A stretch of DNA of 64,000 nt from NCBI GenBank assembly GCA_051313645.2, contig JBNRSN020000031.1:36084001-36148000 (forward strand). The letters run 5' to 3'. Of this stretch, positions 1-64,000 are shown piece by piece. Within the stretch, counting starts at the first letter, position 1; each line of letters starts with the position of its first letter. The notes under the pieces were generated by a model, which saw only the letters and a program-made list of their open reading frames with translations, was not told the origin of the DNA and made no database searches. Position numbers and translations under genes: made by a program. The DNA comes from Centroscyllium fabricii (lineage: Eukaryota).

Positions 1-3000
1 TTCTATTTAATGATCGATAGCATTCTAATTTGTTTATATAATTGATTTCATTTAGCCACTTTTCAATGTATTCTGATTTATTTTTGTTGTCTATTGTTTT
101 TAGATCTTTGTTTGAAAGATTGTGAAGGGCCTCATTTTGAAGATGATGTGTTTCTTTGATATGTTGCAGGCGGTCTGTCTCTGGGCAGAGGGAGTTGCTC
201 ATGAATGCTCTGTGTTGGTAGGATTCATGGTCAGACTGGGCTAAGTGAGCCTGGAATTTAATGGCCCTTTTTTCCATGTTGACGGACAAAGGGAACTGAC
301 CCAGCTCTGCTCTGCAGGCGTGGTTTGGGCTGTTTCTATGGATTTTGAGGATATCTTTACAGAATTCAAGGTGTAATTTTTCTATAGGATTTGTGTCCCA
401 TGATATGCGTTTTTGATATATAAGAGGTCCCCATACCTCACTCCCGTACAGAAGAATTGGTTGAATTAGACTTTTGAAGATTTTTAGCCAAACTTTAATT
501 GGGGGGTTAAATTTGTTGTTTGACCGTCTGATGCAATAATAGGCCCTGAGTGCTTTATCCGTCAGTGCATTCATGGCTTTGTCGAATCTGCCCGACGCAC
601 TGATTGCTATTCCTAGATAGTTGTATTCCATAGTAAATCGGTATTTGGATGCCTGTGATCTGGCTTTTTTTTGAAACACCATAATCTTGGTTTTATTTAG
701 ATTTATGTCTAGTGCCCAGTTTTTACAGTAGTTCTCTAACAGTGATAGATTCTGCTGCAAACCTTGTTCTGTAGGAGATATCGGGACCAGGTCGTCTGCG
801 TACATGAGGAATTTGATTTCTTTTCCATGTAGAGATAATGTAGGACTTGGGGATTGTTCGAGTATACTAGCCAGTTTGTTAATGTAAATGTTGAATAGTG
901 TAGGAGATAGATTGCAGCCTTGGTGAACTCCTCGATTTTGAGTGGAAGCTCGGTTCTTTTGTGACCAATTTTCACAGAGCATTTATTAGCAGAGTATTTG
1001 GATTTAATTAGGTCATATATTTTGCCACCTATCCCACTTTGAAGGAGTTGAAACAATAGTCCATTGTGCCAAATTGAGTCAAATGCCTTTTTTAGGTCTA
1101 GAAACAGGCAAATATTTTTCCTTTGTTTTTTTGTGGACATGGTTTTTGCTGAGTGTATGTAAAGTGTAAATATGGTCTGATGTTTGATGTTTAGGTAAGA
1201 AACCGATTTGGCTCTTTGATAGGACATTGTGTTCAGTTAGGTATGTTAGTAATCTGGCATTGAGTATGCTTCAAAAGACTTTTCCAAGGTTACTATTGTC
1301 GCATATCCCTATATAGATGTTGGGGTCAAATTTATCTCCGTTTTTAAATATTGGGGTGATGAGTCCTTTGTTCCAGATCGTAGGGCAACTTCCGGTTTTC
1401 AGTACGAGGTTAAAGAGTTTTAGGAATGCAATCTGAAGTTTAGGACTACTGTGTTTCAGCATTTCTGGGTTGATGTTGTTGATTCCACAGGCCTTTCCTT
1501 TTTTAAGGGTTTTGAGTTTTTGTTTTAGTTCTTGAATTGTGATGGGATAATCAAGAGCACATTGGTTATCTTTTATTGCAGTCTCTAATACTTTTGAGTT
1601 TTTCAATAATTGAGGTCTGGTTAGAATTTAGACTGTGACTTTCTGGGTTCTTATAAAGGTCTTCAAAGTAATTTTTCCAGATACTGCCATTTTGGATTGG
1701 AGTATTCTCTTTGTGGGGAGTTGGATTAATTTTTTTCCATAAATGCCAGAATGTATTTTCATTGACGGCTTTTTCAATTTTAGCTAGTTCCCTCTCAATG
1801 TAGTGTGTTTGTTTTACACGGAGCTGTTTCTTGTACTGCTGTAGGGCCTTAAGGTATTCATTGCATTTTATCTGGTCGTTTGGGTTTCTATGTTTTTTGT
1901 TTGACAATTTCCTCAGTTTTTTCCTTGATGAAGCACATTCTTTGTCAAACCATCTCTCTTTTTGTTTTGTGCTTGGTTTTCTATTTGTTGACATTTGTAG
2001 TTTAGATTTTTTTTGCCAAATGGATAAATATGTGGCCAAATTAATGTTTTTTTTATTGAGTTGATACTGTGTGCTCAGAAATGTATCTAGTACGTATTGT
2101 GTTTCATCACAGTATAATGCCGCAGTGTAGTCAGCGGTACTGTTTTCTGTTCATTTGTATTTCCTCGGGAGAGGGAGGAGGTTGGGCTTTGTGTTTGGGT
2201 TCCCTTTGTGTGTCAGATTTTTTTAAGTATAGGGTTGTTTGGCTGTGGTCTGATATGGGAAGTTGGGGCGAGACTACAAATGCATTAATATGTTGTGGTT
2301 CCATGTCAGTAATGGCATAATCTACCACGCTATTTCCCAGCACAGAGCAGTTGGTGAATCTACCCAGAGAGTCTCCCCTGAACCTGCCGTTGATAATGTA
2401 CAAACCCAGACCTTTGCACGTTTGAAGTACCTGTTTGCCGGTTTTATTTACTACACTGTCATAACTTTTTCTCTGTGTGGTTATGGAGGTTTGGTATGAA
2501 GGGGTTTGTCTAAATATATGTTTGTTTCCTTCCACATTGATAAAATCTGGCTCCCTACCAGTCCTGGCATTAAGGTCACCGCATAATAGGATTGAGCCTA
2601 AATTTTAGAAATGACATTTCCTTTTGGAGATCTTTAAAGTCCTCCTCTACGTCAGGGGTCCCCAACCATTTTGGGACCGTGGACCATTTTGGGCTTGTAA
2701 AAAAATTTCATGGGGGGGTGCTGGCGGAGTTTTTTTGACTGACCGGGAGGGGGGGGGTGCTGGTGGAGTTTTTTTGACTGACCGGGGGGGAGGGTGCTGG
2801 CGGAGTTTTTTTGACTGACCCTGACCGGGGGCGGGGGGGGGTGCTGGCGGAGTTTTTTGGACTGACCTGGGGGGGGAGGCTGGCGGAGGTTTTTGACTGA
2901 CCCGGGGGGGGGGGGGGGTGCTGTCGGAGGATTTTTCACTAACCGGGGTGGGGTGGGGGGGGGGTTGGCGGAGGTTTTTTCACTAACCGGGGGGGCTGTC

Positions 3001-3567
3001 TTCCATCTGTGCCTCGTTAAACGTCTTCCGTCGGCGAATGATCTGCGCATGCGCCGATTCACAGACCCTTCCGCGGACCGTCGGCGAATGATCTGCGCAT
3101 GCGCCGATTCTCAGACCCTTCCGCGGACCGGTAAAACTGTCCCGCGGACCGGCGGTTGGGGACCTCTGCTCTACGTGGTAGGGGGAATTTAAAGATGGGA
3201 TATAGACTGCACATAGATAGACATCCCTGCTGTTTTCCAAGATACCTGTGTTGATCTTAATCCAAGTATGGTTTTTTCCTTTCTTGACTGCTGAAATGGA
3301 GTCTTTGTACTCCACTTTATACCACACCAGGATACCGCCAGAGTCTCTGCCATTCTTGACATGGGCAAGTTTTACAGAGGGTACGATGAGTTCAATATAG
3401 TTGTTCGGACAATTGGAGTTAATATGTTTTTGGTTCCATGTTTCAGTCAAAATAATTATATCCATATTTTGTATACTATTTATAAATTCTGGGTTTGTCG
3501 ATTTCAAGCTAAATACTGTAGAAGACAAGCCCTGTATGTTCCAGCTACTAATAGAGAATGATGCCAT
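1..3567 (-). pseudogene. LINE ORF2 (APE endonuclease + reverse transcriptase), frameshifted
   Basis: ORF pieces 2983-3567, 2131-2535, 1566-2039, 1271-1606 and 736-1227 carry consecutive APE and RT motifs. Confidence 0.85.
2653..3168. mobile_element. hAT (Charlie-like) MITE
   Basis: TIRs CAGGGGTCCCCAACC / GGTTGGGGACCTCTG; perfect 8-bp TSD CTCTACGT (2645-2652, 3169-3176); internal G-rich ~35-40 bp tandem units. Confidence 0.92.
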
Positions 3568-4128
3568 TTTAAAAAATATTTTCCTTCACTGGAAGTGTTT
3601 TTCAAAGAAGTATCTGATCTATAATCCAAGTCATTTTTTATTTATTTATTTTTTAATTAAAAAAAATTAATTATCTTTTTTTTATTACCATAATGAGCTT
3701 AGTAGTTTATCATAGATTATGGTAATCAGGTCTTTTATCTGAGTTGGGTTTAGTTGGGTAGGTGGGGGTTTCGCTGCCTTAGCATTTGCAGCGATAAAAT
3801 TGTCTCTCTGGGCTGTTGGCTGAAGTGGTTGTTGCTGTTGTTGCCAATTGTCATGTCCCTGAGGGACCTGGGGAGGTGGGGGGGTATTGTGTTAGGGCGT
3901 GTTGGGGTAGGGTGGTTCTTTGCGTCCTGGGAAGGTTTGAGCCACTGTGGACGGGTGTTTTAGTGTGTTGGTGGGTCTTGGGAAGGGTCTTGGTGCAAGG
4001 GGTGGTCGTGTCCCGGTTTAGAGCTGTATCTTTGATGTCCTTCGCCAACATACTCACCGCTCATGTTGAGGTGCAGTCGGTCGTAGAGGTGCTGGTGTCC
4101 TTCGCCAACATACTCACACCGCTCATGT

Positions 4129-5631
4129 CAGGACCTCTCTCGCGTCAGGGGATGTGCCTGAGGACTGGAGAACGGCTAATGTAGTACCCTTGTTTAAAAA
4201 GGGTAGTAGGGACAAACCGGGCAACTACAGGCCAATCAGTCTTACATCTGTAGTGGGGAAAGTAATGGAAAAAATTCTGAGGGATAAAATCAGTTCGCAT
4301 TTGGACAACCAAGGTCTAATAAGAGACAGTCAGCATGGCTTCGTCAAAGGTAAGTCGTGCCTGACCAATCTGTTGGAATTCTTCGAGGAAGTAACAAAGA
4401 GGGTGGATGAAGGGAGTACTGTGGACGTAGTATATATGGACTTTAGCAAAGCTTTTGATAAAGTCCCACATAGGAGACTAATAACAAAGGTTAGAGCGCA
4501 CGGGATACAGGGTAACTTGGCACAGTGGATCGAAAACTGGCTGGGGGATAGGAGACAAAGGGTAATGGTAGAGGGCTGCTTCTGTGACTGGAAACCAGTA
4601 ACCAGTGGCGTCCCCCAAGGATCGGTTTTGGGACCCTTACTGTTTCTAGTATACATCAACGATTTGGATATGGGAGTAGGGGGTACAATCAGCAAATTCG
4701 CTGATGATACGAAAATCGGAAGGGTGGTAAACAACGATGAGGATAGTAAGGGGCTTCAGGAGGATATAGATCTAATGGTTAATTGGGCAGAAAAATGGCA
4801 AATGGAGTTCAACCCAGAGAAATGCGAGGTCATTCAATTCGGTAGACCAAATGGGGTAAGGGAATATACCATGAACAACAAAACGTTAAATAGGACCGAG
4901 GAGCAGAGGGACCTGGGGGTACAGGTGCACAGCTCCCTGAAGGTTGCTGGACACGTTAACAAGGTGGTTAAGAAGGCATACGGAATCCTCGCCTTTATTA
5001 ACCAGGGCATAGTATACAAAAGTAGGGAGGTAATGTTAAACCTGTATAACACACTGGTGAGACCTCAGCTGGAGTACTGTGTGCAGTTCTGGTCACCGCA
5101 CTACAGGAAGGATGTGGCTGCCCTGGAGAGGGTGCAGAGAAGGTTTACCAGGATGATACCTGGTCTGGCGGACCTATGCTACGAGGAAAGGCTGGACAGG
5201 CTGGGGTTGTTTGCCTTGGAGAAAAGAAGGTGGAGGGGTGACATGATTGAGGTGTACAAGATCATGAGGGGACACGATAGGGTAGACAAAGGGGCATTGT
5301 TTCCCCTGGTGGGAGAGTCAAGCACTAGGGGACATAGATTCAAGATCAGGGGGGGGAGGTTTAGGGGGGAGGTAAGGAGAAATTTCTTTACCCAGAGGGT
5401 GGTGGAAGACTGGAACTCCCTGCCTGTGAGGGTGGTGGAGGCAGGAACCATCACAACATTTAAAAAATACTTGGACCAGCACATGAAGGACCATAACATA
5501 CAGGGTTATGGGCCAGGTGCGGGCAACTGGGGTTAGTACAGGGAGGAGTTTTCCTGGGCCGGTGCGGACTGGATGGGCCGAATGGCCCTTATCCGCACTG
5601 TAAAATTTCTATGATTCTATGATTCTATGAT
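4129..5631 (+). mobile_element. 5'-truncated young CR1 LINE
   Basis: Intact RT ORF followed by a short 3' UTR and (ATTCTATG)n tail at ~5606-5631. Confidence 0.95.
4154..5536 (+). CDS. CR1 ORF2 reverse transcriptase C-terminal part (460 aa, uninterrupted, 5'-truncated, no true start)
   Basis: [55 protein letters not shown] motifs. Confidence 0.9.
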   Translation: MPEDWRTANVVPLFKKGSRDKPGNYRPISLTSVVGKVMEKILRDKISSHLDNQGLIRDSQHGFVKGKSCLTNLLEFFEEVTKRVDEGSTVDVVYMDFSKAFDKVPHRRLITKVRAHGIQGNLAQWIENWLGDRRQRVMVEGCFCDWKPVTSGVPQGSVLGPLLFLVYINDLDMGVGGTISKFADDTKIGRVVNNDEDSKGLQEDIDLMVNWAEKWQMEFNPEKCEVIQFGRPNGVREYTMNNKTLNRTEEQRDLGVQVHSSLKVAGHVNKVVKKAYGILAFINQGIVYKSREVMLNLYNTLVRPQLEYCVQFWSPHYRKDVAALERVQRRFTRMIPGLADLCYEERLDRLGLFALEKRRWRGDMIEVYKIMRGHDRVDKGALFPLVGESSTRGHRFKIRGGRFRGEVRRNFFTQRVVEDWNSLPVRVVEAGTITTFKKYLDQHMKDHNIQGYGPGAGNWG

Positions 5632-5799
5632 AGACATAGAAGATAGGAGCAGGAGTAGGCCATTCGGCCCTTCGAGCCTGCTCCGCCATTCAATGAGATC
5701 ATGACTGATCATCCAAACCCAGCACCCCGTCCCTGCCTTGTCCCCATATCCCTCGATCCCTATCAAGCCTGCACCGAGACATATCCCACCCTATCCCCG
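5632..5799 (-). mobile_element. 3' fragment of HE1-like V-SINE
   Basis: Matches the reverse complement of the 3' part of full copies such as 28335-28728. Confidence 0.85.
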
Positions 5800-6169
5800 G
5801 TGTTGAGGTGCAGTCGGTCGTAGAGGTGCTGGTGTGTTATCTGTTCGTGTCATGCCACATGGACGTTGGGCAGTTGGGCACATCTTTTGAGGATATCACT
5901 GTTAATTCTGTTAATTACCTGCTGTTTGTCTTTTCTGTGTAGCAGAGTGGATATGGTTATCCTTGCTGTGGGGAGCTCTCTGTTAGCTTTCGCTGCTATC
6001 TGACTCAGTGCTTGAGGTATATCTATGTGCGTGTTCAGATCATTGGTTCCAGTGTGAATCAGGCTATGTTCAACTTTTTGAAAATTATGGCTGGACAGCT
6101 CGAGCTCCTCCATGGCCTTTGACGTGGTGGGGCTCCAAATCTTTTCTGATCTTCTGCCTGGGAAGAGAC

Positions 6170-6310
6170 GCAGAGGCGGGGTCAGCCGGTACGGGTCCTT
6201 ACAGAAAGATAAAGGCATTAACAGATATATAACAAGATATATACAAACACATTAAACAGAACTAGAAACAATAACAGTACAGTGTGAACCACCCCAAAAG
6301 GTTCATCACA
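6170..6310. mobile_element. Partial LTR related to solo LTR 20927-21905
   Basis: Shares GGGTCAGCCGGT..GTCCTTACAGAAAG and the terminus CAGTGTGAACCAC..GGTTCATCACA. Confidence 0.6.
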
Positions 6311-6433
6311 TGTATTCAGCTAAAGTTCTCATTCGGTCTTCTATGATGTTTCATGGGGCTCCGTGAAGAGTCCGAGCTAGCGGTTATAAATACCATTTAC
6401 AGATCTTCAGTGCACTGATGTGAATTCCAAGAA

Positions 6434-8493
6434 TTCATAGAATCATAGAATCATAGAAATTTTACAGTGCGGATAAGGGCCATTCGGCCCATCCAGTCCG
6501 CACCGGCCCAGGAAACTCCTCGCTATACTAACCCCATTTGCCCGCACCTGGCCCATAACCCTGTATGTTATGGTCCTTCATGTGCTGGTCCAAATATTTT
6601 TTAAATGTTGCGATGGTTTCTGTTTCCACCACCCTTACAGGCAGGGAGTTCCAGACTTCCACCACCCTCTGGGTAAAGAAATTTCTCCTTACCTCCCCCC
6701 TAAACCTCCCTCCCCTAATCTTGAATCTATGTCCCCTAGTACTTGACTCTCCCACCAATGGAAACAATGCCCCTTTATCTACCCTATCGTGTCCTCTCAT
6801 GATCTTGTAGACCTCAATCATGTCACCCCTCCACCTTCTCTTCTCCAGGGCAAACAACCCCAGCCTGTCCAGCCTCTCTTCGTAGCATAAGTCCCCCAGA
6901 CCAGGTATCATCCTGGTAAACCTTCTCTGCACCCTTTCCAGGGCAACCACGTCCTTCCTGAAGTGCGGTGACCAGAACTGCACACAGTACTCCAGCTGGG
7001 GTCTCACCAGTGTATTATACAAGTTTAACATTACCTCCCTACTTTTGTATACTATGCCCTGGTTAATAAAGGCCAGTATTCCGTATGCCTTCTTAACCAC
7101 CTTGTTAACGTGTCCAGCAACCTTCAGGGAGCTGTGCACCTGTACCCCTAGGTCCCTCTGTTCCTTGGTCCTATTTAACGTTTTGTTGTTCATGGTATAT
7201 TCCCTTACCCCGTTTGGTCTACCGAATTGAATGACCTCGCATTTCTCTGGGTTGAACTCCATTTGCCATTTTTCTGCCCAATTAACCATTAGATCTATAT
7301 CCTCCTGAAGCCCCTTACTATCCTCATCGTTGTTTACCACCCTTCCGATTTTCGTATCATCAGCGAATTTGCTGATCATGCCCCCTACTCCCATATCCAA
7401 ATCGTTGATGTATACTAGAAACAGTAAGGGTCCCAAAACCGATCCCTGGGGGACACCACTGGTTACTGGTTTCCAGTCACAGAAGCAGCCCTCTACCATT
7501 ACCCTCTGTCTCCTATCCCCTAGCCAATTTTCGATCCACTGTGCCAAGTTGCCCTGAATCCCGTGCGCTCTAACCTTTGTTATTAGTCTCCTATGTGGGA
7601 CTTTATCAAAAGCTTTGCTAAAGTCCATATACACTACGTCCACAGTACTCCCTTCATCCACCCTCTTTGTTACCTCCTCAAAGAATTCCAACAGGTTAGT
7701 CAGGCACGACTTACCTTTGACGAAGCCATGCTGACTGTCCCTTATGAGACCTTGTTTGTCCAAATGCGAGCTGATTTTGTCCCTCAGAATTTTTTCCATC
7801 ACTTTCCCTACTACAGATGTAAGACTGATTGGCCTATAGTTACCCGGTTTGTCCCTACTACCCTTTTTAAACAGGGGTACTACATTAGCCGTTCTCCAGT
7901 CCTCAGGTACATCCCCTGACGCGAGAGAGGTCCTGAAGATTTGAGACAGGGGGCCCGCAAGCTCTTCCCTGGCCTCGAACAGCAGCCTGGGGAACATTGC
8001 GTCCGGCCCTGGTGATTTGTCCACCTTTAGGCCTCCCAAGATTTCTAAAACTTCTTCCCTTGTAGTGGTAATATCCTTGATTACCCCCCCTACACTCTGT
8101 CCGATTTCGATGTCGGTATCGTCCCTCTCTTTTGTGAATACTGAAGAGAAGAATTCATTTAGTACCTCCCCCACCTCCTCAGGCTCGACGCACAGCTTTC
8201 CGCTATCGTCCTTAATGGGCCCCACTCTTTCCCTCGTGATCCTTTTGTTTTTTATATAACCATAAAAAGCCTTAGGGTTTTCCTTGATTTTACTGGCCAT
8301 TGTAATCTCATGACCTCTCTTGGCTTTTCTTATCTCCTTCTTTAAATCACCCCTATATTTCTTATACTCCCCTAGTGCCTCCTCGGTTTTTAGCCGTTTA
8401 TATTCATTGAAAGCCCCCCTTTTTTTCTTCATTAATTTACATATATCCCTAGACATCCAAGGTTCCCTTTGTTTGCCTCCCCCACCCTTAATT
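6434..8493 (-). mobile_element. 5'-truncated young CR1 LINE, same family as 4129-5631, inverted orientation
   Basis: (CATAGAAT)n tail at ~6436-6458; open ORF2; translation nearly identical to 4154-5536. Confidence 0.95.
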
Positions 8494-8504
8494 GAAAAAA
8501 GCAT
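6528..8504 (-). CDS. CR1 ORF2 fragment (linker + RT, 658 aa, uninterrupted, lacks endonuclease)
   Basis: KENPKAFYGY, KSPGPD and the full RT motif set with no stops. The first few codons lie outside the element. Confidence 0.9.
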   Translation of the reverse strand: MLFSIKGGGGKQREPWMSRDICKLMKKKRGAFNEYKRLKTEEALGEYKKYRGDLKKEIRKAKRGHEITMASKIKENPKAFYGYIKNKRITRERVGPIKDDSGKLCVEPEEVGEVLNEFFSSVFTKERDDTDIEIGQSVGGVIKDITTTREEVLEILGGLKVDKSPGPDAMFPRLLFEAREELAGPLSQIFRTSLASGDVPEDWRTANVVPLFKKGSRDKPGNYRPISLTSVVGKVMEKILRDKISSHLDKQGLIRDSQHGFVKGKSCLTNLLEFFEEVTKRVDEGSTVDVVYMDFSKAFDKVPHRRLITKVRAHGIQGNLAQWIENWLGDRRQRVMVEGCFCDWKPVTSGVPQGSVLGPLLFLVYINDLDMGVGGMISKFADDTKIGRVVNNDEDSKGLQEDIDLMVNWAEKWQMEFNPEKCEVIQFGRPNGVREYTMNNKTLNRTKEQRDLGVQVHSSLKVAGHVNKVVKKAYGILAFINQGIVYKSREVMLNLYNTLVRPQLEYCVQFWSPHFRKDVVALERVQRRFTRMIPGLGDLCYEERLDRLGLFALEKRRWRGDMIEVYKIMRGHDRVDKGALFPLVGESSTRGHRFKIRGGRFRGEVRRNFFTQRVVEVWNSLPVRVVETETIATFKKYLDQHMKDHNIQGYGPGAGKWG

Positions 8505-8545
8505 GACCTAGAAAATAACTCTTCCGAATTTGAGCTCCAGATTTT

Positions 8546-8843
8546 AACAATAATAATAATAATTCAACTTTTATTGTCATTATGCAATGTACAAGTACAT
8601 GAACAATGAAATGTGATCTGGCAAGCTCCCAAGAATCCAGCAAAGCCGCTGCGTCTGTGCGCGCCGCCATTCCATCTTTCCCATCATTCCGACAATCTTC
8701 AACCAACCGCCCCTCCCCGGGGCTCCTTTCGTGACCACCTGCACCTGGTATTCCCTGGTGGGCACCCATCCAAGTACTAACCAGGCCTGGCTCTGCTTAG
8801 CTTCCAAGCCTTGCCCAGTGACCCTGTCCCTAGTCCCAGGAAC
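8546..8843 (-). mobile_element. 5S rRNA-derived SINE (SINE3 type) with Rex1-like tail, copy 1
   Basis: Reverse strand reads GGAAGCTAAGCAGAGCCAGGCCTGGTTAGTACTTGGATGGG..GGGAATACCAGGTGC (5S internal control region) and ends GACAATAAAGTTGAA(TTA)n. Confidence 0.85.
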
Positions 8844-9304
8844 GTGGAGCCAACTCAAAAATCCAGGATGACGTCAGTAGTATCCACACGGAAAGAATCA
8901 ATGACAGGACAACGGGATCGACCTGAACTTTGAAGTAACTGCTTTTACCTTATTGAGCTGAGGTGTGCGAGGAGCTGAGTGAATATATACACAGTTAAAG
9001 GATTTGACAGCTGAAGTGCTCAGGCTTTGTGACTGCACACATTGCTCCTTCACACCTCCAAAGTAGCGACAGTTTTGACCCAACTTAAAGACTTGGTGGG
9101 GGGTAGGGGGGTGAACCAAAGGTTGCTAAATGGGAGCCAACATTCTCTGGCAGAGGGGCAAAAAACACTTGAAATTTAAAGCATGCGCTCTCTCTGTCTT
9201 TTTCTCAACTCCTCTCTCTCTCTCTCCTGACATTCTCTCATGCGCACTCTCTCTTTCTGTTCTTTCTCTCTCTATCCTTTCTCCCTATATACTTTCTCTC
9301 TATC

Positions 9305-9420
9305 CAAATTCAAATTCAAATAGCTTTATTGGCATGAATGGTATCCACCGTTGTTGCCAAAGCATTGTAATATACAAAAAATAGTATATTAATAACAATA
9401 CAAACAAAATAATTATAACA
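9305..9420 (-). mobile_element. Short LINE 3' tail fragment (L2-like)
   Basis: Reverse strand CAATGCTTTGGCAAC..CATGCCAATAAAGCTA(TTTGAA)n. Confidence 0.5.
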
Positions 9421-9539
9421 TTTAACTAGACTTAGGAAAGCCCTTCTTAGAGATTCGTATGTTGGGCATCCTGATACATTTTATAATCAAGTACATTGTA
9501 TTCCAGGAACATTTTTTTTCAGTATTGTATTCCGTAGAC

Positions 9540-11008
9540 TGTATTGCCGGTATTTCTTATATTCAGTACATTGTATTGCAGGTATTTCTTATATGCAGTA
9601 CATTGTCTTGCAGGTATTTCTTATATGCAGTACATTGTCTTGCAGGTATTTCTTATATGCAGTACATTGTATTGCAGGTATTTCTTATATTCAGTACATT
9701 GTATTGCCGGTATTTCTTATATTCAGTACATTGTATTCCTGGTATTCTTATATTCAATACATTGTATTCCCTGTATGACTTATATTCAGTACATTGTATT
9801 CCCGGTACAGCTTATATTCAGTACATTGTATTCCCTGTACATTGTATTCCCTGTATGACTTGTAGTCAGTACATTGTATTCCCTGGACATTGTATTCCCT
9901 GTATGACTTGTAGTCAGTACATTGTATTCCCTGGACATTGTATTCCCTGTATGACATGTAGTCAGTACATTGTATTCCCTGGACATTGTATTCCCTGTAT
10001 GACTTGTAGTCAGTACATTGTATTCCCTGGACATTGTATTCCCTGTGTGACTTGTAGTCACTACATTGTATTCCCTGGACATTGTATTCCCTGTATGACT
10101 TGTAGTCAGTACATTGTATTCCCTGGACATTGTATTCCCTGTATGACTTGTTGTCAGTACATTGTATTCCCTGGACATTGTATTCCCTGTATGACTTGTA
10201 GTCAGTACATTGTATTCCCTGGACATTGTATTCCCTGTGTGACTTGTAGTCAGTACATTGTATTCCCTGGATATTGTATTCCCTGTATGACTTGTAGTCA
10301 GTACATTGTATTCCCTGGACATTGTATTCCCTGTATGACTTGTTGTCAGTACATTGTATTCCCTGGACATTGTATTCCCTGTATGACTTGTAGTCAGTAC
10401 ATTGTATTCCCTGGACATTGTATTCCCTGTATGACTTGTAGTCAGTACATTGTATTCCCTGGACATTGTATTTCCTGTATGACTTGTTGTCAGTACATTG
10501 TATTCCCTGGACATTGTATTCCCTGTATGACTTGTTGTCAGTACATTGTATTCCCTGGACATTGTATTCCCTGTATGACTTGTAGTCAGTACATTGTATT
10601 CCCAGGACATTGTATTCCCTGTATGACTTGTGGTTAGTACATTGTATTCCCTGGACATTGTATTTCCTGTATGACTTGTAGTCAGTACATTGTATTCCCT
10701 GGACATTGTATTCCCTGTATGACTTGTAGTCAGTACATTGTATTCCCTGGACATTGTATTCCCTGTATGACTTGTAGTCAGTACATTGTATTCCCTGGAC
10801 ATTGTATTCCCTGTATGACTTGTAGTCAGTACATTGTATTCCCTGGACATTGTATTCCCTGTGTGACTTGTAGTCAGTACATTGTATTCCCTGGACATTG
10901 TATTCCCTGTATGACTTGTGGTTAGTACATTGTATTCCCTGGACATTGTATTTCCTGTGTGACTTGTAGTCAGTACATTGTATTCCCTGGACATTGTATT
11001 CCCTGTAT
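9540..11008. repeat. Minisatellite: ~32-bp units grading into about 24 copies of a 48-bp unit
   Basis: 48-mer CAGTACATTGTATTCCCTGGACATTGTATTCCCTGTATGACTTGTAGT; left 32-mer CAGTACATTGTATTGCAGGTATTTCTTATATG. Confidence 0.95.
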
Positions 11009-11074
11009 TATCCTTTCTCTCTCTCTAACCGTTCTCTCGCTCTCTATCCTTTCTCTTTCTCCTCTCTCTCTCCT

Positions 11075-12376
11075 ATTGGACAGGTTGGGTGATTGGGCTG
11101 ATGCAGTATAATGTGGATAAATGTGAGGTTATCCACTTCGATGGCAAAAATAGGAAGGCAGATTATTTTATTTATTTATTTTTATTCATTGATGGAATGT
11201 GGGCGTCGCTGGCTGGCTAGGCCTGCATTTAGTGCCCATCCCTAATTGCCCTTGAGAAGATGGTGGTGAGCCACCTTCTTGAACCGCTGCAGTCTTATTG
11301 TTTTTCGCAGCGGTTGTTTACAACGGAGTGTCTCGCTGGGCCATTTCAGAGGGCATTAAGAGTCAACCACATTGCTGTGGGTCTGGAGTCACATGTAGGC
11401 CAGACCGGGTAAGGACGGCAGATTTCCTTCCCTAAAGGACATTAGTGAACCAGATGGGTTTTTGCAACAATCGACAATGGTATCATGGTCGCCATTACTA
11501 AGACTAACATTTAATTCCAGAATTAAATTGAATTGATTTTAAATTCCACCAGCTGCCGTGGTTGGATCTGAACCCATATCCTCAGAGCATTTGACTGAGC
11601 CTCTGGCTTACTAGTCTAGTGACATAACCACTACGCCACCGCCTCCCCTATTATCTGAATTGCAATAGATTGGGAGAAGGGGAAGTGCAACGAGACCCGG
11701 GTGTTCTTGTGCACCAGTCGCTGAAGGTAAGCATGCAGGTGCAGCAGGTGGTTAAGAAGGCAAATGGTATGTTGGTCTTCGTAGCGAGAGGATTCGAGTA
11801 CAGGAACAAGGAAGTCTTGCTGCAGTTGTACAGGGCCTTGGTGAGACCACACCTTGAGTATTGTGTGCAGTTTTGGTCGCCTTATCTGAGGAAGGTTGTT
11901 CTTGCCATGGAGGGATTGCAGCGAAGATTCACCAGACTGATACTTGGGATGGCAGGAATGACATATGAGGAGAGATTGGGTCAATTGGGCTTATACTCGC
12001 TGGAGTTTAGAAGAATGAGAGGGGATCTCATTGAGACTTATAACAGGACTAGACTGACTAGATGCAGGAAGGATGTTCCCGATGGTCGGGGAATCCTGAA
12101 CCAGGGGTCACAGTCTAAGGATAAGGGGTAAGCCATTTAGGGCAGAGATGAGGAGGAATTTCTTCACCCAGAGAGTGGTGAACCTGTGGAATTCTCTACC
12201 AGAGAAGGCAGTTGAGGCCAATTCATTAAATATATTCAAGAGTTAGATATATTTCTTAAGGCTAAAGGGATACGGGGACAGGGTACTGAGTTTGGGTGAT
12301 CAGCCATGATCTGAATGAATGGTGAAGCAGGCTCGAGGGGCAGAATGGCCTACTTCTCCTATCTTCTATGTTTCTA
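11075..12376 (+). mobile_element. CR1 3' fragment (degenerate), interrupted by a tRNA SINE
   Basis: RPHLEYCVQFWSPYL..RGDLIETY; tail GGCCTACTTCTCCTATCTTCTATGTTTCTAT. Confidence 0.88.
11165..11648 (-). mobile_element. tRNA-derived SINE whose 3' ~120 nt match the LINE end at 55685-55805
   Basis: Minus-strand head GGGAGGCGGTGGCGTAGTGGTTA (A box) ..GGTTCAGATCC (B box); tail CAGCGGTTCAAGAAGG..AAGGGCAATTAGGGATGGGCAC. Confidence 0.78.
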
Positions 12377-12709
12377 TCTCTCACTCCTATCTCTCTCTCT
12401 CTTTCTTTCTTTCTCTCTCTCTCTCCTATCCTTTCTCTTTTATGCTACCCCCTCCCCCCCGGCCCCACACACATACTTCCCTGGCTGCAGATATTTATTC
12501 TTGGCAACAACAAAAAAAGTAGTCTGCTGTATTTCTGCCATTTTAGATTTTGTGTCTGGAAGGAGCTACTTGACCTGACTTGTCAGTTTTCAGCTAATTG
12601 CCAATTCAGTAAGTGGAGAATCAGCTCTTTGCCTGGCCCTTGGAGCTAAAGCGGAAGCAGCAATGACTGGTATTTAACTAGGCCCCTCGACCTCCCTCAG
12701 CCACAAAAG

Positions 12710-13339
12710 GCTGGTGGCCATTTTGACTGCTCTGCGCATGCGCTTATCGTTGGGGGAGGCTCGGTAAGGCCCGGCTCAGGGAGCCCCGGCTCGGCTCAGG
12801 AAGGCCCGGTCCGGGATGGTTCGCCAGCGCATGCGCAGATCATTACAAACTTCGTGGCGGTCATGGTGAATGATCTGCGCATGCGCTCGCCGTTCAGCGG
12901 CGCATGCGCAGATTGACGTATCGTCAATAATCTAATAAAACTAAAGACGAGTAGTTACCTTAACTCAAGGCTTTTATTAGCTTACAATGGAGCTATGCTC
13001 CGATCGAACATCAGGTACAGAATGAATGGGGGCCGGTCAGTCCCCACCTATAAGGCACTCACCTGAGGGGAGGAGTTAGAGGTGTGGCTGACCTGGCCCC
13101 ACGACAGTGTCGCAACACAGGACAGTTGCATCATGCACCCGACCGCTATACGTACAGATAATATTGGATACAATATTATGGTGGTAATTACAATACATAC
13201 AACGGTTACCACACACATCATTCACTGAAGCATCAATCACGGCGGCCATTTTGCGCATGCGCAGGGCAGTCGGGGCAATTTGTTCCGGAAGACTGAAGCT
13301 GCCGGCTTATCGGGTAACGGATTAACGGTGCACAACCTG
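12710..13339. mobile_element. Tigger/pogo-like MITE (left end lost) containing a solo LTR
   Basis: Right TIR GGTGCACAACCTG followed by TA; body homologous to 24499-25075. Confidence 0.75.
12914..13213 (-). mobile_element. Solo LTR
   Basis: TG..CA termini; 5-bp TSD CAGAT/CACAT (1 mismatch); ends match solo LTR 47030-47316 in reverse. Confidence 0.8.
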
Positions 13340-13344
13340 TACCT

Positions 13345-13772
13345 TGTAAATGTGATGAGGGTTTCTGCCTCGACCACCCTTTCGGGCAGTGAGTTCCAGA
13401 CCCCCACCACCCTCTGGGTGAGAAACGTTCTCCTCAACTCCCCTCTAATCCTTCGACCAATTACTTTAAATCTCTGCCCCCTGGTTATTGACCTCGCTGG
13501 AAGTGGGTACTTCTGGGAATATAGGGCCAGAGTAATCTCCTGGACTAGTTTCGATCATCTAGATGGATCAGCGAGGAAATTCCCAGATTTTCTTCCCCCC
13601 ACAAATTGGCCTGGAGTTTTTATCTCTTTTTTGCCTTTCCCAGGAGATCCCATGTTTTGGGGTGGGGTGGCGAGTGTATATATTGTGATACACAAGGTAT
13701 CGCCATTGTGTGAGACAGGCTGGATGGAGCAGAGGGTCGTTACCTGTTGCTCATTGTTCGTATGTTTGTATG
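13345..13772. mobile_element. Two CR1 3' fragments in opposite orientations
   Basis: 13345-13495 minus (FTQRVVGVWNSLP); 13500-13772 plus, a 3' UTR homologous to 20010-20190 and 32715-32865. Confidence 0.6.
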
Positions 13773-13879
13773 GGTATTGGCAGAATTGGATCCAGTTATA
13801 ATGCCCCGGTGGTCAGCACACTCGCTAGCGCGGTTCAAGCGTGAATGATGGCCCTTGACTAAGGTACCACAGGGCACCT

Positions 13880-15163
13880 GTGAAGCTGGATCCTTGACTT
13901 CCTGTCGGGCCATCACCAGATGGTGAGGATGGGCAGCATCACCTCCTCTCCACTGACCCTTAACACGGGAGTCCCCCAGGGATGTGTGCTCAGTCCTCTC
14001 CTGTACTCCCTGTACACCCACGACTGCGTGGCCACGCAGAGCTCCAACGTCATCATCAAATTCGCGGATGACACGACGGTGGCGGGCCTGATCTCCAACG
14101 GCGACGAGACAGCCTACAGGGGTGAGGTTAGAGCCCTGACACATTGGTGCCAGGAAAACAACCTCTCCCTCAACATCAACAAGACCAAGGAGCTGATTGT
14201 GGACTTCAGGAAGCGGGGAGGAGCACACACCCCAATCACCATCGACGGGACTGCAGTAGAGAGGGTCAGCAGCTTCAACTTCCTCAGTGTACACATCACC
14301 GAGGACCTCACATGGACTGAACATACCAGAAATGTGATGAAGAAAGCACAACAACGCCTCTTCAACCTCTGACCTCTGAAAAAGTTCGGCATGAGCCCCC
14401 GCATCCTCAGGTCGTTCTACAGCAGCACCATTGAAAGCATCCTGACTGGCTGCATCACCGCCTGGGACGGGAGCTGCACTGCCCTCAACCCCAAAGCATT
14501 GCAGAGGGTGGTGCGGACGGCCCAGCACATCACTGGAGGTGAGCTTCCCTCCCTCCAGGACACCTACACCAGTCGCTGTCTGTTGAAGACCCGGAGGATC
14601 ATCAGGGACTCCAGTCACCCAAGACACAGACTGTTCTTGCTGCTACCGTCTGGCAGACGGTGTCGCAGCATCAGGTCCCGGACCAGCAGACTCCAGGACA
14701 GCTTCTACCACCAGGCCATCAGGCTGCTGAACAGCTAACAACGGCTCACTGCAACAGCCCGGGGCCAGCACTCCCCGCTCTCCCCCCACCCCCCCCCACC
14801 CCCCGGTCAGTATACGGTGAATCACCGAGAGGCACCTCACCACCGCATCCTACTGCTCCCTTCACCATTGCACCCTACCACCACCGCACCTTCACTCCAC
14901 CCAGAACCCTCACACCTCGACACCCTTACCTACACTCCGCACTTTTGCTCAAACCCACCTGTGTATTTTTTTTGTATTTATATTGTATATTTACCAGTGT
15001 GTATATTTACCAGTGTGTATATTTTGTAAACTTGTAACTTTGTAAATTTGGTTTGATGATTTTTTTTTTGTTACTGCACTGTTAAGGAGCTCCACACTCA
15101 GGTTTTTCACTCGCATTTATACCTGTATATCTGTGACGTGACAAGAAACAAATCTGAATCTGA
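13880..15163 (+). mobile_element. Rex1/Babar LINE 3' fragment
   Basis: [56 protein letters not shown]; tail GTGACAAGAAAC(AATCTG)n. Confidence 0.92.
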
Positions 15164-17025
15164 AGCTGTACCCTGTAAAGAATCCGCCCCTTCACGAGAG
15201 GGGGCTGAAGAGTGGGGGTGAAGTTTGTCATCAGTTAGGATCTGAGTGATTATTCCCTACAATGTAATTTTTCTTCAGAAGGGTATTGCTAACCACATTC
15301 TCTGTTTGAAATAAAATGTTCTTTCTGTCCACTGAACTGTAAAAGGCTGCAGTTAAATCTCTTGAATAACAGCCAAACAAAACTTACTCAAACCCTTGGT
15401 TGTTTCATATCAAACTCCAACCCACCCCTCCCCCTTCCATTATTCAGCAAACTAGGTCACCCAATCACTGTATGAAAAGAATCTTCATTGGCTGACAGAC
15501 ATTTGAATTGGAGCCTGACCACTTTGGCAGAGAGGTGAATGAGTATCTCAATGATTCAAGGGGACAGATCAAGAGCTCCCGAAAGGCCGAGTGGTTAGAA
15601 GGCATTTCCTGTTCATACTAAGCTATGCAAACCAGAAGGTTCCAGGCATGCCATGGTCAGTGCTGGTCTCGACAGGGCAGGCAGGGCGTTGCAATGGGCG
15701 TCACTACCCATGGGCCAGGGAGGGAAAACTCAGGCAGCGGTCCTTCTCCTGACTGCTCCTGACCAACACCCGCCGGACGCACGTGGCTGCGCGCGAACAC
15801 GAGGTGAAGATAAAGCATCTGGCCGTGTTACTCTCCAGGATCGAGTAGCCAGCCGACACTCTCACTCTCTCGTACGTGAAGGGTGGCCATTTGGACGAGG
15901 CACTGGAAAGCTGTCGGCACGATTGCTCCGTACCCCGCCAGTCGTCAGTCGGCCCCCAGGAGAGCAGCAAATTAGAGGGTGGGGTGAAGTAAATTGATAT
16001 AATTAAAGAAAGCTTTCCCGTGAAGTGCGCTACATCTACAGGTTCCCTTTTATCCACCCTGCTCGTTACATCTTCAAAGAACTGTAATAAATTTGTCAAA
16101 CACAATTTTCCTTTCATAAAACCATGTTGACTCTGCTTGATTGTCTTAAGATTTTCTAAAGGTCCTGCTACTGCTTCCTTAATAATGGATTCCAGCATTT
16201 TCCCAGTGACAGATGTTAGGCTAACTGGCCGATAGTTTCCTGCTTTCTGTCTCCCCTCCTTTCTTGAATAGGGGCATTACAGTTACGGTTTCTAAAACAT
16301 TTCCCAATCTTCTGGCCTACCACTAATATTCACAACGTTGTCTGCCTTTTCTTTCAATTTGATACACTCCTTAACTTCCTTCGTTAGCCACAGATGGTTC
16401 ATCCTACTCATAGGGGGTCAATTTTCCTGGAGCCGACAGACGGCTTTTTCGGTGGCCGGAGAGGGAAAATCGCTAAAACGGGGGGGTCGCGGCCCTTTCC
16501 AGAGTCCAGGGAATTTTGAAGATTACAACCAATGCATCCACAATCTCTGCAGCCACTTCTTTTAAGACCCTAGGATGCAGGCCATCAGGCCCAGGGGACT
16601 TGTCGGCCTTTCGTCCCATTAGTTTGACGAGTACTTTTTCTCTAGTGATAGTCATTGTTTTAAGTTCCTCCCTCCCTTTTGCCCCTTGAAGACAGATATA
16701 AAATATTTGTTCAAAGTCTCCGCCATTTCCTTGTTTCCCATTATTAATTCCCTAGTCTCATCCTCTAAGGGGCCAACGTTTACTTCAGCTACTCTCTTTC
16801 TTTTTATATACCTGTAGAAGCTCTTACTGTCTGTTTTTATATTTCTTGCTAGCTTACTCTCAATCTATTTTCTCCCTTTTTTTTAGTCATCCTTTTGCAA
16901 GTTTCTAAAACATTTCCCAATCTTCTGGCCTACCACTAATATTCACAACGTTGTCTGCCTTTTCTTTCAATTTGATGCACTCCTTAACTTCCTTCGTTAG
17001 CCACAGATGGTTCATCCTACTCATA

Positions 17026-18194
17026 GGGGGTCAATTTTCCTGGAGCCGACAGACGGCTTTTTCGGTGGCCGGAGAGGGAAAATCGCTAAAACGGGGGGGT
17101 CGCGGCCCCTCCCGCCGGTTTCCCGCCAGCTTGTCAGTTTCACCCGGTGGGTCCGATCAGCCCGCTTCAGTCCCGCCCGGCATCGGCGGGGATGGTCGTT
17201 CGGCTCATTGGGGCCCTTAATTGGCATCTGTAGTGCTATTTTAAGGGCTTTTCCCACGCAAAACCCACCGTTGAAACCTGGCAGAGACACATTCGGCTTG
17301 GTGACTTCCACCTTCAAGGCATTGAAGCACCTGCTGCAGAATGGCTTCCTGGCCTCCAGCATGCTGGAGGTCTAACTGTCTCCCTAGGGTGCCCAAGATT
17401 AGTGTGAAAAAACCTTTAAAAAAAACTTACCTTCCAGCTGCTTCCTAGTGCTTGACAGTGGTTAGCACTGTTGCCTCACAGCTCTGGAGAGCCGGGTTCA
17501 AATCCAGCCTCGGGTACTATCTGTGTGGAGTTTGCACATTCTCCTCGTGTCTGCGTGGGTTTCCTCCGGGTGCTCCGGTTTCCTCCCACAGTCCAAAGAT
17601 GTGCGGGTTAGGTTGATTGGCCATGATAAATTGACCCTTAGTGTTAGGGGGATTGAATATGTGGGGTTACGGGGAGAGGGTGGGATATGTGTCGGTGCAG
17701 GCTCGAGAGGGATATGGGGGACAAAGTAGGGACAGGGTACTGGGTTTGGATGATCAGCCATGATCTCATTGAATGGCGGAGCAGGCTCGAAGGGCCGAAT
17801 GGCCTACTCCTGCTCCTATCTTCTATGTTTGTTTCTATGATAGGCGTTCTGTAGCTGTCAGGAGCCTGCCAGTGAAACAAAGCACTTAGAGCTGTCAATC
17901 ATCAACTTGCCGCCAGTTTCTGTTGACAGTGGATTGTGATGTCACAATTCACTGAAACCACAGAAACAAACACACCAGACCACTGAGAGCTGTCAATCAT
18001 CGGCTCTGCTGCTTGCACAGTGGGAAGCTTTCTATCTAAAATCAATCAATTGGCAGGGGCTTCCCACACTCGGGAATTTAATTGGCCAATTGAGCCAAAA
18101 TTGCATGGGGCTCCCACACCCTTCAGAAAGCGGGAAGAAAAAGTGATCAGCGGGGAACCCACCAATTCCCCACCCCTTGAGGAAAATCGTCCCC
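17026..18194. mobile_element. GC-rich MITE, PIF/Harbinger-like; same family as 48713-49564 (opposite orientation)
   Basis: Imperfect TIRs GGGGGTCAATTTTCC / GGAAAATCGTCCCC; 3-bp TSD ATA/ATG; CR1 resumes after it. Confidence 0.7.
17456..17838 (+). mobile_element. HE1-like V-SINE
   Basis: tRNA head (GGTTAGCACTG..GGTTCAAATCC), V core TCTGTGTGGAGTTTGCAC..CCCACAGTCCAAAGA, CR1 tail. Confidence 0.92.
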
Positions 18195-18545
18195 ATGGAG
18201 TCTTTCTTTCTCACTGGAATAAATCTTTGTTGAGAGTTATGAAATACCTTCTTAAAAGTCTGCCGCTGCTTATCGACCATCTTACCCTTTAATCTATTTT
18301 CCCAGTCCACTTTAGCCAACTCTGTCTTCAGACCCTTGTAATTGCCTTTATTTAAGTTTAAGACACTAGTTTCAGACCCAGGTTTCTCACTCTCAAACTT
18401 CTATCATGTTATGATCACACTTCCCTAGAGAATCCTTTACTATGAGATCATTAATTAATCCTGTCTCATTACCCATTCCCAGATCGAAAACAGCCCGTTC
18501 CCTGGTTGGTTCCACAATGTATTGTTCTAAGGAACTGCCCATAAT

Positions 18546-18700
18546 ACACATTGCTGTTTGTGGGAGCTTGCTGTGTGTAAATCGGCTGCTGCATTTCCCT
18601 ACATTACATCAGTGACTACGCTTCAAAAAGTACTTCATTGGCTGTAAAGCGCTTTGGGACGTCCTACGGTCGTGCAAGGCACCAAGGGTGCAAGTCTTCT
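18546..18700 (+). mobile_element. DeuSINE (SacSINE1-like) 3' fragment
   Basis: CACATTGCTGTTTGTGGGAGCTTGCTGTG..GGCTGTAAAGCGCTTTGGGACGTCC. Confidence 0.8.
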
Positions 18701-18869
18701 AAAAGCCATTCTGGATTCTACTTCCACCTCGGTTGCTGTTTGGGCATTCCATGTCCTTACAACCCTCTGATTAGAAGAGTATTTTTAAATTTATACAATG
18801 TTCCCTTTAGGCTGTGCGACCGCGCCGCCCTCCGGGGATCCCATGCAGCCGGCTTTTCAGTACAAAAAA

Positions 18870-19649
18870 CAGGTTGTGCACCGAAAATCCGTAACCCGAA
18901 ACGCCGGCAGCTTCAGTCTGCCGGAACAAATTACCCCGACTGCACTGCGCATGCGCAAGATGGCAGCCGCGGCTTCGGCGAATGATCTGCGCATGCGCCG
19001 CCGAACGGCGAGCGCATGCGCAGATCATTCAAAACGGCCGCCGGACCTTCCGTGGCGTCAGGACGAAAATAAAACAACTGGAAGCGCACGGTTCCCGGCG
19101 AGCAGGCTGGCCCTGTGCGGGAGCCGGGAATGGGAATGTTGAGCGGAGTTCCTTACCCGGCTTTGCTGCTGCTGGAGTCAGTGGATGAGCGGCTGGCTGA
19201 GTGAGTGAACAGCTCCGGCTCGTGTCTCGGCAGTACTAGCATATCCAGTGAGCACTCACTCTAAAAATAGCTCCCCTCCCCCTGCACCAATCCGCACATA
19301 CACATGGCCCCACTCAGCCCCCCTCAACATCAATTACTCCTTTGCTGTGAACTCCCAAAGCCAGCCTCCCCTCTGCACCCCCGGCTCCCGGGGGCCCGGC
19401 TCTTTCGGGGCAATGGGCATCCAGAAACCTGGCTGGCGCTTTTTAAATTAGGTGCCGTGCACTTTCAGAGGACGACTAGTTGTGGACTTTTCCTGCATCG
19501 TTCGGCAGCCATTTCCAATGTTGTGCGCATGCGCGCAGCCATTTTGCATGGCGCGCGCATGCGCACTGACCGACTTCATTCTGCCGGTTTTTTCACTTTC
19601 CCGGCACGGGCCTGGGCCCGCCCGTGCCGGATTTCCGGTGCGCAACCTG
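18870..19649. mobile_element. Tigger/pogo-like MITE, apparently nested in an older MITE (~18796-19718)
   Basis: TIRs CAGGTTGTGCACCG / CGGTGCGCAACCTG followed by TA. Confidence 0.8.
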
Positions 19650-19908
19650 TATTTTGAATGGCCCATGTAGCCCCTTAAAGGGCCCACGCAGCGCCTAGAA
19701 AAATTACAGAGAATGTCGCATTTAACCTCTTTGTTGTTTTGAGGACGATCTTAAATTTAAGCCCCGTGTTTACCGACTTACTGAGCAGTGGAAACAGCTT
19801 TTCCGCAAGTAACTTTATAACTCTTAACACCTCTATTGCTGAGTAATGTGTCTACGTTTGAAGATTTTTCAAAAACTGCATCGGTCCCGCTCCTACTGTC
19901 ATTAATAT

Positions 19909-20195
19909 AAGAACATAAGAAATAGGAGCAGGAGTCGGCCAATCGTCCCCTCGAGCCCGCTCCGCCATTCAATAAGATCTTGGCTGATCTGACCCTAACC
20001 TCAAATCTACTTTCACTCACATTCCACCCGAACCCATGTGATCTCCCGGGAGAGGCAAAAAAACAGATAAAAACCCAGTGGCCAATTTGGGAGAAAAAAT
20101 CTGGGAAATTCCTCTCCGACCCATCTAGGCGATCGAAACTCGTCCAGGAGATCACTCTGGCCCTGAATTTCCTGCAGAACCTACCTTCTGTAAGA
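19909..20195 (-). mobile_element. CR1-type 3' UTR/tail fragment
   Basis: AAGAACATAAGAAATAGGAGCAGGAG tail; same composite at 32615-32865. Confidence 0.7.
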
Positions 20196-20926
20196 GGTGA
20201 CCGGGCCACACGGCCCCCGGGCCCGCTCCGCCACCCACAGGACCATGGCCGATCCGAACGTAGACTCACGTGTGTCATGTATCCACACTAATGGACCATG
20301 TACAGCAGGCACCTCAAAGCACTGGAGAGGTACCACCAACGCTGCCTCCGCAAGATCCTGCAAATCCATTGGCAGGATAGGCGCACCAACGTCCGAGTTC
20401 TCGCTCAGGCCAACATCCCCAGCATCGAAGCTTTGACCACGCTCGATCAGCTCCGACGGAAGGGCACATCGTCCGCATGCCCGATGCGAGATTCCCAAAA
20501 CAAGCGCTCTACTCGGAGCTCCGACACGGCAAGAGAGCCCCGGGTGGGCAGAGGAAACGCTTCAAGGACACCCTCGAAGCCTCCTTGGAAAAAGTGTAGC
20601 ATCCCCACCGACACCTGGGAATCCCTGGCCCAAGACCGCACAAAGTGGAGGAGAAGCATCCGGGAAGGCGCCAAACACCTCGAGTCTCTTAGCCGGGAGC
20701 AAGCGGAAGCCGAGCGCAAACAGCGAAAGGAGCGCACGTCAACCCAGGCACCCCAAGAAAAACAATCCAGTATTTAGATTCACAGTCATCTATACCCAGT
20801 GCAAAGAAAGAAAATACTTGGGAGCATGAAAAACCTTGAGCGTCCCATCTCTGATCTATCAACCGCCGTCTGCCCCACCTGTGACAGAGACTGTGGGTCT
20901 CGCACTGGACTCGTCAGTCACCTGAG

Positions 20927-21905
20927 TGATGCGCAAATCAATCATGCCAGTCGTTGGTGAAAAGCAATTGAATGCTTTTATTCACAAAGAACAGAACCTA
21001 GTCTGCGATGAGTCCGCCCGGAATGAGAGCCAGGTGGGCGGAGCATTCTCCTTTATACCCATACCCAGAGGCAGGGTCAGCCGGTCCAGGTCCTTACAGA
21101 AAGGCACAGATTTATCAACACAAACTATATACAGGTTGTGCACCGAAAATCCGTGTCCCGAAAAGCCGGCAGCTTCAGTCTGCCGGCACAAATTGCCCCG
21201 ACTGCACTGCGCATGCGCAAGATGGCAGCCGCCATCGCGGCTTCGGCGAATGATCTGCGCATGCGCCGCTGAACAGTGAGCGCATGCGCAAATCATTCAA
21301 AACGGCTGACGGGTGTTTTGAATGATCTGCGCATGCGTCGCCGGACGGCTAGCGCATGCGCAGATAATTCAATATGGCCGCCGGTTATTTTCTCGACAGC
21401 TGAGCCCCGTGACTGAGGCGGACAGTCACTAGGCAACAGCTGTCAGCCTGAGTCCGGCTCGGCAGCAGCAGCAACCCCAAAGGCGATGGAGAGGGAAGGC
21501 GGACCTACTGGGCCCGACCCGCACCCGCACAACCCTCCTTCCCCCCCGCCCCCCGCAAGACCAGCCTTTCACTGCTGCCTGACAGCCCTAAAAGGCAAAC
21601 GGAACGCCACACAAGCCTGAGCCCCTCAAAAAACTTCGCGGCGGCCATTATTGGATGATCTGCGCATGCGTGCGCCAGCCATCCCCAATGTTGTGCGCAT
21701 GCGCGCGGCCATTTTGAATGGTGCGCACATGCGCAGTGTCCAACTTCGTTCTCCCGGTTTTTTCAGTTTCCCGGCACGGGCCTGGTCCCGCCCGTGGCGA
21801 ATTAATGGTGCACAACCTGTACAATGATCCAGAAAGGCACAGACATACCAACCTAACTATATACAACAATAGCACAGTGTGAACCACACCAAATGGTTCA
21901 TCACA
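20927..21905 (-). mobile_element. Solo LTR (~290 bp) containing a Tigger-like MITE
   Basis: TG..CA termini; perfect 5-bp TSD CTGAG; AATAAA on the minus strand. Confidence 0.85.
21132..21819. mobile_element. Tigger/pogo-like MITE
   Basis: TIRs CAGGTTGTGCACC / GGTGCACAACCTG; TA TSD on both sides. Confidence 0.9.
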
Positions 21906-23893
21906 CTGAGAACTCATTTTTAATGTGGAAGCAAGTCATCCTCGGTTCCAAGGGACTGCCTGAGAAGAAGAGATTAATCGAGGTTTTACCGAGGCTATCC
22001 CGGTATTGTAACTTCCCGATGAAAGATGCTGCTGAAGATGGTAAAGGGTTGGCTGCAAGCAACAATGGGCAGAAAAGAAGTGGTTCTTTGCCGATGGTGG
22101 CTATTGGCGCTTGCTCGTCCGATTTGGCCACCGTTTCGGTTGATTTGCTGCATGTTTGGGTTGTAAATCTAAACAGAAGCATTGAATTGGGACAGATTTA
22201 CCTGTTACACACTCTTGTCAAACATATCCCGAAAAGTTCATGACCTTTCTGGTTGATAAAACCGCAAGGAAAGAGAGGTCGTTGCTGTCAAAAGGCTCAG
22301 GGTGTGCTTCGTGGTTCCCTTATTCCAGTAACTTTATCTTCAGTTTCTAACCCCTTTTTATTCGAGCCCTTTTGCCGTTTTTAATGAAAGACTTTTTTTT
22401 AATTCCTGTAGGCTTTGGCAGTATGAAGAGTGCCAACCTGTTCAAGTTGTAGTGTATATACATAAATCTCTCTGGAATGTGCCAGCAGGCATTTTCCAAC
22501 ATACTGCGTGTGTATAAACAGCTATTACAGTGTCTGTGTGTGCCTCTAGTCCGTTTCAGGACAAGGTTTGTTTTGAGCGCTGGAGGAGACTTGCAATGAA
22601 TATTATTGTTTCAAAACGTTGACAGCGGAGGGGAAGCCGAGCAGTCCATCCATTGATGTGCCATTCCCGCCGTGTGTCTCTCTCTCTTTTCTCCCCCCGC
22701 CCCCCCGTCCCCTGGAGGTTCTAGACGTGAGGTGGCCCACTCGAGTGCTTGGCTGGTATGTGCTTTCCTTATTGACATGAAATGTGCTTTTATTCTGCGC
22801 TCTGTGGGCTCCCGGTATTTGGCACGGCGATTTTAATGTGAGCATTGCTGGCAAAGTTTGACGTGTTAAATCATTGCTGCTTTCGTGACTTGTGACTTCC
22901 GCCGACTTTAGGTGTTGTGCTCCTGTTAACTTAGAGTATTTCAGAGAATCCTTAGAAATACGCACCGGTTTTGTGTTTGGCTATTTCTGTGATTGGATCC
23001 GAGAGTGTTTCCTTTTTACTCCACTGATGTCTGTGTCTTGGACGGTGGCGTCGTTAGGAATATCCTTAGAATAAGTGACAAACACACAAGAAGGCAACTG
23101 TTGCCAAACCATTGCAAATGTTTCGCTTTACATGGAAAAAAAATAATGCCCTTGATGTCGGGAAATCTTCGCACATATTCACAAGTAAACTTGGCAATTA
23201 GTGAATGAAGGAAATGATGTTCCCTGGATTCGTACAAAGCTTGCTTCTGATATATTTATAGTGTTTTAGGCCTCTATCCCATTTACGGCAGTTTCTGCGC
23301 CGATCTTGCCGACGGGAACTTGTGCCCAAATTTCCTGTGGCGTTCATTTGCCGATGCCAAACCATAATAACCAGTGTAAAACGAGCGCACGTGCAGCGCC
23401 ACCAGTAGGGACCTGAGGAAACTCTGAACGCTATAAAAGTGCGGAACATGCTCCATTCCTCAGATTAAGGCTTGGGGAGTTAACGGTAAGTGTCGAGATT
23501 ATTTCTCGCTCCAACTTTTGTTTAAATTGCTTCATTCACAGTGTTTCAACAGCATTTCCATTTTCCCCTTGGGAAAGCTGTTCCAGCTGCTTGGGCAGTT
23601 GTAATGCAAATTTGTGTGCACGGATTCTGATAGCGCTTTGGCGAAGTGTCATGCAGGTCTCAGTAAGAAAAACCACAGAGAAGCGGGAAGAAAAATCACA
23701 AACGAACTCCAGAAATAAAGCTACAAACTTTTGGGGACTCTCCCAAGGTGGAATTCCTCGGGTACGCCGATGTCGGGTGACTTCCGACCATGTTGCTCCT
23801 AACTATAATATGAGCGTAAATGTCTGCCAACATATTACTGGCGTAAATGCAGGAAACTCACAAGAGCTGCTCTTTCTTAACATGGGGCAGAGC

Positions 23894-24296
23894 TATAGAA
23901 ACATAGAAGATAGGAGCAGGAGTCGGCCATTCGGCCCTTCGAGCCTGCTCCGCCATTCAATGAGATCATGGCTGATCATCCAAACCCAGTACCCTGTCCC
24001 TGCCTTGTCCCCATATCCCTCGATCCCTATCGAACCTGCACCAAAACACATCCCACCCTATCCCCGTAACCCCACATATTCAATCACCCTAACACTAAGG
24101 GTCAATTTATCCTGGCCAATCAACCTAACCCGCACATCTTTGGACTGTGGGAGGAAACCGGAGCACCCGGAGGAAACCCACGCAGACACGGGGAGAATGT
24201 GCAAACTCCACACAGATAGTACCCGAGGCCGGATTTGAACCCGGGTCTCCAGTGCTGTGAGGCAACAGTGCTAACCACTATGCCACCGTGCCGCCC
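23894..24296 (-). mobile_element. HE1-like V-SINE, full length
   Basis: tRNA head, V core and CR1 tail, all on the minus strand. Confidence 0.93.
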
Positions 24297-24498
24297 TATG
24301 TTAATGAGCGGCGCGGAAGAGCGAGGGAAATGTGCGTAGCGATGTTTCAGCGTAAGACCGTGTAAATCAGTTGCGTGCGAGTTTCCTCATTAAGTATAAT
24401 CACTAGGCTGTTCTTACACCGTAAATATGCCGAAAAAGATGAGGAAATTCCGTGCCTTAAACGTTGAAAGAAAATGTTTATCTGCATAATGCCTAATA

Positions 24499-25075
24499 CA
24501 GGTTGAGCACCGTTAATCCGGCACGGGCAGGACCAGGCCCGTGGCGGGAAAGCGAAAGTCCCGAACGATTGAAGCTTCGGCGAGCGCATGCACAGACCAT
24601 TCAAAATAGCCTCCGCGAAAGGCCGGTGGCCATTTTGAGTGGTCTGCGCATGCGCTCATCGTTCGGTACGGCTCGAGGAGGCTCGGTACGGCCCGGCTCG
24701 GGGAGCCTCGGGAAGGCGCGGCCCGGCTCGGGGAGCCCCGGCCTGGCTCGGGAAGGCGAGGCCCGGTTCGGTAAGGCGAGACCCGGCTCGGGAAGCCCGG
24801 CTCGGTAAGGCGAGGCCCGGCTCGGGAAGGCGAGGCCCAGCGCGGTAAGGCGAGACCCAGCCCGGGATCGTTTGGCAGCGCATACGCAGATCATTAAAAA
24901 CTTCGGCGGCCATTGTGAATGATCTGCACATGCGCTCGCCGTTCAGCGGCGCATGCACAGATCATTCACTGAAGCATCAATTGCGGCGCCCATTTTGCGC
25001 ATGCGCAGAGCAGTCGGTGCAATTTGTTACTGAAGACTGAAGTTGCCGGCTTATCGGGTAAAGGTGCCCAACCTG
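24499..25075. mobile_element. Tigger/pogo-like MITE with internal ~20-bp GC tandem array
   Basis: TA-CAGGTTGAGCACC..GGTGCCCAACCTG-TA; GGCCCGGCTCGG(G/T)AAGGCGA repeats at 24665-24865. Confidence 0.9.
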
Positions 25076-25415
25076 TATTGTACTGAGCCTCCAATGTCGC
25101 TGATTGGCCCATGCCGTCACATATGGGCCAATCAGAACCCCACAACAGCATGTGAGGCAGGCATTTCTTTCATTTTTCCCTTTCTATTTTTTTTAGCTTT
25201 GTTCCTTTTTAAATTAATATAAATCTCCTCCTTTCTGGGCATGGCCACAGACCCAGGCCTCGGCGTACTCTGCCTCAATGTCCGATCTTTCACAGATCCA
25301 ACCTTGCATCTCAACGGCCAGCCTTCCTGCTAAAGCCTGACTTCTCCAACCCGACTTCCTTTGCTCTCTTTCCTTCTCTCTCTCTTTCTGTCTCTTTTTC
25401 TCTTTCTCTCTCTCT

Positions 25416-25712
25416 ACATTACAACAGTGATTACACTTCAAAAAATGGCAGTTGATTGGCTAGATCGGTTGTTAATTGTAAGAGATTGACAGCTTTCTGT
25501 TAACCAAAGGTATGAAGGGCTACGGGCCAAAGGCGGGTTTGTGGAGTTAGTTCGCAGATCGGCCGCGATCTCATTGAATGGTGGAACAGGCCCGAGGGGC
25601 TGAATGGCCTCCCCCTGTTCCTGTGTTCCTAAAAAGTACTTAATTGGCTGTAAAGTGCATTGAGATGTCCGGTGGTCGTGAAAGGCGCTATAGAAATGCA
25701 AGTTTTTCTTTT
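25416..25712 (+). mobile_element. DeuSINE tail interrupted by a CR1 3' end
   Basis: ACATTACAACAGTGATTACACTTCAAAAA..AAAAGTACTTAATTGGCTG; CR1 tail at 25445-25630. Confidence 0.7.
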
Positions 25713-26435
25713 CAAGTCTTTTTCTCTCTCTCTTTCTCGCCAGCTGCCCCTAGCACTTTCATAGCTGCGTTCCTGTGCATTTGTGTATCTGGAAAAGCAT
25801 GAACAATGGGAGATTATGAAAGCTTAAGGGCTGATCTCTTGAAATTACACAGAGAATATTTCTATGCAGGAAATTTAAAAGCAAAAAATATCTGTTTGCA
25901 TGTCACGTTTTTGGGCAGATCTCCATCCAAAAGAAACATTTCGCCTGGGCTTAGGGTTCTCTGCGAGCTGTGCAGTCCATGGCCCTGGAATTGTCACACA
26001 TTCCATGGTGGACTGGAGTGGCGAGAACTCTTTGAACATGACTGTAAATGGTGGCAGTGGAATCGTCACACTCACTAACCCTGCGGTGCGCTTCATTCAT
26101 TCTCTCTCATGACGGCAGAAAGTGTTGGTGCTCAGATAGCACCCTGCCCTTAAATGCAGGCCCTCTGAGGTCCCGGTCTTTGGGCTGTGTAGCGGAACAT
26201 GGACATGCAGCTTTCGTCCTTCCCTCCTCACCTGCCCCACCCCTTCCCCGAACCCACCCCCACCACCGTCTTCATCAGCTGGTGCCTGGCCCATTCCAGC
26301 TCAGGATCTCCTTCCAATAATGAAGTGCGGCTGATGTGGGAAAATCACTTGTGGTGGGCTTCTCTCCCCATTGCCTCACCATTCTCAGGTCGTTAACGCT
26401 GCGACTGAAAAATTCCCCCCCCGTACGTGTCTTAA

Positions 26436-27735
26436 AGAAAAGAAAGACTTGCATTTCTATAGCGCCTTTCACGACCACCGGACGTCCCAAAGCGCTTTAC
26501 CGCCATTGAAGTAATACATAGATAGAAACATAGAAGATAGGAGCAGGAGTAGGCTATTCGGCCCTTCGAGCCTGATCCACCATTCAATGAGATCATGGCT
26601 GATCATCCAAACCCAGCACCCTATCCCTGCCTTGTCCCCATATCCCTCTCCTACCTACACCGACACATATCCCTCTCCTACCTACACCGACACATATCCC
26701 ACCCTATCCCCGTAACCTCACATATTCAATCCCCCTAACACTAAGGGTCAATTTATCCTGGCCAATCAACCTAACCAGAACTGCACGCAGTACTCCAGGT
26801 GTGGTCTCACCAATACCCTGTACAACTGCAGCAAAACCTCCCGGCATTTATACTCAATCCCCTTAGCAATAAAAGCCAACATTCCGTTGGCCTTCCTGAC
26901 CACCTGCTGCACCTGCATACCTTTTGTGTTTCCTGCACCAGGACCCCCAGATCCCTTTGCACTGAAGTAGTTTCCAGTTTCTTTCCATTTAGATAATAAC
27001 TCGCTCTATTATTTTTCCTGCCAAAGTGCATAACTTCACACTTTTCAGTATTATACTCCATCTGCCAAATCTCTGCCCACTCACTTAGCCTATCTGTCCT
27101 TTTGCAGGTTTTTAATGTCCTCCTCACTCATCACACTCCTCACTCATCTTTGTGCCATCCGCAAACTTTGATATGTTGCACTTGGTCCCTTCCTCCAAAT
27201 CATTAATATAGATTGTAAAGAGTTGGGGTCCCAGCACCGACCCTTGCGAAACACCACGAGTCACTGACTGCCAGTTTGAGAACAAACCATTTATCCCAAC
27301 TCTCTGCATTCTCCTGAAGTGTAGTTATTGAGTCCGAGCTATGCGTCTCATAGAACAACGGACTCGACTCCAGGGTGTAAAACAAATAGGTTTTTATTCA
27401 TCAACTACAGAGTATGGAACTGAGCATATCGCTCCACGCACGAACTTATATACACTAGTGGTAGACCGCGGTACTACAGTATTGCACTACACAAAGTAGT
27501 GCCCAGTATAATAACTTAAAGGCACATACACAACAGTAGTCACTGTTGTAATGTAGGAAACGCGGCAGCCAAATCTGCGCACAGCAAGCTCCCACAAACT
27601 GCAACGCGATAATGAGCAGATAATCTGTTTTAATGATGTTGATTGACCAGGACACCGAGGATCACTCCCCTGCTCTTCTTCGGAATAGTGCCACGGATCT
27701 TTTACGCCCACCCGAGAGGGCAGAGGGGACCTCGT
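26436..27735 (-). mobile_element. Nested cluster: DeuSINE pieces, HE1-like 3' half (26517-26775) and CR1 RT fragment (26776-27312)
   Basis: Each piece matches other copies in the window; [16 protein letters not shown] on the minus strand. Confidence 0.78.
27326..27535 (-). mobile_element. Solo LTR-like insertion in a DeuSINE
   Basis: 5-bp TSD GTAGT; ends TATTG..CAACA; TATA and AATAAA on the minus strand. Confidence 0.65.
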
Positions 27736-28017
27736 GGAAAACAAATGGTGGGGGAAGGGGTGGAAAACGAGGCACGCAAACAGATGTAGTGCTCGGGCTC
27801 GAATGGATGTAAACCGTTTCAAAGGTTAAACGCATGCAATGTTTTCAGGCCACCACTGTTGCATCTGCCTATGCACATTAGTCGAAAGGCAACTTGAGTG
27901 TTAGCAGCAGGGCCGCTGCTTGTTGAACGGCAGCTTTGCAAATGATGGTATCCATCAGACCTTAATGTGCAGAATGGGTGTGTAAATGGCCAATGTGTTT
28001 TAATGTAGTTAAGTGTG

Positions 28018-29220
28018 AATTCAATTCAATTCAATTTTATTGTCATTGCAGAGTACTAGTACAATACAATGAAATGAAGACTCGCTGCTCCAGATATTAG
28101 TGCAAATAAGTTACATACAATTGCATACAATAAAGTACATTTCAGGTGTGCAGATACTGGAATTTTTTGTTAGAGTTCAGGAGGCTGACAGCCCTGGGGA
28201 AGAAGCTGTTCTTGAATCTAGTCGTGCGGGTGCAAATTGATCTGTAGCGTCTCCTGGAGGGCAGGGGGGCGAACAGACTATGTCTGGGGTGTGTGGGGTC
28301 TTTAATAATGTTCTGAGACCTCCGTAGCATTTAAGGGCAGCACGGTGGCATAGTGGTTAGCACTGTTGCCTTACAGCACTGGAGACCCGGGTTCAAATCC
28401 AGCCTCGGGTGACTATCTGTGTGGAGTTTGCACATTCTCCCCGTGTCTGCGTGGGTTTCCTCCGGGTGCTCCGGTTTCCTCCCACAGTCCAAAGATGTGC
28501 GGGTTAGGTTGATTGACCAGGATAAATTGACCCTTAGTGTTAGGGGGATTGAATATGTGGGGTTGGTGGGATGTGTGTCGGTGCAGGCTCGATAGGGATC
28601 GAGGGATATGGGGACAAGGCAGGGACAGGGTGCTGGGTTTGGATGATCAGCCATGATCCCATTGAATGGCGGAGCAGGCTCGAAGGGCAGAATGGCCGAC
28701 TCCTGCTCCTATCTTCTATGTTTCTATGGATGAACCCTAATATTAAATGCCAAATAACAGAGGGTAGAGCAGAGAAACAGGCCATGCGGCCTAACTGGCC
28801 CGTGCCGTATTGATGCTCCACATGAGCCTCCTCCCACTCCTCTTCATCTAACCCAGCCAACCTAACCTTCTGTTCCTTTATCACTCATGTGTTTATTTAT
28901 GAGGGAATCAAGGGATTTGGGGATCGGGCCGGAAAGTGGAGTTGAAGGCGAAGATCAGCCGTGATCTCATTGAATGGCGGAGCAGGCTCGAAGGGCCGAA
29001 TGGTCTACTCCTGCTCCTATCTTCTATGTTTCTATGTTTGAGGTAGGTGCATTCAATTGATGGTAGCTGGGTGCCAGTGATTGGTTGGGCAGTTTTGACT
29101 ACCCGCTGCAGGGCCTTCCAGTCCGAGATGGTGCAGTTTCCAGACTGTGAAGCAGCTTGTCAGTATGCTTTCGATTGTGCAGCGGTAGAAGTTGGTGAGG
29201 ATGCCGGATGTCAGCTTGCT
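28018..29220 (-). mobile_element. Rex1/Babar LINE 3' fragment interrupted by SINE and CR1 tails
   Basis: IIKDPTHPRHSLFAPLPSRRRYRSI..FKNSFFPRAV; tail GACAATAAAA(TTGAA)n. Confidence 0.85.
28335..28728 (+). mobile_element. HE1-like V-SINE, full length
   Basis: GGGCAGCACGGTGGCATAGTGGTTAGC head, V core, CTATGTTTCTATG tail. Confidence 0.93.
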
Positions 29221-29324
29221 GGTGCATGTATTGGTGCATGTAATCGAATAATATTGTTAATAATCATCAACAATCAACACCATCAATTATCAAAATGAGA
29301 AAGCTTCGACATTCCCGATTCAGC

Positions 29325-30172
29325 GACTCTGCATTTTGGTCGGAGGAACAAGGAGGTCACGTACTCCTTGGAAAATAAGAGTCGAAATGGGGTAATGGAG
29401 CAAAGCGATCTCTGGGTGTGCATTCACAAATCATTAAAAGTAGCAATGCAAGTTAACAAGGCCATTTAAAATGAAGCAAACCGAGCACAGGGGCTCATTT
29501 CTAGAGGAATAGAATTAAGAAGCAGCAAAGTTATGTTAAACTTGTATGGAACCTTGGTTGGACCACACTTGGCGTACTGTGTCCAGTTCTAGTCTCCAGA
29601 TTACAAAAATCATGTAGAGGCAGCGAAGGTGCAAAAAAAAGATTTGCAAGGATGATACCCGAACTGTGAGGTTATACGTATCAGGAAAGACTGAATAGGC
29701 TGGGAGGTGACCTGATCGAGGTCTTTAATATTGTGAAGGGGTTTCCTAGGGTAGACATAAAGATGTTTCCATTTGTGGGACTTGAGCACAGAAGTCTAGG
29801 TCTGACACTCCAGTGCAGTGCTGAGGGAGGTGCTGCACTGTCGGAGGTGCCGTCTTTCGGATGCGACGTTAAACTCAGGCCCCGTCTGCTCTCTCAGGTG
29901 GACGTAACAGATCCTATGGCACTATTTCAAAGAAGAGCAGGGGGGAGTCCTCCTGGGCCAATATTTATCCCTCAATCAACATCACTTAAAACCGATTATC
30001 TGGCAATGATCACATTGCTGTTTGTGGGAGCTTGCTGTGCACAAATTGGCTGCAGCGTTTCCTACATAATAACAGTGACCACACTTCAAAAAGTACTTAA
30101 TTGGCTGTAAAGCACTTTGGGACGTCCGACGGTCGTGAAAGGCGCTATGGAAATGCAAGTCTTCTTTTTTCT
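29325..30172 (+). mobile_element. Old CR1 fragment (29325-29776) followed by a DeuSINE (29777-30172)
   Basis: Degenerate RT C-terminus; Deu domain GCACTGTCGGAGGTGCCGTCTTTCGGATG..; tail GAAAGGCGCTAT..AAATGCAAGTC. Confidence 0.8.
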
Positions 30173-30329
30173 TTCTAATAAAGTTTTTAAAAAAGGTGCA
30201 AAACTAACTTAAAGTAGTGAACGAGTTTTTCCTCCTGTTGCCTTTGGATCTTCTGCCAATCGCCTTAAATCTGTGTCCTCTCGCTCTAGGCCCTCCCGTC
30301 AATGGAAACCGTTTCTCTCCATCTACTCT

Positions 30330-31055
30330 GTCTTTCAGATGCAACGTTAAACCGAGGCCCTCTCTGCTCTCTCAGACATGAAAGATCCCACAACGCTATT
30401 TTGAAGAAGAGCAGGGGAGTTCACCCCGGTGTCCTGGGGCCAATATTTATCCCTCAATCAACATCACTAAAAACTGATTATCTGGTCAATAGAAACATAG
30501 AAGATAGGAGCAGGAGTCGGCCATTCGGCCCATCGAGCCTGCTCCGCCATTCAATGAGATCATGGCTGATCATCCAAACCCAGTACCCCGCCCCTGCCCT
30601 CTCCCCATATCCCTCGATCCCTATCGAGCCTGCACCGACACGTATCCCACCCTATCCCCGTAACCCCACATATTCAATCCCCCTAACACTAAGGGTCAAT
30701 TTATCCTGGCCAATCAACCTAACCCGCACATCTTTGGACTGTGGGAGGAAACCGGAGCACCCGGAGGAAACCCACGCAGACACGGGGAGAATGTGCAAAC
30801 TCCACACAGATAGTCACCCGCGGCCGGATTTGAACCCGGGTCTCCAGTGCTGTAAGGCAACAGTGCTAACCACTATGCCACCATGCCGCCCTATATCACA
30901 TTGCTGTTTGTGGGAGCTTGCTGTGTTCAAATTGGCTGCCGTGTTTCCAACATTACAACAGTGACTACACTTCACAAAGTACTTCATTGGCTGCAAAGTG
31001 CTTTGGGACGTCCGGTGGTCGTGAAAGGCGCTGTGTAAATGCAATTCTTTCTTTT
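30330..31055 (+). mobile_element. DeuSINE interrupted by a full HE1-like SINE (30489-30892, minus)
   Basis: GATTATCTGGTCA|..|TATCACATTGCTG is continuous across the insertion. Confidence 0.88.
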
Positions 31056-31430
31056 TGTGGGGGAGTCCAAAATTAGGGGCATAAATATAAGATAGTAATA
31101 AATGGCAAATGGTTAGAATGTAGAAGTTGCTGCCACATGGAGTAGTTGAGGTGAATAGTGCAGATGCCTTTAAGCTAAATATATACATGAGGGAGAAAGG
31201 ACTGGAAGGATATGCATCGAGGGTCCGATGACGCAGGGTGGGGAGGAGGCGCGTGTGGAGCCTAAACACCAGCTCAGACCAATTGGGCCACATGGCCAGT
31301 GACTGCTGTAAATTTTATGTAACGACAACTGATCAAAGGAGGCATTAAGGAGGTTGTTCTACTGGTGATGACCTATAGCTGTGTTTATTTGACAAATGAG
31401 AACATTTTCATACGGCACAAAGATGCCGTA

Positions 31431-31945
31431 TGTCCAAAGATGTGCGGGTTAGGTTGATTGGCCATGATAAATTGACCCTTAGTGTTAGGGGGGTGGTAAA
31501 CCACTGTATATATGTATGTAACCATCTGCATTGTGTGTGACCTCTGCTGTACTGTACATAGCCCTTTCATGTGTAGCATGCCCATGCTGACCCCGCCTGC
31601 GGCTCCTCCTCCTCGGACCCAGGTATAAAGGTAACTGTTTCCCTCCCCCATTCATTCTGTGATCGGTCGACTAGCATGGGTATGCTCATGTCTTAGTTAA
31701 TAAAAGCCTATAGTTCACTCCTCAACTTCTAGTCTTTTGAAGTTATTGATTAGGCATCAATGGGGATTAAATATATGGGGTTACAGGGATAGGGTGGGAT
31801 ATGTGTCGGTATAGGGATCTAGGGGTATGGGGAGTGTGCAGGGACAGAGTACTGGGTTTGGATGATCAGCCATGATCTCACTGAATGGCGGAGCAGGCTC
31901 GAAGGGCCGAATGGCCGACTCCTGCTCCTATCTTCTATGTTTCTA
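31431..31945 (+). mobile_element. HE1-like 3' half interrupted by a solo LTR (~31492-31759)
   Basis: SINE sequence resumes after ..GGCATCA; the insert has TATAAA, AATAAAAGCC and a GTGGTAA start like 47030. Confidence 0.78.
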
Positions 31946-32191
31946 AATATGAAAGGATGAAAGTGTAATCTTGGTGGTTCCCACCGTTTGAGTTTCCCTC
32001 TGTTCACGGGCGCTGGAGTGATGCTTCATACATGATCTCATTCTCGTTCCTTGCTCTTCTGCCTTCTATGCAGTAATCTATCTCCTGCATATTTTCTTTT
32101 AATATAAACTGCTTGAGTGGTATCTGTAAACACTGCTTGCTTTCTGCCTTGTTGAGACAAAACTTCAGAGATTCCACAATTTAAATAATAT

Positions 32192-33870
32192 CGAGCCAGA
32201 AATTCAGGTCGGAGGCTTCCCGCGTGTGCGAGCCTCCAACCTGCACTTACCCAGCGCGCCGGCCGTTGAGCCGTGGGCCCGCGTGGAATTCCGATGCGGG
32301 GCCTTCCTGAACTGCCGGCGCGCCGCGCTCCCAGAACCCAGCGGCGAAGATAGTGCGAGGGATCGCGCGGGGAGCCAATCGGAGCACAGAATGCTCCATT
32401 CATAAGTTTGACCGGAAGAGCTGTCAAAAGTATGAAAACTACAAGCCCCAAAACCTCAGTAAATATTCAAATACATTTTTTTAAAACACCACATTTTTAA
32501 AAATAACTATCAATTACATAAATTAACTATTTTAAACAAAAAATTAAAAAAATTGGAAAAAAAATCACGTTTTTAACGGGGCTAAAAATAAACTTACCTT
32601 TCTTTAAAGTATTTAAGAACATAAGAAATAGGAGCAGGAGTCGGCCAATCGGCCCCTCGAGCCTGCTCCACCATTCAACAAGATCATGGCTGATCTGATC
32701 CTAACCTCAATTTTATTTTTACTCTCCATCTCGCCCAAACCCATGTGATCTCCCGGGAGAGGCGAAAAACCAGATTAAAAAACCCAGTGGCCAATTTGGG
32801 AGGAAAAATCTGGGAAATTCCTCTCCGACCCATCTAGGCGATCGAAAACTGGTCCAGGAAATCACATGGCTGATCTGAACCTAGACTCACGTCCACTTAC
32901 CTGCCCGCTCACCATAACCCCTAATTCCCTTTACTTCCAGGAAACTGTCTGTCTCTGTTTTACATTTATTCAATGTAGTAGCTTCCACAGCTCTCTGGGG
33001 CAGCAAATTCCACAGACCTACCACCCTCTGAGTGAAGAAGTTTCTCCTCATCTCAGTTTTGAAAGGGCAGCCCCTTATTATCAGATTATGCCCCCTAATT
33101 CTAGTCTCACCCACCATTGGGAACATTATCAAAGATGTGCGGGTTAGGTTGATTGGCCAGGATAAATTGACCCTTAGTGTTAGGGGGATTGAATATGTGG
33201 GGTTACGGGGATAGGGTGGGATATGTGTCGGTGCAGGCTCGATAGGGCTCGATAGGGATATGGGGAGAAGGCAGGGACAGGGTACTGGGTTTGGATGATC
33301 AGCCATGATTTCATTGAATGGCGGAGCAGGCTCGAAGGGCCGAATGGCCTACTCCTGCTCCTATCTTCTATCACCGCATCCACCCGATCCAACCCCTTCA
33401 CAATCTTATATGTTTCAATAAGATTGCCTCTCATTCTTCTGAACTTCAATGAGTAGAGGCCCAATCTACTCAACCTTTCGTCATATGTCAGCCCCCTCAT
33501 CTCCGGAATTAACCTAGTGAACCTTCTTTGCACTGCCTCGAGAGCAAGTATGTCCTTTCTTAAATTTAAAATAAAACACCTGTGGGAAAAAATGTTTTAA
33601 ATTGAATTAATTCACCACTTAGCTTCTGCACATGAAAATATCAGCCGCATCTTTTTCCAATACTCACCCGCACACAGACCGGTTAAAAACAAAAATCGGA
33701 AGTGCATTGAGCACGTGCTGCCGCGCACGCGTTCCGACCCCTGATACTTTCTGTCGGGATCAGAAGTGCCAGTTTCGCGCGCATGCGCGGTGCATGCACG
33801 AGACCGGCACTTCCGATGGGCCTACGGGTGAGTACCCAGCGCGTGCGTTGGGAGCCGAATTTCTGGGCCA
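32192..33870. mobile_element. GC-rich Harbinger-like MITE carrying nested CR1 fragments and an HE1-like SINE piece
   Basis: TIRs GAGCCAGAAATTC / GAATTTCTGGGCC, the same type as 53575-54335. Confidence 0.65.
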
Positions 33871-33876
33871 TAATCA

Positions 33877-34399
33877 ATTCAATTCAATTCAAGTTTTATT
33901 GTCATTGCAGAGTACTAGTACAATACAACGAGACGAAGACTCGACGCTCCCGAGAGTAGCGCAAATAAATTACATGCAAATTGCATACAGTAAAGTACAT
34001 TTTCAGGTGTGCAGGTACCGGAGTTTATTTTTTTAGAGTTCAGGAGGCTGACAGCCCTGGGGAAGAAGCTGTTCTGAAATCTAGTCGTGCGGGTGCAAAT
34101 TGATCTGTAGCGTCTCCCGGAGGGCAGGGGGGCGAACAGACTGTGGCTGGGGTGTGTATGGGGTCTTTAATAATGTTCAGAGACCTCCGTAGGCAGCGTT
34201 TGAGGTAGATGCTTTCCATTGATGGTAGCTGGGTACCGGTGATTCGTTGGGCAGTTTTGACTACCTGCTGCAGGGTCCTCCGGTCCGAGATAGTGCAATT
34301 TCCATACCAGACTGTGATGCAGCTTGTCAGTATGCTTTCGATTGTGCAGCGGTAGAAGTTGGAGAGGATGCCGGATGACAGCCTGGCTTTCTTCAGCTT
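33877..34399 (-). mobile_element. Rex1/Babar LINE 3' fragment (same family as 28018-29220)
   Basis: FYRCTIESILTSCITVWYG; tail GACAATAAAAC(TTGAA)n. Confidence 0.9.
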
Positions 34400-34543
34400 C
34401 ATAGAATCATAGAATCCCTACAGTACAGATAGAGGCCATTTCGGCCCATCGAGCCTGCATCGACACATATCCCACCCTATCCCCGTAACGCCACATATTT
34501 TATCCCCCTAACGCTAAGGGTCAATTTATCCTGGCCAGTCAAC
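34400..34543 (-). mobile_element. HE1-like SINE 3' fragment with the alternative (ATTCTATG)n CR1 tail
   Basis: Reverse strand ..GCAGGCTCGATGGGCCGAAATGGCCTCTATCTGTACTGTAGGGATTCTATGATTCTATG. Confidence 0.85.
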
Positions 34544-34608
34544 ACTGGTGCTGGAGTGATGCTTCATACATGATCTCATTCTCGTTGCTTGCTCTTCTGC
34601 CTTCTATG

Positions 34609-35605
34609 TGGAGGTGCCGGTGTTGGACTGGGGTGGATAAATGCAAGAAGTCACACAACACCAGATTTTAGTCCAACGGTTTTATTTTAAATCACAAGCT
34701 TTCGGAGCGCTGCTCCTTCCTCAGGTGGACAGAGAGAGACTGACTTAAAGATCACATATCGGAGGAAGGGAGAAATCCGAACTCTTCCACATCTCACCCT
34801 AGAGACAGAGAGCACACAAAGGCATATTAACATATTTTAACACCTCAGTCTGCGAGCAATGAGGCACAGTCGCAAGGGGGGTCAAATGCTGCAAAACACA
34901 CAGAATGATTTTTAAAAAGGGGAATTTCCTTACAAGACAATGATGTCCCTAGTCCGGATGACTCTACGTCAGGCGGGACATCAAAGCAGTCCAAGATTTT
35001 CCAACATATCAAAAGGGTGCAGTCACAGGGTCAAATGTTAGTCTGCTGTAAATCCCACAGAATGATTTTTTAAATAAAAACCATGATTTTTCTTACTTAA
35101 AATCGCAGAACAAGCCGAAGATGGTTCGAGTCTGGATGACTCTACGTCAGGCGGGGTCACATGTAGCGTGACATAAACCCAATATCACGGTTGAAGCCGT
35201 GCTCATGGGTGCGGAACTTGGCAATCAGCCTCTGCTCGACGATTTTTCGTTGTCGTGTATCTCGAAGGCCCGCCTGACGTAGAGTCATCCGGACTAGGGA
35301 CATCTTTGTCTTGTAAAGAAATTCCCCTTTTTTTAAATCATTCTGTGTGTTTTGCAGCATTTGACCCCCCTTGCGACTGTGCCTCATTGCTCGCAGACTG
35401 AGGTGTTAAAATATGTTAATATGCCTTTGTGTGCTCTCTGTCTCTAGGGTGGGATGTGGAAGAGATCGGATTTCTCCCTTCCTCCGATATGTGATCTTTA
35501 AGTCAGTCTCTCTCTGTCCACCTGAGGAAGGAGCAGCGCTCCGAAAGCTTGTGATTTAAAATAAAACCGTTGGACTATAATCTGGTGTTGTGTGACTTCT
35601 TGCAT
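34609..35605. mobile_element. Penelope-like element, truncated, with inverted pseudo-LTR arms
   Basis: ORF end EQRLIAKFRTHEHGFNRDIG (minus, 35157-35268); ~340-bp inverted arms; 14-bp TSD TTCTGCCTTCTATG. Confidence 0.88.
35522..35550 (+). ncRNA. Minimal hammerhead-ribozyme-like motif in a Penelope pseudo-LTR (also at 46094, 52293 and in the minus-strand arms)
   Basis: CTGAGGA-A-GGAGC-AGC-GCTCC-GAAA-GCTT: core boxes, paired stem II, palindromic stem III region. Confidence 0.65.
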
Positions 35606-35819
35606 TTCTGCCTTCTATGCAGTAATCTATCTCCTGCATATTTCTTTTAATATATAAACCGCTTGAGTTGTATCTGTAAACACTGCTTGCTTTCTGCCTT
35701 GTTGAGACAAAACTTCAGAGATTCCACAATCTAAATAATCATAACGTTGGAAGCAGAGAGTGACTTGGCAGCCTGTTATTGTGCTGTGGTACACTGTGAA
35801 AGTGTGACCCGACGCAAAA

Positions 35820-36444
35820 TTTTCAATGCTCTGCGCATGCGCTCGCCGGTACCTGGCAGTTGATTTTCGGCCCAAGGGTCAGGTGGAACTCGCACTCGAT
35901 TCTGCTGCGGGTCAGGGAGCGGGCTGCACAGCTCCAGCGGGCCTGAGGCCCAATGCGCGGCTCAAGCCCGGCTCATTTGACGCTACCGCACGCCAGCTTC
36001 GGAACGCGGTGACGTCGGCACGCAGCCATCGATTCTGCTGCGGGTCGGGGAGCGGGGTGCACGGCTCCAGCGGGCCTGAGGCCCAATGCGTGGCTCAAGC
36101 CCGGCTCACGTGACTCCACCGCACGCCAGCTTCGGAACGCGGTGACGTCGGCACGCAGCCAGGCAGGAGCCTCCGGCAGCGATGGGCACCGGGCATTGCC
36201 TGTATCGCGTCCTGCGAAAGGCGGCTGGCACAACAGCTCATCTTCTGGGCCTGGGATTCACCATCGGCATCGGGGTGGTCACTAAGCCGGGATCCAGTGA
36301 GTATATGTTAGGTGAAAGGGAAGCCCAGCCCCAACGGTGGCCATTTTGAATTGTCTGCGCATGCACCGGGGCAGTCGGGGAAATCTGTGCCGAACGACTG
36401 AAGCTGCCGGTTTATCGGGTGCCGGATTAATGAACTTCAACCTG
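35820..36444. mobile_element. Tigger-like MITE remnant with an internal ~133-bp tandem duplication
   Basis: Right TIR CAACCTG-TA; 35897-36028 repeated at 36030-36161. Confidence 0.7.
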
Positions 36445-36446
36445 TA

Positions 36447-36695
36447 GTTGGCAAAAGAACCAGAGACGACATCAGGAAACTTTTTTTTACGCAGCGAGTT
36501 GTTGGGATCTGGAATGCGCTGCCTGAAAGGGCGGTGGAAGCAGATTTAATAATAACTTTCAAAAGGGAATTGGAGAAATACTCGAAGGGGAATGGAGAAA
36601 GAGCCGGGGGAGTGGGATTAATTGGATAACTCTACCAAAAGAGACAGGATGGGCCCAATGGCCTCCTTCTGTGCTGTATTATTTGAAGATTCTAA
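36447..36695 (+). mobile_element. CR1 3' end fragment
   Basis: TTTTACGCAGCGAGT..TGGAATGCGCTGCCTGAAAGGG..ATGGCCTCCTTCTGTGCTGTA. Confidence 0.75.
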
Positions 36696-36909
36696 TGGAC
36701 ATGACGAGCCTGCCACAGACACACACTTTGCTTATAGGGCAGCTGTGCAGATTGAAAGAACCGCTTCTTTTCCTCTGGATAGGCCATATATTAAAATGAG
36801 GAAAATGTAGAAAACTTTTTTTATGATGTGTGATGAAATCATGAATTCGTACATAAATGACGCGTACAATTGATTACAGGCAATGTACAGTCAAGTTCTT
36901 CCCCTACGT

Positions 36910-37360
36910 GTCAGCCATGGCTCAGTGGGCAGCACTCTCTCTCTCTCTCTCTCTCTCTCGCCCCTGAGTCAGAGGTCGTGAGTTCAAGTCCCACTCCAGA
37001 CACTTGAGCACAAAAATCTAGGCTGACACTCCAGTGCGGTGCTGAGGGAGCGCTGCACTGTCGGAGGTGCCGTCTTTCCGATGAGACGTTAAACCGAGGT
37101 CCCGTCTGCTCTCTCAGGTGGATGTAAAAGATCCCAGGGCATTATTCCAAAGAGGAGCAGGGGGAGTTCTCCCCGGTGTCCCGGCCAATATTTATCCCTC
37201 AACCAACATCACTGATCCGGTCATTATCACATTGCTGTTTGTGGGAGCTTGCTGTGCGCAATTTAGCTGCTGTGTTTCCAACATTACAACAGTGACTACA
37301 CTTCAAAAAGTACTTCATTGGCTGTAAAGCGCTTTGGGACATCCTGAGGTCATGAAAGGC
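36910..37360 (+). mobile_element. DeuSINE (SacSINE1-like), near full length
   Basis: tRNA head TGGCTCAGTGG..GTTCAAGTCCC with an expanded (CT)n, Deu domain, L2-like tail. Confidence 0.88.
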
Positions 37361-37820
37361 ACCTTCAGAAATTCTGTCCTCGGGTCTGTACCCTTAATTG
37401 GTTATTTTGGGGGTGGGGGAAATGTACAGTTAATTTCAAGAGTCTTCATATTTCATTTTTCAGTCAATTGCACCCCCCCCCCCCCCCCCACACAAGTACA
37501 TCCACACTTTTGTGCAAATGGTTGATCTGTGCTTTTTTTTTTAATTAAAGAAATTTAATTGATACAGCAACTTATCATGGTCCCCAGAACGTCCCACAGC
37601 ACTTTACATTATCAATGAATTATTAGTTGAAGTGCAGTTGCTGTTGCTTTGTGAACAACCACAGCAGTTTATTTGCACATAGCAAGGCCCCACCAACAGC
37701 AAACAAATGAATGACCAGTTAAGTTGTTTGAAGTGTCGTTGCTGGGGGAGAAATGTTGGCCTGGACAGCAGGAGAATTGCCTACTCGCTTTCGAATTGCA
37801 ACGTGGGCTTGCTTCGTCCT

Positions 37821-38128
37821 GTTCCTGGGACTAGGGACAGGGTCACTGGCAAGGCTTGGAAGCTAAGCAGAGCCAGGCCTGCTTAGTACTTGGATGGGTG
37901 ACCACCAGGGAATACCAGGTGCAGAAGGGCACGAAAGGAGCCCCGGGGAGGGGCGGTTGGCTGAAGATTATCGGAATGATCGAAAGCTGGAATGGCGGCG
38001 CGCACAGATGCAGCGGCTTTGCTGGACTCTTGGGAGCGTGCAAGATCACATTTCGTTGTTCATGTACTTGTACATTGTATAATGACAATAAAGTTGAATT
38101 ATTATTATTATTATTATTATTAATAATA
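37821..38128 (+). mobile_element. 5S rRNA-derived SINE with Rex1-like tail, copy 2
   Basis: 37858-37928 aligns ungapped to the 3' part of vertebrate 5S rRNA (about 61/71 by manual count); (TTA)n tail. Confidence 0.88.
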
Positions 38129-38354
38129 GGTGTGTGGACAAGGATTCAGTTCAATGCCTCCTCCAAAAGACAGCACCTCTGACAGTGCAGCACTCCCTTG
38201 GTACTCCCCTAAGTGTCAGCTTAGACCTTGTGGTGAAGTCCATATTGGAGCTTGAACCCAGAACCTTCGGGCTCGGGTGAGAGCTACCAACTTGGCCTAG
38301 TTGACACTTCTGCTGGAGTCGACACTTCTGCTGGAGTCGACACTTAAGAGTTCG

Positions 38355-39637
38355 AGGGTGCGAAATTTAAGGGTGTAGCGCCGGCCGTTAAGGTCGGTTT
38401 TGCTGAAAAAAATGACAGACACCTCACTTCCAGCGCGGAACACAGCGGCCGCCATTTTGGGGGAGGCCGTTGGCGCTGCCGTTGCCTGCGCTCGCCTCCT
38501 ACATGTAAATATGCAGATTATGACGTCAATCGGCGTGCAATGCCTGAATTGAGACACGAATGTGATTTAGGATGTCGCCACTCTGGATTACCGCCCTCTC
38601 CAAAGCACGCACGGAAGAACGTGCGTGCAGCAGTACTACAGAGACGCTGCCAGCGCTTCTTAAAGTGACACACACTTCTTTCGGGTAAGTTTTGATTTTA
38701 GCTTTTGGACTTTTGTTTTTTATATTTTATTGGAGTAGTAATAATAATAATAATAATAATTCAACTTTATTGTCATTATACAATGTACAAGTACATGAAC
38801 AACGAAATGTGATCTTGCAAGCTCCCAAGAGTCCAGCAAAGCCGCTGCATCTGTGCGCGCCGCCATTCCATCTTTCCATCATTCCGACAATCTTCAGCCA
38901 ACCGCCCCTCCCCGGGGCTCCTTTCGTGACCTTCTGCACCTGGTATTCCCTGGTGGTCGCCCATCCAAGTACTAACCAGGCCTGGCTCTGCTTAGCTTCC
39001 AAGCCTTGCCAGTGACCCTGTCCCTAGTCCCAGGAACAGGGCTGCGTGTTTGGTGCAAGAGTTGTTAGTGTGCAGGGAGTGCTGCTGGACACTTGCAAGA
39101 CTTTGGATGTTCAAGGAAGGCTTCTGCGAACACCACTTTGCTCCCAGTCCTGGGGGCTGTAGTTGCAGCCCCACCCCCCCCCCCTTGGACTGCAGCATGA
39201 CATGGAGATGAAGCAGAGGCAGCAAAGGGGACCGACTGCTCGCGGAGGAAGAAGTGGAAGAGCCATTTGTGTTGGTGCTGCAGCACTTTTACCACTTGTT
39301 ATGTGCAGAAGATAATTCAGCTTTAGTAGCTGCAGACTGCCTAGTTTTGAATGACTTTAAATTTTTTAGCCAGAAGGCAGTTTCCCTTTAAGGGCTAGAG
39401 ACTGCCTTGAAAGCTAGCAGCCTAGCTTTAAGAAAAGGCGGCGGCGCTCCAGCCATGCGACCTTGGGGCCCCTGCTGAGCGCACTGCCTGTCTGCAGCGC
39501 GTTCGGCCCTAGGCTGTGCGCTAAATTAGTAGACTGCACCAAATTGACGTGCTGCCTGCATTTCTGAATGGGCGTGGGCATATCTCGCCTCGCGGTGCAC
39601 GTGCCTAATTTTGGGCCTTATCGAATTTCCCGACCCC
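38355..39637. mobile_element. GC-rich Harbinger-like MITE hosting SINE3 copy 3
   Basis: Imperfect TIRs GGGTGCGAAATTT / GAATTTCCCGACCC; no clear TSD. Confidence 0.5.
38739..39037 (-). mobile_element. 5S rRNA-derived SINE with Rex1-like tail, copy 3
   Basis: Near-identical reverse complement of 37821-38128. Confidence 0.88.
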
Positions 39638-39868
39638 ACTCTTGTAAACCGTGCTTACCTATTCAGGAACAGAGGGATCTTGGAGTGTATGTCCACAGAT
39701 CCTTAAAGGTAGCAGGACAGGTAGATAAGGTGGTTAAGAAGGCACACGGAATGCTTGCCTTTATTAGCCGGGGCATAGACTAGAAGAGCAGGGAGGTTTT
39801 GCTAGAACTGTATACAACACTGGTTAGGCCACAGCTAGAGTACTGCATGCAGTTCTAGTCACCACATA

Positions 39869-41375
39869 AGATAGATAAGATAATTTTATTGCCATATGTA
39901 ACTGGTACAATGGAATGCTTACTCCCCATTCACTCCCACAATATAAGTATAACATATTAACTAGAAGCAGGAGCAGGCCATTCGGCCCTTCGAGCCTGCT
40001 CCGCCATTCAATGAGATCATGGCTGATCATCCAAACCCAGCACCCCGCCCCTGCCCTCTCCCCAAATCCCTATCGAGTCTGCATCGACACATATCCCACC
40101 CTATCCCCATATATTCAATCCCCCTAACACTAAGGTCAATTTATCATGGCCAATCAACCTCACCCGCACATCTTTGGTATAAAAAGCAAAAGTAAAAAAA
40201 CAAGTATAAATAGAAAAATAATAAACAAACAACTGCAGTTAGCAGTTCAGTAGGCGCACTGCCTGTGGGTAGAAACTGTTCCTGAACCTGCTGGTCCTGG
40301 TTCAGATGCTGCGGTACCGACGGCCGGACCGCAGGAGGGAGAACAGATCGTGCCCAGGGTGGTTGAGGTCCTGGATGATGGAGCGGGCCTTGTTCCGACA
40401 CCTGGTCTGGAAGATCTCCTCGATAGATGGAAGTGCAGACCCGATGATCTTTTCTGCCGTCCTCACGACCCTCTGAATGGCTTTCCTGTCCTGAGCAGTG
40501 GTGTTACCATACCGCACAGTGACGCTGTAGCATAGCCACTAGGGGGAGACACTCTGGTCTCCCGAGGACGTTATAATCCCCATTCCAGAGTTGGTCCCGC
40601 CCCTGTTTCCCCATTGGGTGGTTGGATCAACAGTTCTGGTTCCTGATTGGTCCTGCGGGCTGTCAGTCAAAGGCCCCATGATGCTTTGCGGTTACGCGCC
40701 TTTTGTGAGTTCGTGGTGTTTGGATTGAAACCAATAAAGACCTGTTAAAGCTTGCTCCGCGATCTTTCGACTTTTTATTGATTTTAAAGAGTGGGGAACG
40801 GCCGTTTCCTACAACGCCACCCGGCAGGACGCTCTCTATGGTGCCGCGGTAAACGTTCATAAGCCATTGTGTGCTTATGCTGCATTTCCTCAGGCACCGT
40901 AGAGGGTAGAGTTGCTGGTGTGCCTTCTTCAGCATTGCCTCAGTGTTGTAGTTCCAGGTCAGGTCATCAGAGATCTGCAGACCCAGGAATCGGAAGCAAC
41001 TGACTACTTCTACCGATAATTGGTCGGTGGTTCCCTCGATGGCTTCTGAAGTCCACGATGAGTTCCTTAGTCTTGCTGGCATTCAGGGCAAGGTTGTTAT
41101 TCTTACACCATCTCATCAGCTGAACTATCTCATCCCTGTACTCCGTCTCATCCTCGTTGCTAATCAGGGCGATTACCGTGGTGTCATCGGCAAACTTTAT
41201 TATCCGGTTGTTGCTGTGTCGGGCTGTACAATCGTTTGTAAACAGAGAATACAACCGAGGACGGAGGCAGCAGCCTTGTGGCGCTCCGGCATTGAGGACC
41301 AGTGTGGATGAGGTGTTGTTCCCTATTTTCACCACTTGAGGCCTACCAGTCAGGAAGTCCAGAATCCAGTTGCAA
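39869..41375 (-). mobile_element. Rex1/Babar LINE fragment containing an HE1-like piece (39962-40176) and a solo LTR
   Basis: [36 protein letters not shown]; tail GGCAATAAAATTATCTTATC. Confidence 0.88.
40526..40813 (+). mobile_element. Solo LTR
   Basis: TGTAG..CTACA inverted termini; 4-bp TSD ACGC; AATAAA at ~40733. Confidence 0.85.
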
Positions 41376-42319
41376 TTGTACCTTTACATTGCAGGAAGGA
41401 TGTGATTGCAGTAGAGAGGATGCAGAGGAGATTTACCAGGATGTTGCCAGCACTGGAAAACTGAAGCTATGAGGAAAGATTGGATAGTCTGGGGTTGTTT
41501 TCCTTGGAACACAGGAGGCTGAGGGGAGATTAAATTGAGGTGTATAAAATTATGAGGGGCCGAGATAGAGTGGACAGGAAGGAGCTATTTCCCTTAGCAG
41601 AGACGTCAATAACTAGGGGACAGAGATTTAAAGTAATTGGTCGAAGGATTAGAGGGGAGTTGAGGAGAACAACATTTCACCCAGAGGGCGGTGGGGGTCT
41701 GGAACTCACTGCCTGAAAGGGTGGTAGAGGCAGAAACCCTCATCACATTTAAAAAGTACTTGGATATTCACTTGAAGTGCCGGAACCTACAGGGCTACGG
41801 ACCAAGTGCTGGAAAGTGGGATTAGGCTGGAGAGCTCTTTGTCGGCCGGCACGGACACGATGGGCCGAATGGCCTCCTGTGTCGGAATTTTTCCATGATT
41901 TACTCATGCTATGAAACCCACAGTGACGAGGTTCTGTTTTGTCCTGGAGCACATATTGCTAAAAAAAAAGAGTTGGGTATTGTCTTAAGTAATCAGAAAT
42001 ATAGCGCGTCATTTCCAAATTCAATTCAGCCGAAAGTCCTTTGTACTTCCATTCCATGACTTGGTTTGTATTCGGTGGAAAATGAGTTAAATTATCTCCT
42101 GTTGCAGCAAAGCCTGAATGTTGGGATATATTGAAGTATTTATATTATGCAATTGAGTGATGATTGTCAACACTACATATTTCAATGAGGCCATCCCAAA
42201 ACATTTTCCATTTTCCTGATTCTTTTCGAAATCTATTTCTGTGCCTGTGTCCTGTGACCTTGGGTTTCAGTATACAGTAGTACATGTCTGCGTTACAACA
42301 GTGTAGTTTCATTTTGTGC

Positions 42320-42740
42320 TCGCTGACCTACATTGGCACCCGGTTAAGCAACGCCTCGATTTCAGAATTCTCATCCTTGTTTTCAAATTCCTCCATACCC
42401 CTCGCCCCTCCCTATCTCTGTAAGCTCCTCCAGCCCCACAACCCCCCGAGATTTCTGCGCTCCTCTAATTCTGGCATCTTGAGCATCCCTGATTTTAATC
42501 GCTCCTCCATTGGCGGCCGTGCCTTCAGCTGCCGAGACCCTAAGCTCTGGAATTCCCTCCCTAAACCTCTTCACCTCTCTCTCCTCCTTTAAGACGCTCC
42601 TTAAAACCAACCTCTTTGACCGAGCTTTTGGTCACCTGCCCTCATATCACCTTATGTGACTCGGTGCAAATTATGTTTGATAATCGCTCCTGTGAAGCGC
42701 CTTGTGACGTTTTACTACGTTAAAGGCGCCGTATAAACAC
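42320..42740 (+). mobile_element. L2 LINE 3' fragment
   Basis: LAPPYL..LRSS..GGRAFS..PKLWNSLP; tail GTGAAGCGCCTTG..AAAGGCGC. Confidence 0.85.
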
Positions 42741-42743
42741 AAG

Positions 42744-43483
42744 GGGCTAGAGATTTGGTGGCTTGTGCCCGCCGTTAGGCGCTAATGGAGCGCAAGACAC
42801 CTCGCGCCTGGGCTGGCGCCTCCAGAGATATTCAGTGGGGGGCTGACGTGGGCGGTAGCCGGCAGCACCCCACTGAATATTAGCCTCTGTTCGCCTCCAG
42901 GGCTGACGTCGTCATAAGAGCGTGCAGCACCACTCTCGCACTTGGGAGCGACATTGAGTCGCGCCCGGTGAGTTTTCGGCGGGTGCTGCCCGCGACAGCT
43001 TCACCCTGTCGTAACTGCAGCGGGGGAGCGCTGCTTAAAGGGGAGGGTGCTGGGCGGCCATTTTTGTTGCTGGCCGACTGCCAGCACCTTCCCCCTCTGC
43101 CCCTCCCCCCCGGTGTTATGCCTCCGATCACTGAGCCCGGCACTTTTCTCGAGTGCCGGGCTCCTTCAGCGACATGGCATCTCACGGCCGCCCCGCGGGG
43201 CTCCGGCCGAAACCACGCTAGGCCCCTCCCCTTTAATCAGGGGAGGAAGGCCTGCGGTACCGCGGCGCGGCACTCTGTGCTGCGTGGCGCTTCAGCCCAC
43301 AGCGCCGGAACTTCGGTTGTAGCGCTTAAGGAACGAGGTCGGGCGCCTGCGGTAGCGCCCGGCCTCCTACTTTGGGCGCTACAACCGAATATCAGCAGGA
43401 ACGGCGTCAGCGGTAGGCGGGCGCTAAAAGTAGCGCACCGCCGCGGTTAACGCCAGAAAACGTGCGCGACCCAATTTATCCCC
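42744..43483. mobile_element. GC-rich Harbinger-like MITE
   Basis: GGGCTAGAGATTTGG / CCAATTTATCCCCC imperfect TIRs; AAG on both flanks. Confidence 0.6.
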
Positions 43484-44029
43484 CAAGTTGTTGTTTTTGT
43501 TGTAGGCCCATGGAATTGGTTTGAAATTGGCATTTAGAACCTAAAATTGTTGCCCAAGGAGATTGTAATTTTAAAAATGTTCTATAAATGTATCAAAGGG
43601 CTCTTTGTTTGATAGTTGTGAAACATTGCTGAGATAGACTTTCGCCCCATCAATGTGGATTTGAATTCGACCGAGTGTGCAAACTAATGTGCTGCCCTAT
43701 CGCCTGTGAGTGGCTGATTTATTTTTTGGTTTGTTTTGTGCAACCAAACTATGCACTTTTTTTTCCAAATTTACCTGGTAACCTAACAAGATTCTGCTGT
43801 ATTTGGTCTCACCCTGTGCCACTCGTTTTCACAACGGGGAGAGTGTCCACCTTTCTGATCCTTCTCATCTATCCCGATGATTATAGACCTCCGGCCCACT
43901 CGCATAGATTTTGTATCCTGTGACTGCCAGGATGGTACAAGGCGGACTAGACGGACCTTGGCCTTTTCTCCTCTGGCGGTTCCTATGTATTTCTCGGCGC
44001 CTCTCTGTTGTGATCTCTTTGCACTTTTT

Positions 44030-44678
44030 AGAAACATGGAAGATAGGAGCAGGAGTAGGCCATTCGGCCCCTCGAGCCTGCTCCGCCATTCAGTGAGATC
44101 ATGGCTGATCATCCAAACTCAGTACCCTGTCCCTGCCTTCTCCCCGTATCCCTTGATCCCTCTAGCCTTAAGAAATATATCCAGCTCCTTCTTGAATATA
44201 TTCAATGAACTAGCCTCCACCGCCCTCTGTGGTAGAGATTTCCACAGGTTCACCACTCTCTGGGTGAAGAAATCCCTCCTCACCTCAGTCCTAAATGAGT
44301 TACCCCTTATCATTAGACTGTGACCCCTGGTTCTGGACTCTCCGACCATCGGGAACATTCTTCCTGCATCAAGTTTGTCTAGACCAGTTAGAATTTTATA
44401 CGTTTCGATGAGATCCCCTCTCCATCTTCTAAACTCCAGAGAGTACAAACCCAGTCTACCCAGTCTCTCCTCGTACGTCAATCCTGCCATCCCAGGTATC
44501 AGCCTGGTGAATCTCCTCTGCACTCGCTCCATGGCAAGAACGTCCTTCCTTAGATAAGGAGACCAAAACTGCACAGAGTACTCAAGGTGTGGTCTCACCA
44601 AGGCCCTGTACAACTGCAGCAAGACCTCCCTGTTCCTGTACTCGAACCCTTTCGCTATGAAGGCCAACATACCATTTG
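44030..44678 (-). mobile_element. CR1 3' fragment (family supplying the common HE1-like tail)
   Basis: Open 183-aa RT C-terminus ..GIKGYGEKAGTGY followed by the tail shared with the SINE. Confidence 0.92.
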
Positions 44679-44982
44679 TTTGTGGTTGGAAGCGGAGAGG
44701 AGCACTCTAAAGGCTCCTGTTGTGAGACCACTTCTATTCACTGTGCACTTCACCGATTTGGATATAGGGCTGATGGGGGGGTTGTCCAAATTTGCAGACA
44801 AACTAAAATAGGAGGCATAGTAAATGATTCTAAAGATTAAAGGAAACTGTAAGGGGACATTCCATAATCTGATATGAACAAAAAATTGGCAGATGGAACT
44901 CAATGTCAGTACGTGTGTGGTGGCACAGTATTTTTTTTTTAAGTCATGATCAAACTTTGGAGGAGTTCTGGGTGATCTAGAA

Positions 44983-45349
44983 CAGCGGTCCCCAACCTTT
45001 TTTGCACCACGGACCAGTTTCATGCAGGACAATTTTTCCACGGACCGGGGGGAAGAATCATGTGCATAACAAAACACAATAAAGTGCACATTATATAACA
45101 GGGGTGGCCAAAGTTCATTTTGCAGAGCAGCCGCTCGGCGGCGCCACCATTTCCCGGGAAGGGTGAGCGAGCGCCGAAGGCGTCGGGCGTTTGGGTTTTT
45201 TTTTTTTTTCGGTTTTGTAAGTGTTCTATCCCCGGGCTCCCTCCCGGGGAGTGTTCTACCCGCGCGCTCCGGGCCCCGGGGAGTGTTCTCCCGCAGTGGT
45301 CCGGCACCGGCCTGGTCCCGAGGGTGCCGGATTAACGGTGCTCAACCTG
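44983..45349. mobile_element. Composite DNA-transposon remnant: Charlie3/MER1-like left end joined to a Tigger-like right end
   Basis: ATCTAGAA-CAGCGGTCCCCAACCTTTTT..GACAATTTTTCCACGGACC; right end CGGTGCTCAACCTG-TA. Confidence 0.65.
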
Positions 45350-45449
45350 TACTGGGTTTCATGGCAAGAGGTAAAGAATATAAAAGCTGAGATGCAATGG
45401 TGAATCTAAATAAAACCTTCGTAAGACCACAGTTGGAGTACTGTCAGTT

Positions 45450-45775
45450 TACGAGGATGTTGCCAGCACTGGAAAATTTCAGCTATGAAGAAAGATTGGA
45501 GAGGCTGGGGTTGTTTTCTTTGGAACAGAAGGAGGCTGAGGGGAGATTTAATTGTGGTGTATAAAATTATGAGGGGCCGAGATAGAGTCGATAGGAAGGA
45601 CCTATTTCCCTTAGCAGAGAGGACAATAATCAGGGGGCGGAGATTTAAAGTAATTGGGAGAAAGGTTAGAGGGGAGTTGAGGAGAACATTTTTCACCCAG
45701 AGGGTGGTGGGGGTCTGGAACTCACTGCCTGAAAGGGTGGTAGAGGCAGAAACCCTCATCACATTTAAAAAGTAC
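45450..45775 (+). mobile_element. CR1 fragment nested in an older CR1
   Basis: RRLRGDLIVVYKIMRG..FFTQRVVGVWNSLP. Confidence 0.82.
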
Positions 45776-45985
45776 AGGATGTTGAAGCAATGAAGAGGAT
45801 GCAACACAGATTAACTGGGCTACTGCCCGGTATAAATATGAAGAAAGACTTGAAAAGTTGGGTATTTCTCATTAGACAGAGGAGATTAAAGGTTTAAAAG
45901 CAAAATACTGATGGAAAGTCATCGACCTGGAACGTTAATCGCACATTTCTCTCTCCACAGATGCTGCCTGACTTGAGTGTTTACA

Positions 45986-46215
45986 AATGCAAGAAGTCAC
46001 ACAACACCAGATTATAGTCCAACAGTTTTATTTTAAATCACAAGCTTTCGGAGCTTTTGCCCCTTCGTCAGGCGAAAGCAGTCTCTCTTTCGCCTGAGGA
46101 AGGGGCAGACGCTCCGAAAGCTTGTGATTTAAAATAAAACTGTTGGACTATAATCTGGTGCTGTGTGACTTCTTGCATTTGTCCACCCCAGTCCAACACC
46201 GGCACCTCCACATCA
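45986..46215. mobile_element. Minimal fold-back Penelope insertion
   Basis: ~95-bp inverted arms plus a ~33-nt one-sided extension; 12-bp TSD TGAGTGTTTACA. Confidence 0.88.
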
Positions 46216-46524
46216 TGAGTGTTTACAGCATTTTCTGTTTTTATTAAAGGGCGATTTGCTAGAGGTGTTTAAAACAAATTATGAAGCGATGGACAGGGTG
46301 GATAAAAATGGACTGTCTCCAGTATCTGGACTGTTTCCAGTATCTGAAGGATCTAGACTGGGGGGGATATAAATATTCGATAAAATATTAAGAGATTTGG
46401 AGTAGGGAGTCAGAGAAACCTTTACACACAGAGGGTGTTGAATGAACCATCCGAGTTACTGGTTAAAGCAGAGGTCGTGTCAACTTTTACGAATATGTTA
46501 GAAAGGCGATTGAAGGAAAGGAGT

Positions 46525-47368
46525 AGAAAAGAAAGACCATTTCTGTGGCGCATTTCACGACCACCGGACATCCCAAAGCACTTTACAGCCAATGAAGTAC
46601 TTTTTGAAATAACAACAGAAAATGCTGGAAAACCTGAGCAGGCCCAGCAGCATCCGTGGAGTGAAAGACAGAGTTAACGTTTCGGGTTCGGACCCTTTGT
46701 CAAGACCTTTTGAAGTGTAATCACTGTTGTAATGTAGGAAACGCGGCAGCTGATTTGCGCACAGCAAGCTCCCACAAACAGCAATGTGATAATGACCAGA
46801 TAATCTGTTTTGTGATGTTGGTTGAGGGATAAATATTGGCCCCAGGACACCGGGGAGAACTCCCCCTGCTCTTCTTCAAAATAGTGGCCGTGGGATCTTT
46901 TACATCCACCCGAGAGAGCAGACAGAGCCTCGGTTTAACATCTCATCTGAAAGGCAGCACCTCAGTACTGCCCTGGAGTGCCAGCCTAGATTTTTGTGCT
47001 CAAGTCCCTGGAGTGGGACTTGAACCCACTGTGGTAACCCTGTATTTACCACTTGTTTATTTCAGGATTGTACCAGTAAGGACCTTACTGCATTACTGTA
47101 TATATATATATATCTGTACATACCTGTGTATACCTGGCTGCAGGAACTGCCCCGCCTCTAACTCCTCCCCTCAGGTCGGAGTACATAGGCGGCTGCTCAC
47201 CATCCCCCGGTCATTTACCGTCCTGAGCTCAGCCAAAAACCAGCTCTGTTCTATAGTTAATAAAAGCCTTTAGTTGAGGTAACTATTCGTCTTTGAGTCT
47301 TATTGACGATACGTCACCCACAACCTTCTGACTCAGAGGAGAGTGTGCTGCCCACTGAGCCACGGCTG
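46525..47368 (-). mobile_element. DeuSINE interrupted by a hammerhead-type short element (46610-46708) and a solo LTR
   Basis: Tail, Deu domain and tRNA head are all present on the minus strand. Confidence 0.82.
47030..47316 (+). mobile_element. Solo LTR
   Basis: TG..CA termini; perfect 5-bp TSD CCCAC; AATAAAAGCC. Confidence 0.9.
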
Positions 47369-47586
47369 ATACGATGGGATATAGGAAAAGGATGGGCACG
47401 TGGGATGAGAGCTATCCGTTCCTGTGCTGCAATTTCTATATAATGAAGCACTAATGTAAATAGAAAAAACGCTTCTCTTTCAATAAACAGAGCACTGTTG
47501 GACATCACTTCAAAATTGATTACTAGAGAATCTAAGATTCAAAATACATTGAGGAATGCTGTAAATTGGGATGTTCTCGGAATCTC

Positions 47587-47930
47587 TGCAAGAAGTCACA
47601 CAACGCCAGGTTATAGTCCAACAGTTTTACTTTAAATCACAAGCTTTCGGAGCTTCTGCCCCTTCGTCAGGTGAAAGAGAAGTTGATTTAAAGAACGCAC
47701 ATATGGGAGGAAGAGAGAAATCTGATCCCCCACATCTCACCTTAGCAGAGACAGACAGAGCAGACAAAGGCGTATTAACATATTTTAACATATCAGTCTG
47801 AGATCAATGAGGCACAGTCAGAAGGGGTCAAATGCTGCAAAACACACAGAATGATTTTTTTTTTTTTTAAAGGAATTTTCTTACAAGACAGAGATGTCTC
47901 TAGTCTGGATGACTCTACGTCAGGCAGGGT
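47587..47930 (-). mobile_element. Penelope pseudo-LTR, single arm
   Basis: Colinear with 34637-34976. Confidence 0.82.
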
Positions 47931-48712
47931 CTCAGAATCTCTGCTTTGGGGATGTTTAGAAGGGTGCATTTTCTAGTTGCGTTGAGCCAGAATGCCTGTG
48001 GTTTAATTTTGATGATGGTGACGTAATGTGTTGTTCAATTTTGGCAATTCTGATTCTGAAAACTGCCCAAAAAAATTATTTTCACTTGTTTTTGTTACCC
48101 ACACACATGCCGAACGCAGCCCTTGTGGAGAAACTGTTGTAATGAGATGTCGAAAGTACTTTAAAATCAAGACTGCGGACACTTTTTTTCAAACAAAAAA
48201 AATTACAAGCACATATTTGTAGAATATAGAACTAATTGAACCCTCAAGTAGAAGGAATTAAAGACAAAATTGGAATTTACCCTTGCAATAATGTAGTGCT
48301 GTACATCTGTTAAGTGGATAATGCATTTGCCTTTTTATGAGATTTTTTTAAAGTAATCTCCTGTTTAAAAAGTACAGTCTACTCTTAATTCTTTTCACCA
48401 AAACATCTAATCTAATTAAGCAACATAAATAAAGATGAGCGTTTTGTAGAAGGCTTTCGACACGAAACTTTGACTCTGTTTCTCTCTCCACGGATGTTGC
48501 CTGGCCTGCTGAGTTTTTCCAGCGTTTTCTGTTATTAAAGATGAGAGTGTTGTCATATGAGGAGAAATTAAGTTGATTGGGCCGGTCCACTCTGGAGTTT
48601 AGAAGAATGAGAGGTAACCTCATTGAAACACATAAGATTCTGAGGGGGATTGACAGGGTAGATGCTGAGAGATTGTTTTCCCTGGCTGGTGAGTCTAGAA
48701 TTAGGGGTCATA

Positions 48713-49564
48713 GGCGTCAGTTTTCCCGTAGGTGCGGGGAATTGGCGGGTTTCGGGCGGGTCAGGTTTCTGACCCAAATGTTGAAGGGCCTGGGAGGCCC
48801 ACGCAATTTTGGCTCAATTGGCCAATGAATTCCCCGCGTGTGGGAAGCCTTGCCTCAACACTGTTTCCAGCCAGAAAGCCGGCGGGTTTTGGCTGTTTAA
48901 GCAGCAGAGCCGTTGGCCTACTGAAACCACAGAGATGGAGTGACAGCTGCTGTCTGTTTCACTGGATTATAAAAGAGGTCTGTGACATCACAATGGGTAC
49001 TCTAAACCACAGAGATTGAGTGACAGCTGCTGTCTGTTTCTCTGGCTGCCTGCTCCAGCAGAGCCATTTCATTGAGAACTTAGGTGCTATCTGTCAAAAC
49101 AGCCACAACGTGAGTTAGTGAACGCTTTTCTCCCACTGATCTTTTGCACCCTAGGGATACAGTTAGTGCCGATGCAGGCTGGAGTCCAGGGACGTCTTCA
49201 GCTGCAGCTGCTTCAAGGATAGCCAGGAAGTCACTAGTATCCCTGCCAGGTTTCACCGGCGGGGTTTCCAGCTGGCGGGTTTTGCGTGGGAAAAGGCTGA
49301 AAATCGTGGGGGGCCCTTAAAATGGCATTATACATGCCAATTAAGGGTCCCTAATGAGTCTAATGATCATCCCCGCCGGCAAGAAGGATTCGGGGCGCGT
49401 AGACACGGTGGCGGGAGATCGCAAAGCGGTGGGGATCCGGCGGGGGAATAGGTTGGGACTCTTCTCTCCCCCCCCCCCCCCCCCACCCCCCCTCCCCTGG
49501 TTTTGCAATTTTGCGGCCCGGCCCGCCGAAACGCCCGCCTCAAGGCTCAATGAAAATTGACACC
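48713..49564. mobile_element. GC-rich Harbinger-like MITE inside a CR1 fragment (48540-50880)
   Basis: TIRs GGCGTCAGTTTTC / GAAAATTGACACC; 3-bp TSD ATA. Confidence 0.75.
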
Positions 49565-49599
49565 ATAGTCTCTGGATTAAGGGGTCAGCCATTTAGGAA

Positions 49600-50661
49600 T
49601 AATGGAATAAACGGGTCTTTTTCCAAGTGGCAGGCAGTGACTAGTGGGGTACCGCAGGGATTGGTCCTAGGACCCCAGCTATTCACAATATATATTAATG
49701 ATATAGACGAGGGAACTAGATGTAATATCTCCAAGTTTGCAGATGACACAAAGCTGGGTGGGCGTGTGTGCTGTGAGGAGGATGCCAAGAAACTCCAGTA
49801 TGATTTGGACAGGTTGGGTGATTGGGCAGATGCATGGCAGATGCAGTATAATGTGGATAAATGCGACATTATCCACTTTGGTGGCAAAAACAGGAAGGCA
49901 GATTATTATCTGAATGGCAATAGATTGGGAGAAGGGGAGGTGCAACGAGACCTGGGTGTCCTTGTGCACCAGTCGCTGAAGGTAAGCATGCAGGTGCAGC
50001 AGGCAGTTAAGAAAGCAAATGGTATGTTGGCCTTCGTAGCGAGAGGATTTGAGTACAGGAACAAGGAGGTCTTGCTGCAGTTGTACAGGGCCTTCGTGAG
50101 ACCACACCTTGAGTACTGTGTGCAGTTTTGGTCGCCTGAGGAAGGATGTTCTTGCCATGGAGGGAGTGCAGCGAAGATTCACCAGACTGATACCTGGGAT
50201 GGCAGGAATGACGTATGAGGAGAGATTGAGGCGATTGGGCTTTTTCTCGCTGGAGTTTAGAAGAATGAGAGGGGATCTCATTGAAATTTATAAAATTATA
50301 ACAGGACTAGACAGACTAGACGCAGGAAGGATGTTCTCAATGGCGGGGAGTCCAGAACCAGGGGTCGCAATCTAAAGATAAGGTGTAAGCCATTTAGGAC
50401 AGAGATGAGGAGGAATCTCTTCACCCAGAGAGTGGTGAACATGTGGAATTCTCTACCACACAAGGCAGTTGAGGCCAATTCATTAAATATATTCAAGAAG
50501 GAGTTGGATGTAATTCTTAAGGCTAAAGGGATCAAGGGATACGGGGAGAAGGCAGGTACGGGGTATTGAATTTGAATGATCAGCCATGATCTCATTGAAT
50601 GGCGGAGCAGGCACGAGGGGCCGAATGGCCAACTCCTGCTCCTATCTTCTATGTTTCTATG
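49600..50661 (+). mobile_element. CR1 3' fragment nested in another CR1
   Basis: GVPQGLVLGPQLF, KFADDTK, RPHLEYCVQFWSP; CTATGTTTCTATG tail. Confidence 0.92.
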
Positions 50662-51556
50662 AAATTAGGAGTAATTTCTTTACTCAGTGGTTGTGAATGT
50701 TTGCAATTCTCTGCCCCAGAGGGCTGTGAATGCTGAGTCTTTGAGTATATTCAAGGCTGAGATCGCTGGATTTTTGGACTCATGGGGAATCAAGGGATAT
50801 GGGGATTGGGCGGGAGAGTGGAATTGGGGTCAAAGATCAGCCATGATCTCATTGAATGGCGGGACAGGCTTGAGGGGCCGTACATCAACAGACTGGATCC
50901 TCCGATCCGTGTCCACTATCTGACACTGCTCTGGAAATTACCTGCTCTGCACACGTTATCGATCAGTCGTTTCCTTGCCCCCTCAATCCCCGTGCATTTG
51001 TGCTGGGTTGACTGAAGATGAGGCCCTGCACAACAAGTGTGGCGAGGGAGGCCTGTTTGATGTAGGCTGTTCCTGTCTATCGAGTGGCCAGTTACAGATT
51101 GATGATGCCCGTCTGTCTGTCCTTTCTGTGTTTGATGGTGACCATCTATCCATTGTGTCTGGCGGCAAAGGATATGATAAATTTCAAAGCAATTAGAGAG
51201 GCTGGTGTACATGTGGAAAAGATTGCATTTCCTCTGGACTGTGGCAGATTTAAGGTACTAATTTTAATTTGCAGTACAGTCAGTGTAAATCCAAACAATT
51301 GATTATGGTGCTCAAGGGGATCTTGTTTCCACCCCAGCCTGTGGTGTAATATAAGGCTTTGTGTGATCTGGCAGCAAGAACAATTGTGTGACTGACCATT
51401 CTTTACTTTGTTTTCCTTTATTACTTTTATCACCTTTTGGGAATTAAATTAATTAAATGACAAGTCTCACAATGTAGAATGGCCGACTGTGAAATCTCTA
51501 TTATGCTAAATCCGTTTTGTGGTGTTTCCAGGACGACGCAGAATTTAGCAGAAGTA

Positions 51557-51817
51557 AACATAGAAACATAGAAACTAGGAGCAGGAGTAGGCCATTTGGC
51601 CCTTCGAGCCTGCTCCGCCATTCAATGAGATCATGGCTGATCATCCAAACCCAGCACCCTGTCCCTGCCCTCTCCCCATATCCCTCGATCCCTATCGAGC
51701 CTGCACCGACACATATCCCATCCTATCCCCGTAACCCCACATATTCAATCAACCTAACACTAACACTAAGGGTCAATTTATCCTGGCCAATCAACCTAAC
51801 CCGCACATCTTTGGACT
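51557..51817 (-). mobile_element. HE1-like SINE 3' part
   Basis: Matches the other copies. Confidence 0.88.
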
Positions 51818-51893
51818 GAGTTGTGAGTTGTCGTGGTAACTGAACACAGGATAGGGAAGGTGGCTACAGCTCAATTCATGCTGTTTGCTCTCC

Positions 51894-52381
51894 ATGATGT
51901 GGAGGTGCCGGTGTTGGACTGGGGTGGACAAATGCAAGAAGTCACACAACACCAGGTTATAGCCCAACAGTTTTATTTTAAATCACAAGCTTTCGGAGCG
52001 TCTGCCCCTTCGTCAGGTGAAGTGTCGAGATTCATTTAAACATAGCACATATATAGAGAGAGAGAACAATGTGGTCTCTCCAGCTGTTTCACATCACACC
52101 TCAGCTGAGGGACATCAAAGCAATCAAAGGTGTTCTAACATATCACCCTTTGATCTCAGGCTGACTGATATGTTAGAACACCTTTGATTGCTTTGATGTC
52201 CCTCAGCTGAGGTGTGATGTGAAACAGCGGGAGAGACCACCTTGTTCTCTCTCTCGATATATGCTATGTTTAAATGAATCTCGACACTTCACCTGAGGAA
52301 GGGGCAGATGCTCCGAAAGCTTGTGATTTAAAATAAAACTGTTGGACTATAACCTGGTGTTGTGTGACCTCTTGCGTTTGC
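51894..52381. mobile_element. Fold-back Penelope insertion
   Basis: ~215-bp inverted arms (51929-52145 / 52166-52380), ~20-nt spacer, ~35-nt one-sided extension. Confidence 0.88.
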
Positions 52382-52637
52382 AAGCAAGGTAGAGCTAACA
52401 TGTGTAAACGTGCAGTCGTTATTGGTTGCTAGCAGAGGATGGGATACTCCTGGTTGTTTTAAATAGTGGATCAGGCTCTAAGCTGCTTCATGATGCAGAA
52501 GACAAGTTTTAGGTCAGTGTTGAAGAGGAGTGTCCTGATCACATTAACCTTCCTCCAGTTCTTTTTTAATTTTCATGATGAGAAACTATCCCTTTTGTTT
52601 ATTTATTTAAGGGATGAATTTAAAATTTCTCATTACC

Positions 52638-53535
52638 TAGGAACAGGAGGCGGCCATTCAGCCCCTCGAGCCTGTTCCGTCATTCGATGAGATCGTGGCT
52701 GATCTGCGACCTAACTCCAGACACCCGCCTTTGCCCCGTATCCCTTAATACCTCTGGTTAACAGAAATCTATTAATCTCAGATTTAAAATTAACAATTGT
52801 CCCAGCATCAATTGCCGTTTGTGGAAGATAGTTCCAAACTTCTACCACCCTTTGTGTGTCGAAGTGTTTCCTAATTTCACTCCTGAAAGGTCTGGCTCTA
52901 ATTTTTAGACTACGCCCCCGAGTCCGAGACTCCCCAACCAGCGGAAATAGTTTCTCTCGATCTACCCTATCAGTTCCCCTTAATCTCCTGAAAACTTTGA
53001 TTAAATCACCTGTTAACCTTCAAAATTCCAGGGAATACAACCCCAGTTTGTCTAATCTCTCTTCGTAATTTAACCCTTGAAGTCTGGGTATCATTCTGGT
53101 AAACCTACGCTGCGCTCCCTCCCAGGCCAGGGTGGCACAGTGGTTAGCATTGTTGCCTCACAGCACTGGAGACCCGGGTTCAAATCCAGCCTTGGGTACT
53201 ATCTGTGTGGAGTTTGCACATTCTTCCCGTGTCTGCGTGGGTTTCCTCCAGGTGCTCCGGTTTCCTCCCACAGTCCAAAGATGTGCGGGTTAGGTTGATT
53301 GGCCAGGATAAATTGACCCTTAGTGTTAGGGGGATTAAATATGTGGGGTTACGGGGATAGGGTGGGATATGTGTTGATGCAGGCTCGATAGGGATCGAGC
53401 GATATGGGGAGAGGGCAGGTGCGGGATACTGGGTTTGGATGATCAGCCATGATCTCGTTGAATGGCGGAGCAGGCTCGAAGGGCCGAATGGCCTACTCCT
53501 GCTCTTAGTTTCTATGTTTCTATGTCTATGTTTCT
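52638..53535. mobile_element. CR1 3' fragment (minus, 52638-53128) joined to a full HE1-like SINE (plus, 53130-53535)
   Basis: CR1 C-terminus and tail; SINE head, V core and tail. Confidence 0.85.
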
Positions 53536-53574
53536 ATATCCTTCCGAAGGTGTGGTGCCTCAAACTATTTCATT

Positions 53575-54335
53575 GGCCCAGAAATTGCAGTGGAGCCTTC
53601 GTGCGGGTGCAGTACCTGCTTAACGCACTTGAACTGCCCATATTCAGTTTTGCTTTTGTGCACTCAGAAATTCCCGTTAGCCCAGCCTGTCAGAGCTCCG
53701 TGCGAGTTTCATGGGCATCTGAAGGGCGTAATTAGTGCGAGGTGGCTTTTGAGACCAGCTGATTGGCAGGGAGCCAATCAGTGGAAGCAATTCTCCGTTC
53801 AAAACTTCCACAGAGAAATCTGTGCGAGTTTTGAAAAGAGAGATTCCCAAAAGACATCTAAACACAAAAATAAAATTTTACAAACACCACATTTTTTAAA
53901 CATTAACCCAACTAACACAAATAACTTATTTTAAAGAAAAAATAAAAAAATTCTGCAAATTTTTTCAACTTCCAACAGGTCTAAAAAAATACTTACCTGT
54001 CTTTAAAGTTATCAACAAATAAAAACCTGAAGAAACAACAATTAAAATCAATAAAATACACACTTACCAGATAAAAACGGGTGTTTACGACTGCTATTTT
54101 CCAGCGTTGAATTCTCTTCTCTTGGTCCGTAGAAAAAGTTTTTAAAAAACATCGGAAAGTCTGTGCGCTCCCGTAGTTCGCTGCCTCCTGCGCTGGACCT
54201 CGCAGGAAGCAGCGACCCCCCCCGCTGGGCAGCACAGGAAATCCCGAAGCGTGCGCTCCGGCTGCTTCCTGCGGGTTTAAGCTCTGGTGCGCTCACACCA
54301 TAAACCCGATATGCGCTGACGGGAATTTCTGGGCC
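53575..54335. mobile_element. Harbinger-like MITE
   Basis: TIRs GGCCCAGAAATT / AATTTCTGGGCC; 3-bp TSD ATT. Confidence 0.82.
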
Positions 54336-54479
54336 ATTATATTTGAAAGGAGTGTACTGGAAGACGATAGTAGTACTTGCACCACAGAATATTCATTTAT
54401 TTGGAAAAGATAAAATTATAATTATAGGTGATCAATTTTAAAATATTTTCTTGCATTAATGTAGATCTGCTCAAGGCTG

Positions 54480-54930
54480 CAGAGCTTCCGGTCACCTGTC
54501 ACGTTAATGCTCCACTCCGCTCCCACTCTGACCTCTCTGTCCTCGGCCTCTTGCATTGTTCCAACGAAGCTCAACGTAAGCTCGAGGAACAGCACCTCAC
54601 CTTTCGCTGAGGCATTTTACAGCCTTCTGGACTCAACATCGAGTTCAACAATTTCAGACCATAACCTCGGCCCCTATTTTTTCACATTGCAGCTCTTGCT
54701 GGTTCCACCATTTCCATTTACACCTCTTCTCGATCCATTTTTTGTTTCTTTACTTGTCCCATTAACACCCCCTTTTGTCATTTAACCTCTCCTGCCTTCC
54801 GCCCTATCACAGACCTTCCCTTTTATTCTTTCTTCCCCTCCCCCCTTTCCCCGCCTCTGCACCTGCTTAAAATCTGTTACATCTCGAACCTTCTTCAGTT
54901 CGGACGAAAGGTCATCAACCTGAAACGTGA
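54480..54930 (+). mobile_element. Penelope-like element 3' end (second family); remainder at ~55815-55875
   Basis: LPVTCHVN..HSDLSVLGL..RKLEEQHLTFR*GILQPSGLNIEFNNF, typical of a PLE endonuclease C-terminus, followed by GACGAAAGGTCATCAACCTGAAACGT. Confidence 0.8.
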
Positions 54931-55805
54931 TGATACTGTGGCTACAAGAGCAGGCCAGAGGCTGGGAATTCTGCAGCGAGTGTCTCACCTCCCGACTCCC
55001 CAAAGCCTTTCCACCATCTACAAGGCACAAGTCAGGATTGTAGCGTAGTCGCTAACTCAATTAAAAGGCGACTCGTAAGTACCGAAATACAAGGCTTTTA
55101 ATTGATAAAGAATGGAGCTAGTCTCCTTACAAGTTCACATACAAGAATGAAGGGGCTGGGTCTGGCCACACCTTATATCGGTGTCCCCACCTGGGGAGGA
55201 GTCGAGGCTGTGGCTGACCTGGCTCCCAGCAGTACAATGGCACTTATACAATGGTAACCATATAAGGGTTACCACAAGGAGTGTGATGGAATACTCTCCA
55301 CTTGCCTGGGTGAGTGCAGCTCCAACAATACTCAAGAAGCTCGACACCATTCAGGATAAAGCAGGCCGCTTGATTGGCTCTCCATCCACCACCTTCAACA
55401 TTCACTCCCTCCACCACCGGCGCACTGTGGCTGCAGTGTGTACCATCTACAAGATGCACTGCAGCAACTCGCCAAAGCTCCTTCAACAGCACCTTCCAAA
55501 CCCGCGACCTCTACCGCTTAGAAGGACAAGGGCAGCAGACGCATGGGAACAACAGCACCTACAAGTTCCCCTCCAAGCCACACACCATCCTGACTTGGAC
55601 CTGTATCGCCGCTCCTTCACTGTCGCTGGGCCAAAATCCTGGAACTCCCTTCCTAACAACATTGTGGGTGTACCTACACCATACAGACTGCAGCGGTTCA
55701 AGAAGGCGGCTCACCACCATCTTCTCAAGGGCAATTAGGGATGGGCACTAAATGCAGGCCTAGCCAGCCAGCGACGCCCACATCCCATCAATGGATTAAA
55801 AAAAT
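54931..55805 (+). mobile_element. CR1/L2-group LINE 3' fragment containing a solo LTR (55039-55276)
   Basis: IYKAQVRSVMEYSPLAW..KSWNSLP..FKKAAHHHL; the LTR has TG..CA termini and TSD AGGAT/AGGAG. Confidence 0.85.
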
Positions 55806-58299
55806 GTTTTTAAAAAGCTGTTTCTCTCTCCACAAATGTTGCCTGACCTGCTGAGTGTTTTCAGCATTCTCTGCTTTTGCTGTTCGTTACTGTTCTAACA
55901 GCCATTAGAAACATCGAAGATAGGAGCAGGAGTCGGCCATTCGGCCCCTCGAGCCTGCTCCGCCATTCAATGAGATCATGGCTGATCATCCAAATTCAAT
56001 ACCCTGTTCCTACCTTCTCCCCATATCCCTTGATCCCTTTAGCCTTAAGAAATATATCTAACTCCTTCTTGAATATATTTAATGAAGTGGCCTCTACTGC
56101 CATGTGTGGTAGAGAATTCCACAGGTTCACCACTCTCTGGGTGAAGAAATTCCTCCTCATCTTGTCCTAAATGGCTTACCCCTTATCGTTAGACTGTGAC
56201 CCCTGGTTCTGGACTCCCTGACCGTCGGGAACATCCTTCCTGCATCTAGTCTGTCCAGTCCTGTTAGAATGTTATAAGTTTCAATGAGATCCCCTCTCAT
56301 TCTTCTAAACACCAGTGAGTATAAGCCAAATCAACCCAATCGCTCGTCATATGTCATTCCTGCCATCCCAGGTATCAGCCTGGTGAATCTTCGCTGCACT
56401 TCCCCCATGGCAAGAAAATCGTTCCTCAGAAAAGGCGACCAAATCTGCACACAATACTCAAGGTGTGGTCTCACCAAGGTACAACTGCAGCAAGAAATCC
56501 TTGTTCCTGTACTTGAATCCTCTCGCTACAAACGGCGGCACGGTGGCATAGTGGTTAGCACTGTTGCCTTACAGCACTAGAGACCCGGGTTCAAATCCAG
56601 CCTCGGGTACTATCTGTGTGGAGTTTACACATTCTCCCCATGTCTGCGTGGGTTTCCTCCAGGTGCTCCAGTTTCCTCCCACAGTCCAAAGATGTGCGGG
56701 TTAGGTTGATTGGACATGATAAATTGACCCTTAGTGTTAGGGGGATTGAATATGTGGGGTTGCAGGGATAGGGTGGGATGTGCGTCGCAGGCTCGATAGG
56801 AATCGAGGGATATGGGGACAAGGCAGGGACAGGGTACTGGGTTTGGATCAGCCATGATCTCATTGAATGGCGGAGCAGGCTCGAAGGGCCGAATGGCCTA
56901 CTCCTGCTCCTATCTTCTATGTTTCTATGTCTATGTAACATACCATTTGCCTTCTTAACCGCCTGGTGCACCTGCATGCTTACCTTCAGCGACTGGTGCA
57001 CAAGGACACCCAGGTCTCATTGCACTTCCCCTTCTCCCAATCTATTGCCATTCATATAATAATCTGCCTTCCTGTTTTTGCCACCAAAGTGGATAACCTC
57101 ACATTTATCCACATTATACTGCATCTGCCCAATCAAACAACCTGTCCAAATCATACTGGAGTTTCTCGGCATCCTCCTCACAGCACACACGCCCACCCAG
57201 CTTTGTGTCGTCTGCAAACATGGAGATATTACATCGAGTTCCCTCATCTAGATCATTAATATATATTGTGAATAGCTGGGGTCCAAGGACCGATCCCTGC
57301 GGTACCCCACTAGTCACTGCCTGCCACTCAGAAAAAGACCCATTTTTTCCAACTCTTTGCTTTCTGTCTGCCAACCAGTTCTTTATCCAAGTCAATGCCT
57401 TGCCCCCAATCTCATGTGCCTTAACTTTACATGCTAATCTCTTATACGGGACCTTATCGAACGCCTTTTGAAAGTCCAAATACACCACATCCACTGGTTC
57501 TCCCTTAACTATTTTACCAGTTACATCCTCAAAAAATTCCAGTAGATTAGTCGAGCACGATTTACCCTCTGTAATCGATGTTGACTTTGTCCAATACGGT
57601 CACTGTTTTCCACGTGCTCAGCTATTACATCTTTTTTAATGGACTCTAGCATTTTCCCCACTACCGATGTCAGGCTTACTAGTCTGTAATTCCCCGTTTT
57701 CTCTCTACCACCTTTTTTGAATAGTGGGGTAACATTAGTTTCCCTCCAATCCATGGGTACTGTTCCAGAGTCTGTCGAATTTTGGAAGATGACCAGCAAT
57801 GCATCTACTATTTCTAGAGCCACTTACTTAAGTACCCTAGAATGTAGATTATTAGACCCTGGGGATATATCGGCCTTCAATCCCATCAATTTCCCTAACA
57901 CCATTTCCCTACAAATACTGACTTCTTTCAGTTCCTCCCTTTCATCAGACCCTATGTTCCTTGACAACACTGGGAGGTTATTTGTGTCCTCCTTTGTGAA
58001 GCCAGAACCAAAGTATGTATTTAATTGGTCAGCCATTTCTTTGTTCCCCATTACAAATTTCCCTGATTCTGACTACCAGGGACCTACGCTTGACTTCACC
58101 AATCTTTTTCTCTTCACATATCTATAAAAGCTTTTACAGTCAGTTTTTATGTTCCCTGCGAGCGTACTCTCATAATCTATTTTCCCCCTCTTAATTAATC
58201 CCTTTGTCCTCCTTTGTTGAATCCTAAACTGCTCCCAGTCGTCAGGTTTACTGCTTTTTCTGGCCAATTTATATGTCCTCTCCATGGATCTTATGCTAT

Positions 58300-58518
58300 T
58301 GTAGCGCCGGCAGGCCTAGGAACCACACGTGAGCCAGAGCTAGAGAAAACACAGCTTTATTACACTAAGTCAAAACAAGAAAGAGAGTGAACCACTCGAG
58401 ACAGGCATATTTAAACGGTCCCGCGGTTGGTGACGTCATCGCGTCACCCGGATGAGCGGGGCTTTGCTCCGCGGAGTCCCCATGGCGGATTCGATGTCCC
58501 AGTGGGCGTACCGCCACA
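58300..58518 (-). repeat. 3' LTR (219 bp)
   Basis: Direct repeat of 62433-62677; preceded on the minus strand by the PPT TGGGGGGAGCTG. Confidence 0.95.
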
Positions 58519-58560
58519 CAGCTCCCCCCAGAATCCGTCCGGGAGGAATAGTGACAGTGT

Positions 58561-61263
58561 CTATGTATGCCGTTGGGGTGGCCGGATGATGCGGCCGGAC
58601 CGTGTTGCTTGTAGCCTCTGGTTCTGCGGTAGAGTGTGGGCGGGTTTTGTTGCGGGAGGGTGACCGCGTTGCGGTGGTTGTGCGGGGACCGTAGTCTCGC
58701 CCGCTATCACGTGTGCCGGCTTGAGCCGGTCTATTGTTACAGTGTCAGTCCTGTTACCCATTTGTAATTCGAAAGCTTTCGCTCCCGCCCGAAGCACTCT
58801 GCAGGGGCCATCGTAAGGTGGCTGTAGTGGGGATCGGTGTCCGTCGCGCCGGACGAACACAAATTTAGCATTTTTAATGTTCTCCGGCACCCGAGCTGCC
58901 GGCTCTCCGTGCCGGGCCACTGGTAGTGGCTGGAAAGCTCGTGCCGGGTTAGCAAAATCTTTTAAATACTGGTCGGCTGACCAGGGAGCGTTGGGCTCAG
59001 CCAGGAACTCGCCCGGCACCGTTAAAGTTTGGCCGTAGACGAGCTCCGCTGCCGAGGCGTTGAGGTCTTCTTTGACTGCCGAGCGCAGCCCGAGGAGGAC
59101 CCATGGAAGGCGATCGGTCCACGATGCGTCTTTTAGCGTGGCCCGTAGTGATGCCTTCATCGAGCGGTGGAACCGTTCACATAGGCCGTTCGCCTGTGGG
59201 TGGTATGCGGTGGTTCGGTGTAGTGTCACCCCGAGGTCGCGGGCGATGGCCGCCCATAATGCCGACGTAAATTGGGGTCCTCTGTCGGAGGTGATGTCTG
59301 TGGGCACGCCGAAGCGGGCGACCCAGGTGGCGATGAACGCCCTGGCCAAGTCCGTGGTGCCGGTGGCGGTGAGGGGGACTGCTTCTGGCCAGCGAGTGTT
59401 GCGGTCGACCATGGTCATTAGGTGCGTGTGGCCCCGGGATGGCGGTAGTGGCCCGACGAGATCGATGTGGACATGGTCAAAACGCCTGGCCGGTACTTTA
59501 AAATTTTCCAGCGGTGCCCTGATGTGCTTATGCACTTTGGAGCGCTGGCAGGCTATGCAGGAGCTGGCCCAGGCGCGGACGTCCTTGCGCAGGCCGCGCC
59601 ATACGAATCGGGCCGATATTAACTTAATGGACGCGCAGGCGCCGGGGTGGGACAGGTCATGGAGGGTCCTAAAAATATGTTGCCTCCAAGCGTGGGGCAC
59701 GACGGGCCTGGGTTGCGGTAAGGATACGTCGCAGCAGACGACGGTGGCAGCGGGGCCGTGCGCGATATTGGCCAAGTGGAGGCCGGGGAGATTAGTTGCT
59801 GCGTTGAGTAGGTCGGGGTCGGCCAGCTGGTCCGCGGCCAGCTGGGCGTAATCGACCGCCATTTGGGCGGCGTTAATGGTGGGGCGTGAGAGGCAGTCAG
59901 CGACCACGTTGTCGCGGCCGTAAATATGCTGGATGTCGGTTGTAAATTCCGACACGGCCGCGAGTTGGCGCTGCTGCCTGGCCGACCAGGGTTCAGCGAC
60001 CTTAGCCATCGCAAACGTGAGTGGCTTATGGTCGACGAAGGCTGTAAAGTGGCGGCCCTCCAAGAGGAAACGAAAATGTCGCACCGGCAGATGGAGAGCG
60101 AGCAGCTCCCTATCAAAGGCGCTGTATTTAACCTCTGGGGGCCGGAGTTGCCGGCTGAAAAAGGCCAAGGGCTGCCACGAGTTGCCGGTCCACTGCTCAA
60201 ATACGGCCCCGACCGCATGGTCGGAGGCGTCGGTGGTGAGGGCTACTCTGGCGTTGGGCCTAGGGTGGGCTAGGAGGGTGGCGTTTGCCAGGGCGGTTTT
60301 AGTTGCGGTAAAGGCGGTGGCGGCTTCGGCCGTCCACTCGACCGCAGCCTTATTGGACTGCCCGCGGGTGGCCTGGTATAAGGGGGCCATGAGAGCGGCT
60401 GCTCCCGGGATAAAGCGGTTATAAAAATTAACCATCCCCAGAAATTCCTGCAGCCCTTTAATGGAGTGCGGGCGGGGGAATTCTTGTACCGCCTGCACCT
60501 TAGAGGGCAGGGGTATGGCCCCTGTTTGGGAAATGCGGTGGCCGAGGAAGTCAATGGTCTCGAGGCCGAATTTACATTTAGTGGGGCTTAAGATAAGGCC
60601 GTGTTCGGTAAGGCGTTGGGACAGGGTCCTGAGGTGCAGGAGGTGTTCCTGGGGGGAGGTGCTGGCCACGAGGATGTCGTCTAAATAGACGAAGATGAAC
60701 TTCAAGTCCCGTAGGACCGAGTTCATGAGGCGCTGGAAGGCCTGGGCCGCGTTTTTAACGCCGAAGGGCATCCTAAGAAACTCGAAGAGTCCGAAGGGGG
60801 TAATGACGGCCGTTTTAGGAATGTCCGCCGGGTGCACCGGAACCTAGTGGTAGCCACGCACCAGGTCGATCTTAGAAAAGATCGTACAACCCACTAGTCT
60901 GGCGGAAAAATCCTGGATGTGGGGTACGGGGTACCTATCCGGGGTGGTGGCGTTGTTAAGGCGGCGGTAGTCGCCGCAGTGGCGCCAGCCTCCGTCGGGC
61001 TTGGGGGCTATATGGAGCGGAGAGGACCAGGGGCTGCTGGAGCGGCGGATTATACCGAGTTGTTCCATAGTGCGGAACTCGGTGCGCGCGATCTCCTGCT
61101 TGGCCGGGTCGAGCCTACGGGCGTGGGCATGGCCGGGAGGGCCTGCAGTAGTTATAAAATGTTCCACCCCGTGTTTGGCCTTGCGGGCGGTGAACGTGGG
61201 GTTGGTTAGGGCGGGGAACTCTGCCAGGAGCGTGCCGTAGGCATCGGAGTCCCTGTGGAGCAT
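58561..61263 (-). pseudogene. pol: Gypsy Pol (RT, RNase H, integrase) with one premature stop at 60844-60846 and a frameshift relative to gag-PR
   Basis: [36 protein letters not shown] zinc finger, HIDLVGP/SDRGPQF/CERFHR DDE triad, PYDGP. Confidence 0.92.
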
Positions 61264-62345
61264 GGGATGGTCGTCATGGTGTTTATATTTACCAAGCGGC
61301 GCCGAGTTACATCGACCAGTAGGCCGTAGGCGCAGAGGAAGTCTGCCCCGAGGAGGGGAGAAGTGACCTGGGCCGTTACAAAATTCCAGGTGTACGCGTG
61401 GCTTGCAAGGGTTATGGTTAGCTTGCGGGTGCCGTACGTTTTTATGTTGGAGCCGATGGCTGCCGCTAGTGGCGGGCCCCGGGTGCCTCGTTTGGTTTCT
61501 GCAGGGGAGGCTGGCACGATGCTGTGCTGCGCGCCTGTGTCGCAGAGGAACCTAAGGCCGGTACCGCTGTCTGTGGCGAAGAGCAGTGCTCCTGTGTGGC
61601 CTACAGACATGGTGGGGGCTGAGTTGGGCCGTGGCTTAAACGCGCATGGCTGGACGCAGCGGTGCGCTTTGTGTTCGAACCGCGTGTGGTAATAGCACCA
61701 GCCGGTGCTAGAGGGACGCGTTTGTCTGGGTGGGCGCGGGGCCCTGGGTTCAGGCGTAAAGTTGTGCCTGGGGGGTGATTGGCTGCGCTCTACCGATGCG
61801 GAGTTAGGGTCGCATGTGGTTGAGCGGGTGCGCTGCGCCTCCATGAGCCTGTCGGCCTCCTCTCCGAGCTCGTCATCGCTCCGGTGGCCAAGGGCCGCCA
61901 AGGCCGGTCTGATGGCGCGGGGCAGTTTAAGGAGGAAGACGGTGCGGAAGAGGGAGGCCGAGTTGGGTGTGAGCGCTTGCATCTGACCTAAGAGGTCCGA
62001 TGGGTCTGCGTCCCCGAGTTCGGGGAGGTCGAGGAGCTGGCAGTCGCGCTCAAATTGGGAGGGGGTAAATTTTTTGATAAGCGCGGCCTTAAGCGTTTCA
62101 TACCTGCCTGCGATGGGCACGCGCTGTATTTTTGACCACATCCGATCAATCGTCGTCTGTGGTAGGGCTGTGAACACCAGGTCGTAGCGGTCGTCCCCTT
62201 GGATGCCATGTGTGCGGCAGCTGGCCTCAATGCAGACGAACCAGGCCGCTGGCCGTTGCTCCCAGAACTCGGGTAGGGTTAGTCCACGTCTGGCGTTCTG
62301 TCCAGCTCCCTGCGTTCGTGGAGCTTGGTTTCTTGGGTTTACCAT
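61206..62345 (-). CDS. gag: Gypsy Gag + aspartic protease
   Basis: [14 protein letters not shown]-x2-H-x9-C-x3-C ([18 protein letters not shown]), FLCDTGA, LLGADFL; probable ATG at 62345. Confidence 0.88.
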
Positions 62346-62419
62346 GTTTTCTGATAAAAGTCTTTGGCTGGTGGTCCCAGATCCTGCGGCAGCTTTTCTT
62401 CTCTGGAAGTCGTTCCAGT

Positions 62420-62431
62420 TCGGGGTCACCA
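62420..62431 (-). other. Primer binding site, tRNA-Trp
   Basis: TGGTGACCCCGA one base after the 5' LTR, complementary to the tRNA-Trp 3' end TCGGGGTCACCA. Confidence 0.88.
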
Positions 62432-62432
62432 C

Positions 62433-62677
62433 TGTAGCGCCGGCAGGCCTAGGAACCACACGTGAGCCAGAGCTAGAGAAAACACAGCTTTATTACACTA
62501 AGTCAAAACAAGAAAGAGAGTGAACCACTCGAGACAGGCATATTTAAACGGTCCCGCGGTTGGTGACGTCATCGCGTCGGCCGACGTGATGACGTCATCG
62601 CGTCACCCGGTTGAGCGGGGCTTTGCTCCGCGGAGTCCCCGTGGCGGATTCGATGTCCCAGTGGGCGTTCCGCCACA
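62433..62677 (-). repeat. 5' LTR (245 bp)
   Basis: Differs from the 3' LTR by three substitutions and a 26-bp indel. Confidence 0.95.
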
Positions 62678-63667
62678 CTATCCCTAATTTCCCTTGTTAG
62701 CCACGGTTGAGTCACCTTTTTTGTTTTATTTTTATGCCAAACTGGGCTGAACAAATTCTGTAGTTCATCCATGCGATCTTTGAATGTTTGCCATTGCCTA
62801 TCCACCGTTAGCCCTTTGAGTGACATTCCCCAACAATCCTACCCAACGCGCGCCTCATACCATCGTAGTTTCCTTTATTTAAATTCAGGACCCTAGTCTC
62901 TGAGTCAACTACTTCACTCCATCTTAATGAAGAATTCTATCATATTATGATCGCTCCAACCCAAGGGGCCTCGCACAACAAGATTGCTAATTAATCCTTT
63001 CTCATTATATGCCAGGAAGTTGGCGGCTGTTGCTTTCCCCTGATATGCCATCCCCCTCAACAGTATCAAAAATGGCATATCTGTTTGAGAGGGGGATGAC
63101 CACAGGGGACTCCTGCACTACCTGCCTGCGCCTGCTACTCTGCCTGGTGGTCACCCATTCCCTTTTTGCCTGTGCAACCTTTAACTGCGGTGTGACCAAC
63201 TCCCTAAACGTGCTTTTCACGACTTCCTCAGCATCGCAAATGCTCCAGAATGCATCAAATCGCAGGTCTAACGCCGCAATGCGGTCTGCCAGTAGCTGCA
63301 GCTGGATACTCTTCCCGCACACATGGTCATCAGGGACACGGGAAGTGTCCCTGATTTCCCACATAGCGCAGGAGGAGCACACTACGGGGCCGGGCTCTCC
63401 TGCCATGACTGACCCTTTAATTAATTCAAATTAAATTAAATCAAATCAATACCACCAATTACATTACAGTTAAATGATATACTTAAGATCCATTGGTTGC
63501 TAGCACTAGAAACTGTAACCACAAAAAAAATAAAGACCTTCTAAACTATATAAAGTATGAAACTTAACTGTCAAACTAACTTGGTTGTACTCACCCAATG
63601 AGCTGCTCCCTCCTGCCCGCGTCTCGTTTTGAATCATGACGTGGCTCTGGAACGCCGCTGCCAGTCT

Positions 63668-64000
63668 GAGTTCCGCACCCATGAGCATGGCCTCAACCGT
63701 GATATTGGATTTATGTCGCGCTGCATGTGACCCCGCCTGACGTAGAGTCATCCAGACTCGAACCATCTTTGGCTTGTTCTGCGATTTTCAGTGAGAAAAA
63801 TCCTGGTTTTTCAAAATCATTCTGTGGGATTTTCACAGACAGCAGACTGTAACATTTGACCCTTTGTGACTGCACCCTTTGATCTCAGGCTGACTGATAT
63901 TTTAGAACACCTTTGATTGCTTTGATGTCCCTCAGCTGAGGTGTGATGTGAAACAGCTGGAGAGACCACATTGTTCTCTCTCTCTCTCTCTCTCTCTCTC
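63668..64000 (+). mobile_element. Penelope ORF end + pseudo-LTR, running off the window
   Basis: EFRTHEHGLNRDIGFMSR* followed by sequence shared with 34980-35155 and 52146-52250. Confidence 0.85.

What the first reader, a model, noticed from the sequence alone, without database searches (positions are those of the whole stretch)
37821..38128. 5S rRNA-promoter SINE with a Rex1/Babar LINE tail: three young copies, with candidate partner LINEs in the same window
Seen: three ~300-bp copies (8546-8843 -, 37821-38128 +, 38739-39037 -) share the 5' end GTTCCTGGGACTAGGG. About 70 nt then match the 5S rRNA A box, intermediate element and C box. The 5' third of 5S is replaced, the oligo-T terminator is lost, and the body has no TTTT run. 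The tail CATTTCATTGTTCATGTACTTGTACATTGCATAATGACAATAAAGTTGAATT aligns with the Rex1 tails at 28018-28090 and 33877-33950 (CATTTCATTGTATTGTACTAGTACTCTGCAATGACAATAAAATTGAATT). Known: SINE3-type elements use type 1 Pol III promoters, and SINEs borrow the 3' ends of their partner LINEs; 5S SINEs are uncommon. Inference: this is a Rex1-mobilised SINE3 family that I cannot match to a named shark repeat. The mid-body AAGATGG..GGCGGCGCGCACAGACGCAGCGGC may be a captured Rex1 5' end (bipartite LINE body).
Basis: partly seen in the sequence, partly recalled or inferred. Interest (0 to 1): 0.82.

Follow-up and report, generated by a model that had tools for sequence, protein, structure and literature searches.

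The report
5S-promoter SINE built on Rex1 ends
This is a real, recently active short jumping-DNA family that joins a promoter taken from the 5S ribosomal RNA gene to the tail, and probably also the very start, of a Rex1-type retrotransposon, which would add a new donor to a known way of building such elements.

Summary
Real. Three ~280-nt copies plus (ATT)n, 93.6-97.5% identical, with one shared 5' end and unrelated flanks; one sits inside an older repeat. All three carry 5S A/IE/C boxes (RF00001, E 0.002-0.019, below the gathering score). The last 83 nt match the 3' ends of two RT+PF09004 (Rex1/Babar-type) LINEs (scores 57-64 against at most 36 in 60 shuffles) and share a terminal hairpin. 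Identity is only ~70%, and a teleost relative matches almost as well, so these LINEs are kin of the partner, not shown to be it. New evidence for the bipartite idea: the 27 nt abutting the tail read MAARTDAAA; full-length relatives begin MAARTHREA or MAARAHREA (4-14 of 5000 shuffles reach this). Precedents: 5S + bipartite RTE SINEs (CoeSINE5, SINE-1_Pmo), Rex1-tailed SINE2-5_NV, and salmon OS-SINE1 (5S head, RSg-1 tail; RSg-1 = Rex1 is recalled). A 2018 Repbase survey found only RTE and Vingi 5' parts in SINE bodies. Verdict: new variant of a known kind. Dfam, Repbase and SINEBase unchecked; Pol III transcription and mobilisation inferred.

The parts
37821..38128 (+). SINE copy c2, full length, with (ATT)n tail
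38739..39037 (-). SINE copy c3, full length; tail-to-tail with c2, 610 bp away, 97.5% identical to it
8546..8843 (-). SINE copy c1, full length; 11 differences set it apart from both c2 and c3
37821..37854 (+). c2 leader (34 nt) that replaces the 5' part of 5S; positions 1-18 can form a 7-bp hairpin; origin unknown, with a weak match to the window's abundant tRNA-type repeat
37855..37930 (+). c2 5S-derived internal promoter: A box ~37861-37875, intermediate element ~37878-37883 (one private change in c2), C box ~37891-37908; box limits use recalled Xenopus numbering. Same part in c1 8808-8733 and c3 39003-38928
37930..37991 (+). c2 purine-rich spacer (62 nt), origin unknown
   Evidence: no match above chance in the window: 150 and 65 of 200 shuffles score as well
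37992..38018 (+). c2 27-nt segment resembling the 5' terminus and first nine codons of Rex1-type LINEs (reads MAARTDAAA); c1 8670-8644, c3 38866-38840
38018..38100 (+). c2 Rex1-type 3' UTR tail (83 nt) with terminal stem-loop ~38053-38085; c1 8644-8561, c3 38840-38758
33877..34399 (-). RexA-33k: 5'-truncated, frameshifted Rex1/Babar-type LINE ending in (TTGAA)n; relative of the tail donor
28018..29218 (-). RexA-28k: second copy of the same subfamily, in two pieces (28018-28327, 29036-29218) split by younger repeats
13857..15160 (+). RexB: more distant Rex1-type LINE; tail has the same hairpin with two double-sided changes but no significant primary match
39885..41374 (-). RexC: third Rex1-type LINE, fragmented; tail similarity at chance level
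37575..38283 (-). Older interspersed repeat (Deu/SacSINE1-like, name recalled) interrupted by c2; its two halves join up across the insertion and fix the 5' end of c2

Best explanation
A non-autonomous retrotransposon family of SINE3 type, built as leader + 5S internal promoter + spacer + Rex1 5' terminus + Rex1 3' UTR + (ATT)n. Shown in sequence: the modules, three independent full-length insertions, the tail homology and its hairpin. Inferred from established SINE biology: TFIIIA/TFIIIC bind the A/IE/C boxes; Pol III starts at or near the shared 5' end, reads through the T4-free body and stops at the first T run in the flank (about 30, 270 and 325 nt downstream); the RT/endonuclease of a Rex1 subfamily binds the 3' stem-loop and copies the RNA by target-primed reverse transcription, with slippage giving (ATT)n and no clear target duplication. 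Inferred origin: an internally deleted Rex1 (first ~30 nt joined to last ~85 nt) gained a 5S-derived head by template switch. My odds by step: SINE3 family 0.95; mobilised by a Rex1-type LINE 0.88; mid-body from a Rex1 5' end 0.7; active partner is the RexA subfamily seen here 0.25.
For: Same structure and 5' end in 3 of 3 copies, unrelated flanks, nesting in an older repeat. RF00001 hits. Tail: the two RexA 3' ends are the top hits in the masked window for all three copies, 57-64 against 27-36 for 60 shuffles of the c1 tail, and both alignments end at the 3' terminus of both elements. LINE identity: 391 of 617 candidates are homologues; nearly all of the 120 listed carry PF09004, many with RT; full-length relatives carry the peptides of both published Rex1 primers 549-552 nt apart, against a ~550-bp amplicon. 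Hairpin: same position in SINE, RexA, RexB and L002, loop CTTG/CTAG/CCTG; RexB has two double-sided changes. 5' piece: 7 full-length ORFs begin MA[AVS]R..REA; the SINE segment matches 20-23 of 27 nt of their best back-translations, ranks 1-3 among all window positions by that score, is reached by 4, 14 and 7 of 5000 body shuffles, and ends exactly where the tail homology starts. Three fetched LINE starts open with A[AG]NATGGCG or GAGATGGCG.
Against: Tail identity to RexA is only ~70% and the terminal repeat differs; RexB and RexC tails score at chance, 22-27. Whole ~90-nt tails fold no better than shuffles (z +0.86 to -1.29); only the last 37 nt do (z -2.2 to -4.0 for SINE, RexA and RexB; -0.65 for L002). 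The 5' piece is 27 nt and GC-rich, and is compared with back-translated gene predictions, mostly teleost. By BLOSUM score four other window positions beat it and 18-29 of 5000 shuffles reach it. Against real DNA of three LINE starts the match is weak (single comparisons p 0.008-0.69, summed p 0.007-0.04, starts picked by the motif). No full-length Rex1 from this genome was seen. The A box starts at +41/+42, against model position 51 in RF00001, so the leader is 9-10 nt short. No expression or mobilisation data.
Confidence: 0.68

Rival explanations
1. SINE3 with a plain Rex1 tail; the mid-body is unrelated sequence and the resemblance to the Rex1 start is chance. This is the OS-SINE1-type design without the Deu domain.
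For: Short GC-rich match; ATGGCG occurs 33 times in the window and in 20% of body shuffles; BLOSUM score not top-ranked; a Repbase-wide survey found only RTE and Vingi 5' parts in SINEs.
Against: Nucleotide-level score ranks top in the window, 4-14 of 5000 shuffles, and the match abuts the tail junction; the best-matching N-termini belong to the LINE subgroup closest to RexA (62-73% aa).
Confidence: 0.22
2. The tail, perhaps with the 5' piece, was taken from another Rex1-dependent SINE or non-autonomous element and not straight from the LINE, as reported for salmon SlmI. This is compatible with Rex1 mobilisation and would explain the divergent tail.
For: 70% tail identity and a different terminal repeat; three salmon SINEs share the RSg-1 tail; SINE-to-SINE tail transfer is in the title of a reference seen.
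Against: No such donor in this window: only the two RexA ends match the tail.
Confidence: 0.25
3. Not a self-propagating Pol III unit: copies of one chimeric retrogene driven by an outside promoter, or local duplication/conversion products.
For: Short leader relative to 5S; c2 and c3 lie 610 bp apart and are the closest pair; type 1 promoters are said to depend on upstream signals.
Against: Three unrelated flanks, clean insertion of c2 into an older repeat, all three boxes kept; python SINE-1_Pmo has its A box at about +39 (read by eye), so a short leader has precedent.
Confidence: 0.06
4. 5S rRNA pseudogenes or a variant 5S gene array.
For: RF00001 is the best family hit.
Against: 5' ~43 nt of 5S absent, terminator absent, ~170 nt of shared non-5S body, not tandem, below the gathering score.
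Confidence: 0.01

Closest known systems
CoeSINE5 (coelacanth), SINE-1_Pmo (python), HaSE3 (moth), Ped-1 (springhare): 5S head + RTE-derived body
   Same: 5S-derived head followed by LINE 5' and 3' pieces, ~240-350 nt; the python element has a similarly short leader (PMC5786205 main text and supplement passages; Ped-1).
   Different: Their LINE donor is RTE; here it is Rex1/Babar-type, and the 5' piece is the extreme start of the element, not an inner 5' UTR block.
OS-SINE1 (salmonids)
   Same: 5S head with a tail shared with the LINE RSg-1 (PMC3747384 Table 1). That RSg-1 belongs to Rex1/Babar is recalled; no paper I could read says so.
   Different: OS-SINE1 is a DeuSINE (Deu domain ~330 bp); this element has a ~90-nt body with no room for it. 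No LINE 5' piece is mentioned for OS-SINE1 in the passages seen.
SINE2-5_NV (Nematostella) with Rex1-24_NV
   Same: Listed SINE with a Rex1 partner (PMC3747384 Table 1).
   Different: tRNA head, cnidarian host.
SINE3-1 (zebrafish), AmnSINE1
   Same: 5S type 1 promoter head.
   Different: Deu domain and CR1/L2-type tail.
Described shark SINEs HE1, SacSINE1, CmiSINEs
   Same: Possible host group only (recalled resemblance of the surrounding repeats).
   Different: All have tRNA heads and CR1/L2 tails.

Membership tests
SINE3 (5S-derived SINE) | At least 60% identity to 5S rRNA over at least 60 nt (SINEBase definition) | tested here: met
   46 of 64 columns (72%) against the RF00001 consensus for c3, counted by eye; E 0.0023-0.019
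SINE3 (5S-derived SINE) | A box, intermediate element and C box present with native spacing | tested here: met
   Ungapped alignment across these positions in all three copies; private changes in c1 (C box) and c2 (IE); box limits recalled
SINE3 (5S-derived SINE) | Under 1 kb, interspersed, shared non-RNA body (not a pseudogene) | tested here: met
SINE3 (5S-derived SINE) | [quoted passage not shown] | not testable with these tools
   3 copies in 64 kb only; genome not available
SINE3 (5S-derived SINE) | Transcribed by Pol III | not testable with these tools
   No T4 run inside is compatible, not proof
Rex1/Babar clade (for the tail-donor LINEs) | RT carrying the published Rex1 primer sites about 550 bp apart | tested here: met
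   Met in 4 of 6 full-length relatives checked, 549-552 nt; the other two lack one of the two sites. The RexA fragments are truncated just past this region and are tied to those proteins by 62-73% aa identity
Rex1/Babar clade (for the tail-donor LINEs) | 3' UTR followed by 5-7 nt tandem repeats | tested here: met
   (TTGAA)n in both RexA copies
Rex1/Babar clade (for the tail-donor LINEs) | RT phylogeny with named Rex1 reference elements | not testable with these tools
   No named reference was available; the tree has only unnamed relatives and poor resolution around RexA
Stringent SINE/LINE pair | Shared 3' terminal sequence and stem-loop | tested here: met
Stringent SINE/LINE pair | The specific LINE subfamily is the contemporary partner | tested here: inconclusive
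   ~70% identity; a teleost relative is nearly as close
Bipartite-LINE SINE (Bov-tA / CoeSINE5 type) | Body contains a 5' piece of the same LINE clade just upstream of the 3' piece | tested here: inconclusive
   Leans positive: 4-14 of 5000 shuffles, abuts the tail; but 27 nt, heterologous references, weaker by BLOSUM and by direct DNA comparison
DeuSINE (OS-SINE1, SINE3-1, AmnSINE1) | Central Deu domain | tested here: not met
   Body too short; only an 11-nt word is shared with the window's Deu-like repeat, whose name is recalled; no Deu consensus could be read
5S rRNA gene or pseudogene | Full ~120 nt, helix I, oligo-T terminator, no shared extra body | tested here: not met
Any named Repbase/Dfam/SINEBase family | Consensus identity across all modules | not testable with these tools
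   Databases not available; SINEBase supplement not readable

The most novel reading that the evidence does not exclude
An undescribed, recently active 5S-promoter SINE that descends from a bipartite Rex1 derivative. This would make Rex1 a new clade among those known to give internally deleted derivatives and SINE bodies (RTE, Ingi, Vingi, R2 in the 2018 survey). In the boldest form, the ~30-nt Rex1 start is kept because Rex1 needs its 5' and 3' ends to pair, as one fetched full-length relative does, so the SINE is a natural ~110-nt minimal Rex1 substrate driven by Pol III.
Probability: 0.35. Interest if true: 0.65.

Novelty: new variant of a known kind. Interest (0 to 1): 0.48.

Why it matters
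The origin of SINE middle bodies is an open question. Kojima 2018 (PMC5786205) traced them to LINE 5' ends in only RTE and Vingi and left open whether that bias is sampling or mechanism. A Rex1 case would answer that in part, and is cheap to confirm with the genome in hand. The element also marks out candidate minimal cis signals for Rex1 retrotransposition (27-nt start, 83-nt tail, CNNG-loop hairpin) and a compact type 1 promoter with a 40-nt foreign leader that has evidently worked at new sites. Young copies could serve as insertion markers. If the 5' piece fails, it is one more SINE3 family with a design close to salmon OS-SINE1.

Tried and rejected
A 37-nt SINE pattern in GTDB genomes: 0 matches. 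SINE against phage records: no match. SINE reading frames as spurious proteins, to learn the host range: no candidate; one 1340-aa hit with 11 repeated stretches, not used. tRNA module in head or spacer: ARAGORN 0 genes and no Rfam tRNA hit at E<=10 locally. Ribozyme at the 5' end: one hammerhead hit, wrong strand, E 0.69, 19 bits against 48.5; rejected. Long-range pairing of the SINE's 5' piece with the tail arm: 16, 70 and 44 of 500 shuffles as good for the own arm, 15-36 for RexA-28k, 187-369 for RexA-33k; not established. Full-length Rex1 5' end in the window: none. A 5S-like hit at 63106-63158: no Rfam support and its translated context looked LINE-like to me; dismissed. Rex1 primers on the window DNA itself: at most 16 of 21 and 17 of 24, at unrelated places; uninformative. 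Tree: RexA pair 100/99, placement among relatives unresolved. Segmental duplication: rejected by flanks. Literature: nine answered searches with terms among SINE3, 5S rRNA, Rex1, Rex-Babar, RSg-1, OS-SINE1, bipartite, shark, DUF1891, plus one for the primers, showed no 5S SINE from cartilaginous fish and no bipartite Rex1 SINE in listings or in the passages read; subscription papers and Repbase Reports are not covered. PMC3242629 is not held. Supplements of PMC3531059 and PMC5499810 and file 1 of PMC4824008 could not be read and may bear on naming and on the clade of RSg-1. The metagenome and viral contig collections stayed unchecked.

Full report
Observation. A self-comparison of the window finds three copies of a ~300-nt element at 8546-8843 (-, c1), 37821-38128 (+, c2) and 38739-39037 (-, c3). 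They align end to end from one shared 5' nucleotide to an (ATT)n tail, and the flanks are unrelated. Core identities are 93.6%, 95.4% and 97.5%. Five diagnostic motifs each occur exactly three times. With c2 removed, its flanks join into one older repeat that aligns at 64-67% across the junction with three other copies of that repeat. This shows an independent insertion with no visible target duplication and fixes the 5' end within a base or two.

Head. Nothing in the window reaches an Rfam gathering score. At E<=1 there are 7 hits, of which 3 are RF00001 on the three copies (E 0.0023-0.019); the other 4 are miRNA models on palindromic repeats. The good alignment covers model positions ~51-113, the region of the A box, intermediate element and C box (box limits recalled from Xenopus). 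Primers printed in PMC4635592 for the 5' part of 5S find at most 10 of 21 matches, while the 3' primer finds 15-16 of 21. The A box begins at +41/+42, 9-10 nt earlier than in 5S. I first took this as a problem for Pol III start-site placement, but python SINE-1_Pmo has it at about +39 and CoeSINE5 at about +48 (read by eye). No copy has TTTT.

Tail. The last 90 nt before the microsatellite, scanned over the masked window, hit the 3' ends at ~28.0 kb and ~33.9 kb with scores 57-64; the best other site scores 30-31 and 60 shuffles of the c1 tail reach 27-36. The shared stretch is 83 nt at ~70% identity. Upstream of those ends lie broken ORF pieces with a sub-threshold PF09004 match and 391 homologues among 617 candidates; the 120 listed are 52-73% identical, mostly fish proteins with PF09004, many with RT. 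Full-length relatives carry the peptides of both published Rex1 primers 549-552 nt apart in 4 of 6 checked, matching the ~550-bp Rex1 amplicon, and the window copies end in the short tandem repeat described for Rex1. I therefore call them Rex1/Babar-type; no named reference could be put in the tree. Two more distant Rex1-type copies (RexB, RexC) do not match the tail above chance. The terminal ~33 nt form the same hairpin in SINE, RexA, RexB and a fetched relative, with a CNNG loop and two double-sided changes in RexB; whole tails fold no better than shuffles. A scan of GTDB with a LINE alignment returned 18 loci from 101 stretches, evidently animal DNA within prokaryote assemblies. The tail of one (L002, teleost-like by its protein neighbours) is 78% identical to the SINE over 51 nt and scores 52-55. 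So the tail is typical of a wide Rex1 subgroup, and RexA is not singled out as the partner.

Mid-body. Three fetched LINE starts open with an ATGGCG motif (L003, L004, L010). Direct DNA comparison with the SINE body is weak (summed p 0.007-0.04, with selection bias). A search with the N-terminal 130 aa of one full-length protein gave 19 hits among 584 candidates. Seven begin, at or near the start, MAVRTHREA, MAARAHREA, MAAREHREA, MAARTHREA, MAAREQREA, MASRAHREA or MAARVQREA. The other hits were left out of the training set: the query itself, three more distant types, and fused or truncated entries. The SINE's 27 nt before the tail read MAARTDAAA and match 20-23 of 27 nt of the best back-translations. 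By that score the three copies rank 1-3 of all window positions (21.3 against 20.6 next), and 4, 14 and 7 of 5000 body shuffles reach it; by BLOSUM score four other positions rank higher and 18-29 of 5000 shuffles reach it. The segment ends exactly where the tail homology starts. The proteins with these starts that are in the tree are 62-73% identical to RexA-33k over the C-terminus, among its closer relatives. I had noticed the likeness to the query's own start before the search, so the test is only partly blind. I put the bipartite reading at about 0.7. The 34-nt leader and the 62-nt spacer remain unexplained.

Mechanism. Most likely Pol III transcription from the internal 5S promoter, termination in the flank, and target-primed reverse transcription by a Rex1 protein that recognises the 3' hairpin. 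The origin is probably an internally deleted Rex1 that gained a 5S-derived head. The modules and homologies are shown; transcription, partner and order of events are inferred.

Comparison with the literature. PMC5786205 (Kojima 2018; main text parts 1-4 of 5 and supplement passages) reports that only RTE and Vingi 5' regions were found in SINE bodies, that only RTE, Ingi, Vingi and R2 are known to make bipartite derivatives, and describes 5S + RTE5' + RTE3' families; 'Rex' does not occur in its text or supplement. PMC7245038 (passages; supplements searched without hits) says vertebrate SINE3 families are moved by CR1. PMC3747384 (passages and Table 1 excerpts) lists OS-SINE1 (5S, Deu, RSg-1 tail) and SINE2-5_NV (tRNA, Rex1-24_NV). 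PMC3272025 and PMC5135761 (passages) confirm the shared RSg-1 tail. That RSg-1 is a Rex1/Babar element is my recall; if right, 5S head + Rex1 tail is already known. PMC10946416 (passages) lists 5S SINEs from reptiles, insects, fish and mammals, with no cartilaginous fish in the part of the table I saw. PMC5499810, PMC2746220, PMC4824008, PMC6274825, PMC5753468, PMC3531059, PMC4635592 and PMC3728117 were seen as passages only. That the host is a shark rests on recalled likeness of the surrounding repeats and was not tested.

Verdict. Each module pairing has a precedent; the new part is a Rex1 5'+3' body under a 5S promoter, which has moderate support. Novelty: new variant of a known kind. Interest 0.48, up to about 0.65 if the bipartite origin and the lack of a curated name are both confirmed.

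Noticed in passing
L004:509-570 and L004:3630-3759: The 5' end of this full-length Rex1-type LINE is complementary to a stretch of its own 3' UTR just before the terminal hairpin (duplex -46.4 kcal/mol against -30.4 +/- 4.7; 2 of 500 shuffles), though a plain complement alignment scores this site 26 against 27 for a site inside the ORF. GCTCC near several 5' ends and GGAGC ~60-70 nt before several 3' ends hint that it may be general. One element only.
   Followed up: partly
window 8545/8546 and 6435-8545 (-): The tail of c1 abuts, in the same orientation, the 5'-truncated end of a young CR1-type LINE (659-aa open frame, 95.7% identical to the copy at 4128-5630). No (ATT)n remnant follows the CR1 3' end. 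Either CR1 inserted just after c1 or this is a template-switch chimera.
   Followed up: partly
window 37821-39037: c2 and c3 form a tail-to-tail inverted pair, 97.5% identical, 610 bp apart, sharing 11 differences from c1: a subfamily, local conversion or chance.
   Followed up: no
window 37831-37849 (leader) against 17727-17744, 23986-24001, 33273-33288, 56825-56840: 18 of 19 aligned positions of the leader match the window's most abundant tRNA-type repeat (1 and 7 of 200 shuffles); the leader may be borrowed from it.
   Followed up: partly
window 37855-37925: The head is about 60 of 70 nt identical to coelacanth CoeSINE5 and shares a few departures from 5S with it (by eye); shared head ancestry or convergence.
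   Followed up: no
window 4128-5630 (+) and 6435-7936 (-): Two young CR1-type copies, 95.7% identical, face each other tail to tail about 800 bp apart.
   Followed up: no
window 58300-62678: Gypsy-type LTR retrotransposon with long open frames on the minus strand and ~220-245 bp terminal repeats at 88% identity; family name from my reading of the translation.
   Followed up: no
window 9481-11008: Tandem array with a 48-bp period built from 16-bp subunits.
   Followed up: no
L001-L018: 18 GTDB contigs encode Rex1-like LINE proteins, which points to animal host DNA inside these prokaryote assemblies.
   Followed up: partly
P0001-P0138: PF09004, named ALKBH8_N in Pfam, is almost always at the C-terminus of these LINE reverse transcriptases, so many 'AlkB homologue 8 N-terminal domain' proteins in fish are retrotransposon fragments.
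   Followed up: no
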